Shown here: positions 1 through 64,000 of the stretch, in pieces
Layout of the letters: each line of letters begins with the position of its first letter
Position numbering within the stretch: the first letter of the stretch is position 1
From: Arachnia sp.
GTDB lineage: Bacteria > Actinomycetota > Actinomycetes > Propionibacteriales > Propionibacteriaceae
Direction of reading: 5' to 3'
Assembly: GCA_035326505.1 (NCBI GenBank)
Contig: DAOLFC010000001.1
Coordinates: 5,592 to 69,591 of the forward strand
Length of the DNA: 64,000 nucleotides
The notes under the pieces: model-generated
The model's input: the letters and a program-made list of their open reading frames with translations, nothing else
What the model was told of the DNA's origin: nothing
Databases searched by the model: none
Translations under genes and position numbers: made by a program

Positions 1-72
1 GGCTATGAGGACGCTCGCGCGAACATCCAGGAGCAGGTGGACGCCTGGGCCGCCGAGAACAACCTGAAGTAG
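1..72 (+). CDS. 3' end (23 codons + TAG) of a gene starting upstream of the window; product not assignable
   Basis: Open frame from base 1 (GYEDARANIQEQVDAWAAENNLK*), followed by a GC hairpin at 94-132. Confidence 0.3.
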   Translation, partial: GYEDARANIQEQVDAWAAENNLK

Positions 73-93
73 AGCCCGTAGGCTTCCGACGCG

Positions 94-132
94 GGGCTGT
101 GCGGGCCGGCCGAACGCCGACCCGCACAGCCC
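94..132 (+). terminator. GC-rich hairpin after the upstream gene (putative terminator)
   Basis: 12-bp perfect stem gggctgtgcggg / cccgcacagccc with a 15-nt loop; no clear T-run. Confidence 0.4.
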
Positions 133-166
133 TTCACCACATTCCTTCCCTGATCAGGAGCAGAGC

Positions 167-799
167 GTGCGCAACCTCTTCAACGCGGACTCGCCGCTGA
201 TGCGGTTCCTCAACCGGTTCGCCGACTTCATGCTGATCAACCTGCTCTTCATCGCGACGTCGCTGCCGCTGGTCACCCTCGGCGCCTCCCTCTCGGCGCT
301 CAGCGCCACCGCCATCAAACAGGTTAAGGGCGAGGACGAGAGCCTCTTCGCCGACTACCTCGCCTCGTTCAAGAACAACCTCCGCCAGGGCACCGTCATC
401 GGACTGATCTGCGGCTTCCTCGTCCTCGTGCTCGGCGCCTGGTACATCGTCATCGACAACCTCAACATCAACGAGATCTTCCGTCTCCTGCTCTGGATCG
501 CCTTCTCCTTCGTCGCCTTCCGAGTCGGGATCATGCTGCTGTACGTCTTCCCCTATCAGGGGGTGTTCGACGACAACATTCGCACCGTCTTCCGCAACGC
601 TCGGCTCATGTCGCTGCGGCACCTGCCATCGTCGCTGATGATGGCCATCGTCCTGGGTCTCCCGGTCGTGGTCACGGTCTTCTATCCCCAGGTCATCGGC
701 TACGGCCTGCTCTGGCTGCTGGTCGGCTTCTCGGCGATCGCCTACGCCAACGCCACCTTCTTCGTCCGCATCTTCGCGGCCTACGCCCACGACTTTTAG
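167..799 (+). CDS. DUF624/YesL-family integral membrane protein
   Basis: 210 aa; GTG start 6 nt after CAGGAG; N-terminus MRNLFNADSPLMRFLNRFADFMLINLLF and multiple hydrophobic spans as in YesL-type proteins that accompany sugar ABC systems. Confidence 0.7.
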   Translation: MRNLFNADSPLMRFLNRFADFMLINLLFIATSLPLVTLGASLSALSATAIKQVKGEDESLFADYLASFKNNLRQGTVIGLICGFLVLVLGAWYIVIDNLNINEIFRLLLWIAFSFVAFRVGIMLLYVFPYQGVFDDNIRTVFRNARLMSLRHLPSSLMMAIVLGLPVVVTVFYPQVIGYGLLWLLVGFSAIAYANATFFVRIFAAYAHDF

Positions 800-806
800 G
801 CTCCTC

Positions 807-3197
807 ATGCGCTCCCTTCCTGTGCCCACCTGGTCCTTCCTCCTCGGCGACGAGCCGGACGCGGGGAAGAAGAACGTCGACGATGCGCTCTGGCGGAGCG
901 TCACCGTCCCGCACGACTGGAGCGTCGAGCTGCCCTTCTCTCCCGAGTGCTCCAGCGGCACCGGCTATCTCCCCGGCGGGGTCGGCTGGTACCGGGCCCA
1001 CGTCGACCTCGGCGCGTTGGGCTTGGCCGACGGGCAGCGCCTCCGGCTGGTCTTCCGCGGCGCCTACAAGAACACGGATGTGTGGGTCAACGGCTACCAC
1101 CTGGGGGCGCGGCCGTCCGGCTACGCCGAGTTCTCGTTCGACCTCACCGAGATCGTGTCCTATGCGCCCGACGACGACCTGGTGGTCAGCGTCCGCATCG
1201 AGCACACCGACCTCGCCGACTCGCGGTGGTTCAACGGCACCGGCCTGACCCGTCCCGTCGAGCTCGAGATCCACGACGCCGTGGGCCTCGCCGAGTACGG
1301 CACCACCGTCGTCACCCTCGGCGTCGGCGCCTCGGTGGCGACCGTGCGGATCGCCCAGGTGGTGGAGAACCACTTGGCGGAGTCCGCCGTCGTCACGCTC
1401 CGGCAGGAGCTGCGCGCGCTCACCGGCGGCGCGGTGCATGCGTTCTCCCGAGCCGTCGAGGTTCCCGCCGGCGGAACCCGGGAGGTGGTCTTCGACGAGG
1501 ACGTCGCCTCGCCGCTGTTGTGGTCCGACGACCACCCTCACCTCTACCGGCTCACGACGACGCTGGAGTATCCCGGCGGCGAGAGCGAGTACCGGGAGAC
1601 GATCGGCATCCGCACCGTCGCCTTCGATCCCGATCGCGGATTCCTCGTCAACGGCGAGCCGCGGACCCTCAAAGGGGTGTGCCTGCACGAGGACGCCGGC
1701 TGCCTCGGCGTCGCGGTGCCGGAGGAGGTGTGGCTGCGGCGGCTGCTGGCGCTCAAGAAGATCGGCTGCAACGCCGTCCGGATGGCGCACAACCCGCACA
1801 GCCCCGAGCTGTACGCGCTCTGCGACCGGCTGGGCCTCTTCGTGATCGACGAGGCCTTCGACGAGTGGGAGAACCCGAAGAACAAGTGGTGGCAGGGCCA
1901 CAACGTCTACCCGCCGAAGCACGAGGGCTACGCGAAGGACTTCCCCGTCTGGCACGAGTGCGATCTGGTCAACATGGTGCAGGCGCACAAGAACCACCCG
2001 TCGATCGTCGCCTGGAGCATCGGCAACGAGATCGACTACCCGAACGACCCCTACGCCAGCCCGCTGTTCGCGGAAATGACGGGCAACAACGACGCGAACA
2101 AGCCCGCCGCCGAGCGCGTCTACGACCCGCATCGCCCGGACATCCGCCGGCTGACCACCATCGCCAACCGGCTGATCGACATCGTGAAGAGGGCCGACGA
2201 CACCCGTCCCGTCACGCTGGCCGCGGCCTTCCCCGAGCTCTCCAGCCGGACCGGCCTCCTCGACCGGCTGGACCTCATCGGCTACAACTACAAGGAGCAC
2301 CTGTACGAGGAGCACCACGCGCGGTTCCCGGACCAGCCGCTGCTGGGCAGCGAGAACGGCCACGGCTACCGGCAATGGCGCGCCGTCGCCGACAACGACT
2401 TCATCTCCGGGCAGTTCCTCTGGACGGGCATCGACTACCTCGGCGAGGCGCACGGCTGGCCGATCCACGGCTCCGGTTCCGGCCTGCTCACGGTGGCCGG
2501 CTTCCCGAAGCCGCGCGCTCAGCTGCGCCGCAGCTGGTGGACCGACGAGCCGTTCATTCACGTCGTGACCCGGCCCGGTGCCGTCGAGGCCACGGACCGG
2601 AGCTTCTGGCGGCCCGACTCGTCGCGGGTCTGGGAGCCCGGCGAGCCGGTCGAGGTGCTGTGCTTCACCAACGGCGACGAGGTGCGCCTCACCGCCGCGG
2701 GAAAGGACATCCCGGTGGCCTTCGACGAAGAACTCGGATTCTGGAGGGGGAGGGTTACGCCCGGCGCCGAGCCGCTGCTCGCTGAAGCCCGCCGCGGGGG
2801 CGAGGTGGTCCGCGACCGTCTCGATCCGCGCGGCCCGGCCGTCGGGCTGACCGCGGAGGCCTGGGCGCCGCCCGCGCCGTGGGCGCACCTCGTCGCCTCG
2901 CAGGGGGAGCGGGTGCTCCAGGTGGAGGCGCTGCTGTGCGACGCCGGCGGCAACCCCGCCCGCGACGACGCGGTGGTGACGGCCATCGTCGAGAACGGGA
3001 CGCTGCTCGGGTTGGAGAACGGCGACCTCGCCGACAACACCCCCTACGCGTCGCCGTTCCGACGGACGCTGGACGGCCGCCTGATCGTCTACCTCCGCGG
3101 CGACGAGTCCACCAGGCTGCGCCTCGCCACGGAGGGCGGACTCGAGGCCACCGTCGATTTCGCGAACCGCCGAGGTTGCGCCACGCTGGAGCAATAG
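807..3197 (+). CDS. glycoside hydrolase family 2 (beta-galactosidase/beta-glucuronidase-like)
   Basis: 796 aa; GH2 TIM-barrel region NAVRMAHNPHSPELYALCDRLGLFVIDEAFDEWE and WSIGNEIDY. Confidence 0.85.
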   Translation: MRSLPVPTWSFLLGDEPDAGKKNVDDALWRSVTVPHDWSVELPFSPECSSGTGYLPGGVGWYRAHVDLGALGLADGQRLRLVFRGAYKNTDVWVNGYHLGARPSGYAEFSFDLTEIVSYAPDDDLVVSVRIEHTDLADSRWFNGTGLTRPVELEIHDAVGLAEYGTTVVTLGVGASVATVRIAQVVENHLAESAVVTLRQELRALTGGAVHAFSRAVEVPAGGTREVVFDEDVASPLLWSDDHPHLYRLTTTLEYPGGESEYRETIGIRTVAFDPDRGFLVNGEPRTLKGVCLHEDAGCLGVAVPEEVWLRRLLALKKIGCNAVRMAHNPHSPELYALCDRLGLFVIDEAFDEWENPKNKWWQGHNVYPPKHEGYAKDFPVWHECDLVNMVQAHKNHPSIVAWSIGNEIDYPNDPYASPLFAEMTGNNDANKPAAERVYDPHRPDIRRLTTIANRLIDIVKRADDTRPVTLAAAFPELSSRTGLLDRLDLIGYNYKEHLYEEHHARFPDQPLLGSENGHGYRQWRAVADNDFISGQFLWTGIDYLGEAHGWPIHGSGSGLLTVAGFPKPRAQLRRSWWTDEPFIHVVTRPGAVEATDRSFWRPDSSRVWEPGEPVEVLCFTNGDEVRLTAAGKDIPVAFDEELGFWRGRVTPGAEPLLAEARRGGEVVRDRLDPRGPAVGLTAEAWAPPAPWAHLVASQGERVLQVEALLCDAGGNPARDDAVVTAIVENGTLLGLENGDLADNTPYASPFRRTLDGRLIVYLRGDESTRLRLATEGGLEATVDFANRRGCATLEQ

Positions 3198-3229
3198 CGA
3201 GCTCGATTCGCGCAGGAAGGGGAAACGAT

Positions 3230-4237
3230 ATGGTCACGATGCAGGACGTCGCCCGCCACGCGGGGGTGTCCGTGATGACCGTTTCCAACGTCGTCAACGG
3301 CCACCCGCAGGTGCGCGACAGCACGCGGGCGAAGGTCACGGCGTCGATCGCGGAGCTCGGTTACCTGGTCAACACCACCGCGCGGAGCCTCCGCCAGGGC
3401 CGCACCGGGGTGATCGGCCTGGCGCTGCCGGAGATCGACCGGCCCTACTTCGGCATGCTCAGCGCGCTGCTCATCGCGCGGGCGCGGGAACACGACTACG
3501 AGGTGGTGATCGAGCAGACGGGGTCGCGCCGCGAGAGCGAGATGGACGCCATCCTGCACTCGCGCCTGCGCAGCTACGACGGCCTGCTCCTCCACGCGGC
3601 GCAGCTTCAGCAGGAGGACGCCGCGCTGCTGCGCAGCGACTACCCGATCGTCGTGCTCGGGGAACGCTCCTACTCCTCGCCGGTCGACCACGTGGTCATG
3701 GCGAACGAGGAGGGGGGCGCGCTCGTGGCTCGGCACCTGATCGAGCGCGGCTGCCGCAGGCTCGCCATGGTCGGCGGTCGTCTGTCCTCGCCCGTTGATG
3801 TCGACGTGGCCACGGTGCGCACGAAGGGGTTCGTCTCCGCCGTGCGGGAAGCCGGCCTGCCCCTGACGGATGCCCAGGTCGTGGAGACGCCCTATGAGCT
3901 CGCGGAGTGCCGCGAGGCCGTCGGACGCCTGCTGCGGGAGGTGCCGGACGTCGACGGGATCTTCTGCGCCACCGACTGGGTCGCCTTCGGCGTGCTGCGC
4001 GGGCTCGCCGACGCGGGCAGGCGCGTCCCGCAGGACGTGCGGGTGGTGGGCTTCGACGATGTGCCCCAGGCAGCGTTCACCGTGCCCGCGCTGACCTCGG
4101 TCGCGCCCGATCACGAGGCGATGGCGGATGCCGCCTTGTCCCTGCTCGTCGGCCGGATCTCCGGTCGGCGGACGCGGGACGACTACCAGGCTGTCGTCGG
4201 GAAGACGGTGCTGCGCGAGCGCGAGTCGTCGGCCTGA
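3230..4237 (+). CDS. LacI-family transcriptional regulator (paralogue of 15361..16368)
   Basis: 335 aa from ATG 3230 (track ORF from 2879 is read-through); HTH MVTMQDVARHAGVSVMTVSNVVN plus sugar-binding core. Confidence 0.9.
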   Translation: MVTMQDVARHAGVSVMTVSNVVNGHPQVRDSTRAKVTASIAELGYLVNTTARSLRQGRTGVIGLALPEIDRPYFGMLSALLIARAREHDYEVVIEQTGSRRESEMDAILHSRLRSYDGLLLHAAQLQQEDAALLRSDYPIVVLGERSYSSPVDHVVMANEEGGALVARHLIERGCRRLAMVGGRLSSPVDVDVATVRTKGFVSAVREAGLPLTDAQVVETPYELAECREAVGRLLREVPDVDGIFCATDWVAFGVLRGLADAGRRVPQDVRVVGFDDVPQAAFTVPALTSVAPDHEAMADAALSLLVGRISGRRTRDDYQAVVGKTVLRERESSA

Positions 4238-4295
4238 GCGTTCCCAACCCACCCGCCGACTGCCCGTTCGGCAACATCACCGCAAGGAGCACGCA

Positions 4296-4409
4296 ATGAC
4301 GCACACCCCTCGGTTCTCCACGCTCGGTGGCACCGTCCTCCTCGGCGGGTGTCGCGCGGTGGCCGACACCGTCGCGTTGGCGGCCTGGCCGGAGTCCTCC
4401 TCCCGCTGA
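4296..4409 (+). pseudogene. orphan lipoprotein signal peptide ORF (37 aa), possible remnant of a truncated lipoprotein/SBP gene
   Basis: AAGGAG lies a few nt (about 5) upstream of the ATG; MTHTPRFSTLGGTVLLGGC is a signal peptide plus lipobox, but the frame stops 18 codons after the Cys. Confidence 0.25.
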
Positions 4410-4517
4410 GGCTGGTGGACGGCTCGTCGGGTGCGACTGGGCGGTCTGAGTCCGAAAGTTCAGGTCCATGCTGTCCGAAAGATCGAGTTCAACTTGGCCA
4501 AATGTTAGAGTTCGGGT

Positions 4518-5768
4518 ATGTCTGGATACCGTTCGCGGCTTGTGGACCAGGAGCTCAAGCGGAAGATGCGTGCCATCGGGGCCGTCCTCATCGAGGGGCC
4601 CAAGGCGTGTGGGAAGACGGAGACCGCCAAGCAGGTCGCCAAGACCATCTTCGAGTTCGACAAGGACGAAGTCGCTCGTGGACAGGTCGCGTTGGATCCG
4701 GACTCGCTCTTTGTGGGCGAGCCTCCCATCCTCTTCGATGAGTGGCAGGTGGAACCCAGTATCTGGAATCGCGTCCGTCGCCAGGTCGATGACCGCCATT
4801 CACGGGGTGACTTCATCTTGACAGGGTCGGCGCGCCCGAGAGATGACGTTGCCCGTCATTCAGGGGCAGGCCGTATTGGCGTTGTCCAGATGCGGCCCAT
4901 GAGCCTGTTTGAGTCCGGACACTCCGACGGTGCGGTCTCCTTCGCGGCCCTGCTTGAGGGAAAGAGGCAGACGGGCCTCGGGTCACACTTGAGCTTTGAT
5001 GAGCTCCTTCGGCGAATCGTCATCGGTGGCTGGCCAGAGATCATTGACTACGACGAACCGGAGGCACGCGACTGGCTGGCCGGCTACCTCGACCAGGTCG
5101 TCGAGATCGACATTCCGTCGATGGGGCATCGCCGGAATCCGCGAAACCTCCGGCGGCTGTTCACGTCGCTGGCGCGCAACGTCGGACAGCCCGCGAAGCT
5201 CACAGAGCTGGCCAAGGATGTGGGCGGTGAAGCCGGAGCGATTGCTCACGAAACGATCACCGGTTACCTCGACACGGTGCAGCGGCTCCGTCTGACGGAG
5301 AACGCGGCGTCGTGGCGACCTCACATGCGGTCGGCGACACCGTTGCGCACGGCCGAGGTTCGCTACTTTGTCGATCCGTCGCTCGGTCCAGCGGCACTCG
5401 GCGTTGGCAGTGCTGAACTGCGCGCGGATCCGCGGGCCACGGGGTTCCACTTCGAGGCTCTCGTCGTCCGTGACCTGCGGATTTTCGCTCAGCCGCATCG
5501 CGGTGTCGTCGAGTCCTGGCGTGACAAGAATGGCAACGAAGTCGACGCGATCGTCACGATCAATGACAACAAGTGGGCTGCGTTCGAGATCAAGCTCAAC
5601 CCTCGCGATGTGGATGCGGCGGCTGCCGCTCTCCTGCGATTCTCGGCCAATGTGGACACGGGCAGGCACGGAGAGCCTGCGGCGCTGGCGGTGATCACGG
5701 GATCTGGCGTCGCTGGCCGTCGTGAGGATGGCGTCCATGTCATCCCGATCGGATGCCTCGGCCCGTAG
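4518..5768 (+). CDS. AAA-family ATPase with DUF4143-like C-terminal domain (COG1373 type)
   Basis: 416 aa; Walker A GPKACGKT, Walker B-like PILFDEWQ, C-terminal D...E.K pattern (EVDAIVTINDNKWAAFEIK); visibly lower GC than its flanks. Confidence 0.8.
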   Translation: MSGYRSRLVDQELKRKMRAIGAVLIEGPKACGKTETAKQVAKTIFEFDKDEVARGQVALDPDSLFVGEPPILFDEWQVEPSIWNRVRRQVDDRHSRGDFILTGSARPRDDVARHSGAGRIGVVQMRPMSLFESGHSDGAVSFAALLEGKRQTGLGSHLSFDELLRRIVIGGWPEIIDYDEPEARDWLAGYLDQVVEIDIPSMGHRRNPRNLRRLFTSLARNVGQPAKLTELAKDVGGEAGAIAHETITGYLDTVQRLRLTENAASWRPHMRSATPLRTAEVRYFVDPSLGPAALGVGSAELRADPRATGFHFEALVVRDLRIFAQPHRGVVESWRDKNGNEVDAIVTINDNKWAAFEIKLNPRDVDAAAAALLRFSANVDTGRHGEPAALAVITGSGVAGRREDGVHVIPIGCLGP

Positions 5769-5865
5769 GGAAGGTCAACCGTGCCAGTCGGCGGTTGGAG
5801 TCAGGGGCGCGGGGCGGGATCGTCGGGTGCGACTCGTTCTCGGCGAAGCGTTTGTCCCGGGCGAT

Positions 5866-5898
5866 GTCAGGATGCCGCTGGTATGCGTCAGGATGCCG
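5866..5898 (+). promoter_or_regulatory. two 12-bp direct repeats GTCAGGATGCCG (5866-5877, 5887-5898), candidate operator for the HTH of the downstream gene
   Basis: Exact 12/12 repeat, 21 bp start-to-start, about 50-90 bp upstream of the mntA-like start. Confidence 0.35.
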
Positions 5899-5945
5899 GT
5901 TGCGTGCGCCTCGGTCTCGACGGCTCGTGCCTGACCTTATCGACG

Positions 5946-5951
5946 TATAAT
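5946..5951 (+). promoter_or_regulatory. -10 box TATAAT giving a leaderless or near-leaderless transcript for the mntA-like gene
   Basis: Perfect TATAAT ends 6 nt before ATG 5958; no Shine-Dalgarno sequence between. Confidence 0.45.
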
Positions 5952-5957
5952 GCCCGT

Positions 5958-6410
5958 ATGGGTGACGTGCGGGAGATGCGCAGGAGTGCAGGTCTCAGTC
6001 AGAGCGAGTTGGGGCGAAGGACCGGCATCGCGGTGCCGAACCTGTCGGCCTACGAGACGGGTCGTCGACAGCCGTCGGCGGAGACGCTGGCGCGGATCGC
6101 CGACGCCTGTCGGCGGAGGCCCTCGGAGGTGCTGGAGCGGGACCGCGCGCGGATCGTGGCGATCCTGGCCGAGTGCGGCGTCACCGCTTGGGCCTTCGGC
6201 TCCGTGGCGCGCGGTGAGGATCGTTGGGACTCGGACCTCGATCTCCTCGTGGACCTTCCTGACGACTTCGGTTACCTCCGGCTGGCGCGGCTGAAGCGGC
6301 GGCTCGACGAGCTGGGCATCGAGGTCGACCTGGTGCCCCGGGGGGCGCTCGATCCGACGGCGACATCTGGGATCGACCATCGGATCCTGTCCGAGGCGGT
6401 GCCGCTGTGA
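5958..6410 (+). CDS. mntA: HTH(XRE)-fused minimal nucleotidyltransferase, MntA-like antitoxin (type VII TA)
   Basis: 150 aa from ATG 5958; HTH RRSAGLSQSELGRRTGIAVPNLSAYETGRRQPS; NTase motif FGSVARGEDRWDSDLDLLVD. Confidence 0.75.
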   Translation: MGDVREMRRSAGLSQSELGRRTGIAVPNLSAYETGRRQPSAETLARIADACRRRPSEVLERDRARIVAILAECGVTAWAFGSVARGEDRWDSDLDLLVDLPDDFGYLRLARLKRRLDELGIEVDLVPRGALDPTATSGIDHRILSEAVPL

Positions 6411-6778
6411 CGGGAAGGGAGGACCTCGCCGCGCGATACGGGGCGGAGGTCGTCGGTCACCTGGACTTTCTCGTGGCAACGCTGGGCGAGTTGGAGGACA
6501 TCGCCGCGCGCGGCAGGGATGCCTATCTGGGCGACGTCGTGCTGCAGCGCGCCGTCGAGGGGTGCGCGAACAGGATCGGCGACACGATCAAGGCGAAGGT
6601 CCCCGTCGAGCTGCAGGACGAGCTGGGTGGCAGGGAGATGTGGTCGGACTGGGTGGACTGGCGGGTGTTCCTCGTCCACATCTACCACCGGGTCGACCTG
6701 ACCCAGGTCTGGCGGGACCTCGAACGCGACGTGCCCGAGTTCCGCAGGCGCCTGGTCGCCGCGCTGGGTGCGGATTAG
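6407..6778 (+). CDS. hepT: HepT-like HEPN (DUF86) ribonuclease toxin
   Basis: 123 aa; GTG 6407 overlaps the upstream stop (GTGA); Rx4H motif RVFLVH near the C-terminus. Confidence 0.75.
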   Translation: MTGREDLAARYGAEVVGHLDFLVATLGELEDIAARGRDAYLGDVVLQRAVEGCANRIGDTIKAKVPVELQDELGGREMWSDWVDWRVFLVHIYHRVDLTQVWRDLERDVPEFRRRLVAALGAD

Positions 6779-7272
6779 CGCAAGCCGTTCTTGTTGGCCG
6801 TTGGGGCTGGCCGGCGCACGCAGGACGACTATGGGGGAGGTCGTCGGCCGGGTTGCGCTGCGTGAGTGCGAATCCTCAGCGGGATAGCGCCTCGTCATGG
6901 TCGCCTGAAGACGTTGACGAGAGCTGATCGAAGGGGTAAAGTCAACACAAGTTTGTAACGATAAATTACTGAGTGGCCGAATCATCTCGTCAACGGCGAT
7001 AGATGTAACCGGGGCACGGAGCGGGCCGCCGCGGGGCGTTGGGCGGAGGCTCCTTTCCCGGTGGCGTCGCGTCGGTTCGACGAGTTCGGCCCAGAGAGGG
7101 AGCAATGACTTTCGACGCGCTGAATCGCGGCGCGCTGTGGCGCAGCGACGAAGAGACAGTGCCGGCCCCGCTCACCTCCGTCCCCGTCGTCACGCGTACG
7201 CCGGAGGCACTCGCTCTGCTGTCCGACCTCGCCGATACCCTCTGAACCGGATCAACTCCTAGAAGGAACATC

Positions 7273-8739
7273 GTGACCACTATCCGTACCGACGCACATC
7301 GTCACACCCTGGACCGGCGCATCTACGGCCAGTTCGCCGAGCATCTCGGCCGGGGCATCTACGAGGGCCTCTGGGTCGGCCCCGACTCCGAGATTCCCAA
7401 CCGCAACGGCCTGCGCATCGACGCCATCGACGCGCTGCGCGTCCTCAAGGTCCCCGTCGTCCGGTGGCCGGGGGGATGCTTCGCCGACGAATACCACTGG
7501 CTCAAGGGCGTCGGCCAGGACCGTTCCCCCATGGTGAACACGCACTGGGGCGGCGTCGTGGACCCCAACGAGTTCGGCACCCACGAGTTCTTCGAGCTCC
7601 TCGACCAGCTGGGCGCCGAGGCCTACGTCAACGGCAACGTGGGCAGCGGCACCGTGGCGGAGATGCAGGACTGGGTGGAGTACATGACCCTGGAGTCGGG
7701 TTCGGCCATGGCGGATCTGCGCCGTCGCCACGGCCACGAGCAGGCGTGGAAGGTGCCTTTCTTCGGAGTAGGCAACGAGTCCTGGGGCTGTGGCGGCAAC
7801 ATGCAGCCCGGCTACTACGCCGACCTGTATCGCCAGTTCCAGACCTACGTGCGCAACTACGGCGACAACCGGATCACCAAGGTGGCCTGCGGCGCCAACG
7901 CCGACGACTACACCTGGACCGAGGTGGTGATGCGCGAGGCGACGCCGTACATGGACGCGCTGAGCCTGCACTACTACACGCTGCCCACGGGCAAGTGGGC
8001 CGGCAAGGGCGCGGCGCTGGGCTTCGCCGAGGGGGCGTGGGACGAGACCATCCGGCGCACGCGCTACATGGACACCCTGCTGACCCGGCACGGCGAGATC
8101 ATGGACCGCTACGATCCCGCCAAGCGGGTGGGGCTCTACGTCGACGAATGGGGCACCTGGTACGACGTCGAGCAGGGCACGAACCCCGGCTTCCTGTTCC
8201 AGCAGAACACCATGCGCGACGCGATCGTGGCGGCGGTGAACTTCCACATCTTCCACCGCCACGGCGACCGCGTGCGCATGACGAACATCGCGCAGATGGT
8301 CAACGTGCTGCAGGCGATGCTGCTGACCGACGGGCCGAAGCTGATCACCACGCCCACCTATCACGCCTACGCGCTCTACACCGATCATCACGACGCCACC
8401 TTCGTCGACATCGGCGGGATCGACGGCGTCGCGGGTTCCGTGGCGCCGCATGTGGACGCGACCGTGTCGTACAAGGACGGCGCCTACACCATCAGCGTCG
8501 TGCATGAGGGCCTGGACCACGAGGCCGAGCTGTCCTTCGAGCTGCCGCAGGCGATCACCGAGGTGCTGCGCAGTGAGATCCTCACCTCGGCGGCACCCAA
8601 CAGCCACAACACCTTCGACGCGCCCGACGAGGTGGCCGCGGCGCCGTTCGGCGAGGTTCGCGTCGACGGCCGTACCGTCTCGTTCACGCTGCCTCCGCGG
8701 AGCATCGTGACGGTGCGGGTCGGCCAGCCGGCGGACTGA
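7273..8739 (+). CDS. abfA: alpha-L-arabinofuranosidase, GH51
   Basis: 488 aa; GTG after GAAGGA; [48 protein letters not shown]. Confidence 0.9.
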
Positions 8740-8764
8740 TCGTCGCCGTCGCACCGCCAACGCG

Positions 8765-8814
8765 CTTAGCCGTTCGCTCTTCCACCGACTTCGGTGGAAG
8801 AGCGAACTCCTAGC
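8765..8814. repeat. 50-nt palindromic intergenic repeat, family 1, copy A
   Basis: cttagccgttcgctcttccaccgacttcggtggaagagcgaactcctagc; near-identical copies at 18128-18177 and 44262-44311. Confidence 0.75.
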
Positions 8815-8849
8815 CCGACCCGGTTCGCCGCAGCCGGTGCCTCGTCGAT

Positions 8850-8896
8850 CAGTGCTTCCCTAAAGCAGTGCTTCCTAGAACAGTGCTTCCCTAGAA
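8850..8896 (+). repeat. triple tandem direct repeat CAGTGCTTCC(C)TA(A/G)A(A/G) overlapping the promoter of the DUF2264 gene
   Basis: cagtgcttccctaaag / cagtgcttcctagaa / cagtgcttccctagaa back to back; the third unit runs into TAGAAT (8892-8897), 30 nt before ATG 8928. Confidence 0.8.
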
Positions 8897-8927
8897 TCAT
8901 CGCAACGCCGACCGCGAGGAGCAGCCG

Positions 8928-10808
8928 ATGCCCACCGTTCCCACCGACCCCACCCCCGACGCCGCAACCGGACGGGAGGAGCTGCGCGATCTCGCGCGTC
9001 GGCTGCTGCGGCGCGCCCTCGACTTCGGGTCGCCCGGGCACGCTCGCATCGACCTCCCCGGAACCGACAGCGCCTACGGCAGCGACGTCGGCGGGCTCGA
9101 GGGCTTCGCGCGCACCTTCGTCCTGGCTGCGGCGCTCGTCGCGGGCGACCGCGGGCACGACCCGGACGGCTTCCTCGCGTGGTACGGGGAGGGGCTCGCC
9201 GCGGGCACCGACCCCGCGTCGGACGAGCGCTGGGTGAGCATGCGCGACCACAGCCAGCCGAAGGTCGAGGCCGCCTCGCTGGCGGTGGGCCTCCATCTGA
9301 CCAGGCCCTGGCTGTGGGACCGGATGGACGACGCGGTGCGCGGCCGGGTCATGGCCTATCTGGAGGAGTGGATCGGCAGCGAGTACCCGCCGTGCAACTG
9401 GGTGTGGTTCCGGATCCTCACCGAACAGTTCCTGCTGAACGCCGGGTCGGCCCGGGCGGCCGAGATCGAACGCGACCTCGACCTGGACCTCGACTACGTC
9501 GAGTCCCTGTACCGCGCCGACGGCTGGTACTCCGACGGGGCAGGGCGTCATTTCGACCACTATGCGGGCTGGGTGATGCAGGTCTATCCGACGCTGTGGC
9601 TGCTCATGGCGGGCGACTCGCCCCGAGCGGCGCGATGGGCCCCGCTGTTCCGCGAGCGCCTTTCGCGCTACCTGGAAGATGCCGTCCACCTGGTGGGAGC
9701 GGACGGGGCGCCGCTGTTCCAGGGGCGCAGCCTGATCTACCGCTTCGCCGCCGCGGCCCCGCTGTGGGCGGGCGTGCTCGCGGGATGCGGCGAGGCGGGG
9801 CAGCTCCGGGAGGGCGCGCGCCGGATCGTCGCGCACTTCCTGGACCACGGCGCGGTGACCGACGACGACCGCCTCACCCTCGGATGGTTCGGGCCCTGGC
9901 CGGCCATGGCGCAGCACTACTCGGGACCCGGATCGGTCTACTGGGCGTCGAAGGGGCTGCTCGGGCTCGCCCTGCCCGAGGACTCCCCGGCCTGGCAGGC
10001 CCCCGCCGTCGCCCTGCCCATCGATGGCGCCGACAGCATCCGGGCGATCGAGAGCCCCGGCTGGATCGTCTCCGGCACCGCGCGCGACGGCATCGTCCGG
10101 GTGTTCAACCTGGGAACCGATCACGCGGCGGCCGGTGAGTTCCGCAGCGACGACCCCCTGTATGCGCGGGTCGGCTACTCCACGGCGACGGCCCCGGTGC
10201 TGGCGCCCCCGGACGCCGGGCCGGTGGACAACGCCATCGTGCTCCTCGATGAGAACGGCCTCCCCTCGCACCGCACCGGCTTCGAGGACTTCCGCGTCGC
10301 GGTGGACGACGGCACGGGGATCGGGGCCTGGACCGGAGAGGCCCACTGGCCGGCCTCGGGGGAGCGGGTCTCGATCGACGCCGTCGTGATCGTCCGGGGG
10401 AGCCAGGAGCTGCGCCTGGTGCGCGCCGCAGCGCCCCGTCGGGCCGCCATCCTCGGATGGCCGGTGACCGCCGACGCTCCGCCGTCGGAGTTGCTCGGCG
10501 ACGGGAGCGTCGCCGTCGCTTCCCTGCGGCTCCGCTCGACCCTCGCCTCCCTCGGCGACGCCTTGGCGAACGCCCGGGTCTCCCGGTACGCCGACGCGAC
10601 GCCCCTCGGTTCCTGCACCGCGGTGCCGGAGCTGCTCTCCGACGGCGAGCTGACGCCGGGGCGCTGGTGGGGTGCTCACGTCGAGCTCGCGGGCGCGGAC
10701 GTCGCGCCGTCGGTTCCTCCCCATGCGGAGCTGAGCGGCTCGCGGCTCCGGATCGGCTGGCGCGACGGGGTGGACCAGGAGATCGACCTGGACGAGATCG
10801 TCGCCTAG
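8928..10808 (+). CDS. DUF2264 domain-containing protein (possible glycoside hydrolase)
   Basis: 626 aa; GAGGAG RBS; family-typical segments YGSDVGGLEGFARTF and PPCNWVWFRIL. Confidence 0.7.
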   Translation: MPTVPTDPTPDAATGREELRDLARRLLRRALDFGSPGHARIDLPGTDSAYGSDVGGLEGFARTFVLAAALVAGDRGHDPDGFLAWYGEGLAAGTDPASDERWVSMRDHSQPKVEAASLAVGLHLTRPWLWDRMDDAVRGRVMAYLEEWIGSEYPPCNWVWFRILTEQFLLNAGSARAAEIERDLDLDLDYVESLYRADGWYSDGAGRHFDHYAGWVMQVYPTLWLLMAGDSPRAARWAPLFRERLSRYLEDAVHLVGADGAPLFQGRSLIYRFAAAAPLWAGVLAGCGEAGQLREGARRIVAHFLDHGAVTDDDRLTLGWFGPWPAMAQHYSGPGSVYWASKGLLGLALPEDSPAWQAPAVALPIDGADSIRAIESPGWIVSGTARDGIVRVFNLGTDHAAAGEFRSDDPLYARVGYSTATAPVLAPPDAGPVDNAIVLLDENGLPSHRTGFEDFRVAVDDGTGIGAWTGEAHWPASGERVSIDAVVIVRGSQELRLVRAAAPRRAAILGWPVTADAPPSELLGDGSVAVASLRLRSTLASLGDALANARVSRYADATPLGSCTAVPELLSDGELTPGRWWGAHVELAGADVAPSVPPHAELSGSRLRIGWRDGVDQEIDLDEIVA

Positions 10809-10938
10809 GTCGCAGGGTGTGAGGGGTGGCAGCCGCGGTGTGCGGCGCCACTCCTGGCGCTCGTTCACCGTGTCCTGGGGTGGGAGCGGGCCGTTCTCCG
10901 CAGCTTCCAGATTGTTATTGATTCGTTACGAAAACGCT

Positions 10939-10981
10939 TTGCATCCAGGGCTTGTATCGTTATATTGTCCTTGTATCGTTA
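10939..10981 (+). promoter_or_regulatory. candidate promoter (-35 TTGCAT, 16-nt spacer, -10 TATATT) with two direct copies of CTTGTATCGTTA (LacI-type half-operators)
   Basis: TTGCAT 10939-10944; TATATT 10961-10966; repeats at 10951-10962 and 10970-10981, in an AT-rich patch upstream of SBP gene 11157. Confidence 0.4.
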
Positions 10982-11156
10982 GAAAGCAGGGTCGCTTCGG
11001 GAGATTCAGAGGAGAACCGGGCAAGGGTCCAGGGGGACCATCAAGGCATCCGTCGTCGGAGGCTGCCGCATCAGCGGCGCCTTTCCGGGCAGCTGCTCGC
11101 TCATCCGGTTCTCGTCTCTCTCTGAGGGTCCCACCATCAGTGAGGAGAACATAACG

Positions 11157-12500
11157 ATGACTTACCCGCGTGGTGTGAAGAGGACCGCGGCCGGTGCCGC
11201 GGGCCTGTCCGTGGCCGTTCTGCTGACGGCCTGCTCCAACGCCGCCCCCGATGCACCCGGTGAAACCGGAACGGCTGGCGACGAGAAGATCACCGTCCAG
11301 CTCGCCCACTGGGGCGGCGACTGGAACGAGAACGAGGTGTACAAGCCTCGCATCGAGGCCTTCATGGCCGAGCATCCCAACATCATCGTCGAGCCTCTGC
11401 CGGTCGCGGAGGAGTACGAGACCAAGATGACCACTCTCATCAACGCCGGCCAGGCGCCCACCCTGATGCAGGTGGCGGAGAACGGGACCCGGTGGGCGGG
11501 GGCGTTCCGCGACCTCACCACCCAGATCGAGGCCGAGGGCTGGGACCTGGCGGAGCGCTTCGGCGGCGCCGCCGAGCTCTACAACGATGGCAACATCCAG
11601 TTCGCGGTGCCGGACCGTGGCGGCTCCACCGTCCTCTACTTCAACAAGGACCTGTTCGAGGAGGCCGGCCTCCCGCTGCCCGACGAGAACTTCACCGTCG
11701 ACGACTACTACAACGCCCTGGAGAAGATCACCGCCCTCAGCGGCACGATCGACGTGGACGGCGACGGCCAGGGCGATCCCATCTGGGGCGGCACCGGCAC
11801 CCACTACCAGGCGGCCTGGGGCGCGTTCCTGCTGGGCAACGGCGGCAGCATCATCGAGTTCGACGCCGAGGGCGAGCCCGTCGTCACGGTCAACAGCCCG
11901 CAGAACGCGGAGGTCTTCGATCGCTGGGTCGGCGCCTATGCCAACGACTGGATCCTGCCCTACGAGAACACCGTGGAGAAGGGCGGCGACGCCTGGTTCC
12001 AGAGCGGCAACGTGGGCATGAACATGACGGGCTTCTGGGTTGTCAAGGGCTACGCCGAGACCGAGGGCCTCAACTGGGACATGTCGACCATCCCGCTCGG
12101 CGAGGTCGAGTCCGGCTGGCCGATGGGCTCCGGCTTCGCGATTTCCGCGCAGGCCTCGGACGAGGAGGCCGCCGCCGCGTGGGAGGTCGCCAAGTACCTC
12201 TCCGGCGATGAGGGTCAGGCCTACCTGGCGGAGACCCTCGCCGATGCCCCCGCGAGCCTCGAGGCCCTGACCAACCTGCAGTACGAGACCGTCGACGGCA
12301 ACCCCGTCAGCGTGGACCGCTTCGCGATCGTGCAGCAGCGCCTCACCACGATCGACGGCTACGTCCGCGGCCCGTGGTACTCCGAGGTGAACAACGAGTC
12401 GCGCACCCAGGTGCGCAACGCCGTCGAGGGTGCCATCACGGTGCCCGAACTCCTCGAGAACCTCGAGGAGAACCTGACCAAGATCGTCGCCCGTTACTGA
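11157..12500 (+). CDS. sugar ABC transporter substrate-binding lipoprotein
   Basis: 447 aa; GAGGAG RBS; signal plus lipobox AVLLTAC; family-1 solute-binding features. Confidence 0.85.
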   Translation: MTYPRGVKRTAAGAAGLSVAVLLTACSNAAPDAPGETGTAGDEKITVQLAHWGGDWNENEVYKPRIEAFMAEHPNIIVEPLPVAEEYETKMTTLINAGQAPTLMQVAENGTRWAGAFRDLTTQIEAEGWDLAERFGGAAELYNDGNIQFAVPDRGGSTVLYFNKDLFEEAGLPLPDENFTVDDYYNALEKITALSGTIDVDGDGQGDPIWGGTGTHYQAAWGAFLLGNGGSIIEFDAEGEPVVTVNSPQNAEVFDRWVGAYANDWILPYENTVEKGGDAWFQSGNVGMNMTGFWVVKGYAETEGLNWDMSTIPLGEVESGWPMGSGFAISAQASDEEAAAAWEVAKYLSGDEGQAYLAETLADAPASLEALTNLQYETVDGNPVSVDRFAIVQQRLTTIDGYVRGPWYSEVNNESRTQVRNAVEGAITVPELLENLEENLTKIVARY

Positions 12501-12509
12501 TCGCACGAT

Positions 12510-12535
12510 GCGGGGCCCGCGCTCCCGGGCCCCGC
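12510..12535 (+). terminator. GC hairpin after the SBP gene (attenuator/mRNA stabiliser)
   Basis: gcggggccc gcgctcc(c) gggccccgc, 10 nt after the stop; no T-run. Confidence 0.35.
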
Positions 12536-12641
12536 ACCCTTCCTGGGAGGGGCCTCCGCGGTCCCTCCCGGTTCCGGGCCTCCGCGGACATCGCAGAACC
12601 GCAGTCGCCCCTCCTCTCCCTTCCACCGATCGGAGCCAACG

Positions 12642-13640
12642 TTGTCAACGACGATTCCCCGGCAGGCGCCCCCTCAGGCCGTCGAGGCGGCGGCCCACGT
12701 CGCCGGCCGGCGCACGCCGCAGCGCCTCAGCAAGCGCGCCCGCCACCAGCGCTTGTGGTTCTTCATCTTCATCTCGCCGTGGTTGGCCGGCTTCCTGATC
12801 TTCACGATCGGGCCCATGATCTACTCCTTCGTCATGAGCTTCACGAACTGGAGCTTCGTGAACCCCGGTGTGGAATGGGTGGGGCTCGACAACTACCGCA
12901 ACATCCTCGTCATCGCCAAGGACACCGAGGGAGCCCGCTTCTACCGGACCCTGCTCAACACCCTGCAATACGGCATGGTGATGGTGCCGATCAACCTGTT
13001 CCTGTCGTTGATCCTCGCCTACCTGCTGAGCTTCAAGGTCAAGGGTCAGCAGTTCTTCCGTACCGTGTACTACCTGCCCGCCATCGTGCCGGTGGTGGCC
13101 AGCGTCGTCCTCTTCCAACGGATGCTGGCCAAGAACGGCCTGATCAACGACGTGCTGGCGCTGGTGGGAATCGACGGGCCGAGCTGGCTCACCGATCAGG
13201 ACTACGTCGTCCACGCGTTCGTGATCATGGCCCTGTGGGGCATCGGCGCGAACATGATCCTGCTCCTGTCGGCCATCAACGGCATCGGCCCCGAGATGTA
13301 CGAGTCGGCGACCCTCGACGGCGCCAACCGGATTCAGATGTTCTGGGCGATCACGATCCCGCAGATCACTCCGATCATCTTCTTCAACCTGATCACCGGC
13401 ATCATCGGCTCGCTGCAGGTGTTCACCCAGGTCTATATGGTGACCGCCGACTTCGGCGGCTACTTCCCCGACGGAAGCTCGATGGTGGTTCCGCTGCTGT
13501 TCAACGAGGCGTTCCGCTACGGCCGCGCGGGCTCCGCGTCGGCGATGGCCTGGGTGCTGTTCGCCCTGGTTCTCCTGCTGGCCCTGCTGATCTTCAAGTC
13601 CTCGAAGTCCTGGGTGTTCTACGAAGAGGATGTGGACTGA
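12642..13640 (+). CDS. sugar ABC transporter permease (MalF/UgpA type)
   Basis: 332 aa; TTG start per track; multi-TM; EAA-like loop ESATLDGANRIQMFWAITIPQI. Confidence 0.85.
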   Translation: MSTTIPRQAPPQAVEAAAHVAGRRTPQRLSKRARHQRLWFFIFISPWLAGFLIFTIGPMIYSFVMSFTNWSFVNPGVEWVGLDNYRNILVIAKDTEGARFYRTLLNTLQYGMVMVPINLFLSLILAYLLSFKVKGQQFFRTVYYLPAIVPVVASVVLFQRMLAKNGLINDVLALVGIDGPSWLTDQDYVVHAFVIMALWGIGANMILLLSAINGIGPEMYESATLDGANRIQMFWAITIPQITPIIFFNLITGIIGSLQVFTQVYMVTADFGGYFPDGSSMVVPLLFNEAFRYGRAGSASAMAWVLFALVLLLALLIFKSSKSWVFYEEDVD

Positions 13641-14509
13641 TGCTCGATCGAAACCTCAGCCGGCCGCAGAAGGTCGTCATCACGGCGATCCTCTCGATGA
13701 TCGGCGTCGTGATGCTCGCGCCGTTCTCCTACATGATCTCGATCTCGCTGGCCTCGCCGGCCACCAACGCCAAAGAGAACTTCACGCTGATCCCGCGGGA
13801 GTTCTACTGGCAGAACTTCCAGACCCTGTTCATCGACTCGGTGGACAAGGGCCTGCCGGTGGGGCAGTGGTTCCTGAACAGCACCTTCGTCGTCGTGATG
13901 TCGGTCATCGGGCAGGTGTTCTCCAGCTCGCTGGTGGCCTTCGGCTTCGCCAAGATGCGCTACCGCCACAAGAGCAAGCTCTTTCTCGTGCTCCTCGCGA
14001 CGATGATGCTGCCGGCCCAGATGACGATGCTGCCCGTGTTCCTCCTGTGGACCAAGCTCGGCTTCTTCAACACCTTGTGGCCGCTCATCATCCCGGCCTT
14101 CTTCGGCTCCGCGTTCAACATCTTCTTCACGCGGCAGTTCATCACGGCGCTGCCCGGCTCGCTCTACGAGGCGGCGGAGCTCGACGGCCTGAACCCGTTC
14201 CAGATCTACTACCGCATCGTCCTGCCGCTCCTGGTGCCCGCGCTCACCGCGATCGCGATCTTCACCTTCTCCTACGCGTGGGAGGACTTCATGGGGCCGC
14301 TGATCTACATCAACGATCCGAACAAGCAGACCCTGGCCTACGGCATCAGGCTGATGTCGGCCGCGTCGAATCCCGAGGAGGCGGTGAACCTCGCGGTCGT
14401 GATGTGCCTGGCCATGGCGCTGTCCATCCCGCAGGGGATCGTGTTCATCCTCGGCCAGAAGAACCTCTTCAACCTCAACCTCGGCGTCGGCAACTCCGGG
14501 TCCAAGTAG
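13640..14509 (+). CDS. sugar ABC transporter permease (MalG/UgpE type)
   Basis: 289 aa from ATG 13640, overlapping the upstream stop (ATGA); EAAELDGLNPFQIYYRIVLPL. Confidence 0.85.
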   Translation: MLDRNLSRPQKVVITAILSMIGVVMLAPFSYMISISLASPATNAKENFTLIPREFYWQNFQTLFIDSVDKGLPVGQWFLNSTFVVVMSVIGQVFSSSLVAFGFAKMRYRHKSKLFLVLLATMMLPAQMTMLPVFLLWTKLGFFNTLWPLIIPAFFGSAFNIFFTRQFITALPGSLYEAAELDGLNPFQIYYRIVLPLLVPALTAIAIFTFSYAWEDFMGPLIYINDPNKQTLAYGIRLMSAASNPEEAVNLAVVMCLAMALSIPQGIVFILGQKNLFNLNLGVGNSGSK

Positions 14510-14516
14510 GCGTGCG

Positions 14517-15224
14517 ATGAGCAACGAACAGCGGTTCTACGACCAGGTCCACCGGCTCGCGGCCGTGGGATACGCCTGGTGGCTGATCAAGCTCAACCTC
14601 TTCGTGCTGGGCGCGGCGCTTCCTCTTATGGCGTGCATCCTGCTGCTGGATCACAGCGTGGTCTCGATGAGCGCGGCGGTCGTCTCCGGCCTCCTCCTCG
14701 GGCCGGCGGTGTTCGTCATGCTGACGCAGATCCTTCACCTGGACCGGCACGACGGCGTGCGCCTGCGCGACTGCATGCGCGCCTACCGGTCCTCGTTCTG
14801 GAGGGTGCAGCCGGTGACCGCGCCGGCGTGGGGCGTCGTGTTCGTCGCCCTCGGCAACCTCCGGCTGGTCGGCGAGGGGGCGCTGGGTACCGGCGTGGGC
14901 TGGGCGTCTCTCGCCGTGCTCTACCTGGCGCTCACCCTGGCGGTCAACACGCTGATCCTGATGGCCGCGTGGCCGCACCTCGGCGCCGGTCAGGCCCTGG
15001 GGCTGAGCGCGAAGCTGGCGATCGTGAAGGCGCTGCGGTTCCAGCTCACGCTGCTGGTGATCGTCGGCACCCAGGTGCTGCTCTCGGTCTTCGGCAGCTG
15101 GACGCTGCTGCTGGCCTTCGCGCTCCCCGGGTGGCTGGCGGTGGTCAACTTCCGTCCGGTCATCGCCTACGTCGAACAGCGCCAGGTCGACGAGCTGTCC
15201 TGCTCGCCCTACATGCAGGTCTGA
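14517..15224 (+). CDS. DUF624/YesL-family integral membrane protein
   Basis: 235 aa; hydrophobic, N-terminus ...YAWWLIKLNLFVLGAALPLMACILLL similar in layout to 167..799. Confidence 0.65.
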   Translation: MSNEQRFYDQVHRLAAVGYAWWLIKLNLFVLGAALPLMACILLLDHSVVSMSAAVVSGLLLGPAVFVMLTQILHLDRHDGVRLRDCMRAYRSSFWRVQPVTAPAWGVVFVALGNLRLVGEGALGTGVGWASLAVLYLALTLAVNTLILMAAWPHLGAGQALGLSAKLAIVKALRFQLTLLVIVGTQVLLSVFGSWTLLLAFALPGWLAVVNFRPVIAYVEQRQVDELSCSPYMQV

Positions 15225-15360
15225 CGCCCGTTCGCCCGCTCGATCTTGGGGGTGCGTGCCAAGATATGGGTGTCCTGGACTGCGTGCGCGGTGTCGTCGC
15301 AGGTGCCCCCGTGAGCGGCGCGTTCTCGGGGTCTCGGATCCATAAGGAGGAGGGAAGCGC

Positions 15361-16368
15361 ATGGTCACCATGCAGGATGTCGCCCGTCATGCGGGCGTGT
15401 CGGTCATGACCGTCTCCAACGTGGTCAACGATCACCCGCATGTGAGGAAGACCACCAGGGAGAAGGTGGTGGCGTCCATCGAGGAGCTCGGATACCGGGT
15501 GAACACGACGGCCCGTAGCCTCCGGCAGGGGCGAACCGGCGTCATCGGGCTCGCGTTGCCGGAGATCGACCGGCCCTACTTCGGCCTGCTGAGCGCGCTG
15601 CTCATCGAACGGGCCAGGCAATACGACTACGACATCGTGGTCGAGCAGACCGGGGCGCGCCGCGAGAACGAGATGGACGCCATCCTGCACTCCCGGTTGC
15701 GCAGCTACGACGGCCTGCTCCTGCACGCCTCGCAGCTCGCGCAGGAGGATGCGGCGCTCCTGCGCGGCGACTTCCCCATCGTGGTGCTGGGCGAGCGCGC
15801 CTATTCCGCTCCGGTCGATCACGTCGTCATGGACAACGAGCAGGGGGCGACCCTCGCCGCCCGGCACCTCATCGATCGGGGGTGTACGAGGATCGCGATG
15901 ATCGGCGGGCGCCCGTGGTCCCCCGGCGACGTCGATGTCGCCACCATGCGCACCAAGGGCTTCGTCGCCGAGATCGAGGCGGCGGGCCTTGAGCTGGGGC
16001 CGGGGCAGGTCCAGCCAACCCGCTACAACCTGGCCGACTCGCGGGATGCGGTGGGTCGCCTGCTGAAGGAGGTCGGCGCCGTCGACGGCATCTTCTGCGC
16101 CACCGACTGGGTGGCGTTCGGGGTGCTGCGCGGGCTGGCCGACGCCGGTCTGCGCGTGCCCGAGGATGTGCGCATCGTCGGGTTCGACGACGTCCCGCAG
16201 GCCGCGTTCTCGACGCCCTCGCTCAGCTCGATCGCGCCCGATCACGAAGCCATGGCGGACGCGGCCCTGAAGCTGCTCGTCGGGCGGATCGCCGGGGAGC
16301 GGCCCAGGGACGACTTCCGAGAGGTGTTCGGCGCCGTGAGACTCATCCCCCGCGAGTCGTCCGCGTAA
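15361..16368 (+). CDS. LacI-family transcriptional regulator (paralogue of 3230..4237)
   Basis: 335 aa; AGGAGG RBS; shares the N-terminal 23 residues and long internal runs with 3230..4237. Confidence 0.9.
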   Translation: MVTMQDVARHAGVSVMTVSNVVNDHPHVRKTTREKVVASIEELGYRVNTTARSLRQGRTGVIGLALPEIDRPYFGLLSALLIERARQYDYDIVVEQTGARRENEMDAILHSRLRSYDGLLLHASQLAQEDAALLRGDFPIVVLGERAYSAPVDHVVMDNEQGATLAARHLIDRGCTRIAMIGGRPWSPGDVDVATMRTKGFVAEIEAAGLELGPGQVQPTRYNLADSRDAVGRLLKEVGAVDGIFCATDWVAFGVLRGLADAGLRVPEDVRIVGFDDVPQAAFSTPSLSSIAPDHEAMADAALKLLVGRIAGERPRDDFREVFGAVRLIPRESSA

Positions 16369-16377
16369 GGCCGCCGG

Positions 16378-17367
16378 CTACGCGCTGCCGCGCCAGAGCG
16401 GGCGCGGCGTGATGGACAGGTGTTCGGAGGGGCCGGCCGTGCCGTCGAAGATCCGATCGATGAGCCCGATGAGGGCCTCGGCCAGCTCGCTGCCGAGGAT
16501 CGCGAGCGTCGAGAGCGCGGGGAAGGTCACGGCGCCGAGCGAGAGGCCGTCGACGCCGACGATGCGCACGTCCTCGGGCACCCGAAGGCCGTCCTCGTGG
16601 GCCGCGACGAGGGCCCCCATCGCCATCAGGTCGCTGAAGGCGATGACGGTGTCGGTCTCGGGGAACTCGGCCCTCAGGCGGCGGAGGCCGGAGATGCCGG
16701 CGTCGACCGACTGGTAGTCGGCCTCGCAGACGACGACGGCATCGCGGGACGCGGCGTCGACATATCGCTCGTAGGCCTGGCGGCGCGGCGACGGGCGATA
16801 CGGCGTGCCCCGCAGCCGGCTCTCCAGCAGGCCGAACCTCTGGGAGCCGCGTTCCCGCAGCCCGGCGAGCAGGTCGGCGATGCCGCGGTCGAAGTCGATC
16901 GCCACCGAATGGATACCGGGATGCGGGGGAGGATCGCCGATCAGGACGACGGGGACGCCGTGCGTCGCGGCGGCCAGTTCCGCAGGGCTGCCCCCCACGT
17001 AGCCGACGATGACGTCGACCTCCCCGGCCAGGCGGCGGGGCAGCTCCAGGGGTGGGGAGGCCTCGTGCGACGAGACGGTGACCTGCCAGCCGCGCTCGGC
17101 CGCCAGGTTTAGCAGCTCGGCCGTCAGCTCGGTGTAGTAGGGGTTGCGGAAGGACTCGACGACGAACCCGATCGCCTTGGTCTTGGCGTTGCGGGCAAGG
17201 TTCTTCGCGAACCGGCTGGGCTGGTAGCCGAGGCGGCGGCTGGCGTCGAGCACCTTGGCGCGGGTCGTCTCGCTGATGCGCGGCATCCCGTTCATGGCGC
17301 GAGTCACCGTCTGCCGGGAGACGCCGACTTCTGCGGCGATGTCGTCGATCGTTACGCGTTTCTTCAT
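16378..17367 (-). CDS. LacI-family transcriptional regulator
   Basis: 329 aa from ATG 17367 (MKKRVTIDDIAAEVGVSRQTVTRAMNG); the track ORF extends to 17508 by read-through. Confidence 0.85.
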   Translation of the reverse strand: MKKRVTIDDIAAEVGVSRQTVTRAMNGMPRISETTRAKVLDASRRLGYQPSRFAKNLARNAKTKAIGFVVESFRNPYYTELTAELLNLAAERGWQVTVSSHEASPPLELPRRLAGEVDVIVGYVGGSPAELAAATHGVPVVLIGDPPPHPGIHSVAIDFDRGIADLLAGLRERGSQRFGLLESRLRGTPYRPSPRRQAYERYVDAASRDAVVVCEADYQSVDAGISGLRRLRAEFPETDTVIAFSDLMAMGALVAAHEDGLRVPEDVRIVGVDGLSLGAVTFPALSTLAILGSELAEALIGLIDRIFDGTAGPSEHLSITPRPLWRGSA

Positions 17368-17377
17368 CACGGTCACC

Positions 17378-18052
17378 CTATCCAGAAGCGCGGGAAATCG
17401 AGTCGGTCGCGGCCCATCTGGCGAGGCGGGCGATGAGGGCGCGGTGGACATCCGAGTCGTAGGAGCGCGCGTCGTGGCCGAGGAGGTCGACGGCGATCCG
17501 GGACGCACCGTACTCCCGCACCCACACCGTCGGTTCCGGTCCGTCGGGGCCCTCGTGCTGCGCGACGACGCGGTTGCGCCCGATGCCCTGGATGCTGCAG
17601 TAGCGCTCGTCGAACACCTCGAAGGGTTCAGGGAGCAGATCCCCGGCGTCAGGCGCGGGGACGATGGTGGCGGCGTCGGCCGGTGGATGCCAGGACAGGC
17701 CGGGGACCCACATTCCGCCCACGGCGGCGGCCCAGTCGGGGTAATCGCGCAGTGAGGAGACGGCGCAGTGCTGGGCCAGCACGGCCATGCCGCGGTCGAA
17801 CGCGGCCGTGAGTCCGGCGATGCCCGGTGCGTCGCGGGGGAGCTTGGTCGGGGAGTCGCGCCAGGGGTCTCCGGCGTTGACGACGAGCAGGTCGATCCCG
17901 TCGAGCCGGGTCATCGCACCGTCGACGTCATCGTCGATCTCGACGGCGAAGCCGGCCTCCCGGAGGATCTCCGCCAAGCGCTCACTGGTCTCGGTGAACG
18001 GGTGCCACGGGTCGGCGTACCTGCTGGAGCCACTGACGATCATCGCGCGCAT
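17378..18052 (-). CDS. ThuA-domain protein (trehalose-utilisation-like)
   Basis: 224 aa; MRAMIVSGSSRYADPWHPF... layout typical of ThuA-like proteins. Confidence 0.65.
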   Translation of the reverse strand: MRAMIVSGSSRYADPWHPFTETSERLAEILREAGFAVEIDDDVDGAMTRLDGIDLLVVNAGDPWRDSPTKLPRDAPGIAGLTAAFDRGMAVLAQHCAVSSLRDYPDWAAAVGGMWVPGLSWHPPADAATIVPAPDAGDLLPEPFEVFDERYCSIQGIGRNRVVAQHEGPDGPEPTVWVREYGASRIAVDLLGHDARSYDSDVHRALIARLARWAATDSISRASG

Positions 18053-18127
18053 GACTCGACGCTACCCAATCGCGGAGCCCACACCCACCACGCGCCGGAT
18101 GGCACGGCGCAATCCCTCACGTCGCGG

Positions 18128-18177
18128 CTTAGGAGTTCGTTCTTCCACCGACTTCGGTGGAACAGCGAACTCCTAAG
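18128..18177. repeat. 50-nt palindromic intergenic repeat, family 1, copy B
   Basis: cttaggagttcgttcttccaccgacttcggtggaacagcgaactcctaag, in the divergent region between thuA-like and the GH27 gene. Confidence 0.75.
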
Positions 18178-18204
18178 CGGAGGTCGGCTTCCCTGGGACG
18201 GGGC

Positions 18205-18246
18205 TTGCAACCGGGCGAGAGTCGTCTATGATCATGTATCGATACA
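18205..18246 (+). promoter_or_regulatory. candidate promoter (-35 TTGCAA, 16-nt spacer, -10 TATGAT) followed by the perfect 12-bp palindrome TGTATCGATACA (LacI-type operator)
   Basis: TTGCAA 18205-18210; TATGAT 18227-18232; palindrome 18235-18246 at the expected transcription start, upstream of GH27 gene 18362. Confidence 0.45.
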
Positions 18247-18361
18247 AGTTCGTGGCGCGATTTCGCTCGACGACGAGCCCCTGGGCAACCGCCGGAGCCG
18301 AGGACGAACAACAACGGGTAAGGCTGCCCCTGATACCCGCACCACACGAGAAGGAACCCCC

Positions 18362-19681
18362 ATGACCCTGAAGCCCGCTCTCACCCCGCCCATGGGGTGG
18401 AACAGCTGGGACTGCTACGGCACGACCATCACCGAGGACGAGGTCCTCGCCAACGCCCGGTTCATGGCCGAGCACCTGGCTCCCTTCGGCTGGGACACGA
18501 TCGTGATCGACGCCGACTGGGCCGATCCCGGCGCCCGGTCCCATGGATACAACGCCGCGGCCGAGCTGCACCTCGACGAGTACGGCCGCCTCGTCCCCGA
18601 TCCGGTGCGCTTCCCCAGTGCCGCCGACGGTGCGGGGTTCGGCCCGCTCGCGGAGCAGGTCCACGCGCTCGGCCTGCGCTTCGGCATCCACATCATGCGC
18701 GGGCTGACCCGTCGCGCCATCGCGCTGCGCACCCCGATCCTCGGCACCGGGGTCACCGCCGCCGATATCGCGGACCCGGACAACGTCTGCGAGTGGAACC
18801 CGCACTACGTCGGGATGCGGATGACGGATCCGGCCGCCCAGGCCTACTACGACTCGCTGGCCGCCCTGTACGCCGAATGGGGCGTCGACTTCGTCAAGGC
18901 CGACGACCTGCTGTGGCCGTACCAGCGCGCCGACATCGAGGCCCTCTCGCAGGCCCTGGGGAACTCCGGGCGCGAGTTCCAGCTGAGCCTCTCGCCCGGC
19001 CGCGACATGTCGCTCGCGCGGCTCGACCACCTGCGCGAGAACGCGACGATGTGGCGGATCTGCGACGACGTCTGGGACCGCTGGCAGGACGTCGAGGACA
19101 ACTTCGCCCGGTTCGCGCGCTGGGCCCCGCACGCCGGCCCGCAGGGCTGGCCCGACGGCGACATGCTCCCGCTGGGGCGCATCGGCATCCGCGCCGAGCG
19201 CGGCGCGCCCCGCCAGGACGGGTTCACGCCCGCGGAGCGGACCTCGCTGATGACGCTGTGGGTGATCGCCCGCTCGCCGCTGATGATCGGCGGAGACCTG
19301 CCCACCAGCGATCCCGCCACGGTCGCGCTGTTCACCAACGCCGACGTCATCGAGGTGCTGCGGTCGTCGTCGAACAACCGCGAGCTGGCCCGCGAGGGCG
19401 CGTTCGTCTTCTGGGGGGCCGACGGTGCCGACGGCGTCCGCTACGCCGCCGTGTTCCACCTCGGCGAGACCCCCGTCGACATCGCGCTCGACGCCCAGGC
19501 GCTCGGGCTGCCGGCCTCGGGAGGCGAGGTGCGGGAGCTGTGGTCCGGTGCCGTCGTCGCGCTGGAGTCGGTCTCGGTCCAGAGCAACGCGGCCCGCGGC
19601 GTCGCGCCCGGCAGCGCGGCCCTGCGCCTGTCCCTCGACGCACATGGGGCGGCGCTGCTCCGCTTCACCCCCCTCACCTGA
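18362..19681 (+). CDS. GH27-family alpha-galactosidase-like glycosidase
   Basis: 439 aa from ATG 18362; PPMGWNSWDCYG and VDFVKADD motifs. Confidence 0.8.
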   Translation: MTLKPALTPPMGWNSWDCYGTTITEDEVLANARFMAEHLAPFGWDTIVIDADWADPGARSHGYNAAAELHLDEYGRLVPDPVRFPSAADGAGFGPLAEQVHALGLRFGIHIMRGLTRRAIALRTPILGTGVTAADIADPDNVCEWNPHYVGMRMTDPAAQAYYDSLAALYAEWGVDFVKADDLLWPYQRADIEALSQALGNSGREFQLSLSPGRDMSLARLDHLRENATMWRICDDVWDRWQDVEDNFARFARWAPHAGPQGWPDGDMLPLGRIGIRAERGAPRQDGFTPAERTSLMTLWVIARSPLMIGGDLPTSDPATVALFTNADVIEVLRSSSNNRELAREGAFVFWGADGADGVRYAAVFHLGETPVDIALDAQALGLPASGGEVRELWSGAVVALESVSVQSNAARGVAPGSAALRLSLDAHGAALLRFTPLT

Positions 19682-19693
19682 AAGGATTGCCTC

Positions 19694-20623
19694 ATGAAGT
19701 ACCTCTCCCAACGATCCGTCCCGCTCCCCGCGTCCAACGTCGTGCTCGGCCTGATGCGCATCCAGAAGCTGAGCGACGAGGAGATCCGCACGCTGGTGCG
19801 GACCGCCCGCGACGCCGGCGTCAATGTCTTCGACCATGCCGACATCTACGGCAGCCCGCGCCACGCGTGCGAGCAGCGTTTCGGCGACGCGGGCGCGGTG
19901 CCCGCCGCCGAGCGCGACCAGGTGATCATCCAGTCGAAGGTCGGCATCCGGCCCGGCTTCTTCGACTTCTCCACCGAGCACATCCTCGCGACCGTCGACG
20001 AGTCGCTGGCCGCGCTGAACACCGACTACCTCGACGTCCTCCTCCTGCACCGTCCGGACACCCTGGTCGAGCCCGACGAGGTGGCGGCGGCGTTCGACGA
20101 GCTGGAGGCGGCCGGGAAGGTGCGCGCGTTCGGCGTCTCCAACCACACCCCGGGGCAGATCGAGCTGTTGAAGCAGTCGGTCCGGCAGCCGCTGGGGATC
20201 AACCAGGTCCAGCTGAGCATCACGCACGCGCCGCTGATCGCGCAGGGCGTGGCTATGAACATGGTGGGCGAGCCGCAGTCGCAGAGCCTCGACGTCGGAC
20301 TGCTCGACTACTCGCGGTTGACCAAGATGACGCTCCAGGCGTGGTCGCCGTTCCAGGCGGGCTTCTTCACCGGCGTGTTCCTCGGCGACCGGAAGAACTA
20401 CGCCGAGCTGAACGACGTGCTCGACGAGCTGGCCGCCGCCTACGACGTGACCCCGACCGGCATCGCGGTGGCGTGGATCACCCGTCACCCGGCGGACATG
20501 CAGGTGGTGCTGGGCACCACCAACCCGCAGCGCGTGGCCGACTCGGCCGCCGGCTCGGAGGTTCCGCTCACTCGCGAGGAGTGGTACCGGATCTTCCGCG
20601 CCGCCGGCCATCGCCTGCCGTAG
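19694..20623 (+). CDS. aldo/keto reductase
   Basis: 309 aa; VFDHADIYG, LLLHRPD, FGVSNH. Confidence 0.85.
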   Translation: MKYLSQRSVPLPASNVVLGLMRIQKLSDEEIRTLVRTARDAGVNVFDHADIYGSPRHACEQRFGDAGAVPAAERDQVIIQSKVGIRPGFFDFSTEHILATVDESLAALNTDYLDVLLLHRPDTLVEPDEVAAAFDELEAAGKVRAFGVSNHTPGQIELLKQSVRQPLGINQVQLSITHAPLIAQGVAMNMVGEPQSQSLDVGLLDYSRLTKMTLQAWSPFQAGFFTGVFLGDRKNYAELNDVLDELAAAYDVTPTGIAVAWITRHPADMQVVLGTTNPQRVADSAAGSEVPLTREEWYRIFRAAGHRLP

Positions 20624-20635
20624 GCGCACCGTGCC

Positions 20636-20675
20636 GGTTATGCCGTGCTGGCCAGGGGGCCAGCACGGCATAACC
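20636..20675. terminator. bidirectional hairpin terminator between convergent genes
   Basis: 18-bp perfect stem ggttatgccgtgctggcc / ggccagcacggcataacc, loop aggg. Confidence 0.6.
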
Positions 20676-20706
20676 AGCCGTCTTCCTCGACGACGGTCCC
20701 GCGGGC

Positions 20707-21936
20707 TCAGAAGATGGGCCGCCAAGGGCTGAGGAGGACCTCGGTGAGCTTCGCGAGGCGGGAGCGGGCGTGCCAACGGTCCTCGGTCAGTTCGATGGTG
20801 TTGGACTCGTCGACGCGGAAGATCTTCTCCATCTGGTCCGCGACGTCCTCGTCGGTGACCTCCAGGTTCACCTCGTAGTTGCCCATCAGACTGAGCCGAT
20901 CCAGATTGGCCGTGCCGATGGTCGACCAGCTCCCGTCGATGGTCGCCGTCTTCGCATGCACCATCGCGCCCTGGTAGAGGAACAGCCGCACGCCCGATTG
21001 CAGCAGCGTCGCGTACTGGTTGCGCGACAGCCAGTCGGCCACGACGTGGTTGGAGCGGTGCGGGATGATGATCCGCACGTCGACCCCCCGGCGCGCGGCG
21101 TCGCGGAGGGCGGCGACGAGATCCGCGTCGGGAAGCAGATAGGCGTGGGTGAGCCAGATGCGGTGCTGGGCGCGATCGATCGCCTCCAGGTACATGTTGC
21201 GGATCGGGTAGACCTGGATCCGCGGGGTGTTGCGGTGTACCCGCAGCTTGCTGACCCATCGCCGCGGTGGGTCGTCGGCGATGTAGCCGTGCCGGCCCCG
21301 GCGGAGATGCAGGTTCCAGAAGTCGATGAAGGCGTTCTCCAGCTCCGCGACGCCCGGGCCCACCACCCGCGCGTGGGTGTCGCGCCAGCCCGTCGCGTAC
21401 AGGCTGCCGATGTTGTATCCCCCGACGAAGCCCACGCGGGAATCGATCACCAGCAGCTTGCGGTGGTCGCGACCCCAGTGGCGCGGCGACCACGGCATCG
21501 GGAAGAACGGATGCCGCATCACCCGCAGAGACCTGGGCATCCGGAGGAAGCCGCGCGGCACGACGAGGTTGGCGAACTCGTCCCACACGACGTGGACCGT
21601 CACGCCGCGTTCGGCCGCCTGGGTGAGCGCGTCCTTGAACCGCTGCCCCACCGCGTCGGACTTCCAGATGAAGGTCTCGAAGTAGATCACCCTCTCCGCC
21701 CGGTGGATCTCGGCGATCATGTCGGCATAGAGATCCTCGCCGTAGGTGTAGACGGTCACCTCGTCCTCGCCCGCCTGGATCGGCACCGGCGCGACCGTCG
21801 GGAACTTGCGCAGCTTGCGGCGCTTGTTGCGCGCGGACTCGAGGACGGTGAGCCCGATCATCAGGCCGATCTGGGCGAGCAGTATGCCCAGCGTCGCTCG
21901 ATTGATCCAGGTGCGGAGCCGGGCGAACCGAGTCAT
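20707..21936 (-). CDS. phospholipase D-family protein (cardiolipin synthase-like)
   Basis: 409 aa; N-terminal TM; two HKD motifs HRKLLVIDSRVGFVGGYN and HAKTATIDGSWSTIGTANLD. Confidence 0.8.
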   Translation of the reverse strand: MTRFARLRTWINRATLGILLAQIGLMIGLTVLESARNKRRKLRKFPTVAPVPIQAGEDEVTVYTYGEDLYADMIAEIHRAERVIYFETFIWKSDAVGQRFKDALTQAAERGVTVHVVWDEFANLVVPRGFLRMPRSLRVMRHPFFPMPWSPRHWGRDHRKLLVIDSRVGFVGGYNIGSLYATGWRDTHARVVGPGVAELENAFIDFWNLHLRRGRHGYIADDPPRRWVSKLRVHRNTPRIQVYPIRNMYLEAIDRAQHRIWLTHAYLLPDADLVAALRDAARRGVDVRIIIPHRSNHVVADWLSRNQYATLLQSGVRLFLYQGAMVHAKTATIDGSWSTIGTANLDRLSLMGNYEVNLEVTDEDVADQMEKIFRVDESNTIELTEDRWHARSRLAKLTEVLLSPWRPIF

Positions 21937-21970
21937 GACGGGAGTCTATCGGGCCCCGTCGGGCGGCGGT

Positions 21971-22978
21971 TCACGGGCGCGGAGGAGCGGTGGTGCAACG
22001 GACCACCAGCTCCGTCGGGATCACCGTCCGGAAGGGAAGGGACAGGTCGAAGTCGCGGAGCTGGCCCAGCACCAACTCGACCAGCCCGTGGCCGATCTCG
22101 GAGAAGTCCTGCCGGACCGTGGTGAGCGGAGGATGGATGAACTCGCCGACGGTGATGCCGTCGAAGCCCACCACCGAGACGTCCTCCGGCACCCGTCGCC
22201 CGCCCTCGTGCAGGGCCCTGATCAGGCCGATGGCCATCTCGTCGTTGGCGACGTAGACGGCCGTCAGGGTGGGGTCCTGGCAGAGTTGCCGGCCGAGCAG
22301 ATAGCCCGATCGGGGGGTCCAGTCGCCGCGCAGGACCGGCGGCGGCGTCGCCCCGGCGACTTCGAGGCAGCGTCGCCAGGTGGCCTCGCGGATCTGGGCA
22401 GGGATCGAATCCGGGGGTCCCCCGATGTGGTGGACCGTCCGGTGCCCCAGGCTGAGCAGGTGCGTGGTCGCGTCCATCGTGCCCTGCACCTGGTCGGCGA
22501 TGACCGAGGGGTAGTGGGCCATCAGCCGCGAATCGGACACCGCGACGGGCAGCCGGGCGGGGAGCTTGAGGGTGGAGGGGCTGGCCTGCTCCGCGCGCAC
22601 GATGATCAGGCCGTCGATCGCCTGGTTCGAGATCAGGTGCGCGGCCTGCTGCCAGTGCTCGTCGTCGGGGGTGTCGATGCTGAGCAGGGTCACGGTGTAG
22701 CCGTGCTTCTCCGCGGCCCTGATCACGCCGCTGGTGATCAGCGTCTCGCCGGTGCGCTCGTAGCGGTGCGCGATCAGGCCGAGCGCGCCGAAGGTGCCGT
22801 TGCGCAGCGAGCGCGCCGCATGGTTGGGGGAGTAGCCCAGCTTCGACATGGCCTCCAGGACCCGGGCGCGGGTCTCGGATCGGACATTCTCGGCGCCGGT
22901 GGAGACACGGGAGACGGTCTGGCTCGACACTCCCGCCAGCTGGGCGACGTCGGCGATCGTCGGGCCGCTCTTCCTCAT
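21971..22978 (-). CDS. LacI-family transcriptional regulator
   Basis: ATG 22978 (alternative 22990); HTH TIADVAQLAGVSSQTVSRVSTG; divergent from the SBP operon at 23219. Confidence 0.85.
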   Translation of the reverse strand: MRKSGPTIADVAQLAGVSSQTVSRVSTGAENVRSETRARVLEAMSKLGYSPNHAARSLRNGTFGALGLIAHRYERTGETLITSGVIRAAEKHGYTVTLLSIDTPDDEHWQQAAHLISNQAIDGLIIVRAEQASPSTLKLPARLPVAVSDSRLMAHYPSVIADQVQGTMDATTHLLSLGHRTVHHIGGPPDSIPAQIREATWRRCLEVAGATPPPVLRGDWTPRSGYLLGRQLCQDPTLTAVYVANDEMAIGLIRALHEGGRRVPEDVSVVGFDGITVGEFIHPPLTTVRQDFSEIGHGLVELVLGQLRDFDLSLPFRTVIPTELVVRCTTAPPRP

Positions 22979-23117
22979 GGCTCCACCCATGGCCCGAAGT
23001 CTAGCGTGACACGGCGCGATGGCGACGTCGCCAATGAGTGGGTATTGTCGCATCGCAGGCAAGAATCGTTATCACTCCGTTATTGACCCCGGCTATTACG
23101 AAGGCCCGAGGCCTGCT

Positions 23118-23133
23118 ATGTTTACGTCAACAT
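23118..23133. promoter_or_regulatory. 16-bp near-palindrome ATGTTTACGTCAACAT (candidate LacI operator)
   Basis: 14/16 self-complementary; lies between the divergent LacI gene and SBP gene 23219. Confidence 0.35.
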
Positions 23134-23218
23134 TCCACGGTCGAGGCGGACCGAAACCCTCCCAGACCGACGCCCGGCGCCACGGCGCAACGCACCCGAC
23201 CCGAGAGGGAAGAACCAG

Positions 23219-24544
23219 ATGAAGATCACCAAGAGGATGGCGGCCGCGGCCGTCGCCCTGCCGCTCGCCCTGAGCCTCGCCGCGTGCGGTGGCGGCACCG
23301 ACCCGGGCACCACCGACCCGGGAAGCACCTCCACCGGCACCGGCGAGCCCGGCAACAACACGCTGACGGTGTGGGCATGGGATCCCGCCTTCAACATCTA
23401 CGCCATGGAGCAGGCGGCGGAGATCTACAAGCAGGACCACCCCGACTTCGAGCTCAAGGTCGAAGAGACGTCGTGGGACGACCTGCAGACCAAGCTCACC
23501 ACGCTCGCGCAGTCGCAGCAGTTCGACGAGCTTCCCGACATCTTCCTCACGCAGAACAACGCGTTCCAGAAGAACGTCCTCAACTACCCCGATCTGTTCA
23601 GCAACTTCTCCGAGAGCGGGATCGACTTCAGCGAGTTCCCTGAGGGCGTCACCGCGTTCTCGGTGGTCGACGGCGTGAACTACGGTCTGCCCTTCGACAA
23701 CGGCACCGCGATCAACGCGCTGCGCACCGACGTGCTGCAGGAGGCCGGCTACACCGTCGACGACTTCACCGACATCACCTGGAGCGAGTACATCACCAAG
23801 GGCAAGGACGTGCTCGCCAAGACCGGCAAGCCGCTGCTGTCCGGCCAGGCAGGCTCCTCCGACCTGCTCATGATGATGCTGCAGAGCGCCGGCGCCAGCC
23901 TCTTCGACGAGGAGGGCAACCCCACCATCGTCGGCAACGAGGCGCTGATCAACGCCATGGGCGTCTACCAGGAGCTCGTGAGCACCGGCGTGATGGTCGA
24001 GGTGAACTCGTGGGACGAGTACATCGGCACCTTCGTGAACTCCAGCGTGGCCGGCACCATCAACGGCGTGTGGATCCTCGGCTCCATCCAGACCGCTGAG
24101 GACCAGTCGGGCAACTGGGCCATCACCAACCTGCCGAAGCTCGACGGCATCGACGGCGCCACCAACTTCTCCGCCAACGGTGGCTCGTCGTGGGCGATCA
24201 GCTCCACCGCGGACACCGCGCTCGCGGCGGACTTCCTGGGCGCCACCTTCGCCGGCTCCACCGAGTTCTTCGACACGATCCTGCCGTCCTCGGGTGCCGT
24301 GGCCAACTGGCTGCCGGCCGGCGAGAGCGCCGTCTACGCGGAGCCGCAGGAGTTCTTCGGCGGCCAGCCCGTCTTCGCCAAGGTGCTGGAGTTCTCGGCC
24401 GAGGTGCCGAGCAACAACACCGGCGCCTACTACTACGAGGGTCGCGACGCCGTGAGCGCCGCCATGACCAAGATCCTCGGCGGAACCGCCGTCGACACCG
24501 CGCTCGACGAGGCGCAGAAGAACGTCGAGTTCGCGATGTCGTGA
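23219..24544 (+). CDS. sugar ABC transporter substrate-binding lipoprotein
   Basis: 441 aa; signal plus lipobox LALSLAAC. Confidence 0.85.
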   Translation: MKITKRMAAAAVALPLALSLAACGGGTDPGTTDPGSTSTGTGEPGNNTLTVWAWDPAFNIYAMEQAAEIYKQDHPDFELKVEETSWDDLQTKLTTLAQSQQFDELPDIFLTQNNAFQKNVLNYPDLFSNFSESGIDFSEFPEGVTAFSVVDGVNYGLPFDNGTAINALRTDVLQEAGYTVDDFTDITWSEYITKGKDVLAKTGKPLLSGQAGSSDLLMMMLQSAGASLFDEEGNPTIVGNEALINAMGVYQELVSTGVMVEVNSWDEYIGTFVNSSVAGTINGVWILGSIQTAEDQSGNWAITNLPKLDGIDGATNFSANGGSSWAISSTADTALAADFLGATFAGSTEFFDTILPSSGAVANWLPAGESAVYAEPQEFFGGQPVFAKVLEFSAEVPSNNTGAYYYEGRDAVSAAMTKILGGTAVDTALDEAQKNVEFAMS

Positions 24545-24557
24545 TCTCCTGATGGTG

Positions 24558-24588
24558 ACGGGGGCGTGCCACATCGGCGCGCCCCCGT
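24558..24588 (+). terminator. GC hairpin after the SBP gene (attenuator/mRNA stabiliser)
   Basis: acgggggcg ... cgcccccgt, 9-bp stem, 13 nt after the stop. Confidence 0.35.
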
Positions 24589-24611
24589 TGCCGCGGAAGG
24601 CGGATTGATAT

Positions 24612-25547
24612 ATGTCACAACACACGATTGAGGCGGCGCCTGCCGCCCCCCGCAAGGCCGGGCAGGGCTTCGGTCTTGAACAGCGCCGCAACCTCACCGG
24701 CTGGATCTTCCTCATCCCGGCAGCGCTGCTGATCCTGGTGATGAACTTCTACCCGATGTTCCAGGCCTTCATCCTCTCGCTGAAGACCGGCCGCGGCACC
24801 AACCTGAACTGGGCCGAGCCGCTCTGGTACAACTACAGCCGGCTGTTCCAGGACGAGATCTTCAAGATGACGGTGAGCAACACCTTCATCTACCTCCTCG
24901 TCCAGGTGCCGATCATGCTGGTCGCCGCCCTGGTGCTGGCCAACATCCTCAACGACAAGAACCTGCGGTTCAAGGGCCTGTGGCGCACCGCGATCTTCCT
25001 GCCGTGCGCCGTCTCCCTGGTGAGCTACTCGCTGGTGTTCCGCACGATGTTCGCCAACGACGGCATGGCCAACGACCTCCTGCTGGCGATCGGCCTCATC
25101 GACTCGCCGGTCAACTGGCTGGGCAACACCGGCACGGCGCGCTTCGTGCTGATCCTCGGCCTGCTCTGGCGCTGGACCGGATACAACATGGTGTTCTACC
25201 TTGCGGGCCTGCAGAACATCGACGCCTCCTCGCTGGAGGCCGCCAAGATCGACGGCGCCGGATCGTTCAAGACCTTCTGGTACGTGACGGTTCCCCAGCT
25301 CAAGCCGATGATCCTGCTCACCGCGATCATGTCGACCAACGGCACGATCCAGTTGTTCGACGAGTCCTGGAACCTCACCCAGGGCGGCCCGGCGTACACC
25401 ACGATGACCATGTCGCACTACCTGTTCGAGCTGTCCTTCCAGAAGAACCCCAACTTCGGCTACGGCGCCGCGCTGTCCTATGTGATCCTGATCATGGTCG
25501 CGGTCCTGGCCTTCATCCAGATGAAGGTGGGTGACACCCGTGACTAG
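24612..25547 (+). CDS. sugar ABC transporter permease
   Basis: 311 aa; EAA loop LEAAKIDGAGSFKTFWYVTVPQL. Confidence 0.85.
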   Translation: MSQHTIEAAPAAPRKAGQGFGLEQRRNLTGWIFLIPAALLILVMNFYPMFQAFILSLKTGRGTNLNWAEPLWYNYSRLFQDEIFKMTVSNTFIYLLVQVPIMLVAALVLANILNDKNLRFKGLWRTAIFLPCAVSLVSYSLVFRTMFANDGMANDLLLAIGLIDSPVNWLGNTGTARFVLILGLLWRWTGYNMVFYLAGLQNIDASSLEAAKIDGAGSFKTFWYVTVPQLKPMILLTAIMSTNGTIQLFDESWNLTQGGPAYTTMTMSHYLFELSFQKNPNFGYGAALSYVILIMVAVLAFIQMKVGDTRD

Positions 25548-26352
25548 AACTCAACTGCGCCGGATCCCCTCGTACGCGTTCCTCGTCTTCTCGGCGTTCG
25601 TCTCGGTATTCCCGCTGTACTACATGGCCGTCTCGGCGACCAACACCAGCAACGACGTGCTGAACTCGCGGCTGCTTCCGGGCACGGCGCTGTTCGAGAA
25701 CTTCGCCAAGCTGGTCGCGCAGCAGGACGTCGCCTCGGCCATGTGGTACTCGACGCTCAACGCGGTGGCCACCACGGTGCTCGCGCTGATCGTCTGCTCG
25801 GTCGCCGGATACGGCTTCGAGGTGTTCCACTCCAAGGGCAAGGACCGCCTGATGGCGGTGCTGCTGCTGGCCATGATGATCCCGTTCGCGGCGACGATGA
25901 TCCCGCTATTCCAGATGTTCGCCCAGTTCGGCATGGTCAACTCCACCTTCGCGGTGATCCTGCCCGCCATCTCGACGCCGTTCCTGGTGCTGCTGTTCCG
26001 CCAGGCGGCGCGCGGCTTCCCTCACGAGATCATCGAGGCCGCCCGGATCGACGGTCTGCGCGAGGTGTCGATCTTCTTCCGGATCTTCCTGCCCACGATG
26101 CGCTCGACGCTGGCCGCCGCGGCCGTGATCACCTTCATGACCGCATGGAACAACTTCCTGTGGCCCAAGGTGATCCTGGTCAGCAACTCCTACCAGACGA
26201 TGCCGATGCTCATCGCCAACCTGCGGGCCGGCTACGTGACCGACTACGGCGTGCTGATGCTCGCCGTGCTGATCGCGTCTCTGCCTACCATGGTCATCTT
26301 CCTTGTCCTGCAACGCGCCTTCGCCGAAGGCATCACCGGAGCCATTAAATGA
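25531..26352 (+). CDS. sugar ABC transporter permease
   Basis: 273 aa (GTG 25531 or in-frame GTG 25540; overlaps the upstream gene); IEAARIDGLREVSIFFRIFLP. Confidence 0.85.
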   Translation: MTPVTRTQLRRIPSYAFLVFSAFVSVFPLYYMAVSATNTSNDVLNSRLLPGTALFENFAKLVAQQDVASAMWYSTLNAVATTVLALIVCSVAGYGFEVFHSKGKDRLMAVLLLAMMIPFAATMIPLFQMFAQFGMVNSTFAVILPAISTPFLVLLFRQAARGFPHEIIEAARIDGLREVSIFFRIFLPTMRSTLAAAAVITFMTAWNNFLWPKVILVSNSYQTMPMLIANLRAGYVTDYGVLMLAVLIASLPTMVIFLVLQRAFAEGITGAIK

Positions 26353-29300
26353 CATTCGATCCCAGCCGGATTGCCGACCCCCGTTTCTTCGGCGAGAACC
26401 GTCTCGCCCCGCATTCCGATCACCGCTGGTTCGCCGACGCGGCGGAGGCGGCGACGGGGGAAAGCAGCTTCGAGAGCTGCCTGAACGGGCTGTGGAAGTT
26501 CCACTACGCCAAGAACCCGTCGCAGGTGCTGCCAGGCTTCGAGGCCGTCGACTACGACACGTCCGGCTGGGACGACATTCCGGTGCCCGCCCACATCCAG
26601 TTGCAGGGCTACGACCGCCCGCAGTACGTCAACGTCCAGTATCCCTGGGACGGGCAGGAGGACATCCGGCCCGGCCAGGTGCCGCAGCGCACGAACCCCG
26701 TCGGGTCCTATGTGACGCACTTCACGCTGGATCAGCCCCTGGCCGACGGCGAGCGGCTGAGCGTCTCCTTCCAGGGCGCCGAGAGCGCGATCGCGGTGTG
26801 GTGCAACGGCACCTACGTGGGCTACGGGGCCGACACCTTCACCCCGTCGGAGTTCGACCTCACCGAACTGGTGGTCGCGGGCGAGAACAAGCTCGCGGCG
26901 CAGGTCTTCACGTGGACCGCTGGGTCGTGGATCGAGGACCAGGACTTCTACCGCTTCTCCGGTCTCTTCCGCGATGTGATGCTCTACCGCCGCCCGGTGG
27001 CACACGTCGAGGACCTCCGCGTGACCACCGAGCTCGCGGACGACCTCGGCTCGGCCGTGGTGCGCCTCGATGTCGAACTGGTGGGCGAGGGCAGCGTGCG
27101 CGCCGCCATCGAGGGCGTGGGGGAGTTCACGCCGGCCGATGGCTCCCTGTCGCTCACCATCGATCGGCCCCGGCTGTGGAGCGGGGAGGACCCGCACCTG
27201 TATGCGCTCACCGTCGAGGTGTGCGACGCGGCCGGCGCCGTCGTCGAGGTGATCCCGCAGCGCGTCGGCGTGCGCCGGTTCGGGATCGAGGACGGCGTGC
27301 TCAAGATCAACGGGCAGCGCATCGTCTTCAACGGCGTCAACCGGCACGAGTTCGGGCTGCAGGGCCGCGTGATGACCCGCGAGCAGACCGAGGCCGACCT
27401 GCGGCTGATGAAGGCCGCCAACATCAACGCCGTGCGCACCAGCCACTACCCCAACAACTCCTTCCTCTACGAGCTGTGCGACGAGTACGGGCTCTACGTC
27501 ATCGACGAGATGAACCTCGAGTCGCACGGCATGTGGGACGCCTTGAAGGAGGAGCGGATCACGCTGGAGCAGATGGTTCCCGGCGACCTGCCCGAGTGGC
27601 GCGACGTGCTGCTCGATCGCGCCGCGAACATGCTGCAGCGCGACAAGAACCATGCCAGCATCGTGATGTGGTCCTGCGGGAACGAGTCCTACGGCGGCAC
27701 CAACATCCGCGACGTGGCCGCGTACTTCCGCGCGCAGGACACCCGGCCGGTGCATTACGAGGGCATCGCCTGGGATCCGCGCTACCCCGAGACCACCGAC
27801 GTCTACAGCCAGATGTACACCCCCGCGGCGGGGGTGGAGGAGTTCCTGCGGACCAACCGCGAGAAGCCCTTCGTCCTGTGCGAGTACGCCCACACCATGG
27901 GCAACTCCTTCGGCGCCGTCGATCGCTACATCGATCTGGCCTACCGGGAGCCGCTCTTCCAGGGCGGATTCATCTGGGACTTCTCGGATCAGGCGATCGC
28001 TCTCACCGACCGCCACGGCAAGGATTTCTTCGGCTATGGCGGCGACTGCGGGGAGCGCCCCACCGACTACGAGTTCAGCGCCAACGGCATCCTCTTCGCC
28101 GACCACACCCCCACCCCCATGCTTCAGGAGGTGAAGTTCGCCTACCGGCCGCTCGACGTCGTCGTGTCCCGGGACGGCTTCGAGGTGACCAACCGGTACC
28201 TCTTCACCCCCTCGTCTCAGGTGGACTGCGTGGTGAGCGTCTCGCGCGAGGGCGTGCTGCTGGCCGAGGAGAGCGTCGAGACCGATGTCGCGCCGGGGCA
28301 GCGCGTCCGCTTCGGGCTTCCGGTGAGCGTGCCGCAGGCCGCGGGCGAGTACGTCGTCGAGGTGTCCTTCCGGTTGAGGACGGCCACCCGGTGGGCCGCG
28401 GCGGGGCACGAGGTCGCCTTCGGGCAGGCCGTCGTCGCGGTGGAGGACGACGCGCCGCGTCGTCGCGCCCCGCGGCCCCAGGTGGTCGACGGGATCGTCA
28501 ACATCGGGGTCCACGGACGTCACTTCTCCGCGCTCTTCTCCCGGCTGTTCGGCGGCCTGGTGTCCTACCGGTACGGGAGCGCCCACGGCGGCGGCCGGGA
28601 GATGCTGCGCGCCATCCCCAAGCCCAACTTCTGGCACGCGCCCACCGACAACGAGAACGGCTGGGGGATGCCCGCGCGCGACGGCTTGTGGCTGCTGGCC
28701 AGCCGGTACGCGAAGCCGGCCAAGGACAGCCCGGAGCTGATCGTCGGGGAGGACGCGGTGGAGATCCGCTACGCCTACCTGCTGCCCAGCCAGCCCGCCA
28801 GCGAATGCACCCTCGCCTACCGCATCGACGGTGACGGCCGGATCGACGTGACCCTCACCCTCACCCCGGGCGACGGTCTGCCGGACGCTCCGGAGTTCGG
28901 TCTGCTGTTCACCGCGGACGCCGACCTGCACCGCCTCACCTGGTACGGGGAGGGGCCGGAGGAGAGCTACGTCGACCGGCGGCTCGGGGCCAAGCTCGGG
29001 GTGTACCGGAGCGAGGTCGCGGAGCAGCTGACGCCGTATGTGCGCCCGCAGGAGGCCGGGAACCACACCGGAGTCCGCTGGGCGACGGTGACCGACACCC
29101 AGGGCTGGGGTCTGCGCTTCGAATGCGACGGTGGGATGGAGTTCTCGGCGCTGCCCTGGACCCCGTTCGAGGTCGAGAACGCGCTGCACCCCGTCGACCT
29201 GCCGCCCATCCAGCGCACCGTCCTGCGCCCGGCGCTGATGCGCCGCGGCGTGGCGGGGGACGACTCCTGGGGCGCGCAGACCCACCCGGAGTACCGCCTC

Positions 29301-29357
29301 CCGGAGGGCGAGGAACTGGTCTTCCGCTTCTCCTTCCAAGGCACCCATACCCCCTGA
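26349..29357 (+). CDS. lacZ: beta-galactosidase, LacZ-type GH2
   Basis: 1002 aa; ATG overlaps the upstream stop (ATGA); NAVRTSHYPN, WSCGNESYGG, CEYAHTMGNS, GGFIWDFSDQ, C-terminal small-chain-like domain. Confidence 0.9.
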   Translation: MTFDPSRIADPRFFGENRLAPHSDHRWFADAAEAATGESSFESCLNGLWKFHYAKNPSQVLPGFEAVDYDTSGWDDIPVPAHIQLQGYDRPQYVNVQYPWDGQEDIRPGQVPQRTNPVGSYVTHFTLDQPLADGERLSVSFQGAESAIAVWCNGTYVGYGADTFTPSEFDLTELVVAGENKLAAQVFTWTAGSWIEDQDFYRFSGLFRDVMLYRRPVAHVEDLRVTTELADDLGSAVVRLDVELVGEGSVRAAIEGVGEFTPADGSLSLTIDRPRLWSGEDPHLYALTVEVCDAAGAVVEVIPQRVGVRRFGIEDGVLKINGQRIVFNGVNRHEFGLQGRVMTREQTEADLRLMKAANINAVRTSHYPNNSFLYELCDEYGLYVIDEMNLESHGMWDALKEERITLEQMVPGDLPEWRDVLLDRAANMLQRDKNHASIVMWSCGNESYGGTNIRDVAAYFRAQDTRPVHYEGIAWDPRYPETTDVYSQMYTPAAGVEEFLRTNREKPFVLCEYAHTMGNSFGAVDRYIDLAYREPLFQGGFIWDFSDQAIALTDRHGKDFFGYGGDCGERPTDYEFSANGILFADHTPTPMLQEVKFAYRPLDVVVSRDGFEVTNRYLFTPSSQVDCVVSVSREGVLLAEESVETDVAPGQRVRFGLPVSVPQAAGEYVVEVSFRLRTATRWAAAGHEVAFGQAVVAVEDDAPRRRAPRPQVVDGIVNIGVHGRHFSALFSRLFGGLVSYRYGSAHGGGREMLRAIPKPNFWHAPTDNENGWGMPARDGLWLLASRYAKPAKDSPELIVGEDAVEIRYAYLLPSQPASECTLAYRIDGDGRIDVTLTLTPGDGLPDAPEFGLLFTADADLHRLTWYGEGPEESYVDRRLGAKLGVYRSEVAEQLTPYVRPQEAGNHTGVRWATVTDTQGWGLRFECDGGMEFSALPWTPFEVENALHPVDLPPIQRTVLRPALMRRGVAGDDSWGAQTHPEYRLPEGEELVFRFSFQGTHTP

Positions 29358-29364
29358 GTCGACC

Positions 29365-29406
29365 CTCCTCCCCTTGACGCTCCTTGAGGAGCGTCAAGGG
29401 GAGGAG
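29365..29406. terminator. 42-nt near-perfect palindrome after lacZ (terminator; also a member of palindrome family 2)
   Basis: ctcctccccttgacgctcc ttga ggagcgtcaaggggaggag; core CGCTCCTTGAGGAGCG recurs (inverted) at 44759 and 44891. Confidence 0.6.
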
Positions 29407-29467
29407 TGGCGACCCCGGGAGCGTCGCCGGAGCGGTGTCGGCGTCGCCGGGTAGGGTATCCGTCGAG

Positions 29468-31888
29468 ATGTCTGATTCCCTCTTTCCCGATCTGTTCGCC
29501 GTGTTCGCGCCCGCGCCCGACGAGATGCCGCCACCCCCGCCGTCCGGCTTCGCGGACGCGCCCGCGCCCGCGTCGAGGCGGATCACCGAGGAACAGCTCC
29601 TGGAGGGGCTGAACCCGCCGCAGCGCCAGGCGGTGCTGCATGCGGGGTCGCCGGTGCTGGTCGTCGCGGGGGCGGGCTCGGGAAAGACCCGGGTGCTGAC
29701 CCGCAGGATTGCCCATCTCGTCTCGCAGCGCGACGTGCATCCGGGCTCGATCCTGGCGATCACCTTCACCAACAAGGCGGCGGCCGAGATGCGCGAGCGG
29801 GTGGTCGACCTGGTGGGCAACCGGGCCAAGCTGATGTGGGTCTCCACCTTCCATTCGGCCTGCGTGCGCATCCTGCGCAGCGACATCGACCGCTTCGGCA
29901 TGGCGAAGTCGTTCTCGATCTACGACGACGCCGACTCCAAGCGCCTGATGTCGCTGGTGCTGCGCGACCAGGAGGTGGACCCCAAGAAGTACCCGGTGCG
30001 GGCGGTGATGAACGCCGTGGGGAACTTCAAGAACGAGCTGATCGACTTCGAGACGGCGGCGAACCAGGCGAAGACGCCGCAGCAGAAGGTCCATGCCGAG
30101 GCCTACCGCGACTATCAGACCCGCCTGAGCGCCGCCCACGCGCTGGACTTCGACGACCTGATCATGACCACCGTCAACCTGTTCCAGGCCTTCCCCGACG
30201 TGCGGGAGAAGTACCGGCGCCGCTTCCGGCATGTGCTCGTCGACGAGTACCAGGACACCAACACCGCGCAGTACGTTCTGATCCGGGAGCTCTGCGGCGA
30301 CGTCTCCGCCGAGCTGCCCCCGGGCACGCCGGTGGTGGAACCGGCGGAGTTGATGGTGGTCGGCGACTCCGACCAGTCGATCTACGCCTTCCGGGGAGCG
30401 ACGATCCGCAACATCCTCGACTTCGAGCAGGACTTCCCCGGCGCCACGACGGTGGTGCTGGACCAGAACTACCGCTCCACCCAGCACGTCCTGACTGCCG
30501 CCAACGCGGTGATCTCGCGCAACAAGGGGCGGCGGGAGAAGCGGCTCTGGAGCGACCTCGGCGAGGGCGACCTCATCGTCGGCTGGGTGGCCGACACCGA
30601 GCAGGACGAGGCCCAGTTCGTCGCGACGGAGATCGACGCGCTGATGGACAAGGGCGTCTCGACCTATGGCGACACCGCGGTGTTCTACCGCACCAACGCG
30701 CAGTCGCGTGCCTTCGAGGAGGTGTTCATCCGGGTCGGGATGCCGTACAAGGTGGTGGGCGGCGTGCGGTTCTACGAGCGACGCGAGATCCGCGACGCCA
30801 TCGCCTACCTGCGCGCCCTGGTGAATCCCGCTGACGACGTGTCGGTGCGCCGGATCCTGAACGTGCCCAAACGCGGCATCGGGGCTCGGGCGGAGGCGGC
30901 CGTCGCCGGCCTCGCCGCGGCGGAACGGATTCCCTTCTTCGAGGCGCTGGAGCGTGCGGAGCCGGGCCCGGGCCTGACCACCCGGTCGCTGAACCAGATC
31001 CGTGCCTTCGTCGACGTGATCAACCTGCACCGCGCCATGGTGGCGGGCGGCGTCTCCGCCGACGAGGTGCTCACGTCGATCCTGAAGGAGTCCGGCTACC
31101 TTCCCGAACTGGAGGCCTCCACGGACCCGCAGGATCTGACCCGGATCGAGAACCTGATCGAGCTGGTCGCGGTGGCGCAGGAGTTCGTGGCGACGGCCAC
31201 CACCGTCGATCTCGACGAGGAGGGCGCCTCCGGCCTGGCGGCCGGGATGCCGGAGCCCGACGACTCCCTGGCGGCCTTCCTGGAGCGCATCGCCCTGGTG
31301 GCCGACTCCGATCAGGTGCCCGAGCACGAGGAGGGGGCCGGCGTCGTCACGCTGATGACCCTGCACACGGCCAAGGGCCTGGAGTTCGACACGGTCTTCC
31401 TCACCGGGATGGAGGAGGGCATCTTCCCGCACATGCGCGCGATGACGGATCCCCGCGAGCTGGAGGAGGAGCGTCGCCTGGCCTACGTCGGCATCACTCG
31501 CGCCCGCAAGCGGCTGCACCTCAGCCGCAGCGCCGTGCGGGTGATCTTCGGCCAGCCCGCCTACAACCCCGCTTCTCGCTTCCTCGACGAGATCCCCGGC
31601 CATGTGATGGACTGGCGCCGCACCGGCGCCGCCACCACGACGTGGGCCAGCTCGTCGGCCACCCGCAACCGGCTCACCAGCTCCGCGGTGCAGAGCTTCG
31701 GCCAGGCCGCCGCGGCCAAGCGGGTGCCGTCGGTGGTGACCGGGGATCGGGTGCTGCACGCCACCTTCGGGATGGGCACGGTGATCGCCGTCGACGGCGT
31801 CGGCGACGCGACCAAGGCCGATGTGGACTTCGGGTCCGCGGGCACCAAACGGCTGAGCCTGAAGCACGCCCCGCTCGAGAAGCTCTAG
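29468..31888 (+). CDS. pcrA: ATP-dependent DNA helicase PcrA/UvrD1
   Basis: 806 aa from ATG 29468; AGAGSGKT, VDEYQDTN, TLHTAKGLEFD, YVGITRAR. Confidence 0.9.
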   Translation: MSDSLFPDLFAVFAPAPDEMPPPPPSGFADAPAPASRRITEEQLLEGLNPPQRQAVLHAGSPVLVVAGAGSGKTRVLTRRIAHLVSQRDVHPGSILAITFTNKAAAEMRERVVDLVGNRAKLMWVSTFHSACVRILRSDIDRFGMAKSFSIYDDADSKRLMSLVLRDQEVDPKKYPVRAVMNAVGNFKNELIDFETAANQAKTPQQKVHAEAYRDYQTRLSAAHALDFDDLIMTTVNLFQAFPDVREKYRRRFRHVLVDEYQDTNTAQYVLIRELCGDVSAELPPGTPVVEPAELMVVGDSDQSIYAFRGATIRNILDFEQDFPGATTVVLDQNYRSTQHVLTAANAVISRNKGRREKRLWSDLGEGDLIVGWVADTEQDEAQFVATEIDALMDKGVSTYGDTAVFYRTNAQSRAFEEVFIRVGMPYKVVGGVRFYERREIRDAIAYLRALVNPADDVSVRRILNVPKRGIGARAEAAVAGLAAAERIPFFEALERAEPGPGLTTRSLNQIRAFVDVINLHRAMVAGGVSADEVLTSILKESGYLPELEASTDPQDLTRIENLIELVAVAQEFVATATTVDLDEEGASGLAAGMPEPDDSLAAFLERIALVADSDQVPEHEEGAGVVTLMTLHTAKGLEFDTVFLTGMEEGIFPHMRAMTDPRELEEERRLAYVGITRARKRLHLSRSAVRVIFGQPAYNPASRFLDEIPGHVMDWRRTGAATTTWASSSATRNRLTSSAVQSFGQAAAAKRVPSVVTGDRVLHATFGMGTVIAVDGVGDATKADVDFGSAGTKRLSLKHAPLEKL

Positions 31889-31889
31889 C

Positions 31890-31933
31890 GCAGATGAAAA
31901 ATGCCGCCCGGCCGGGCGGCATTTTTCATCTGC
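31890..31933. terminator. bidirectional intrinsic terminator (44-nt perfect palindrome)
   Basis: gcagatgaaaaatgccgcccgg|ccgggcggcatttttcatctgc; the GC stem is flanked by A5/T5 on both strands, between convergent pcrA and the M23 gene. Confidence 0.75.
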
Positions 31934-31946
31934 GGAGGGGAAGGGC

Positions 31947-32957
31947 TCAGCCGCCGATCCCCTTGGTGCGGAGGAACTCCATGGGATCCGACGCGCTGTA
32001 GACGTCGCCGGGGGTGGTGCCGTTCTTGTAGTACTCGAAGTGCAGGTGGGCGCCGAAGGAGCGGCCGGTGGTGCCGACGTAGCCGATCAGCTGGCCGGGC
32101 TCCACGGCGTCGCCGGGGCTGACCACGCGGCTGGACAGGTGGGCGTACAGGGTGGCTCCGGTGTCGTGCTGGATGACGACGTTGGTGCCGGCCCAGCTGG
32201 CGTCGGTGGGGCTGAGCACGATTCCGGCGGCGGCGGCGTAGACCGCGGTGCCGACGGGGGCGGGGAAGTCCTGGCCGGTGTGGTAGCGGGCCCAGACGCC
32301 GGTCTTGCCGAAGTACGCGCCGACGCGGTAGTTGTCCTTGATCGGCATGGAGCCGCCCGCGGTGGCGAGGCGCTGGATCTCCTCGTCGCTCATGCCGGAG
32401 GTGGAGATGCCGTTGCTCTCGACGATGCGCCGGGCCTCGGCGAGCCGTGCGGCGGCTTCCTCGGCCTCCTTCTTCAGCTTCTCGGACTGGGCCTCGACGA
32501 GCTTGAGGTCGGCGTCCATCAGCGCGATGCGCTCGGCGGTGGTCTCCTCGGTGACGGCCTGGGCGACCTGGTCGGCGGCCTGCTGGAGGTCTTGATCGCG
32601 GCTCTTCATGCTCTGCTCGGCGACGGCCTCGTTCAGGCCTTCGCGCACGGCGTTGCGGGAGACGTCCTCGGAGCGATCGACGAAGCCCTCCTGGGCGGCT
32701 TGGGCCGCGGCGGCTGGGACGGCGGCGGAGGTTCCTTCGCCGGAGAACTGGTTGGCGTAGCTGGTGCGCGCGTTGAAGGCGTATCCGAACAGCGCGCTGA
32801 CGGCGATGGCTCCTGCCAGCGTCACAGCGATGGTGGTCTTGCGCAGCTGGAAGCGGGGACGACGGGATCCGGCCGGGGTCGGAGAACCGATGGTCTCGAC
32901 AACCTCTTGGACAGGCTCCGTGCTGCGGCTTGACGAGCCATGCGTGGGGTCGGTCAC
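31947..32957 (-). CDS. M23/LytM-family peptidoglycan metalloendopeptidase
   Basis: 336 aa; GTG start after GAGGAG; TM plus coiled-coil region; HTGQDFPAPVGT and GAHLHFEY. Confidence 0.85.
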   Translation of the reverse strand: MTDPTHGSSSRSTEPVQEVVETIGSPTPAGSRRPRFQLRKTTIAVTLAGAIAVSALFGYAFNARTSYANQFSGEGTSAAVPAAAAQAAQEGFVDRSEDVSRNAVREGLNEAVAEQSMKSRDQDLQQAADQVAQAVTEETTAERIALMDADLKLVEAQSEKLKKEAEEAAARLAEARRIVESNGISTSGMSDEEIQRLATAGGSMPIKDNYRVGAYFGKTGVWARYHTGQDFPAPVGTAVYAAAAGIVLSPTDASWAGTNVVIQHDTGATLYAHLSSRVVSPGDAVEPGQLIGYVGTTGRSFGAHLHFEYYKNGTTPGDVYSASDPMEFLRTKGIGG

Positions 32958-33167
32958 CGTGCTCCTCGGGGGTTAGCTGATTGCAACGATTGGAACCTTA
33001 GCATTTCTCAGGAAGCTCTCAAAAACGGGGGTCGCGTTGTCCACAGCTCCTGCGCGGACGGCGCGTTCGAGGGCGTGCGGGCGTGTCGTCTCATCGCGGA
33101 ATCACCCGCCAAAGGTACTCCTGTTGCGAGTACTGTGTCGGGGAAACCAATACGGAAGGGGATCGTT

Positions 33168-34343
33168 GTGGACCTCCTGGAGTACCAGGCGCGCGACCTG
33201 TTCGAGAGATACGGCGTGCCGGTGCTGGCCGGCCGCGTCGCCACCACACCGGAAGAGGCGCGCGATGCCTATCTGCAGCTCGGCGGCGAGGTCGTCGTGG
33301 TGAAGGCTCAGGTGCGCGTGGGGGGGCGCGGAAAGGCGGGCGGCGTGAAGCTGGCGCGCAGCGCCGACGAGGCCGAGGCCGTCGCGAGGGACATCCTGGC
33401 TCTCACCATCAAGGGGCATGAGGTGGACACCGTGATGGTGAGCCCCGGGGCCGACATCGCCGAGGAATACTACTTCTCGATCCTGCTCGACCGGACGCTG
33501 GGCGGCTTCATCGCCATGTGCAGCCGCGAGGGCGGCATGGACATCGAGGCCCTGGCCGTGGAGCGCCCCGAGGCGCTGGTGAAGATGCCGCTGGACCCCG
33601 TCATCGGCGTCAACGAGGCGGTGGCGAAGCACATCCTGGACGAGGCCGGCTTCGACCCGACGCGTCGCGCAGCCGTCGCCCCGGTGCTGATGACCCTGTG
33701 GCGGACCTTCCAGGAGTCGGATGCGACGCTGGTGGAGGTGAATCCGCTGGTCGCGACGGGGGACGGCGCCATCCTGGCTCTTGACGGCAAGGTCACCCTG
33801 GACGAGAACGCCGAGTACCGGCACGACGACTGGGAGGCCTATCACGCGGCCTCCGGAGCCGTGGAACTGGAACAGCAGGCCCGCGAGCTGGATCTCAACT
33901 ATGTGAAGCTCGACGGTTCCGTCGGCGTCATCGGCAACGGGGCGGGCCTGGTCATGAGCACCTTGGATGTCGTGGCCGCGGCGGGCAGGGACCTCCCCGG
34001 GCAGCCGCGCCCGGCGAACTTCCTGGACATCGGCGGCGGCGCGTCGGCCGCGGTGATGGCCAACGGCCTGCGGATCATCATGAGCGACCCGCAGGTGCGC
34101 GTCGTCTTCGTCAACGTCTTCGGCGGCATCACCGCCTGCAACGACGTCGCCAACGGCATCGTCCAGGCGCTGCGGATGCTGGGCGACGAGGCCAGGCTGC
34201 CGATCGTCGTGCGGCTGGACGGCAACTCGGTCGAGGTGGGCAAGGCCATCCTCGAGGAGGAGAGCCATCCGCTGATCACCCTGGCCACCACCATGGACGA
34301 GGCCGCGCGCACCGCGGCCAAGCTGGCGAGCGAGAAGAACTGA
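33168..34343 (+). CDS. sucC: succinyl-CoA synthetase beta subunit
   Basis: 391 aa from GTG 33168 (RBS GGAAGGGGA); MDLLEYQARDLFERYGVPV... Confidence 0.92.
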   Translation: MDLLEYQARDLFERYGVPVLAGRVATTPEEARDAYLQLGGEVVVVKAQVRVGGRGKAGGVKLARSADEAEAVARDILALTIKGHEVDTVMVSPGADIAEEYYFSILLDRTLGGFIAMCSREGGMDIEALAVERPEALVKMPLDPVIGVNEAVAKHILDEAGFDPTRRAAVAPVLMTLWRTFQESDATLVEVNPLVATGDGAILALDGKVTLDENAEYRHDDWEAYHAASGAVELEQQARELDLNYVKLDGSVGVIGNGAGLVMSTLDVVAAAGRDLPGQPRPANFLDIGGGASAAVMANGLRIIMSDPQVRVVFVNVFGGITACNDVANGIVQALRMLGDEARLPIVVRLDGNSVEVGKAILEEESHPLITLATTMDEAARTAAKLASEKN

Positions 34344-34352
34344 GGACGAGAG

Positions 34353-35249
34353 ATGGCTGTATTCATCAACGCAGGTTCCCGGATCCTCGTCCAGGGGATG
34401 ACCGGCAGGGAGGGGCGCAAGCACACCCAGCGCATGATCATGTCCGGCAGCCGCATCGTCGGTGGCATCACTCCCGGCAAGGGCGGCACCTCGGTGCTGT
34501 TCGAGGAGGATCCGGTGCCGGTGTTCGACTCCGTCGCCGAGGGCAAGGCGGCCACTGGGGCCAACGTGTCGGTGGTCTTCGTGCCCCCGAAGTTCGCCAA
34601 GGCGGCCGTGATGGAGGCCATCGACGCCGAGATGGAACTCGTGGTGGTGATCACCGAGGGCATCCCCGTGCATGACTCGGTGCAGTTCATCACCGAGGCC
34701 AAGCGCCGCGGCATCACCCGGATCATCGGCCCCAACTGCCCGGGCCTGATCTCGCCGGGGAAGTCCAACGCCGGCATCATTCCCGCCCACATCGCAGGCC
34801 CCGGTCGGTTCGGGCTGGTGTCGAAGTCGGGCACGCTGACCTACCAGATGATGTACGAGCTGCGCGATCACGGTTTCTCGACCGCGGTGGGCATCGGGGG
34901 CGACCCCGTCGTCGGGACCAAGCACATCGCCGCGCTGCAGGCCTTCCAGGACGATCCGGACACCGACGTGATCGTCATGATCGGCGAGATCGGCGGCGAC
35001 GCGGAGGAGCGCGCGGCGGCCTACATCAAGGAGCACATCACCAAGCCGGTGATCGGGTACGTGGCCGGTTTCACGGCCCCTCCCGGCAAGACGATGGGCC
35101 ACGCGGGCGCGATCATCACCGGATCGACGGGCACCGCCCAGGCGAAGAAGGAGGCCTTGGAGGCCGCCGGGGTGCGCGTCGGCGAGACCCCCTCGCAGAC
35201 CGCTTTGCTGGCCCGCGACGCCATCGCCTTGCTGCGCCGGGGCTGGTAG
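34353..35249 (+). CDS. sucD: succinyl-CoA synthetase alpha subunit
   Basis: 298 aa; SKSGTLTYQ and phospho-His loop MGHAGAII. Confidence 0.95.
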
Positions 35250-35284
35250 CCCGGAGTCGGGGCGATCCTCCTGAGGCCGGTGGA

Positions 35285-35299
35285 TACCAATTCTTGGTA
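35285..35299. promoter_or_regulatory. inverted repeat TACCAA-TTC-TTGGTA (candidate ParD autoregulatory operator)
   Basis: 6-bp arms with a 3-bp spacer, 11 nt upstream of the parD ATG in an AT-richer patch. Confidence 0.35.
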
Positions 35300-35309
35300 A
35301 CATCAGGGA

Positions 35310-35543
35310 ATGGCGCAGAACACTTCGATCAGCTTGGATGACCATTTCTCGGACTTCCTTTCTCGGGAGGTCTCGTCGGGCCGCTACCGGTCTGCGAGCG
35401 AGGTCGTCCGCGCCGGGCTTCGGTTGCTGGAGGACCAGGAGACGCAGCTGGCGGCTTTGCGTGCCGCTCTTGTTGTCGGAGAACAAAGCGGGGCGCCTGA
35501 GTCCTTCGACTTCGACGCGTTCATCGCGGCGAAGAAGTCGTGA
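35310..35543 (+). CDS. parD: ParD-family (RHH) antitoxin
   Basis: 77 aa; MAQNTSISLDDHFSDFLSREVSSGRYRSASEVVRAGLRLLEDQE is the typical ParD/COG3609 pattern. Confidence 0.85.
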   Translation: MAQNTSISLDDHFSDFLSREVSSGRYRSASEVVRAGLRLLEDQETQLAALRAALVVGEQSGAPESFDFDAFIAAKKS

Positions 35544-35830
35544 CGAACTACCGGCTCACGCGGGCCGCGCAGCGCGACCTCTCGTCGATCTGGGACTTCA
35601 CCGAAGAGCGCTGGGGTCTCCGCCAAGCCGAGAACTACGTGAACGAGATCAGGGCGGCGATTGAGCGTGTCGCTGTTGACCCCCGCCGTGGTCGCGCCTG
35701 CGACGACATCCGCGAGGGATACCGCCGGTACGGCATCGGCAGCCATCTCATCTTCTACGTGGAAAGCGCCGCCGGCGTTGACGTGGTCAGGATCCTGCAC
35801 CAGCGCATGGACCCGACCCGGCACCTCTGA
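35540..35830 (+). CDS. parE: ParE/RelE-family toxin
   Basis: 96 aa; GTG overlaps the parD stop (GTGA); ...YRLTRAAQRDLSSIWDFTEERWG...HLIFY...VVRILHQRMD. Confidence 0.85.
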   Translation: MTNYRLTRAAQRDLSSIWDFTEERWGLRQAENYVNEIRAAIERVAVDPRRGRACDDIREGYRRYGIGSHLIFYVESAAGVDVVRILHQRMDPTRHL

Positions 35831-35995
35831 ACGGCTTCGCCGGCCCGTAGCCCGGGGTGGTCGGGGGGTTCGGGGAATCCGACGGACGCGAGGGCTTGCT
35901 CTGGCGTCGATGCGGGGGCACTATCGTCGGCGTAGCTTCAAGAACCGCAGCTCGTCCCGTGCCCGCGGTGCCAACGGATCCCAGAGGGGTGATCG

Positions 35996-36550
35996 ATGAC
36001 TGCCTTCCTGGGCAAGTACGGCAACTCGATGCGCCAGTTCGTGAAGTTCGGCATCGTCGGCAGCTCCGGAGTGCTGGTCAACATGGTGATCACCGTCGCG
36101 ATGAACAGGCTCAACGGCGGGGTGGGCAATGCGCGCAGCATTCTGTGGTCGATCCCGCTCACGCCGTTCAACGTGCGCTTCACGCATCTGGTGTGGATCG
36201 TCGCGTTCCTGATCGCGAATCTCTGGAACTTCCAGCTGAACCGGGGATGGACGTTCCGCTCCAGCCGGGCCGCGCGCTGGTGGGGGGAGTTCTGGCCGTT
36301 CCTGGCCGTCGGCAGCGTCGCGGCCGGGGTGGGGCTGCTCGTCAAGATCCTGCTGTCCGACCCCACCAGCCCGCTGTTCCTCCCCGAGCCGTACTTCCAC
36401 GATGAGGCCGGTCTCCGGTCGCGCGAATACTGGGCGCAACTGATCGCCATCCTGGTGACCCTGCCGCTGAACTTCGCGGTCAACAAGCTGTGGACCTTCC
36501 GGGCCGTGCGCAGCGCCGCGGTGGCTGCCCGGGAGGGGGCTGATCGCTAG
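35996..36550 (+). CDS. GtrA-family membrane protein
   Basis: 184 aa; QFVKFGIVGSSGVLVNMVI... and 4 TM spans with C-terminal LNFAVNKLWTF. Confidence 0.75.
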   Translation: MTAFLGKYGNSMRQFVKFGIVGSSGVLVNMVITVAMNRLNGGVGNARSILWSIPLTPFNVRFTHLVWIVAFLIANLWNFQLNRGWTFRSSRAARWWGEFWPFLAVGSVAAGVGLLVKILLSDPTSPLFLPEPYFHDEAGLRSREYWAQLIAILVTLPLNFAVNKLWTFRAVRSAAVAAREGADR

Positions 36551-36552
36551 CC

Positions 36553-39500
36553 GTGTACCTCAAGAAGCTGACGCTGCGCGGGTTCAAGTCGTTCGCCTCC
36601 GCGACGACGCTGGTCTTCGAGCCCGGCATCACCTGCGTCGTGGGGCCGAACGGGTCGGGCAAGTCGAACGTGGTGGACGCGCTCAGCTGGGTGATGGGCG
36701 AGCAGGGGGCCAAGACGCTGCGCGGCGGCAAGATGGAGGACGTCATCTTCGCGGGCACCGCCACCCGGGCGCCGCTGGGACGCGCCGAGGTGGAACTCAC
36801 CATCGACAACTCCGACGGCGCGCTGCCGATCGAATACACCGAGGTGACGATCACCCGCACGATGTTCCGCAGCGGCGGATCCGAATATGCGATCAACGGC
36901 ACCACCGCCCGGCTGCTCGACGTGCAGGAGCTGTTGAGCGACTCCGGGATCGGGCGCGAGATGCACGTCATCGTCGGGCAGGGGCAGCTCGACGCGATCC
37001 TGAGCGCTACGCCGGAGAGCCGGCGCGGGTTCGTCGAGGAGGCCGCCGGGGTGCTGAAGCACCGCAAGCGCAAGGAGCGGGCACTGCGGAAGCTGGAGGC
37101 GACGAAGTCGAACATGGAGCGCATCGGCGACCTGGTGGCGGAACTGCGACGACAGCTCAAGCCGCTGGGGCGGCAGGCGGAGGCGGCGCGGAAGGCCGCG
37201 GTCGTCCAGGCCGAGCTGCGCGACGCGAAGGCCAGGCTGCTGGCCGACGACCTCGCCGAGGCGCGCCGGTCGCTGGCCGCGGATCTGGCCGACGAGAGGG
37301 AGCAGGCCGAGGCCGTGGCGCGGGCCGAGGCCGCGGTGCGCGGGGCATCTGCCGCGGAGGATCAGGCGGAGGAGCGGCTGCGCGAGTCGGCGCGCGAGTT
37401 CGATCGCGCCCAGGAGGGCTACTACGCGCTGGCGGGGCTGCGGGAACGCGTCGCGACGACGCGCTCCATCGCCGCCGAGCGGGCCCGGCTGGGGACGGAA
37501 CCGGTGCAGACCAGCACCGGCGGGCGCGATCCCGACGCCCTGGAGCGCGATGCGGGCGAGATCCGGGCGCGCGAGCGGGAGCTGCGCGCCGCCGCGGAGG
37601 TCGCCCGGGAGCGGTTGCGCGTCGCCGCGGAGGTGCGCACCGCGGCCGAGGGCCGGCACGCCGCCGCGGAGCGCGCCTACAGCGCGGCGCTGCGGGCGGT
37701 GGCCGATCGCCGGGAGGGGCGGGCCAGGCTCGCCGGCCGCGTGTCGTCGGCGCGCTCGCGGGTGGAGGCGGCGGAGGAGGAGATCGGCCGCCTGCGCGAG
37801 CGGCGGGCCGAGTCGCTGGAGCGCGCCGCCAGGGCGGCGGACCGCTACCGGGGCACCGAGACCTCGTTGGCCGATCTCGGCCACAGCGAGTCCAGCCTCG
37901 ACGCCGACTACGAGGCCGCGCTGGCTGCCGCCGATGCACTGGATGCCGACCTGGCGGAACTGCGGTCCGCCGAGGCGGAGAAGCAGCGGGCCAAGACCGG
38001 GCTGGACGCGCGCGTCGACGCGCTGCGGCTGCTCACCGAGCGTCGCGACGGGGCCGCGGCCCTGCGGGAGCGCGATCCGGCGCTCCGGTCGCTGAGCGGG
38101 CTGATTGTCGTCGAGGAGGGCTGGGAGGGCGCCGTCGCGGCGGCGCTGGGGGCGGCCGCGGAGGCCGTCGTCGTCGAGGACCTGTCCCGCGCCGGGACCG
38201 CGCTGGGGGAACTGGCTGAGGGGGACTGGGGACGAGCGACGCTGCTGGTCGCCGGGGCGCCGCACGCGCCGGCGCCCGCCTCGGGGCCGGGGCGCCCCGC
38301 GTCGGCGTCGGTCTCGGCCCCGCCCGAGCTGCGGGGCGCCTTGTCCTGGCTGCTGCGCGACGTGGTGCTCGTCGACGATGCCGCCGCCGCGCAGGCGCTG
38401 GTCGCGGACAGGCCCGAGCTGACCGCTGTCACGCGCGCCGGCGAGGTGTTCTCCGCCTGGCTGGTGGCCGGCGGGTCGGCCGAGGGGCCGTCCTTGCTGG
38501 AGGTGCGCGCCCGGCTCGCGACCGCCGAGGAGGAGGCCGCCGGGCTCGGCCACGAGCTCGACCGGCTGCGTTTCCTCGCGGAGGGGCTGAGCGGCCGGCT
38601 GGCCGAGGCCCGGGAGCGGGAGCAGGAGCTGCTGGCCCGGTTGCACGCCTCCGACGCGGAGCTGGCGGCGGTCGCGGACCGGCTGAACGCGCTGCGCCAG
38701 GCACAGGCCGCGGCCGAGCGCGAGGCGGATCGGCACGCTGCCGCCATCGAGGCCGCGGAGGCCGGCCTGGCCACCGCGCGGGCCGCGCTCGCCGAGCTGG
38801 AGGCGCGCCTGGCCGAGGTCGAGTCGGAGGGCGAGGTGGCCGAGCCCGACCCGTCGGAGCGCGACGCGCTGGCCGTCACGGCGCGACTCGCCCGGCAGAA
38901 GGAGATGGACGAGCGGCTCGCGGTGAGCGCCGCCGAGGAACAGGCCAAGTCGCTGACGGGGCGCGCGGAGGCGCTGCTGCGCGCCGCCCGGCACGAGCGC
39001 GACGCCCGGGCGAAGGCGAAGGCCCGCGTGGAGCGTCGCCAGGCGGAGGCCCGGATCGCCGAGGCGGTGCGCGACGTGGCCACCGAACTCGCTGTCCGCG
39101 TCGAGGCCGCCTGCGGTCTGGCGCGCGAGGCCAGGGAGGCGGCCGATCGCGCCCGGGGAGCGGCCGAGTCCGCGGCCGCGGAGGCGCGTCGTGCCGCGAA
39201 GGCCGCCGCCGCCCGGTTCGACGAGCTGCAGCGCGGCGCCCACCGCGACGAGATGGCCCGCATCGAGCGGCGGATGCGCGTCGAACAGTTGGAGGACAAG
39301 GCCATGGCCGACCTCGGCCTGGAGCCCGACGCGCTGCTGGCCGAGTACGGGCCCGAGCTGCCCGTGCCGGTGCTGACGCGCCCGGACGGCGCCGCCCTCA
39401 CGGAGGACGACGAGACCCCCGACCCCGTGCCCTACGACCGGGCCGCGCAACTCGCCCGGCTCCGGCGCGCGGAACGGGCCCTCGCGCAATTGGGACGGGT

Positions 39501-40080
39501 CAACCCGCTGGCGCTGGAGGAGTTCGACGCGATGTCGGCCCGCCATCAGTTCCTGGCCGAGCAACTCGACGACCTCCACCGCACCCGCGCTGACCTGATG
39601 GAGATCGTGGCCGAGGTGGACGCCCGGGTGCAGGAGGTCTTCGAGGCCGCCTACACCGACGTCGAACGGGCCTTCACTGAGGTGTTCTCGCGGCTGTTCC
39701 CCGGCGGTGAGGGTCGGCTGGTGCTGACCGAGCCCGGCAACTGGCTCACCACCGGGATCGACGTCGAGGCGCGCCCGGCGGGCAAGCAGGTCAAGCGGCT
39801 CTCCTTGCTCTCCGGCGGCGAGCGATCGCTGGTCGCGGTGGCGTTCCTGTTCGCCCTGTTCATCGCCCGGCCCAGCCCGTTCTACATCCTCGACGAGGTG
39901 GAGGCCGCGCTGGACGACACCAACCTGGGCCGGCTGCTCACCATCTATGAGGAACTGCGCGCCAACTCGCAGCTCCTGGTGATCACCCATCAGAAGCGCA
40001 CGATGGAGATCGCCGACTCGCTGTACGGCGTCACCATGCACGGCGACGGCATCTCCACCGTCGTCAGCCAGCGGCTCTGA
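36553..40080 (+). CDS. smc: chromosome segregation protein SMC
   Basis: 1175 aa; GTG start; GPNGSGKSN, long Ala/Glu/Arg coiled coils, hinge, LSGGERSLVAVAFLFAL, ILDEVEAALD. Confidence 0.95.
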   Translation: MYLKKLTLRGFKSFASATTLVFEPGITCVVGPNGSGKSNVVDALSWVMGEQGAKTLRGGKMEDVIFAGTATRAPLGRAEVELTIDNSDGALPIEYTEVTITRTMFRSGGSEYAINGTTARLLDVQELLSDSGIGREMHVIVGQGQLDAILSATPESRRGFVEEAAGVLKHRKRKERALRKLEATKSNMERIGDLVAELRRQLKPLGRQAEAARKAAVVQAELRDAKARLLADDLAEARRSLAADLADEREQAEAVARAEAAVRGASAAEDQAEERLRESAREFDRAQEGYYALAGLRERVATTRSIAAERARLGTEPVQTSTGGRDPDALERDAGEIRARERELRAAAEVARERLRVAAEVRTAAEGRHAAAERAYSAALRAVADRREGRARLAGRVSSARSRVEAAEEEIGRLRERRAESLERAARAADRYRGTETSLADLGHSESSLDADYEAALAAADALDADLAELRSAEAEKQRAKTGLDARVDALRLLTERRDGAAALRERDPALRSLSGLIVVEEGWEGAVAAALGAAAEAVVVEDLSRAGTALGELAEGDWGRATLLVAGAPHAPAPASGPGRPASASVSAPPELRGALSWLLRDVVLVDDAAAAQALVADRPELTAVTRAGEVFSAWLVAGGSAEGPSLLEVRARLATAEEEAAGLGHELDRLRFLAEGLSGRLAEAREREQELLARLHASDAELAAVADRLNALRQAQAAAEREADRHAAAIEAAEAGLATARAALAELEARLAEVESEGEVAEPDPSERDALAVTARLARQKEMDERLAVSAAEEQAKSLTGRAEALLRAARHERDARAKAKARVERRQAEARIAEAVRDVATELAVRVEAACGLAREAREAADRARGAAESAAAEARRAAKAAAARFDELQRGAHRDEMARIERRMRVEQLEDKAMADLGLEPDALLAEYGPELPVPVLTRPDGAALTEDDETPDPVPYDRAAQLARLRRAERALAQLGRVNPLALEEFDAMSARHQFLAEQLDDLHRTRADLMEIVAEVDARVQEVFEAAYTDVERAFTEVFSRLFPGGEGRLVLTEPGNWLTTGIDVEARPAGKQVKRLSLLSGGERSLVAVAFLFALFIARPSPFYILDEVEAALDDTNLGRLLTIYEELRANSQLLVITHQKRTMEIADSLYGVTMHGDGISTVVSQRL

Positions 40081-40201
40081 CGGGCTTCGCTACGGGCGGA
40101 GCCTGCGGATGTTGCGACGCCCCGTGCGCGGCCTGGAGTTTCGGGGGATCTGGGGCACAATGAGGAGTGCTGATCTCCGTTTCCGCTTCCCCTCGTAGGA
40201 G

Positions 40202-40456
40202 TTGAGTGCCTTGTTCGTGGCCGTGCTCGCCCTGACCCTGATCGTCGTTCTCGCGTTAGCTCTGATGGCCGTCGTCGCCATCTCTTCCGGCCGGCTGAGG
40301 CCCAGGCAGGGAAAGTGGGTGAAGGTCGCCGACCAGGCCAACGAGTTCCTGAACGCCCAGGGCGACGCCCCCCAGTTCCTCGGACGCCTCGACGCTGTGC
40401 GCGCCGTCCGTCGCTCCCCATCCACCGAGCAGGAGCCCGTCGGCGCCGCGCGCTGA
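40202..40456 (+). CDS. small membrane-anchored hypothetical protein
   Basis: 84 aa (TTG 40202; TTG 40211 or GTG 40217 fit the AGGAG at 40196-40200 better); one N-terminal TM, charged tail. Confidence 0.35.
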   Translation: MSALFVAVLALTLIVVLALALMAVVAISSGRLRPRQGKWVKVADQANEFLNAQGDAPQFLGRLDAVRAVRRSPSTEQEPVGAAR

Positions 40457-40594
40457 GTTCTCCCACGGCTGGTTCTCCCACTCAAGCGTCCAATGCACTG
40501 ATGGCGCCCGCCACGGCCCGCAGTAGGGGATTCGCCCCGGACCGCCCGGCTCCACTGCTGGATCTAGAGCGGCCGCTCAAGGGGTGGGAGCGAT

Positions 40595-42241
40595 ATGGTG
40601 CTCTGCGTGTTGACTCCGGGGACGGTAATCGCCGACATCTACCGCCGACAGCGCGGGCGGACCGTCCTAGCGACGTTGGGCATGGTCGGCCACCAGACGT
40701 GCGAGGCGCTCGTTCCCGTCGCGTTCGGCGTCGTGATCGACCGTGCGGTGCGCACCGGCGACGGCGGGGCGATGTGGCTGTCGGCCGCCGGCTTGATGCT
40801 GCTGTTCACCGCGCTCACGTTCAGCGCGCGCGGCGGGCACTGGATGGCCACCAAGGCGGTGGTCGAGGAGTCCCACCGGCTGCGGCTGGAGATGGTGGCG
40901 CGCATCCTGGGTCGACGGCCCCGGCCCGGCGACCGGCAGACCGGCGAGCAGCTCTCCATAGTCACCTCCGACGCGCTGGCCACCACCCAGATCATCGAGA
41001 TCGTCGGCTGGATGATCGGAGCGACCATCGGACTCGGCTGGACGGCATTCTTCCTGGCCCGCATCGACTGGGTGCTCTGCCTCGGCATCCTGATCGGCGT
41101 GCCGCTGTTGATGCTCGGGCTATCGCGGCTGGGGCCGCGCCTCGAGCGCCGCACCGCCCACCGGCAGCAGACCATCGGGCTGGCCGCGGGCATGGCGGCC
41201 GACCTGCTTGCCGGGATGCGCCCCCTGCGCGGCTTCGGCGGCGTGCCGGAGACGATCCGGCGCTATAAGACGGCTAGCCGCACCTCCCGTGACGCCCACA
41301 TCGCCGCCATCACCGCCAGCGCGCAGTTCGCCGGGGCCACGTCGTTCAGCGTAGGCGTCCTGCTCGCGGTGGTCGGCGGCGTCGTCGGCCTGATGGCTCT
41401 CGACGGCCGGCTCATGATCGGCGAGCTGGTCACCGTCGTCGGGTTGGCGATGTTCGTGAGCGACCCGGTGAACACCATCAGCCACCTGATCCCGGAACTG
41501 GCCGCTAGCAGGGCCAGCGCGGCGCGCGTCGCCGAACTGCTGTCGCTGGAGCCGGACGCGTCGGAAGGACGGGCCGAGGGGGATCCACCCGGCTTGGCCT
41601 TCGCGGATGTCGCCGCCCCCGGCGTCGCCGGGTTGACGCTCACGCTCGCCGACGGCGAGGTCGTCGGCATGGTGCCCTCCAGCGCCGTGGCGGCGGGCTC
41701 GCTCGCGGCCCTGATCGACGGCTCGTTGGCTCCCGAGGCAGGCGCGGTGCATCTCGCAGGTCGGCCGCTCGTCGAGCCGCACGCGGTCCACCTCTTCGGG
41801 GCGACGCTGCGTGAGGCGCTGTTGGTCGACGCCGACCTCGAGGACGGCGTCCTTGCCGAGGCGCTCTCGGCGGTCGCGCTGAACGACATCGCGGGAACCG
41901 TGCCAAGCCTCGACCATGTCCTCACCGACCACGGGACCAACCTGTCGGGCGGGCAGCGGCAGCGCATCGCGATGGCCCGCGCGCTGCTGGCCGACGCGTC
42001 GGTCCTGGTTCTCCGCGACCCCACCACCGCCGTGGACGCGGTAACCGAGGCGCGGATGGCAGACGGCATCAAGCACTATCGGTCGAGACCAGGCCGCACC
42101 ACCGTCGTGATCACCACCAGCCCCCCGCTGCTGGCCAGCTGCGACCGCGTCGTCTTCGTGAGACCCGACGGCGTCTGCGCCCCATCCACCCACGCGGAAC
42201 TCGTCGCCGACCCCGCCTACGCCGAGTTGGTGCTCCGGTGA
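40595..42241 (+). CDS. ABC exporter half-transporter (TMD-NBD) with degenerate nucleotide-binding motifs
   Basis: 548 aa; 6-TM exporter fold; LSGGQRQRIAMARAL is intact, but Walker A (GMVPSSAVAAGS), Walker B (VLVLRDPT) and H-loop (VITTSP) are non-canonical. Confidence 0.85.
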   Translation: MVLCVLTPGTVIADIYRRQRGRTVLATLGMVGHQTCEALVPVAFGVVIDRAVRTGDGGAMWLSAAGLMLLFTALTFSARGGHWMATKAVVEESHRLRLEMVARILGRRPRPGDRQTGEQLSIVTSDALATTQIIEIVGWMIGATIGLGWTAFFLARIDWVLCLGILIGVPLLMLGLSRLGPRLERRTAHRQQTIGLAAGMAADLLAGMRPLRGFGGVPETIRRYKTASRTSRDAHIAAITASAQFAGATSFSVGVLLAVVGGVVGLMALDGRLMIGELVTVVGLAMFVSDPVNTISHLIPELAASRASAARVAELLSLEPDASEGRAEGDPPGLAFADVAAPGVAGLTLTLADGEVVGMVPSSAVAAGSLAALIDGSLAPEAGAVHLAGRPLVEPHAVHLFGATLREALLVDADLEDGVLAEALSAVALNDIAGTVPSLDHVLTDHGTNLSGGQRQRIAMARALLADASVLVLRDPTTAVDAVTEARMADGIKHYRSRPGRTTVVITTSPPLLASCDRVVFVRPDGVCAPSTHAELVADPAYAELVLR

Positions 42242-43980
42242 GCCGCCAGATCCTGCCCGTCGCCACCGCGCGCCGTTCGGCCGGGGTGCTCGCGAAAGCC
42301 ATCGTCGGACACCCCGGTCTGCTCGCCCTAGCTCTCCTGTTCAACGTCGCGGCGAGCACCGCCGCCGTGGTAGCCCCCCTGTTGCTCGGCCGCGTCGTCG
42401 ACGCCGTCACGGCAGGTGGTCCCGCCGCCCGGGCCGCGGTGCTCGGGCTGACGGCGGGCCTCGTCGGCGCCGCGTTGGCCACCGGTGTGTTGCTCGGCTT
42501 CGCCCGCAGGGTCACCGAGCAGCTCGGCGTCACCGTCGCAGCCGCCCTCCGCGAGGACGTCATGGAGCACGCGCTGCAGCTGGACCCGAACGTCCTTGAG
42601 GCCGCAGGCAGCGGCGACGTCACGTCGCGCGTAACCGAGGACGTCGAGCAGATCAACTCCTCGGTGGATCTGATGGCGCGGGTGGTCACGGCGCTGGTCA
42701 CCGTCGCCGTCACGGCGGTCGGGCTGCTCACTCTCGATTGGCGGCTCGCGTGCGCGTTCCTCGCGGTCTTCCCCGTGCATTGGATCGGCATCAGGTTCGT
42801 CCTTCCGGTCCTCACCCCTCGCTTCGCCGCGGAGCGGCGGTCGGCGGCGGTGCGCACCCAGGAGGTGCTGACCACGCTCCACGGCGCCCCCACCGTCCGC
42901 GCGTATGCCATGGCCCCGCGCCGGCTCCGGTTGGTCGAGGCGGCGTCGCTGGACACCAACACGAAGCGGCTGGTGGCGCTGCGCGCCAGCCTGACGTTCG
43001 ACAACCTGATGAACTACGCCGAGGCCGTCGGCTTCACGGCCATCCTGACCACCGGCTTCTTCTTGGTCCGCGCCGACATCGCCACGGTCGGCGCGGTTAC
43101 GGCCGCGGCGCTGCTCTTCCACCGGCTGTTCGGCCCGCTCGGCATCCTCTTCATGAGCTTCGCCGACGTCCTGCGAGCGGCCGCCGCGCTCACCCGCTTG
43201 GTGGGGGTCGCGGACCTGCCGCTGCCCACGACGGCAGACCGGCCATTCGAGCCGCCGCTCGGCGTCGCGGTGGCGGGCCTCAGCCACCGCTATCCGGAGG
43301 GTCCGTTGGTGCTGCGCGACGTTGCGCTCGAGGTCGCGCCGGGCGGCAGCCTCGCCGTCGTCGGCGAAAGCGGCGCGGGAAAGACGACGCTCGCCGCCTT
43401 GATCGGCGGGGTCTTCCCCTCCTCCTCCGGAACCATCCTGCTCGGCTCCGACGCCGTCGAAGACCTCGACCCGCACACCGTGCGTCGGCGCGTGGCCGTG
43501 GTGACGCAGGAGGTTCACACCTTCGCGGGCACGCTCGCAGACGACCTGCGCCTGGCAAGGCCCGAGGCCACCGACGAAGACCTGGACGGCGCGCTGCGCG
43601 CCGTCGGCGCCCACGACTGGGTGGCCGCGCTCCCCGACGGCTCTGCCACCAGGGTCGGCGTCGGCGGGCATCCCCTCACCGTCGACCAGGCACAGCAATT
43701 GGCGCTGGCGCGGGTCCTGCTCGTCGCGCCTCCCATCGTCGTGCTGGATGAGGCGACGGCGGAGGCCGGCAGCGTCGGCGCCCGCTCCCTGGAACGCTCG
43801 GCCGAGGCCGTGACTGCGGGCCGCACCGCCATCGTCGTGGCCCATCGCCTTACCCAGGCCCGCACCTGCGACGCAATCGCGGTCATGTCACAGGGTCGGA
43901 TCGTCGAGCTGGGGACCCACGACGACCTGGTCGCCGCCGGCGGCCACTACGCCGAGCTCTGGGCCGCCTGGTCGGCCTGA
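42238..43980 (+). CDS. ABC exporter half-transporter (TMD-NBD), catalytic partner
   Basis: 580 aa; GTG overlaps the upstream stop; GESGAGKTT, VVTQE, IVVLDEAT, VVAHRL are canonical; signature degenerate (LTVDQAQQ). Confidence 0.9.
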   Translation: MSRQILPVATARRSAGVLAKAIVGHPGLLALALLFNVAASTAAVVAPLLLGRVVDAVTAGGPAARAAVLGLTAGLVGAALATGVLLGFARRVTEQLGVTVAAALREDVMEHALQLDPNVLEAAGSGDVTSRVTEDVEQINSSVDLMARVVTALVTVAVTAVGLLTLDWRLACAFLAVFPVHWIGIRFVLPVLTPRFAAERRSAAVRTQEVLTTLHGAPTVRAYAMAPRRLRLVEAASLDTNTKRLVALRASLTFDNLMNYAEAVGFTAILTTGFFLVRADIATVGAVTAAALLFHRLFGPLGILFMSFADVLRAAAALTRLVGVADLPLPTTADRPFEPPLGVAVAGLSHRYPEGPLVLRDVALEVAPGGSLAVVGESGAGKTTLAALIGGVFPSSSGTILLGSDAVEDLDPHTVRRRVAVVTQEVHTFAGTLADDLRLARPEATDEDLDGALRAVGAHDWVAALPDGSATRVGVGGHPLTVDQAQQLALARVLLVAPPIVVLDEATAEAGSVGARSLERSAEAVTAGRTAIVVAHRLTQARTCDAIAVMSQGRIVELGTHDDLVAAGGHYAELWAAWSA

Positions 43981-43988
43981 GCCTCAGT

Positions 43989-44234
43989 TCACCGGCGGGC
44001 GTGTACCCGCTCGATGATGCCGTGGTGCAGGCGCTGCGTCGCGACGATCGGCACACCCAAAGCTGGGCTGCGGCGAATTAGTTGGCAAGGGTGCTCTTCC
44101 CCACCCGTTATGCACCGTGCAAGATCACGACCGGCGTGTCGGCAAGCGCTTCGGACGACGAGTTCCGACGGTGTCGAGGATAGGACAGCGCTGTGCTCCA
44201 TCACCCGATCCTGCCACGTTCCTTGAAGATCCAC
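43989..44234 (-). pseudogene. decayed, truncated P-loop NTPase/kinase-like gene
   Basis: Minus-strand frame reads ...PVVILHGA*RVGKSTLAN*FAAAQL. Walker A is GKST at 44087-44104, with two in-frame TAA stops at 44108-44110 and 44078-44080. A frameshift is then needed to continue as LGVPIVATQRLHHGIIERV*. Confidence 0.4.
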
Positions 44235-44261
44235 GACCCCGCGCTTGGGGCTCCGACCAGG

Positions 44262-44311
44262 CTTAGGAGTTCGCTATTCCACGGTCTTCGGTGGAATAGC
44301 GAACTCCCAAG
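44262..44311. repeat. 50-nt palindromic intergenic repeat, family 1, copy C
   Basis: cttaggagttcgctattccacggtcttcggtggaatagcgaactcccaag. Confidence 0.75.
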
Positions 44312-44433
44312 CCCCTGGAAAGCCCACCAACGCACACGATCACCGTTGTTCCTCCCCAAGATCGGGCCTATGGCAACCTAAATGTATCACTAGTTGGGCA
44401 GACTTCGAGGTATGACTTCAGCAACATGACAGG

Positions 44434-44712
44434 GTGCCCACCTCACCAGACCGCGACGATGGGCGAGGTGAGGTCTGGAAGCAGCGACGCCTTGCCTTGG
44501 GCACGCGGATCAGGGCGCTTCGGCAGGAACGGGGCTTGTCGCAGGAGTCGTTGGCGCTGGAGAGCGGCCTGAGTCGCAACATGCTGATTCAGGTGGAGTG
44601 GGGCCAGCGGGGGATCATGGCCGAGCGGCTCGGCGACATCGCTGAGGTGCTGGGTGTCGAGATCGCGGAGTTGTTCGTCGAGTCCGGTCGCTTGTCCCGC
44701 GAAGAGTCGTAA
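44434..44712 (+). CDS. XRE-family helix-turn-helix regulator
   Basis: 92 aa; GTG start; LGTRIRALRQERGLSQESLALESGLSRNMLIQVEWGQR. Confidence 0.7.
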   Translation: MPTSPDRDDGRGEVWKQRRLALGTRIRALRQERGLSQESLALESGLSRNMLIQVEWGQRGIMAERLGDIAEVLGVEIAELFVESGRLSREES

Positions 44713-44758
44713 CGAGCGATGCGCTCCAGGCCCCGCTCCCTTCGAGACGCTCGTGCCT

Positions 44759-44906
44759 CGCTCCTCAAGGAGCGTCAGTGAGATCACGCTCCCCTTGACG
44801 CTCCGAATCCGTCCTTCGGTGTCAGATTTTCCACCAAGGACGGTGGAAAATCTGACACTGGGACCGGACGGGAGCGTAGGAGGAGTTCCTCGCTCCTCAA
44901 GGAGTG
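44759..44906. repeat. cluster of palindromic repeat units (family 2 fragments plus a 17-bp-stem hairpin) immediately upstream of ftsY
   Basis: CGCTCCTCAAGGAGCG at 44759-44774; cgctccccttgacgctcc at 44787-44804 (shares a 16-nt run with 29367-29383); hairpin gtgtcagattttccacc/ggtggaaaatctgacac at 44819-44858; cgctcctcaaggagtg at 44891-44906. Confidence 0.7.
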
Positions 44907-44944
44907 CGGAAGGGGTCGTGTGTCGGGGACCGTAGAATGACGCC

Positions 44945-46099
44945 GTGGAATTCTTCTGGGTACTCATGGCCATCATGGGCGTGGCGCTGCTTGTCGGCGG
45001 CGTGATCGTCTATCGCTCGCGCACCAAGGAGGTGGGCGCTCCTCCGGTGAAGCCGGAATTGGAGCAGCCCGTCGCGCCTCCCGCGGAGGACGAAGTCCCT
45101 GTCGCGCCGACGCCCGTCGTGCCGGAGGTGCCGGTTGCGCCACCCGTTGCGCCGGTGCCCAGTCTGGACGCGCCCGAGGCCCCCGCTTCGCGCTTCGCCC
45201 GCCTGCGCCGGCGCCTGGCCAACAGCAACAATGGGCTGGCCCGGGCGCTGGCGGACCTGCTCTCGGCGGACAAGATCGACGAGGAGGTCTGGGACGACTT
45301 CGAGGCCACCCTCATCGCCTCCGACCTGGGCGTCGGACCCACCACTGAACTCACGGAAGCGCTGCGCAAGCAGTTGGCCATCGACGGGGTCTCCGATCCC
45401 GCCAGGGCCAAGCAGGTTCTCACCGCGGAACTCACCAAGCTGGTCGACCCCACCCTCGACCGCTCGCTGAACCTCACCGGCCAGGACGGCAACCCGGCGG
45501 TCGTGCTGGTCGTCGGCGTGAACGGCACCGGCAAGACCACCACCGTCGGCAAGCTGGCCCGCGTGCTCGTCGCCGAGGGCAAGACGGTCCTGCTGGGCGC
45601 GGCCGATACCTTCCGCGCCGCGGCCGGCGAGCAACTGTCCACCTGGGGCGAGCGCGTCGGCGTCGAGACCGTCCGCGGCCCCGAGGGCGGCGACCCCGCC
45701 TCGGTCGCGTTCGACGCGGTCGCCCAGGGCGTGGCGACCGGCACCGACGTGGTGCTCGTCGACACCGCCGGGCGCCTGCACACCAAGACCGGCCTGATGG
45801 ATGAGCTCGGCAAGGTGAAGCGGGTCATCGAGAAGAAGGCCCCGGTGGGCGAGGTGCTGCTCGTGCTCGACGCCACCACCGGCCAGAACGGCATGACCCA
45901 GGCGCGCATCTTCTCCGAGGTGGTCGACGTCACCGGCATCGTCCTCACCAAGCTCGACGGTTCCGCCAAGGGCGGCATCGTGATCCAGGTGCAGCGCGAG
46001 CTGGGCGTGCCCGTCAAGCTGGTCGGGCTCGGCGAGGGCGTCGACGACCTGGCCCCGTTCGACGCGGAGTCCTTCGTCCGCGGCGTGCTGGGGGAGTAG
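44945..46099 (+). CDS. ftsY: signal recognition particle receptor FtsY
   Basis: 384 aa; GTG start; N-terminal TM, Pro/Ala-rich linker, GVNGTGKTTTVGKLA, DTAGRL, TKLDG. Confidence 0.92.
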   Translation: MEFFWVLMAIMGVALLVGGVIVYRSRTKEVGAPPVKPELEQPVAPPAEDEVPVAPTPVVPEVPVAPPVAPVPSLDAPEAPASRFARLRRRLANSNNGLARALADLLSADKIDEEVWDDFEATLIASDLGVGPTTELTEALRKQLAIDGVSDPARAKQVLTAELTKLVDPTLDRSLNLTGQDGNPAVVLVVGVNGTGKTTTVGKLARVLVAEGKTVLLGAADTFRAAAGEQLSTWGERVGVETVRGPEGGDPASVAFDAVAQGVATGTDVVLVDTAGRLHTKTGLMDELGKVKRVIEKKAPVGEVLLVLDATTGQNGMTQARIFSEVVDVTGIVLTKLDGSAKGGIVIQVQRELGVPVKLVGLGEGVDDLAPFDAESFVRGVLGE

Positions 46100-46108
46100 C
46101 CCCCACCC

Positions 46109-46171
46109 GATATCTGTCCCTGCTGCTCGGCGCATGCAATATGTACGCGCCGAGCAGCAGGGACAGATATC
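46109..46171. terminator. 63-nt hairpin with a 25-bp perfect stem between ftsY and ffh
   Basis: gatatctgtccctgctgctcggcgc (46109-46133) / gcgccgagcagcagggacagatatc (46147-46171), 13-nt AT-rich loop; no T-run. Confidence 0.55.
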
Positions 46172-46279
46172 AGGCGGCGACTGGGCCGAGACCGACGCCC
46201 GCGCGCTCCGGCGGGGGTTCAAGTATCCTTGTCCGCGATCACGCACACGATCACGCACATCTGCGAAGGGTTCACCTCA

Positions 46280-47827
46280 GTGTTCGACACTCTGCAAGAC
46301 AGGCTGGCTTCCGTATTCAAGGGCCTGCGCTCCAAAGGCCGCCTGACCGAGGCCGACATCGACGCGACGATGCGCGAGATCCGCATCGCCCTGCTCGAAG
46401 CCGACGTGAATCTGGCCGTCGTCAAGGAGTTCGTCGCGGCGGTCAAGCAGCGGGCGCTGGGCGTCGACGTCAGCCAGGCGCTCAATCCCAGCCAGCAGAT
46501 CATCAAGATCGTCAACGAGGAGCTGATCGTCATCCTCGGCGGCGAGGCCCGCCCGGTGCGCTTCGCCAAGCACCCGCCGACGGTGATCATGCTCGCCGGT
46601 CTCCAGGGCGCCGGCAAGACGACCCTCGCCGGCAAGCTCGCGCGCTACCTGAAGGAGCAGCGACACACGCCGCTGCTGGTCGCCGCCGACCTGCAGCGCC
46701 CCAACGCGGTCACCCAGCTGCAGATCGTCGGCGAGCGCGCGGGCGTGCGCGTCTTCGCGCCGGAGCCCGGCAACGGCGTGGGCGATCCCATCCAGGTGGC
46801 CCGCGACTCGATCGCGCATGCCCGCAACAAGCTGCACGACGTGGTCATCGTCGACACCGCCGGCCGGCTGGGCGTCGATGCCGAGCTGATGCAGCAGGCC
46901 GCGGACATCAAGGCCGCCGTGAATCCCGACGAGACGCTGTTCGTCGTGGATGCGATGATCGGCCAGGACGCGGTCAACACCGCCAAGGCGTTCGATCAGG
47001 GCGTCGGCATCGACGGCGTCGTGCTCACCAAGCTCGACGGCGACGCCCGCGGCGGCGCGGCGCTGTCCATCGCCCGGGTGCTCGGCAAGCCCATCATGTT
47101 CGCCTCCAACGGCGAGGGCCTGACCGATTTCGACCTCTTCCACCCCGACCGGATGGCCAGCCGGATCCTCGGCATGGGAGACATCCTCACGCTGATCGAA
47201 CAGGCTGAGAAGGCCTTCGACGCGGATCAGGCGCGTGCCTCCGCGGAGAAGCTGATGAGCAAGAACCAGTTCGGGCTCCAGGACTTCCTCACCCAGATGC
47301 AGCAGCTGCGCAAGATGGGGCCGATGTCGAAGATCCTCGGCATGCTGCCCGGCGCCGGTCAGTTCAAGCAGGCCATCGAGGAGATCGACGAGCGGGAGAT
47401 CGACCGGGTCGAGGCCATCATCAACTCGATGACCCCGGCGGAGCGCGACGATGTGTCGATCCTCAACGGATCTCGTCGCGCGCGTATCGCCAAGGGCTCC
47501 GGCGTGCAGGTCTCCGATGTGAACCAGCTCGTCAACCGCTTCGTCGAGGCCCGCAAGATGATGGAGTCGATGGCGGGCGGCGGGTTCCCCGGGATGCCGG
47601 GCATGCCCGGGATGCCCGGCGGGGGCCGTCGTCAGATCAAGCAGCAGCCGAAGAAGGCCCCCAAGCGGGGCAAGGGGATCTCCGGCAACCCGGCCAAGCG
47701 CCGCCAGCAGGAGGCGGATCGCGCCGCGGGCCTGCACCGCAGGCCGCAGGCCGAGGCGCCGCAGCCACCGCAGTCCATGGCGGACTTCGAGCTGCCCCCC
47801 GAGCTCAAGAAGATGTTCGACCAGTAG
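46280..47827 (+). CDS. ffh: signal recognition particle protein Ffh
   Basis: 515 aa from GTG 46280 (MFDTLQDRLASVF...); GLQGAGKTT, DTAGRL, TKLDGDARGG, Met/Gly-rich M domain with a basic tail. Confidence 0.95.
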   Translation: MFDTLQDRLASVFKGLRSKGRLTEADIDATMREIRIALLEADVNLAVVKEFVAAVKQRALGVDVSQALNPSQQIIKIVNEELIVILGGEARPVRFAKHPPTVIMLAGLQGAGKTTLAGKLARYLKEQRHTPLLVAADLQRPNAVTQLQIVGERAGVRVFAPEPGNGVGDPIQVARDSIAHARNKLHDVVIVDTAGRLGVDAELMQQAADIKAAVNPDETLFVVDAMIGQDAVNTAKAFDQGVGIDGVVLTKLDGDARGGAALSIARVLGKPIMFASNGEGLTDFDLFHPDRMASRILGMGDILTLIEQAEKAFDADQARASAEKLMSKNQFGLQDFLTQMQQLRKMGPMSKILGMLPGAGQFKQAIEEIDEREIDRVEAIINSMTPAERDDVSILNGSRRARIAKGSGVQVSDVNQLVNRFVEARKMMESMAGGGFPGMPGMPGMPGGGRRQIKQQPKKAPKRGKGISGNPAKRRQQEADRAAGLHRRPQAEAPQPPQSMADFELPPELKKMFDQ

Positions 47828-47871
47828 CACGGCAAGACTCGCCTGATGCCCGCGGTCGAGGATCGACGTCC

Positions 47872-49092
47872 GTGACCGGCCCCCCACCGTCAGCAGCGGC
47901 CCCCGTCCGCGGGCCGGCATGGGAGGTCTTCCGGGTCTTCCTGCGGCTGGGGGCCACGTCGTTCGGCGGCCCGATCGCCCACCTCGGGTACTTCCGCGCC
48001 GAGCTGGTGGAGCGGCGACGATGGCTCGACGACAACGAGTACGCGGATCTGGTCGCGCTCTGCCAATTCCTCCCCGGCCCCGCGTCGAGCCAGGTGGGTT
48101 TCGCGATCGGCCTGCTCCGGGCCGGCTGGCGCGGCGCCCTCGCGGCCTTCGCGGCGTTCACGCTCCCGTCCGCGGCGCTGATGGTGGCCTTCGCCTACGG
48201 GGCCGCCGCCTTCGCGGGACCGGTCGGTGCCGGGCTGCTCGCCGGGCTGAAGGTGGTGGCGGTGGCCATCGTCGCCCACGCGGTGCTCGGCATGGTCAAG
48301 ACCCTCGCCCCGGACAGCCGGCGCGCGTCGATCCTGGCGCTGGCGGCGATCTCCGCGCTGCTCCTGCCGGGGGCAGGAGGCCAGGTCGTCGCGATCCTCC
48401 TCGGCGCGGTCGCGGGACTCCTGTTCTGCCGCGGACCGGGCGCGCCGCCCGGCAGGACGCTGAGCTTCCCGGTGCGGCGCCGGACGGGCGTGGTCAGCTT
48501 GGTCCTGTTCGGGGCGTTGCTGGCCGGCGGGCCGGCGCTCCTGCATGCCACCGGGTCCGGGGGTGCGGCGCTCTTCGCGGTGTTCTCCCGCGCCGGCGCG
48601 CTGGTCTTCGGCGGCGGCCATGTGGTGCTGCCGCTGCTCCAGGCCGGGCTGGTCGAGCCCGGATGGGTGTCCGGCGCGGACTTCCTCGCCGGGTACGGTG
48701 CGGCGCAGGCCCTCCCGGGCCCCCTATTCGCTTTCGCCGCCTTTCTCGGCGCCCTCTCTCCGGTCGGTCCCGGCGGCCTCCTCGGAGCCCTGATCGCGCT
48801 CGTCGCGATCTTCCTGCCGGGGTTCTTGCTGCTCTTGGGTGCGCTACCGTTCTGGAATGCGCTGCGGCGTCGGACGGGGGCGGAGGCCGCGATGCGCGGC
48901 GTCAATGCCGCGGTGGTGGGCATCCTCGTCGCCGCCCTCTACACACCGGTCTTCTCGACGGCGATCACCGGCCCCGCGACGTTCTGCCTGGGGCTGGTCT
49001 GCTTCGTGCTGCTGGTCGCCTGGCGGCTGCCGCCCTGGGTGGTCGTGCTCGTCGGTGCTGCGGGCGGCACGGCGCTGTCGCTCGTGGCATAG
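47872..49092 (+). CDS. chrA: chromate transporter ChrA (two-domain CHR family)
   Basis: 406 aa; FLRLGATSFGGPIAHLGYFR...LCQFLPGPASSQ in the first half and a second FGGGHVVLPLL half. Confidence 0.85.
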   Translation: MTGPPPSAAAPVRGPAWEVFRVFLRLGATSFGGPIAHLGYFRAELVERRRWLDDNEYADLVALCQFLPGPASSQVGFAIGLLRAGWRGALAAFAAFTLPSAALMVAFAYGAAAFAGPVGAGLLAGLKVVAVAIVAHAVLGMVKTLAPDSRRASILALAAISALLLPGAGGQVVAILLGAVAGLLFCRGPGAPPGRTLSFPVRRRTGVVSLVLFGALLAGGPALLHATGSGGAALFAVFSRAGALVFGGGHVVLPLLQAGLVEPGWVSGADFLAGYGAAQALPGPLFAFAAFLGALSPVGPGGLLGALIALVAIFLPGFLLLLGALPFWNALRRRTGAEAAMRGVNAAVVGILVAALYTPVFSTAITGPATFCLGLVCFVLLVAWRLPPWVVVLVGAAGGTALSLVA

Positions 49093-49102
49093 AAACCCCG
49101 GT

Positions 49103-50224
49103 TCACCGGGGAATGGCGTGGACCGGACCGCGCAGCGACGCGTGCAGCCTCGATCCGACGGGGAAGCGCGCGTCACCGGGGGCGAGCGCCATGAGGGCCT
49201 CGCCGCTTTCCGCCACGCGGAGGTGGTACAGCGTCGAGGGCCCCCGGTACTCCATGGCGCGCACGGTGACGGGGGTCGACGCCGCGCCGGTCGGGCTGCC
49301 GGCGACGCGCAGGTGCTCGGGGCGCACGACGAGCTGCACGTCCCCGGCGGGCGGGGGAGCGTCGTCCGGGAGCGGGGCGACCTCCGGGGACCCCAGAGCG
49401 CAGTGCGCGCGCCGGCCGTCGCTGATTCCCCGGAGGATGCTGCACTCGCCGAGGAAGCCGGCGGTCCAGGCGTCGACGGGGGCGCGGTAGAGGTCTGACG
49501 GGCTCCCGGTCTGCACGATGCGGCCGGCGCGCATGATCGCGATCCGGTCGGCCATCGAGAGCGCCTCGGTCTGATCGTGGGTCACCAGGATCGCGGTGGC
49601 CGCGGTGCGGCGCAGGATCTCGCGCACGTCGGTGCGCAGCTGCACCCGGAGGGAGGCGTCCAGCGCGCCGAAGGCCTCGTCGAGGAGGACGATCGCCGGT
49701 CCGGGAGCCAGCGCGCGGGCGAGCGCGACGCGCTGGCGCTCGCCGCCGGAGAGCTCGTCGGGGAAGCGGCGCGCAAAGTCGCTCAGGCCCACCACCTCCA
49801 GCAGCTCCTGAACCCGACGCCGCCGCGCGGCGCGGTCCGGCCGGCGCCGGCCGTTGCCTCGGGAGAGCAACCCGAACTCGACGTTGGCGGCGACGTCGCG
49901 ATGGGGGAACAGCGCCGAGTCCTGCGGCACCAGGCCCACGCCGCGACGCTCGGGCGCCAGGCCGCGCGACCCGTCGACGACGACCCGGCCGCCCAACTCG
50001 ATCCGCCCGTCGTCGGCCGGGTGAAGACCGGCGATCACGCGGAGCAGCGTGCTCTTGCCGCAGCCGCTGGGGCCGAGGATGGCCAGGAGCTCCCCCTCGC
50101 GCACCGTCAGGCTGACCTCGTGCAGCACCACCTCGCGGACGGTGCGGGCGCGCGAGCGGTAGCCGGCGACGATCTTCGACGCGACGAGCGCCGGGGCGTC
50201 GGGGGAGGGGGTGTGGGGGGTCAT
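49103..50224 (-). CDS. Fe3+/polyamine-type ABC importer ATP-binding protein
   Basis: 373 aa from ATG 50224, overlapping the permease stop (ATGA); GPSGCGKST, LSGGERQRVALARAL, VLLDEAF. Confidence 0.85.
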   Translation of the reverse strand: MTPHTPSPDAPALVASKIVAGYRSRARTVREVVLHEVSLTVREGELLAILGPSGCGKSTLLRVIAGLHPADDGRIELGGRVVVDGSRGLAPERRGVGLVPQDSALFPHRDVAANVEFGLLSRGNGRRRPDRAARRRRVQELLEVVGLSDFARRFPDELSGGERQRVALARALAPGPAIVLLDEAFGALDASLRVQLRTDVREILRRTAATAILVTHDQTEALSMADRIAIMRAGRIVQTGSPSDLYRAPVDAWTAGFLGECSILRGISDGRRAHCALGSPEVAPLPDDAPPPAGDVQLVVRPEHLRVAGSPTGAASTPVTVRAMEYRGPSTLYHLRVAESGEALMALAPGDARFPVGSRLHASLRGPVHAIPR

Positions 50225-51807
50225 GGCGTCCGTCCGGAATGCTGTGCGAGCAGGAATGCGGGAATGCTGCCGGTCAGGATCAGCGCGATCGCGTACGGCG
50301 CGGCCGCCCCGTAGGCCGCGATGTCGGTCAGCTGCCACAGCCGGGTGGCGAGGGTGTCGATGCCGGTGGGCCGCATCATGAGGGTGGCGGGCAGTTCCTT
50401 CATGACGGTGAGGGCGACGAGCAGCGCGCCGGTCATCACTCCCGGCCAGGCGAGGCGGCCCGTGACGGCGGTCCAGGTGCCCCATCCGGTGCGGCCGAGG
50501 CTCCGCGCCGCGTCCTCCAGGCCGGGCGGGACCTGCGCGATCGCGGCCCGGGCCGAGCCCGCGGACTTCGGCGCGAACAGGATGCCGTAGGCGATCGCCA
50601 GCACGGCGAGCGTCTGGTAGAGCGCGGGGACGAGGGCGAGCGTCAGGTAGACCATGGAGAGGCCCAGCACGATCCCGGGGAGCCCGTGTCCCAGGTAGGT
50701 GGCGGTCTCCACGCCCGCGACCAGTCGCGTGCGATGGCGGGCGGACAGAGCGGCGATGGGGAGGGCGAGCGCCGTGGCGAGCACCGCCCCGGCGAGGCCG
50801 AGCAGCACGGTGGTTGCCGTGGCCTCCAGGAGCCGGGCGGTCTCGATCTCCCGGTTCGCCACGCTGCGCACGGCGCGGTCCAGCAGCGTCGCGACCGGCA
50901 CGCCGACGGCGGCCAGGAAAACCAGCCCGAGGCCCGCCGCCGCAGCCGCCTGCCGGCCGGGGCTCAGCCGGATCCGGTCGGACTCCGACTCGTAGCGCAC
51001 CCGCTCGTAGGCCACCGCCCGTCGCCGGAGGGATCGTTCCGCGACGACGAGCAGCAGCGCGAGCGCGACGAGGACCAGCGATAGAGTGATCGCCAGCGCG
51101 CGGTTGAAGGTGCCGGAGAAGGCGGTGTGGATGGCCCAGGTGAAGGCCGGGTAGCGCATGATCGCGACCACCCCGAAGTCGGAGATGGTGTACAGCCCCA
51201 CCAGCAGGGCGCCGGCGCCCGCGGCCGGAGCAACCTGGGGCAGGGTGGCGACGAGGAAGCCGCGCAGCGGGCCGGCGCCGAGCGTTCGTGCGACGCCCTC
51301 CGGCACCAGGTCGGCTCGGCGCAGCGCCGCCGCGACGGGGAGGCTCACGTAGGGCGTCGACACCAGGACGAGCACCACGAAGGCGCCCCAGAAGCCGCGC
51401 AGCGGGGTCAGCGTGACCCACGCGAAACCGGCCACATAGGAGGGGATCGCCAGCGGAAGCGCGGCGAGCACCTGCCAGGCCCGTCGTGCGCGAAGATCGG
51501 TGCGCGCCAGGAGGAAGCCGGTGGGCACGCCGAGCGCCAGCGTGCCGGCGATGACGCAGAGCGCCAGCCCGACGGTGCTGCCCAGCAGGCGGAGGGTGCG
51601 CGGGCGCAGGAAGGCCGCGCGAGCTGCCCCGGCCGGTTCCCGGGACAGCTCGACGAGAAGGAAGGCCGCGGGCGTCGCGATGATCGCCGCGGCGGCCACC
51701 GCGAGCAGCAGTACAACGGGGGCGGGCCCCCGCGCCTGCCGGGGGGCGATGCGCGCACCAACCGGCCGACGCGCGGGGACGCGTCGGCCGGTGTGGGAGG
51801 CGGTCAT
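50221..51807 (-). CDS. iron(III)-type ABC importer permease (two fused permease modules)
   Basis: 528 aa from ATG 51807; about 12 TM, duplicated architecture as in FbpB-like permeases. Confidence 0.8.
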   Translation of the reverse strand: MTASHTGRRVPARRPVGARIAPRQARGPAPVVLLLAVAAAAIIATPAAFLLVELSREPAGAARAAFLRPRTLRLLGSTVGLALCVIAGTLALGVPTGFLLARTDLRARRAWQVLAALPLAIPSYVAGFAWVTLTPLRGFWGAFVVLVLVSTPYVSLPVAAALRRADLVPEGVARTLGAGPLRGFLVATLPQVAPAAGAGALLVGLYTISDFGVVAIMRYPAFTWAIHTAFSGTFNRALAITLSLVLVALALLLVVAERSLRRRAVAYERVRYESESDRIRLSPGRQAAAAAGLGLVFLAAVGVPVATLLDRAVRSVANREIETARLLEATATTVLLGLAGAVLATALALPIAALSARHRTRLVAGVETATYLGHGLPGIVLGLSMVYLTLALVPALYQTLAVLAIAYGILFAPKSAGSARAAIAQVPPGLEDAARSLGRTGWGTWTAVTGRLAWPGVMTGALLVALTVMKELPATLMMRPTGIDTLATRLWQLTDIAAYGAAAPYAIALILTGSIPAFLLAQHSGRTP

Positions 51808-51809
51808 CG

Positions 51810-52922
51810 TCAGCCGACCGTGAGGCCCGCCTCGTCGATCAGAGCCGCGCTCTCCGCCACCGTGCCCAGGTCGGACAGGTCGATGTCGGGGCCGCGCAGC
51901 GTCTCCAGCGGGGGCACACCCTCCGGTCCGGGGACTCCCGGGACCAGCGGGTACTCGAACTCCTCCTCGGCGAAGTACCGCTGAGCCTCCTCGGAGAGGA
52001 GGAAGTCGACGAAGGCCCGAGCGTCGGGGTTGTCGGCCGCCGAGTTCAGGATCCCGACGCCGGTGGCGTTGACCAGGGCCGCGACATCGCCGGGGGCGCC
52101 GAAGGCGAGCTTCGCGCGCATGTTCTCGGCGCCCTGCTCCGCGGCCGCGGAGAACCAGTAGTAGTGGTTGATCAGGCCGAGCTGGATCTCGCCGGCGTTG
52201 ACCGCCTCGAGGATCGCGCCGTTCCTCTCGTAGGTCTTGGCCTCGTTGGCGACCAGCGCGGCCAGCCACTCGGCGGTGGCCTCCTCGCCGTCGACCAGGC
52301 GCATCGCCGTGATGAAGGAAAGGAACGACGCGTTGCCGGGCGCGACGCCGATCTGTCCGGCCCAGCGGGGATCCAGCAGCTCGGCGGTGGTGGTCGGCGC
52401 GTCCGCCTCCGAGACCTGCTCGGAGTCGTAGGCCACGACGCGGGCGCGCCCGGTCACTCCCACCCAGGTGCCGTCGTTGGCCGAGTAGGCCTCGGGCACC
52501 TGGGAGAGGACTTCGTCGGGGAGGGCGCTGAGGAGGCCCTCGGCGCCGAGGAGGCCCAGCGCGCCGGCCTCCTGGGAGAGGAAGACCTGGGCGGGGCTGT
52601 TCTCGCCCTCGGTGAGCAGGAGCTGCGCCTGCTCGGCGCTGCCGGCGTAGCGGACGTCGGTCTGGATGCCGGTCGCCTGTTCGAACTTCTCGATCAGCGG
52701 GCCGACGAGGTCCTCGCCGCGGCCGGAGTAGACGACGAGCGGGCCGGTGGCCGGCTCGGTCTCGGCGGGCGTCGTCTCGGGGGCCGCGGGGGTCGTGGTG
52801 GGGGCGGTGGTCTGGGTGGGCTCGGAGCCGCCGCAGCCGGTCAGGCTCAGGGCCAGGCCCGTGGCGCTCACCAGTGCGAGTGCGGTGCGTCGTGCGAAGC
52901 GCATCAGCGTGTACGTCCTCAT
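51810..52922 (-). CDS. iron(III)-type ABC importer substrate-binding lipoprotein
   Basis: 370 aa; signal plus lipobox LSLTGC; family-1 SBP. Confidence 0.8.
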   Translation of the reverse strand: MRTYTLMRFARRTALALVSATGLALSLTGCGGSEPTQTTAPTTTPAAPETTPAETEPATGPLVVYSGRGEDLVGPLIEKFEQATGIQTDVRYAGSAEQAQLLLTEGENSPAQVFLSQEAGALGLLGAEGLLSALPDEVLSQVPEAYSANDGTWVGVTGRARVVAYDSEQVSEADAPTTTAELLDPRWAGQIGVAPGNASFLSFITAMRLVDGEEATAEWLAALVANEAKTYERNGAILEAVNAGEIQLGLINHYYWFSAAAEQGAENMRAKLAFGAPGDVAALVNATGVGILNSAADNPDARAFVDFLLSEEAQRYFAEEEFEYPLVPGVPGPEGVPPLETLRGPDIDLSDLGTVAESAALIDEAGLTVG

Positions 52923-52979
52923 GGTTGGGGATACGAATGCCTCGGCCTCCGACGAAGCCGGAACGGCCGCCGGCGCTGG

Positions 52980-52998
52980 TTAGGTTATCCTTAGCCTG
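52980..52998 (-). promoter_or_regulatory. weak IdeR/DtxR-like iron box upstream of the Fe ABC importer
   Basis: Minus strand reads CAGGCTAAGGATAACCTAA, 13/19 to TTAGGTTAGGCTAACCTAA with a perfect right half; 58-76 nt upstream of SBP start 52922. Confidence 0.35.
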
Positions 52999-53054
52999 CC
53001 CGGAAGGAAGCCCCCGAATACAGGGGGGGTGCCGATCATTCGTGGGGGTGAGAA

Positions 53055-53702
53055 ATGCCACTTGCGCAGGCCACGCGCGTTCAGGCCACACGGCGCGTCC
53101 TCGTCGTCGACGACCACCTGGTGCTCGCCGAACTCATCGCCCAGACCATCGACGCCAGCCCCGACGGCGAGTGCGTCGCGATCGCCGCGGACATCGACGC
53201 GGCGCTCAGCCTGGCCGGGAGCACCCGGCCCGACACGATCATCATGGACGCCCAGCTGCCATCGGGGGACGGGGTCGCGGCGCTGCCCGGGTTGCGGGAC
53301 TCGCTGCCGGAGGCGCGGGTGATCGTGCTCACCGGCCGGCCCCGGCCCGATCGGGAGCGGGCGGCGTTCGAGGCCGGAGCCGTGGGGTACCTCGGCAAGG
53401 ACGCGCCGCTGGAGACGCTCATGGACGCCGTCAGGAACGCGACGCGCAGCGCGCCCGCCCGCGATCCGCGGCTGCGGGAGCGTGCGGCCGCCGCGGCCGC
53501 CAAGGCGCTGTCGCCCCGCGAGCGCGAGGTGCTGGCGCTGCTCGCGGAGGGCCGCTACGTGCAGGAGATCGCCGGGGAGCTCGGGCTGAGCGTCCACACG
53601 ACGAGGGACTACGTCAAGACCATCCTGGCCAAGCTGGGGGCCGGCTCGCAGCTCGAGGCCGTGGCGATGGCGGCCCGCGAAGGGCTCGTGCGGGTCGGGT
53701 GA
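53055..53702 (+). CDS. NarL/LuxR-family response regulator
   Basis: 215 aa; receiver (VLVVDDH ... IIMDAQLP) plus LuxR HTH LSPREREVLALLAEGRYVQEIAGELGLSVHTTRDYVKTI. Confidence 0.85.
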   Translation: MPLAQATRVQATRRVLVVDDHLVLAELIAQTIDASPDGECVAIAADIDAALSLAGSTRPDTIIMDAQLPSGDGVAALPGLRDSLPEARVIVLTGRPRPDRERAAFEAGAVGYLGKDAPLETLMDAVRNATRSAPARDPRLRERAAAAAAKALSPREREVLALLAEGRYVQEIAGELGLSVHTTRDYVKTILAKLGAGSQLEAVAMAAREGLVRVG

Positions 53703-53704
53703 CC

Positions 53705-54991
53705 ATGGCCGCCGCTCCCCGCCCGCTGCTGCAGTTCGTCGCCTCCGCCGTGTTCGTGCTGATGGCGGTGACGGCGGGCAGCGTCGGCTGGGTGACCTGG
53801 ATCGCGCACGCCGAGGCGCGGCAGAGCGCCGGCGACGCGGCGACCTCGTTCGCCCAGACGGTGGTCTCCCCGCTGCGCGTCGCGGACCTGGAACACAGCA
53901 CGCATGCCGATACCCGCTCGATGCTCGACCAGGCTGTGGTCGGTCTGCTCGAGGACGGCGAGGCCTATCGGGTGAAGATCTGGCGGGTCGAGGACGGCGG
54001 CGTCGCGCGGATCGTCTACTCCGACCTCACAGCGCTCGAGGGCACCAGGGTTCCGGTCAACCGCTACCTCCAGGAGGCGCTCGACACGGGGGAGCCGGTC
54101 GTCGTTCCCGTGCCCGCCGACGTCGCCCACGAGAACGAGCAGCGGCCCGGCACACATGCCCTCGAGGTGTACCTGCCGTTCGAGGATGCCGTCGGCACGG
54201 TGGCGGTCGCCGAGCTGTATCGCACCGCCGAGACCGGGTTGCGGATCCGGGAGCTGCTGATCCACACGCTGCCCGTCGCGATCGGCGGGCCGATCCTGTT
54301 GAGCGTGCTCACGCTGCCGCTGGCCATGCGGCTCGTGCAGACCCAGGCCACCGCCGAGGCGGCGCGCCGCGCCTCCGTGGAGCACGCGCTGGCCGCGTCG
54401 GAGAACGAGCGCCGCCGGTTGGCGGGGCTGCTGCACGACGGGCCGGTGCAGGATCTGGCCGCGCTCGGGATGATGCTGGAGCGGTCGGGCGCCCCGGGGG
54501 CGGTCCTGGACGGGAGGGACGCCGCCGAGCGCGTCCGCGCCCAGGTCGGGCGGCTGCGCGTGCTCCTGGACGACCTCGACCCGATCGAGGAGGACGACGG
54601 CGACCTGCGGCGCTCGCTCCGCACCGCGGCGGAGGCCGTGGCGGGGGATGCGGTGAACGTGACGATCCGGGGGAGCGAGCTGCGCGAACTCGACCCTGCC
54701 CGGCGGGCACTGATCCAGCGGTGCAGCCTGGAGCTGCTGCGCAATGCTCTCGCCCACGCCGACCCGGGCACGGTCGACGTGTGCTTCATGGCCGATCCGG
54801 ACCGGGTGCGAGTGCTGGTGGAGGACGACGGATGCGGCTTCGATCAGGCCGAGACCCCGGAGGGCCATCATGGACTCCACCTGGTGCGCGCTGCGGTCCG
54901 GGACGTCGGCGGAACGATGTCCGTCGCGAGCGGCCGCGACGGCACGCGGATCGTCCTGGAGATGCCCAGCCGTGCAGCCGGTGCTCGGTAG
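53705..54991 (+). CDS. sensor histidine kinase (HisKA_3 class)
   Basis: 428 aa from ATG 53705; two TM flanking an extracytoplasmic domain; H-box LLHDGPVQDL; VEDDGCGF ATPase region. Confidence 0.85.
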   Translation: MAAAPRPLLQFVASAVFVLMAVTAGSVGWVTWIAHAEARQSAGDAATSFAQTVVSPLRVADLEHSTHADTRSMLDQAVVGLLEDGEAYRVKIWRVEDGGVARIVYSDLTALEGTRVPVNRYLQEALDTGEPVVVPVPADVAHENEQRPGTHALEVYLPFEDAVGTVAVAELYRTAETGLRIRELLIHTLPVAIGGPILLSVLTLPLAMRLVQTQATAEAARRASVEHALAASENERRRLAGLLHDGPVQDLAALGMMLERSGAPGAVLDGRDAAERVRAQVGRLRVLLDDLDPIEEDDGDLRRSLRTAAEAVAGDAVNVTIRGSELRELDPARRALIQRCSLELLRNALAHADPGTVDVCFMADPDRVRVLVEDDGCGFDQAETPEGHHGLHLVRAAVRDVGGTMSVASGRDGTRIVLEMPSRAAGAR

Positions 54992-55059
54992 GAAGCCCTC
55001 GCACATCTCAGCTGCTGATACGACATCGCCGGAGGTCTTGCGCACGGCGCCTTTCTGAG

Positions 55060-55078
55060 TAAGGTTTGGCTGGCCTTA
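55060..55078. promoter_or_regulatory. IdeR/DtxR-like iron box upstream of efeUOB
   Basis: TAAGGTTTGGCTGGCCTTA: 14/19 identical to TTAGGTTAGGCTAACCTAA, palindromic ends TAAGG/CCTTA; 39-57 nt upstream of the efeU ATG. Confidence 0.5.
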
Positions 55079-55116
55079 AGCAAGGCGACCGTTGCGCGTA
55101 AATCTCTCGGAGGGCG

Positions 55117-56037
55117 ATGTTTCTCGCATCATTTCTGATCGGGCTGCGGGAGGGTCTTGAGGGTGCCCTGATCGTCGGCATCCTCGTCGCCTTCGCCGTC
55201 AAGCGCGATCGCCGCGACGTTCTCCGCAAGATCTGGCTGGGGGTCGGGCTCGCGATCGGCGGCTCCGTGCTGCTGGCGGCCCTGTTCACCTTCGGCCGCT
55301 ATGGCCTGTCCTTCGAGGGGCAGGAGCTGATCGGCGGCTCGTTGTCGCTGCTCGCCGTGGGCATGGTCACCTGGATGGTCTTCTGGTCGCTCAAGGCCGG
55401 GAACAAGATGAAGAGCGAACTGGAATCCAGCGCCACCGACGCGCTCGCGCTCGGCAGCGGCTGGGGCATGTTCTGGCTGGCCTTCATCTCCGTCGGGCGA
55501 GAGGGCATCGAGACCTCCCTGCTGCTGTGGGGATGGGCCATGCAGCCCGCCGCCCTGTTCGGCGCCGTCACCGGCCTGATCGTCGCCGCCGGCTTGGGCT
55601 ATCTCATCTACCGGGGGATGATCCGGATCGACTTCGGCACCTTCTTCGCCTGGATGGGAGGCCTGCTGATCGTGGTCGCGGCGGGGATCCTCGCCTACGG
55701 GATCCACGACCTGCAGGAGGCCCGTTTCCTGCCGGGGCCCTTCTCCGGATCGCCGATCACCCCCCTCGACTTCCGCACCGGCGACGTGCTGGTCGGCTTC
55801 TTCACCGACCGCCCCTTCTGGGGCGCGGCCTACCCGTTCGGCTGGGCGTTCGACCTGCAGGACACCATCGATCCCGCCGGGGTGGTCGCGACCTTCCTCA
55901 AGGGCACCGTCGGCTTCACCCCCCTCATGACCTGGCTCGAGGTGACCGCCTGGTTCCTCTACCTGTGCCTCGTGATGCCGCTGTTCCTCAGCCGCGTCCG
56001 GCGCCACGCCAAGGCCGCCCTCGCCGCGTCCGCCTGA
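55117..56037 (+). CDS. efeU: FTR1/EfeU-family iron permease
   Basis: 306 aa; two REGxE motifs (GLREGLEG, GREGIET), 7 TM. Confidence 0.85.
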   Translation: MFLASFLIGLREGLEGALIVGILVAFAVKRDRRDVLRKIWLGVGLAIGGSVLLAALFTFGRYGLSFEGQELIGGSLSLLAVGMVTWMVFWSLKAGNKMKSELESSATDALALGSGWGMFWLAFISVGREGIETSLLLWGWAMQPAALFGAVTGLIVAAGLGYLIYRGMIRIDFGTFFAWMGGLLIVVAAGILAYGIHDLQEARFLPGPFSGSPITPLDFRTGDVLVGFFTDRPFWGAAYPFGWAFDLQDTIDPAGVVATFLKGTVGFTPLMTWLEVTAWFLYLCLVMPLFLSRVRRHAKAALAASA

Positions 56038-56074
56038 TCGTCCCCCTTTCCTCCGAGTACCCAAGGAAGACCAC

Positions 56075-57370
56075 ATGAACAACCGAGCCAAGGCCTGGTT
56101 CATGGCGCTGCCCGTCGGCGCGCTGCTGCTCACCGGCTGCGTCGAGAACGCGCCCGCCCCCGGATCGACGACCACGACCGGAGCCCCCGCGGGCAACGCC
56201 GCGGCCTCGTCGCTGACCGTCTCGTCCACCAACGACGCCTGCGTCGTGTCCGCCGCCGAGGCGCCCTCGGGCCCGGTGACCTTCACCATCACCAACGACG
56301 GGGACAAGACCACCGAGTTCTACCTGCTCGCCGCCGACGGGCTGCGCATCGTGGCGGAGAAGGAGAACATCGCCCCGGGTGCCAGCGCCGACCTCAGCGT
56401 CACGCTGCAGCCCGGCGACTACTTCACCGCCTGCAAGCCCGGAATGCGCGGCGCGAACGTCGGCGAGGCCGCGTTCACCGTCACCGGCGACCCCGTCGAG
56501 CTGTCCGGCGAGGACCAGGAGCTGTTCGCCCAGGTGGTGGCCGACTACATCAACTTCGTGAAGAACGAGGTGGCCGAGCTGGTGCCGCAGGTCGACGCCC
56601 TGGTGGCCGCCTACGTCGCCGGCGAGGACGACAAGGCCCGCGAGCTGTTCGCCACCACGCGTGTGCATTACGAGCGGATCGAGCCCATCGCCGAGGCCCT
56701 GGGCGTGCTGGACCCGCGCATCGACTACCGCGAGATCGATTACCTCGCCGAGGCGGATCTGCTCGCCGAGGACGACCCCACCTTCACCGAGTGGCTCGGC
56801 TTCCACCGCATCGAGAAGGACCTCTGGCCGCCGGCGGAGGGCGACGTGCAGCCCGACGGCGCGCCCGCGACCGAAGGCTGGGCTCCGTCGACGCCCGAGC
56901 AGCGCGCGGCGATCGGCGCGGCGCTGGTGGCCGACATCAACGCGCTCTATGAGGCCGTCCACGCGCCCGACTTCATCGAGACCAACGAGGTCACCATCGC
57001 CACCGTCTCCAACGGCGCGGCCGGCCTCCTGGAGGAGATCGCCGTCGGCAAGGTGACCGGCGAGGAGGACTGGTGGTCGCACACCGACCTCTACGACTTC
57101 CAGGCCAACCTGCAGGGCGCCCGCATCGCCTTCGACCTGGTCGCCCCGATCGCGGAGCGCAAGGGCGACGAGGGCTCGGCCCTGGTCGAGGAGATCAACG
57201 CGCAGTTCGACAAGCTGCAAGCCGAGTTGGACCAGTTCGGCAGCCTGGAGAGCGGCTTCGTCAGCTACGACACCGTCACCGCCGAGCAGCAGGCCGCGCT
57301 GACCGCGCAGATCGACGCCACGCGCGAGCCCCTCTCGCGGCTCACCAGCACGATCCTCGGCATCGGCTGA
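56075..57370 (+). CDS. efeO: EfeO iron-uptake lipoprotein (cupredoxin plus imelysin/M75 domains)
   Basis: 431 aa; lipobox LLLTGC; VTFTITNDGDKTTEFYL cupredoxin-like N-domain; HYERIEP in the C-domain. Confidence 0.85.
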   Translation: MNNRAKAWFMALPVGALLLTGCVENAPAPGSTTTTGAPAGNAAASSLTVSSTNDACVVSAAEAPSGPVTFTITNDGDKTTEFYLLAADGLRIVAEKENIAPGASADLSVTLQPGDYFTACKPGMRGANVGEAAFTVTGDPVELSGEDQELFAQVVADYINFVKNEVAELVPQVDALVAAYVAGEDDKARELFATTRVHYERIEPIAEALGVLDPRIDYREIDYLAEADLLAEDDPTFTEWLGFHRIEKDLWPPAEGDVQPDGAPATEGWAPSTPEQRAAIGAALVADINALYEAVHAPDFIETNEVTIATVSNGAAGLLEEIAVGKVTGEEDWWSHTDLYDFQANLQGARIAFDLVAPIAERKGDEGSALVEEINAQFDKLQAELDQFGSLESGFVSYDTVTAEQQAALTAQIDATREPLSRLTSTILGIG

Positions 57371-57399
57371 CCGCCCACGACGGATTGGACCTCCCCCGC

Positions 57400-58683
57400 A
57401 TGACCGAGTCTCAGAAAACCGGGCTGTCCCGGCGCGGCCTGTTCGCCTGGACGGGCGCGGCCGGCGTCGCGGGTCTTGCGGTCGGGGCCGGGGCGGGCGC
57501 CCTCGTGGCGCCCGCTCTGGCCGGCGGGGGAGCGCGCAACCCGCTCGAGGATCTCGAGTACCCGTTCTACGGAGACGTGCAGGCCGGCATCGTCACCCCG
57601 GCCCAGGACCAGATGCATTTCGCCGCGTTCGACGTCATGGAGGGCGAGTCGCGCGAGGACCTGATCGAGCTGCTCCAGGACTGGACCTACGCCGCCAGCC
57701 GCCTGGTGATGGGCCTGGACGTGGTGGCCAGCGGCGCCTTCGAGGGCGATCCGCTCGCCCCGCCGGGGGACTCGGGCGAGGCGGCCGACCATGGGCCCTT
57801 CGGGCTGACGATCACCTTCGGCTTCGGGCGCAGCCTCTTCGTCGCCGACGACGGCACCGACCGGTTCGGGCTGGCCGGGCAACTCCCCGAGGAGTTCCAG
57901 CCGCTGCCGAAGATGGTCAACGACTTCATCGAGCCGCGGATCTCCCACGGCGACCTGTGCGTCCAGGCCTGCGCCAACGACCCGCAGGTGGCGGTACACG
58001 CCATCCGCAATCTCACCCGCCTGGCGTTCGGGCGCGCCCGCTTGCGCTGGTCGCAGCTGGGTTTCGGGCGCACCTCCTCCACGTCCACCGAGCAGCAGAC
58101 CCCGCGCAACCTGTTCGGGCAGAAGGACGGCACCAACAACCTCAAGGCGGAGGAGCCGGACAAGCTCGCCGAGCACGTCTGGATCGACTCCGGGCCGAGC
58201 TGGAGCCACGGCGGCGCCTATCTGGTGGCGCGCAAGATCGCGATGACCATCGAGGTGTGGGACGGGGTCCGGCTCGAGGAACAGGACCGGGTGCTCGGCC
58301 GGGCGAAGGGCACCGGCGCCCCGCTGTCCGGCGGCGAGGAGTTCACCGCCCCCGATTTCGCCGCGACGGGCGACGACGGCGCGGCGCTCATCGACGAGCG
58401 CTCCCACGTCGCGCGCACCCACCCCGACAACAACGACGGCGTCCATATGCTGCGGCGCGGCTACAACTTCGTCGACGGCAACGACGAGCTGGGCCGGCTG
58501 GCGGCGGGGCTGTTCTTCATCGCCTACGTGAAGTCGCCGGAGCGTTTCGCGCGGGTACACAAGAACATGGCGCGCGACGACATGTTCGTCGAGTACCTCA
58601 AGACGAAGTCCACCGCCGTGTTCCTCGTCCCGCGGGGTATCGCCGAGGGCGGCTACGTCGGCCAGGCGCTCTTCCAGGGCTGA
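57400..58683 (+). CDS. efeB: EfeB DyP-type peroxidase (Tat-exported)
   Basis: 427 aa from ATG 57400; twin-arginine signal SRRGLFAW; DyP fold segments ...FGQKDGTNN...RRGYNF. Confidence 0.9.
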   Translation: MTESQKTGLSRRGLFAWTGAAGVAGLAVGAGAGALVAPALAGGGARNPLEDLEYPFYGDVQAGIVTPAQDQMHFAAFDVMEGESREDLIELLQDWTYAASRLVMGLDVVASGAFEGDPLAPPGDSGEAADHGPFGLTITFGFGRSLFVADDGTDRFGLAGQLPEEFQPLPKMVNDFIEPRISHGDLCVQACANDPQVAVHAIRNLTRLAFGRARLRWSQLGFGRTSSTSTEQQTPRNLFGQKDGTNNLKAEEPDKLAEHVWIDSGPSWSHGGAYLVARKIAMTIEVWDGVRLEEQDRVLGRAKGTGAPLSGGEEFTAPDFAATGDDGAALIDERSHVARTHPDNNDGVHMLRRGYNFVDGNDELGRLAAGLFFIAYVKSPERFARVHKNMARDDMFVEYLKTKSTAVFLVPRGIAEGGYVGQALFQG

Positions 58684-58763
58684 GCGCCTGCTCGGAGCGA
58701 CGGCCCGCGCCGTCGGACCGGCCTCCTGAAAGGGCGCGGGGGAGAGCCCGATAGGCTGGCGGC

Positions 58764-59837
58764 ATGAGTCAACGTGCGCTTCATCTTCGTGGCCGTGTCC
58801 TCCCGTCCGACGAGGTGGTCGATCTCTGGATCGCCGACGGGGTGATCCAGGCCGAGCGGATCGCCGGCGCGGAGACCGTGAGCACCGGGGGATTCATCGT
58901 TCCCGGCTTGGTCGACGCCCACTGCCACATCGGCCTCGGGCCGGGGGGCTCCGTCGACAAGGCGACGACGCGCGCTCAGGCGGAGGCCGACCTGGCGACG
59001 GGGGTCATGCTGGTGCGCGACGCGGGCTCGCCCACCGACACGCGCTGGATCGACGACGACCCCCTGCTGCCGAAGGTCCGGCGGGCCGGGCGGCACATCG
59101 CCCGACCGAAGCGCTACATCCGAGACCTGGCCGCCGAGGTGCAGCCGGAAGAGCTGGTCGCGGAGGTGCGCACGCAGGCGCGCGCCGGGGACGGCTGGGT
59201 CAAGCTGGTCGGCGACTGGATCGACCGCGAGAAGGGCGACCTCGCCCCGCTGTGGCCCGCGGTGGTGGCGGCGGAGGCCATCGCCGCCGCGCACGAGGAG
59301 GGCGCGCGGGTCACCGCGCACTGCTTCCAGGAGCAGTCCGTCGCCGACCTGGTCGCCGCAGGCATCGACTGCATCGAGCACGGCACCGGGCTCTCTCCGG
59401 AGGTCGTCGTGGAGATGGCCCGGCGGGGCACCGCCTTGGTCCCCACCATGGTCAACCTCGCGAACTTTCCGCTCTACGCCGCGCAGGGGGCGGCCAAGTT
59501 CCCCACCTACAGCGCCCACATGCTCGACCTGCACGCCCGGCGGTACGAGACCATCGGGATGGCCCGCGAGGCCGGGGTCCACGTGTACTCGGGCACCGAC
59601 GCCGGCACCGTCGTGGCGCACGGCCGCACCCCCGACGAGATCGTGGAGCTCGCGAAGGTGGGCGGCGCCGAGTTCGCGCTGGGTGCCGCGAGCTGGCGGG
59701 CCCGCCCCTGGCTGGGCGGCGAGAACCTGATCGTCGGCGCCAGCGCGGATCTCGTGGTCTACGACGAGAACCCGCTGACCGCCATCGAGGTTGTCCACAG
59801 CCCGGCCCTGCGCGTCTTGCGTGGACGGGTGTTGTGA
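58764..59837 (+). CDS. amidohydrolase-family metal-dependent hydrolase
   Basis: 357 aa; VPGLVDAHCHIGLG HxH motif, later H/D ligand segments. Confidence 0.8.
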   Translation: MSQRALHLRGRVLPSDEVVDLWIADGVIQAERIAGAETVSTGGFIVPGLVDAHCHIGLGPGGSVDKATTRAQAEADLATGVMLVRDAGSPTDTRWIDDDPLLPKVRRAGRHIARPKRYIRDLAAEVQPEELVAEVRTQARAGDGWVKLVGDWIDREKGDLAPLWPAVVAAEAIAAAHEEGARVTAHCFQEQSVADLVAAGIDCIEHGTGLSPEVVVEMARRGTALVPTMVNLANFPLYAAQGAAKFPTYSAHMLDLHARRYETIGMAREAGVHVYSGTDAGTVVAHGRTPDEIVELAKVGGAEFALGAASWRARPWLGGENLIVGASADLVVYDENPLTAIEVVHSPALRVLRGRVL

Positions 59838-59874
59838 GGCAGAGTCGAAAGCCCATACCCGGTAGGAGAGCCGC

Positions 59875-61134
59875 ATGACAAGCCCTGACGATCAGTCCGC
59901 CCCCGCCGCGCCGCCCCCCGGCCAGCCATCGCCGCAGCCGTCCTACGCAGGCCCGCAGCCGTCCTACGCGGGCCTGCGGCCCGCTCCCCTCCCTCCGCAG
60001 GGGATGGGCGTTCCGCCCGGCATGGTGGCGGAGCCGGTCGCGCGGCCCGGCGGCTTCAAGCGCGGCTTCGGCTTGGGCATGGGGCTGGCGCTCGGCCTGG
60101 GCGCCGTCGGCGTCGTGACGTCGATCATCATGGGGATCGTCACCGTCGTGAGCCTCGGCTCGATGGTGGCGACCACCGGCGGGTTCGCCACCACGGGCAC
60201 CCAGACCATCTGGGGCAGCCCGGGCGCGGCGAAGCAGGTGCGGGTCTTCTCCGTCTCCGGCACCATCCTGGCCGAGGGCAGCGACGGTCTCCTCTTGACC
60301 GGAGGCACCTACGGCTACGAGATCGCGAGCATGATGGACGGCCTTGAGGCCGACGACGCCGAGGCGGTGGTCCTGCTGGTCAACACCCCCGGCGGGAGCA
60401 TCGCCGGGTCGAAGGCCATCGCCGACGCGGTGACCCGCTATCAGGAGGAGACGGGCAAGCCGGTCTTCGTCCACGTCTCCTCCATGTCGGCCTCCGGGGG
60501 CGTCTACGCCACGGCCACGGCCAGCAAGATCTTCGCCGACTACGGCTCGCTGATCGGCAGCATCGGCGTCACCTCGGGGCTGTTCCTGCACTACGACGGC
60601 GTGACGGAGCTCACTGGGTCGCTGCTGGAGAGCGGGGTCGTCACCACGGGCGGGATCACGGCGGAGGTCCTCTCGCAGGGCCGCGGGAAAGACTTCAGCA
60701 ACCCCTGGCGCCCCATGACCGACGAGGAGCGCACGGTGTGGATGGGCGGCCTGAAGCGGGAGTACGACGCCTTCGTCGCGCACGTCGCGGACAACCGGGG
60801 CATCCCCGCGAGCACGATCGTCGACGATATGGGCGCCATGATCTTCGATCCCGAGACGGCCCAGGAGTTCGGGCTGGTCGACGAGGTGATGAGCCGTGCC
60901 GACTTCTTCTACCGGGTGGCCGACGAGATCGGGGTCGACCCGGAGGAGCTGCGCTTCGAGGCGACCGCCACGCCCAGCGCCTGGGAGGCCCTGCTGGGCG
61001 CGCAGCGGTCCTACGGCGTCTCGCCGCCGGTTCCCCAGGCGGAGGGCTTGGTGCCGGTCGTCAGCCAGAGCTTCTGCGCCTCCGCCGTCCCGCTGGCCTT
61101 CGAGGGAGACCTGACCGCCGTCTGCGGCCGATGA
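59875..61134 (+). CDS. sppA: S49-family (SppA-like) signal peptide peptidase
   Basis: 419 aa; Pro-rich N-terminus, TM, VNTPGGSIAGS and SSMSASGGVYATA. Confidence 0.75.
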   Translation: MTSPDDQSAPAAPPPGQPSPQPSYAGPQPSYAGLRPAPLPPQGMGVPPGMVAEPVARPGGFKRGFGLGMGLALGLGAVGVVTSIIMGIVTVVSLGSMVATTGGFATTGTQTIWGSPGAAKQVRVFSVSGTILAEGSDGLLLTGGTYGYEIASMMDGLEADDAEAVVLLVNTPGGSIAGSKAIADAVTRYQEETGKPVFVHVSSMSASGGVYATATASKIFADYGSLIGSIGVTSGLFLHYDGVTELTGSLLESGVVTTGGITAEVLSQGRGKDFSNPWRPMTDEERTVWMGGLKREYDAFVAHVADNRGIPASTIVDDMGAMIFDPETAQEFGLVDEVMSRADFFYRVADEIGVDPEELRFEATATPSAWEALLGAQRSYGVSPPVPQAEGLVPVVSQSFCASAVPLAFEGDLTAVCGR

Positions 61135-61146
61135 CGGCTGGGTCTC

Positions 61147-61491
61147 CTACCCCCAGCCCAGGTTGTGCAGTTGCTCCTCGTCGATGCCGTGGTAGTGGCC
61201 GAGCTCGTGGACCAGGGTGATCTCGATCTCGTCGCGCAGATCGTCCTCGTCCTCGCACATCCGGGAGAGCGGTCCCTTGAACAGCACCACCCGGTCCGGT
61301 AGTTCCCCATACCCGTAGATGTCGCGTTCGGTCAGCGCGGTGCCCTCGTACCAGCCCAGGGTGTCGGAGCCGTCCTCCGGCTCGTCCTCCACGACGAACA
61401 CCAGGTTGTCGAGGTTCTCCACCAGGACGTCGGGGAGGTCCTGCAGCGCGTCCTCGACCAACTCGTCGAAGCGCTCGTCGGTGATGTCCAT
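61147..61491 (-). CDS. small zincin-like metallopeptidase-family protein
   Basis: 114 aa from ATG 61491; acidic; HExxH (VHELGHYHG) near the C-terminus. Confidence 0.7.
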   Translation of the reverse strand: MDITDERFDELVEDALQDLPDVLVENLDNLVFVVEDEPEDGSDTLGWYEGTALTERDIYGYGELPDRVVLFKGPLSRMCEDEDDLRDEIEITLVHELGHYHGIDEEQLHNLGWG

Positions 61492-61688
61492 GGAAGAAGA
61501 GCCTACGGCGTGGCCGCGGCGATCGGCGGGTTTAGGTTCGTCCCGGACGATCTGGCACAATGGCCGATGCACCTCGTCCGTTGGCGCCCTCTAACACCGG
61601 CGGTGAGGACCCCTCAGGTGTGCGAACTCCGTGTCCCCACGCGGCGTGCGCCATCCACCCGGTTTACAACAACAGGAGTACCACAGCA

Positions 61689-62114
61689 GTGGCAACCAAG
61701 ATTCGTCTGAAGCGGATGGGCAAGATCCGCCAGCCGCACTACCGCATCGTCGTGATGGATTCGCGCCAGAAGCGCGACGGCCAGGCCATCGAAGAGATCG
61801 GCATCTACCACCCGAAGAACGATCCCTCGGTGATCCGCGTCGATTCCGAACGCGCGCAATACTGGCTGTCCGTGGGCGCCCAGCCCACCGAGGCCGTCGT
61901 CGCCATCTTCAAGCGCTCCGGCGATTGGCAGAAGTTCACCGGTGACACCACGCCCGCCGGTATCGATCCGCAGCCCGAGCGCCGCGACCGTGAGGCCGAG
62001 TTCGCCAAGGCCCTGGCCGAGGACTCCGGCGCCACCGCCCCCGCGATCTCCAAGGCCCGCAAGGCGAAGGAAGAGGCGGACACGTCCGCCGAGGCTCCTG
62101 CCGAAGAGGCGTGA
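61689..62114 (+). CDS. rpsP: 30S ribosomal protein S16
   Basis: 141 aa from GTG 61689 (AGGAG RBS); [22 protein letters not shown]; actinobacterial-type acidic/Ala-rich C-terminal extension. Confidence 0.95.
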
Positions 62115-62365
62115 GCATGCTGGCCGAGGCGCTGGAGCACCTGGTCGCGGGCATCGTGAGTCACCCTGACGACGTCGTCGTCAAGGACAAGGGACTGCGT
62201 CGCGGTCGCCTCCTCGAGGTGCGGGTGCATCCCGAGGACATCGGCAAGGTGATCGGGCGCCAGGGTCGCACCGCGCAGTCGCTGCGCACCGTGGTCGGCG
62301 CGCTGGCCGGCCAGGAACAGGTCCGGGTCGACTTCGTCGACGTGGACCGCCCGCGTCGCCGCTGA
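62111..62365 (+). CDS. KH-domain RNA-binding protein
   Basis: 84 aa (GTG 62111 overlapping the rpsP stop, or ATG 62117); KH GxxG IGRQGRTA. Confidence 0.85.
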
Positions 62366-62393
62366 GCGCCGCCGCGCACTTCGACAAGTCGGC

Positions 62394-62425
62394 GAATGCC
62401 CCGGGTGTATCCGCCCGGGGCATTC
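62394..62425 (+). terminator. hairpin inside the rpsP-KH-rimM-trmD cluster (internal attenuator/processing site)
   Basis: 12-bp perfect stem gaatgccccggg / cccggggcattc, 8-nt loop, 29 nt after the KH gene stop. Confidence 0.45.
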
Positions 62426-62475
62426 GTGCATGTCCGCCTGCACACACCACACAACCGCCAGGGAAGGAATCAGCA

Positions 62476-62994
62476 ATGAGCGATCTCACCGAGGTCGTGG
62501 TCGGCGTCGTCGGCCGTGCGCACGGCATTCGCGGGGACCTGTCGATCGACGTCAAGACCGACGAACCCGAGCGCCGCTTCGTCGCGGGCACGCGGCTCGC
62601 ACTGGCGGACGGCCGCCGTCTCACGGTGGCGGCGGTGCGGTGGCATCGGGGACGGCTGCTGGCCACCTTCCAGGGAGTGACGGACCGCACGGCGGCGGAG
62701 GCGCTCACCGGGCAGCGGCTCTTCTCCTCCGTGCCCGTCGACGAGCGTCCCAGCGACCCCGGGGAGTTCTTCGATCGCCAGCTGGTGGGGTTGCGCGTGC
62801 GCGACCACAGCGGGGGCGAGGTGGGCGTCGTCGCCGCGGTGGAGCACCCGCCGGCGCAGGACCTGCTGGTGATCGACGTCGCGGGGGAGCATCGCCTGGT
62901 GCCCTTCGTGGAGGCGCTGGTGCCGACGGTGAGCCTGGAGGAGGGCTACCTTCAGCTCGCCGACGTCGGCGGGCTGCTGGAGGACGTCGAATGA
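62476..62994 (+). CDS. rimM: 16S rRNA processing protein RimM
   Basis: 172 aa; GGAAGGA RBS; [16 protein letters not shown]..., PRC-barrel C-terminus. Confidence 0.9.
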
Positions 62995-63719
62995 GGCTCG
63001 ACATCGTCACGATCTTCCCCGACTACTTCGCGCCGCTGCAGCTCAGTCTGGTGGGCAAGGCGATCTCCTCGGGGATCCTCGACGCCCACGTCCACGACCT
63101 GCGCGACTGGACCCACGATCGTCACCGCACCGTCGACGATTCGCCCTACGGCGGCGGCGCCGGGATGGTGATGAAGCCCGAGCCTTGGGGGGAGGCGCTC
63201 GACGCGCTGGAGGCGGCCGATCCGTCGCCCCTGACCGTCGTGGTGCCGACTCCCGCCGGCACCCCGTTCACGCAGCGCACCGCGCAAGAACTGGCGCGGC
63301 GGGAACGCCTCGTGTTCACCTGCGGGCGCTACGAGGGCATCGACCAGCGAGTGATCGAGCACGCCCACGACCGCTACGAGGTGTTCGAGGTCAGCCTCGG
63401 CGACTACGTGCTCAACGGGGGAGAGGTGGCGGCGCTCGCCGTGATCGAGGCCGTGGCGCGGCTGCTGCCCGGGGTGATCGGCAATCCGGCCTCGCTGGTC
63501 GAGGAGTCGCACTCCGACGGCCACCGGCAGCTGCTGGAGTATCCGAGCTACACCAAGCCCCCCGTCTGGCGGGACCGGGCGGTGCCGGAGATCCTGCTGA
63601 GCGGCAACCACGGGGCCATCGCGACGTGGCGCCGGGAGCAGTCCGAGCAGCGCACGAGGCAGCGTCGCCCCGACCTCCTGGCGGCCGATTCCGAGACCTT
63701 TTTGAATAGCCAAAAGTAA
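62991..63719 (+). CDS. trmD: tRNA (guanine37-N1)-methyltransferase TrmD
   Basis: 242 aa from ATG 62991, overlapping the rimM stop (ATGA); [48 protein letters not shown]. Confidence 0.95.
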
Positions 63720-63730
63720 CGAAAATGCCC

Positions 63731-63763
63731 TAGTCGCAGGCAGTTTGCAATATCCTGCGACTA
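63731..63763 (+). terminator. hairpin after trmD
   Basis: 10-bp perfect stem tagtcgcagg / cctgcgacta, 13-nt loop, in an AT-richer spacer. Confidence 0.4.
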
Positions 63764-63812
63764 ACTTGCCCCCGGTGCTGCCAAAGGGATAGCCGTTGGC
63801 TAGAGTGACGAT

Positions 63813-64000
63813 GTGGCAACAACACTCACTATTCATCAACGAGCGTTGCGATCAACGGTCATCAAGAAGGTCATCATGGCGGTGTCCGGCTTGATCATGA
63901 TCGCCTTCCTGCTCGTGCACATGTACGGCAACCTCAAGGTGTTCGTCGGTCCGGAGTCGTTCGATCACTACGCGCATTGGTTGAAGGGCCTCACCGAAGA
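63813..64000 (+). CDS. sdhC: succinate dehydrogenase cytochrome b subunit, N-terminal part (runs off the window)
   Basis: GTG 63813; MATTLTIHQRALRSTVIKKVIMAVSGLIMIAFLLVHMYGNLKVFVGPESFDHYAHWL resembles b558-type SdhC N-termini. Confidence 0.65.
   Translation, partial: MATTLTIHQRALRSTVIKKVIMAVSGLIMIAFLLVHMYGNLKVFVGPESFDHYAHWLKGLTE

Follow-up and report, generated by a model that had tools for sequence, protein, structure and literature searches.

In an Arachnia sp. genome, a 2.9-kb stretch of DNA that has no carbohydrate function lies between two clusters of genes for sugar utilisation, and its presence there raises the question of whether its genes arrived as a unit and work as one. The window, the whole stretch of DNA analysed here, comprises 64,000 nucleotides; coordinates refer to it, and all of the features given lie on its plus strand. 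The interval is bounded by a LacI gene (3230-4237) and a GH51 gene (7273-8739), both recognised by Pfam, and includes genes for an AAA ATPase (4518-5768), a nucleotidyltransferase fused to a helix-turn-helix domain (HTH-MNT, 5958-6410) and a HepT/HEPN protein (6407-6778). A preliminary description had named these genes and flanks, and the lack of any carbohydrate function between them, correctly. It had also proposed that the three genes form a single insertion of lower GC content, a candidate defence and addiction island, and here the data lead elsewhere. The interval is, with good probability, a composite of two unrelated accessory modules acquired independently at a synteny breakpoint. Both modules are of known kinds and their adjacency is coincidental. 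Since the ATPase and the toxin-antitoxin (TA) pair reached the locus independently and nothing indicates that they cooperate, the region is instructive but ordinary.

A stand-alone ATPase-nuclease gene

The ATPase gene encodes a protein of 416 aa that includes an AAA_14 P-loop domain, a helical middle part, which is probably a winged helix, and a C-terminal PD-(D/E)xK domain, as judged from Pfam, PADLOC, AlphaFold2 and Foldseek. Pfam places AAA_14 at residues 22-132 (E 1e-11) and DUF4143 at residues 198-360 (E 9e-30). The Walker A motif GPKACGKT occupies residues 27-34, Walker B is provided by D74-E75, and the tail reads EVDAIV...AAFEIK. In an alignment of homologues, K33, D74, E75, E313, D343, E357 and K359 are invariant or nearly so. 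Pfam and this alignment thus agree with the earlier assignment of an AAA ATPase with a D...E.K tail.

The model of the C-terminal domain (AlphaFold2, pLDDT 84) comprises, in domain numbering, a helix (21-43), three strands (46-51, 57-64 and 68-75), a second helix (78-93) and a further strand (105-110). This is the alpha-beta-beta-beta-alpha-beta core of the PD-(D/E)xK superfamily, in which the aspartate lies on strand 2 and the (D/E)xK motif on strand 3; D343 opens strand 2, and strand 3 carries E357-x-K359. The best Foldseek matches, R.BspD6I, McrC, Card1, Can1/Can2, Hjc and NucS, superpose on the domain with probabilities of 0.94-1.00 and weak E-values of 6e-3 to 7e-2. The model, these matches and the conserved D343, E357 and K359 bear out the suspected nuclease-like nature of the tail. 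For DUF4143 in general this is not new: it was already listed as PD-(D/E)XK (Steczkiewicz et al. 2012, PMC3424549).

Identity between the window ATPase and L087 is 0.87, 0.92 and 0.50 at codon positions 1, 2 and 3, a pattern which, at the level of sequence comparison, demonstrates strong purifying selection. An ATP-dependent nuclease that binds DNA is the most likely identity of the protein, which may be directed at foreign DNA and serve by itself in a restriction-like or defence function; alternatively, the gene may be a selfish one.

The gene is accompanied by its own promoter region (4446-4517; blastn and an alignment of 10 loci), which carries phased iterons and a -10 box. The iteron core TCCGAAA is found at 4451 and 4474, with a degenerate copy around 4494-4503, and nowhere else in the window. 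The -10 box TAGAGT (4506-4511) lies only 6 nt upstream of the ATG, which suggests that the transcript is leaderless. Across the 10 aligned loci the promoters share 3-4 repeated TATCCGAAAnnTCA units and an invariant TAG.GT-N6-ATG; we know of no earlier description of such a conserved iteron-bearing promoter for PDC-S01, the PADLOC family to which this ATPase belongs. In blastn comparisons, homology with ATPase loci of unrelated contexts begins at 4446-4478, and nucleotide homology among ATPase loci is confined to the gene itself, as far as its stop codon, and to the 70 nt or so that precede its start codon. The module would thus comprise one gene and measure about 1.4-1.5 kb, being made up of the leaderless iteron promoter and the AAA_14 ATPase/PD-(D/E)xK nuclease.

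Relation to PDC-S01 and to other nucleases

The PADLOC search that had been recommended identified the ATPase as PDC-S01, one of the candidate phage-defence families already on record: model PDLC04790 matches with E 7.2e-58 and 194 bits (residues 1-378 against positions 8-384 of a profile of 422), and three more PDC-S01 models also match. To our knowledge, no PDC-S01 member has a demonstrated function. One publication presents the family as a fusion of an ATPase with a PD-(D/E)-X-K member and ranks it as the fourth most common "defence" of prokaryotes (PMC12988326). The window protein is organised in the same way, as a single-gene unit with AAA_14 followed by DUF4143, the latter with the PD-(D/E)xK fold and motif. 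Its surroundings are different. The genes from which the PDC families were defined lay within BREX, DISARM or type I restriction-modification (RM) systems, whereas this gene and its close homologues have housekeeping or sugar genes as neighbours; over the 12 kb inspected (1-12000), no RM, BREX or DISARM gene accompanies the ATPase. The 115 genes neighbouring 51 ATPase-homologue loci give isolated PADLOC hits only and are mostly housekeeping genes, which weakens guilt by association in this clade. In the single test that we found, representatives of PDC-S01 and PDC-S09, the latter being the type of the HTH-MNT (see below), gave no protection of E. coli B against T4, T5 and T7 (bioRxiv 10.1101/2024.09.26.614923), and an anti-phage role of these types is therefore unproven.

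The joining of an AAA+-type NTPase to a PD-(D/E)xK nuclease recalls McrB and McrC. In contrast to McrBC, Card1 and Can1/Can2, the window ATPase is a single polypeptide and has neither a GTPase-type McrB domain nor a CARF sensor, and sequence similarity to these nucleases is not detectable. The parallel is an analogy of mechanism only and not one of membership.

The MNT/HEPN toxin-antitoxin pair

The second module is a two-gene operon. HTH-MntA (150 aa) most likely begins at the ATG at 5958, in agreement with the identical 150-aa NCBI model P0241. It combines an XRE-type HTH (Pfam HTH_3) with a minimal nucleotidyltransferase (NTP_transf_2, 38.2 bits for a cut-off of 21), and is matched by PADLOC PDC-S09 (E 2e-17) and, in structural databases, by PDB 1wot (E 1.7e-10) and HI0073. 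The HTH-NTP_transf_2 fusion is present in all 120 matches listed of the 1876 P0241 homologues. The hepT gene shares its first 4 nt (GTGA) with the end of mntA, including the mntA stop codon, and encodes a HEPN/DUF86 protein of 123 aa, a candidate RNase toxin (Pfam HepT-like, 31.6 bits for a cut-off of 23.5).

Class I HepT/MntA systems (type VII) are defined by a GSX10DXD motif in the MNT and an RX4HXY motif in the HEPN protein (PMC7641770). The window MntA carries G81-S82, ten further residues and D93-L-D95, and HepT carries R86-VFLV-H91-I-Y93, of which R86, H91 and Y93 are invariant when the protein is aligned with the HepT proteins encoded beside three HTH-MNT homologues (four sequences in all). 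The gene layout is also that of Class I, namely adjacent PF01909 and PF01934 (or PF08780) genes with the MNT upstream, and the window pair, of PF01909 and PF01934, resembles the HepT/MntA system described in 2020 (PMC7641770) in its overlapping HEPN gene and in both motifs, including the acceptor tyrosine. The earlier identification of an XRE-HTH-MNT fusion and an Rx4H HEPN protein is therefore sound by Pfam and alignment, and that of a type VII module by the published motif definition. The pair differs from HepT/MntA in the N-terminal XRE-type HTH of MntA, which is common to its closest homologues (mostly Actinobacteria) and is not mentioned in the HepT/MntA publications checked. The scores of the NCBIfam equivalogs lie below their cut-off of 60 (NF047752 MntA, 32.1 bits; NF047751 HepT, 18.5 bits), marking the pair as a divergent HepT/MntA subfamily.

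HepT is predicted to act as an Rx4H RNase, and the GSX10DXD site of MntA would AMPylate HepT at Tyr93, beside the RNase motif, and so keep it inactive. The operon promoter (5899-5957, conserved with the relative L160) includes a -35-like GTTGCGTGCGC and a -10 box, TATAAT (5946-5951). The spacing of 6 nt between the latter and the ATG at 5958 points to a leaderless transcript here, too. The XRE-HTH of MntA most likely auto-represses this promoter.

Base composition, repeats and relatives

The two modules differ in composition. The other 43 called genes of the window have a mean GC3 of 0.930 (sd 0.042). The value for the ATPase, 0.748 (z = -4.3), lies below that of every one of them; HTH-MNT has 0.848 (z = -1.9) and HEPN a host-like 0.911 (z = -0.4). 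In sliding windows, GC is 0.60-0.66 in the ATPase part as against 0.68-0.75 in the flanks, and 0.68-0.71 in the MNT/HEPN part, near the window mean of 0.696. The lower GC attributed to the entire block is thus real for the ATPase part but not for the TA pair. The AT-richer stretches that were taken for the edges of the block do exist, at 4410-4517 (GC 0.574) and 6885-7104 (GC 0.60), but the left one is the ATPase's own promoter and the right one probably belongs to the GH51 operon (see below).

Flanking direct repeats, said to be missing, are present. A perfect 15-nt repeat, TCGTCGGGTGCGACT, is found at 4424-4438, within an imperfect 29-nt repeat (4410-4438), and again at 5820-5834, 52 nt past the ATPase stop codon. 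These are its only exact copies in the 64 kb and they bracket the ATPase alone; none of 200 shuffles yielded a flanking repeat as long as 15 nt. Among 30 other ATPase loci tested, only L085 has an analogue. As the preliminary description had noted, there is no integrase or transposase nearby. Where the ATPase segment meets the MNT promoter there is a 21-nt tandem duplication (GTCAGGATGCCG..., 5866-5907). L160, homology with which resumes at about 5899, lacks this duplication, which is probably a junction scar.

In the related contig L160 the gene order is GH2, LacI, a GH50-like gene and HTH-MNT, with no ATPase (the contig, of 4.3x coverage, ends inside the MNT gene, and the GH50-like gene is split). 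From about 5899 its MNT promoter and coding sequence match the window, and upstream the GH50-like gene stands in place of the ATPase. The 37-codon ORF at 4296-4409 of the window is a 5' relic of such a gene: tblastn aligns 34 aa of it with the beginning of L160 g360 at 47% identity, and the DNA alignment with L160 runs from the ribosome-binding site of the relic to about 4393 and then breaks. Both L160 g360 (E 6e-15) and L160 g207 (E 7e-10) match the GH50 beta-agarase 4bq2. The GC3 of the relic, 0.895, is host-like. This homology rules out the orphan lipoprotein gene previously seen in the ORF, but an insertion had indeed destroyed a resident gene, a GH50-like glycosidase.

In L155, L159 and L160, nucleotide homology with the window extends to about 4187-4240, and the sequence downstream of LacI is different in each. 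LacI directly abuts abfA in none of the three, and none has the ATPase at this position. The sister genome L155 holds a degraded ATPase paralogue.

A further insertion scar lies beyond the TA pair. The intact 3' end of LacI (4163-4237; repeat search and homology with L155, L159 and L160) is the first copy of a diverged duplication, the second of which is a decayed, frameshifted relic that follows the HEPN gene and runs through the stop codon (6809-6884; repeat search and local alignment). The final ~75 nt of LacI (4163-4233) recur at 6809-6881, with similarity possibly starting at about 6790. The alignment scores 28, about 8.7 sd above the mean of shuffled sequences (mean 13.3, sd 1.7, maximum 22). 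Read by hand with correction of a 1-nt frameshift, the relic translates as GRRTQDDY/GEVVGRVALRECESSAG up to its stop codon, for GRRTRDDYQAVVGKTVLRERESSA and stop in LacI.

One island or two modules

The proposal of a single horizontally acquired island, in which the ATPase-nuclease would be sensor or effector and MNT/HEPN a co-functioning addiction or abortive-infection module, has some points in its favour. The three genes are neighbours with a common orientation, all three families are catalogued by PADLOC as defence candidates (PDC-S01, PDC-S09 and, weakly, PDC-M05A), GC3 of both the ATPase and the MNT lies below the window mean, and in one study a PDC-M05 representative, a nucleotidyltransferase with a HEPN protein, protected E. 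coli (bioRxiv 10.1101/2024.09.26.614923). Co-occurrence, the lack of which the proposal had itself named as evidence against it, is not found. At 51 metagenomic loci of ATPase homologues (46-85% identity), tblastn gave no match to the window MNT/HEPN, and NTP_transf_2 and HepT-like are absent from the multi-member Pfam families of the 115 neighbouring ORFs; three annotated ATPase contigs (L161-L163), with housekeeping contexts, have no MNT/HEPN either, giving 0 of 54 loci in all. Conversely, HepT lies directly downstream in 3 of 3 complete HTH-MNT homologue loci (L156-L158), and AAA_14/DUF4143 occurs within 5 kb in none of the three. Any functional coupling that co-occurrence could detect is thus not supported, and this largely refutes the proposal. 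Nor does the interval look like a genomic island integrated as one unit, which would have a single set of boundaries, a foreign composition throughout and genes that relatives either share or lack together: its boundaries are nested and separate, GC3 is heterogeneous, with only the ATPase compositionally foreign and HEPN host-like, the 15-nt repeats enclose the ATPase alone, and L160 has the MNT at this locus without the ATPase. A spacer of 190 nt separates the two units, each of which has its own conserved and apparently leaderless promoter. We consider a single island the least credible of the readings weighed here. The opposite view, that all genes from the GH50-like one to HEPN are original to the locus and no insertion took place, with the low GC of the ATPase reflecting relaxed selection or a gene-specific bias and the repeats arising by chance, is scarcely more credible. 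It would accommodate the MNT of L160 and the host-like GC3 of HEPN, but it is already contradicted for the ATPase, which is missing at this position from all three relatives and has the lowest GC3 of the window despite purifying selection; the GH50-like stump, the 15-nt repeat and the LacI relic are likewise not attributable to chance.

A third reading, improbable but deserving more weight than these two, is that the ATPase gene has no part in defence and is a selfish, self-regulated, mobile single-gene element. Cleavage of target DNA, homing-like or cassette-like, would fall to its PD-(D/E)xK domain, its AAA+/winged-helix part would bind the iterons of its own promoter, and the 15-nt direct repeat would be a recombination or target-duplication site. 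The promoter-to-stop unit does occur in many unrelated, mostly housekeeping contexts, even for copies that are 84% identical, and is accompanied by its phased iterons; significant flanking repeats are found in the window and L085, the L155 paralogue is degraded, homologues are present on 212 plasmid records, and no integrase or transposase is nearby. However, 29 of 31 loci (the window and 30 homologue loci) have no flanking repeat above chance, the geometry of the window repeat is unlike that of L085, and the protein has no transposase-like or recombinase-like domain. Strong purifying selection is compatible with any function, and repeated horizontal transfer together with selection for a defence gene could equally give this pattern.

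In the two-module reading, which we prefer, the TA module would be the older, already in place downstream of the GH50-like gene when the lineage of the L160 organism branched off. The more recent arrival of the ATPase unit would then have replaced the GH50-like gene, leaving the 37-codon stump, the 15-nt flanking repeat and the 21-nt tandem scar.

Sequence before GH51

Just upstream of GH51 and outside both modules, a 46-aa ORF (7105-7245), which is among the genes predicted for the source contig, has no Pfam hit and, in the fetched loci, no tblastn hit other than its source-contig copies. The AT-richer intergenic region that precedes it (6885-7104), taken previously for the right edge of an island, is probably native and the promoter region of the GH51 operon; its sole sigma-70-like site lies at 6914-6942.

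Organisation and composition of the block between LacI and GH51

The window is a high-GC actinobacterial segment (69.6% GC) in which genes for DUF624 (167-799), GH2 (807-3197) and LacI (3230-4237) proteins are separated from those for GH51 (7273-8739), DUF2264 (8928-10808) and sugar-binding (11157-12500) proteins. The intervening block includes a 37-aa ORF (4296-4409), an AAA_14/DUF4143 ATPase gene (4518-5768), an HTH-MNT gene (5958-6410) and a gene for a HepT-like HEPN protein (6407-6778). The three genes of the preliminary description, together with their motifs, are all real. The lower GC content attributed there to the entire block holds for the ATPase but not for the MNT/HEPN part: sliding-window values are 0.60-0.66 and 0.68-0.71 respectively, against 0.68-0.75 in the flanks. 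GC3 follows the same gradient. The ATPase has a value of 0.748 (z = -4.3 relative to the 43 other called genes of the window, all of which have higher values), HTH-MNT one of 0.848 (z = -1.9) and HEPN one of 0.911 (z = -0.4).

No intrinsic terminators were found, nor any Rfam match within 3000-9000. Gene calling on the source contig includes a 46-aa ORF (7105-7245; MTFDALNRGALWRSDEETVPAPLTSVPVVTRTPEALALLSDLADTL; GC3 0.81) directly upstream of GH51. Lacking any family match, it may be a spurious call or may encode a leader peptide.

Related loci indicate a composite block

Three related loci (L155, L159 and L160) were reached via LacI homologues. A further LacI homologue (P0122, 81% identity) is from a Tessaracoccus MAG. 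A second LacI paralogue, 77% identical at the protein level, lies 11 kb downstream at 15346-16368 in the same sugar-utilisation region and complicates the assignment of orthologues in relatives. L155, from another Arachnia MAG, and L159 have the DUF624-GH2-LacI order in common with the window and each diverges directly after LacI, into MFS, GH42 and GH43 genes in the former and LuxR and subtilase genes in the latter. A clean LacI-abfA junction was found in none of the three relatives. From the GH51 side, the closest matches listed (68-72% identical) retain too little synteny to reveal an empty site.

Among the relatives, L160 is a contig of 4.7 kb in a sister assembly, with 86% (GH2) and 79% (LacI) nucleotide identity to the window. 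Its gene order is GH2, LacI, a 360-aa ORF, a 207-aa ORF and the beginning of an HTH-MNT gene with 78% identity to window positions 5988-6281; the ATPase is absent. The two ORFs match separate parts of the chain of the beta-agarase 4bq2 (E 6e-15 and 7e-10) and are pieces of one GH50-like glycosidase. The 37-aa ORF of the window can be aligned to this gene over its ribosome-binding site and initial ~33 codons, as far as about 4393. This alignment and the GH50 matches rule out the lipoprotein ORF that had been proposed at this position. Homology resumes at about 5899, within the MNT promoter, where a -35-like GTTG..TGCGC and a CGTATAATG box are conserved, the TATAAT lying 6 nt ahead of the ATG.

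The break near 4393, the resumption near 5899 and the lack of the ATPase in L160 mean that, in the lineage of the window, an ATPase-bearing segment (about 4394-5898) replaced the GH50-like gene when the TA operon was already present, an order which agrees with the composition gradient. The position of the GH50-like gene is thus occupied in L160 and replaced, with identifiable scars, in the window, and the two loci provide a clean natural before/after pair for acquisition of this type of ATPase gene. Rather than the single three-gene insertion originally envisaged, the block comprises two modules whose acquisitions fell at separate times, both at a variable junction of the sugar-utilisation region. 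In L160 itself, the GH50-like gene (2653-4355) is split into two ORFs, apparently lacks ~140 C-terminal residues and ends exactly where the MNT promoter begins. This shortening reflects either insertion of the TA pair or an assembly error in the contig, the coverage of which is low (4.3x).

A perfect 15-nt direct repeat, TCGTCGGGTGCGACT, at 4424-4438 and 5820-5834 encloses the ATPase gene and no other; it is contained within a 29-nt imperfect repeat. These are the only two exact copies of the 15-nt repeat in 64 kb and no repeat of this length arose in 200 shuffles. The right junction also carries a 21-nt tandem duplication (5866-5907). In one homologous locus, L085, a perfect 14-nt direct repeat (113-126 and 1570-1583) flanks the ATPase gene and was likewise not equalled in length in 200 shuffles. 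Significant flanking repeats were observed in only these 2 of the 31 loci tested; a general rule for ATPase units was thus rejected, L085 being the single positive among the 30 loci other than the window. The two loci differ in the geometry of their repeats, which may stem from target duplication, a recombination site or microhomology.

At the right boundary, a decayed and frameshifted copy of the LacI 3′ end (the last ~25 codons through the stop) lies at 6809-6881, directly after the HEPN stop codon, with an alignment score of 28 compared to 13.3 ± 1.7 in shuffles. Over 6809-6884, a count by hand gives 17 of 24 residues shared with the window's own LacI, its closest match. The relic is evidence that an event involving a LacI 3′ end once bounded the block on its right, and points to an older rearrangement or duplication at this junction. 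It could derive from duplication at insertion or from loss of a second LacI.

An HTH-fused HepT/MntA pair

By the definition of Yao et al. 2020 (PMC7641770), Class I HepT/MntA systems pair a PF01909 gene with an adjacent PF01934/PF08780 gene and carry the motifs GSX10DXD and RX4HXY. Both motifs are present here: G81-S82...D93-x-D95 in MNT, whose domain matches PDB 1wot and HI0073, and R86, H91 and Y93 in HEPN, invariant in all four aligned HepT proteins. A PDB sequence search with HEPN returned nothing useful. Judged by these motifs, the pair is an HTH-fused Class I HepT/MntA, a known kind of accessory module. NCBIfam equivalog scores for MntA and HepT fall below the cut-off and indicate a divergent subfamily. 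The N-terminal XRE-HTH fusion, which is unmentioned in the HepT/MntA literature examined, occurs in all 120 homologues listed among 1876 matches, those with names being mostly actinobacterial. HTH-fused MntA proteins form a subfamily common in Actinobacteria, a putative variant of type VII antitoxins. MntA is likely to AMPylate Y93 and so silence the HepT RNase, while its HTH domain likely represses the operon promoter; the fusion would probably couple AMPylation with transcriptional autoregulation.

The ATPase is a PDC-S01 family member

With PADLOC, the ATPase matches PDC-S01 (E 7e-58), making it an additional member of this candidate family and, like the TA pair, a known kind of accessory module. 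PDC families were proposed as candidates on the grounds that BREX, DISARM or type I RM loci harbour their members (bioRxiv 10.1101/2024.01.29.577857). PDC-S01 is presented in the literature as a fusion of an ATPase with a PD-(D/E)-X-K domain and is ranked there as the fourth commonest prokaryotic "defence", without experimental validation (PMC12988326). In one test, four candidates conferred protection on E. coli B against T4, T5 or T7, and neither PDC-S01 nor PDC-S09 was one of them (bioRxiv 10.1101/2024.09.26.614923). DUF4143/COG1373 had been catalogued as PD-(D/E)XK as early as 2012 (PMC3424549).

The nuclease-like character suggested for the C-terminal tail is supported by modelling. Models of the full-length protein (pLDDT 78) and of residues 285-416 alone (pLDDT 84) both contain an alpha-beta-beta-beta-alpha-beta core, in which strand 2 bears D343 and strand 3 bears E357-x-K359. 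Foldseek searches with the whole protein gave mostly weak AAA+ matches. With the separately modelled residues 285-416, the best matches were R.BspD6I, McrC, Card1, Cdn1, Can1/Can2, Hjc, NucS and EcoRV, with probabilities up to 1.00 and TM scores of ~0.5-0.58 but weak E-values. A PDB sequence search with the ATPase returned nothing useful. Across 57 homologues, the Walker A and Walker B motifs and residues E313, D343, E357 and K359 show little or no variation, and identities of 0.87/0.92/0.50 at codon positions 1/2/3, in comparison with an 84%-identical homologue, indicate purifying selection.

Homologues occur on 212 plasmid records. Carriage by phage was rejected: the only eight matches are to unannotated faecal "Bacteriophage sp." contigs, which provide no evidence for it. 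One homologous metagenomic locus (L110) carries two diverged AAA_14/DUF4143 genes in tandem (658-1905 and 2057-3322), the second being 31% identical to the window protein.

An iteron-bearing promoter travels with the ATPase gene

Between ATPase loci in unrelated contexts, nucleotide homology extends from 40-70 nt upstream of the ATG to the stop codon. Alignment of the window with nine other loci (L084, L085, L087-L089, L092, L093, L095 and L101) identified three to four iterons (~TATCCGAAAnnTCA) with a spacing of ~23 nt in the upstream stretch (4446-4517), the last abutting an invariant TAG.GT box 6 nt ahead of the ATG. This is the usual spacing for leaderless actinobacterial transcripts, from which we infer that the ATPase transcript is leaderless. 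The iteron region accompanies the gene into unrelated genomic contexts and its core motif has no further occurrence in the window. Together, these features suggest that ATPase expression is regulated, possibly autoregulated, and the iterons may be an operator array serving this purpose.

The discrete promoter-to-stop unit, the perfect 15-bp direct repeat of the window and the lack of any recombinase in sight also raise the idea that the PDC-S01 gene is an autonomous, self-regulated single-gene mobile element, instead of or besides an immune gene. In this view, the AAA+/winged-helix part of the ATPase might itself bind the iterons, by analogy with Orc1/Cdc6. We consider this reading quite improbable; if true, one of the most abundant prokaryotic "defence candidates" would represent a novel type of selfish nuclease gene. 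What residual novelty the locus holds lies in this putatively mobile, iteron-bearing single-gene unit, of which the iteron promoter is the most interesting loose end, offering a concrete handle on the role and control of a very abundant, uncharacterised ATPase-nuclease family.

The ATPase and MNT/HEPN genes do not co-occur in the homologue loci examined

The preliminary description had proposed that the ATPase acts with the MNT/HEPN pair, and had itself counted lack of co-occurrence against this idea. A metagenome scan with the ATPase as query yielded 71 loci, with identities of 46-85% for 51. In none of these 51, with flanks of up to 8 kb, did the window MNT or HEPN give a tblastn match. Among 115 flanking ORFs (at most two per side of each ATPase), NTP_transf_2 and HepT-like domains are absent from the multi-member Pfam families; the listing covers 25 families, so that an isolated match in a further single-member family is possible. 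These neighbours include glutamine synthetase, epimerases, phosphoesterases, a few PIN domains, one transposase and one relaxase, and give only isolated PADLOC matches. Two annotated contigs (those of homologues P0003 and P0017) agree in lacking MNT/HEPN; in Tessaracoccus, the ATPase gene lies between glnA and an MMPL gene. Reciprocally, in each of three long contigs with an HTH-MNT homologue, a HepT gene follows directly and no AAA_14/DUF4143 gene lies within 5 kb. Since no co-occurrence was found, joint action is unsupported. One related contig and ~55 homologue loci sufficed to separate the modules, a reminder that defence-flavoured genes can lie side by side in a genome without forming a system.

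Elsewhere in L155, a degraded and broken AAA_14 ATPase relic (17737-18679, minus strand; 43% identity over 200 aa) adjoins a PemK-toxin TA pair (18684-19221) inside another glycoside-hydrolase region, a second instance of an ATPase and a TA pair adjacent among sugar genes.
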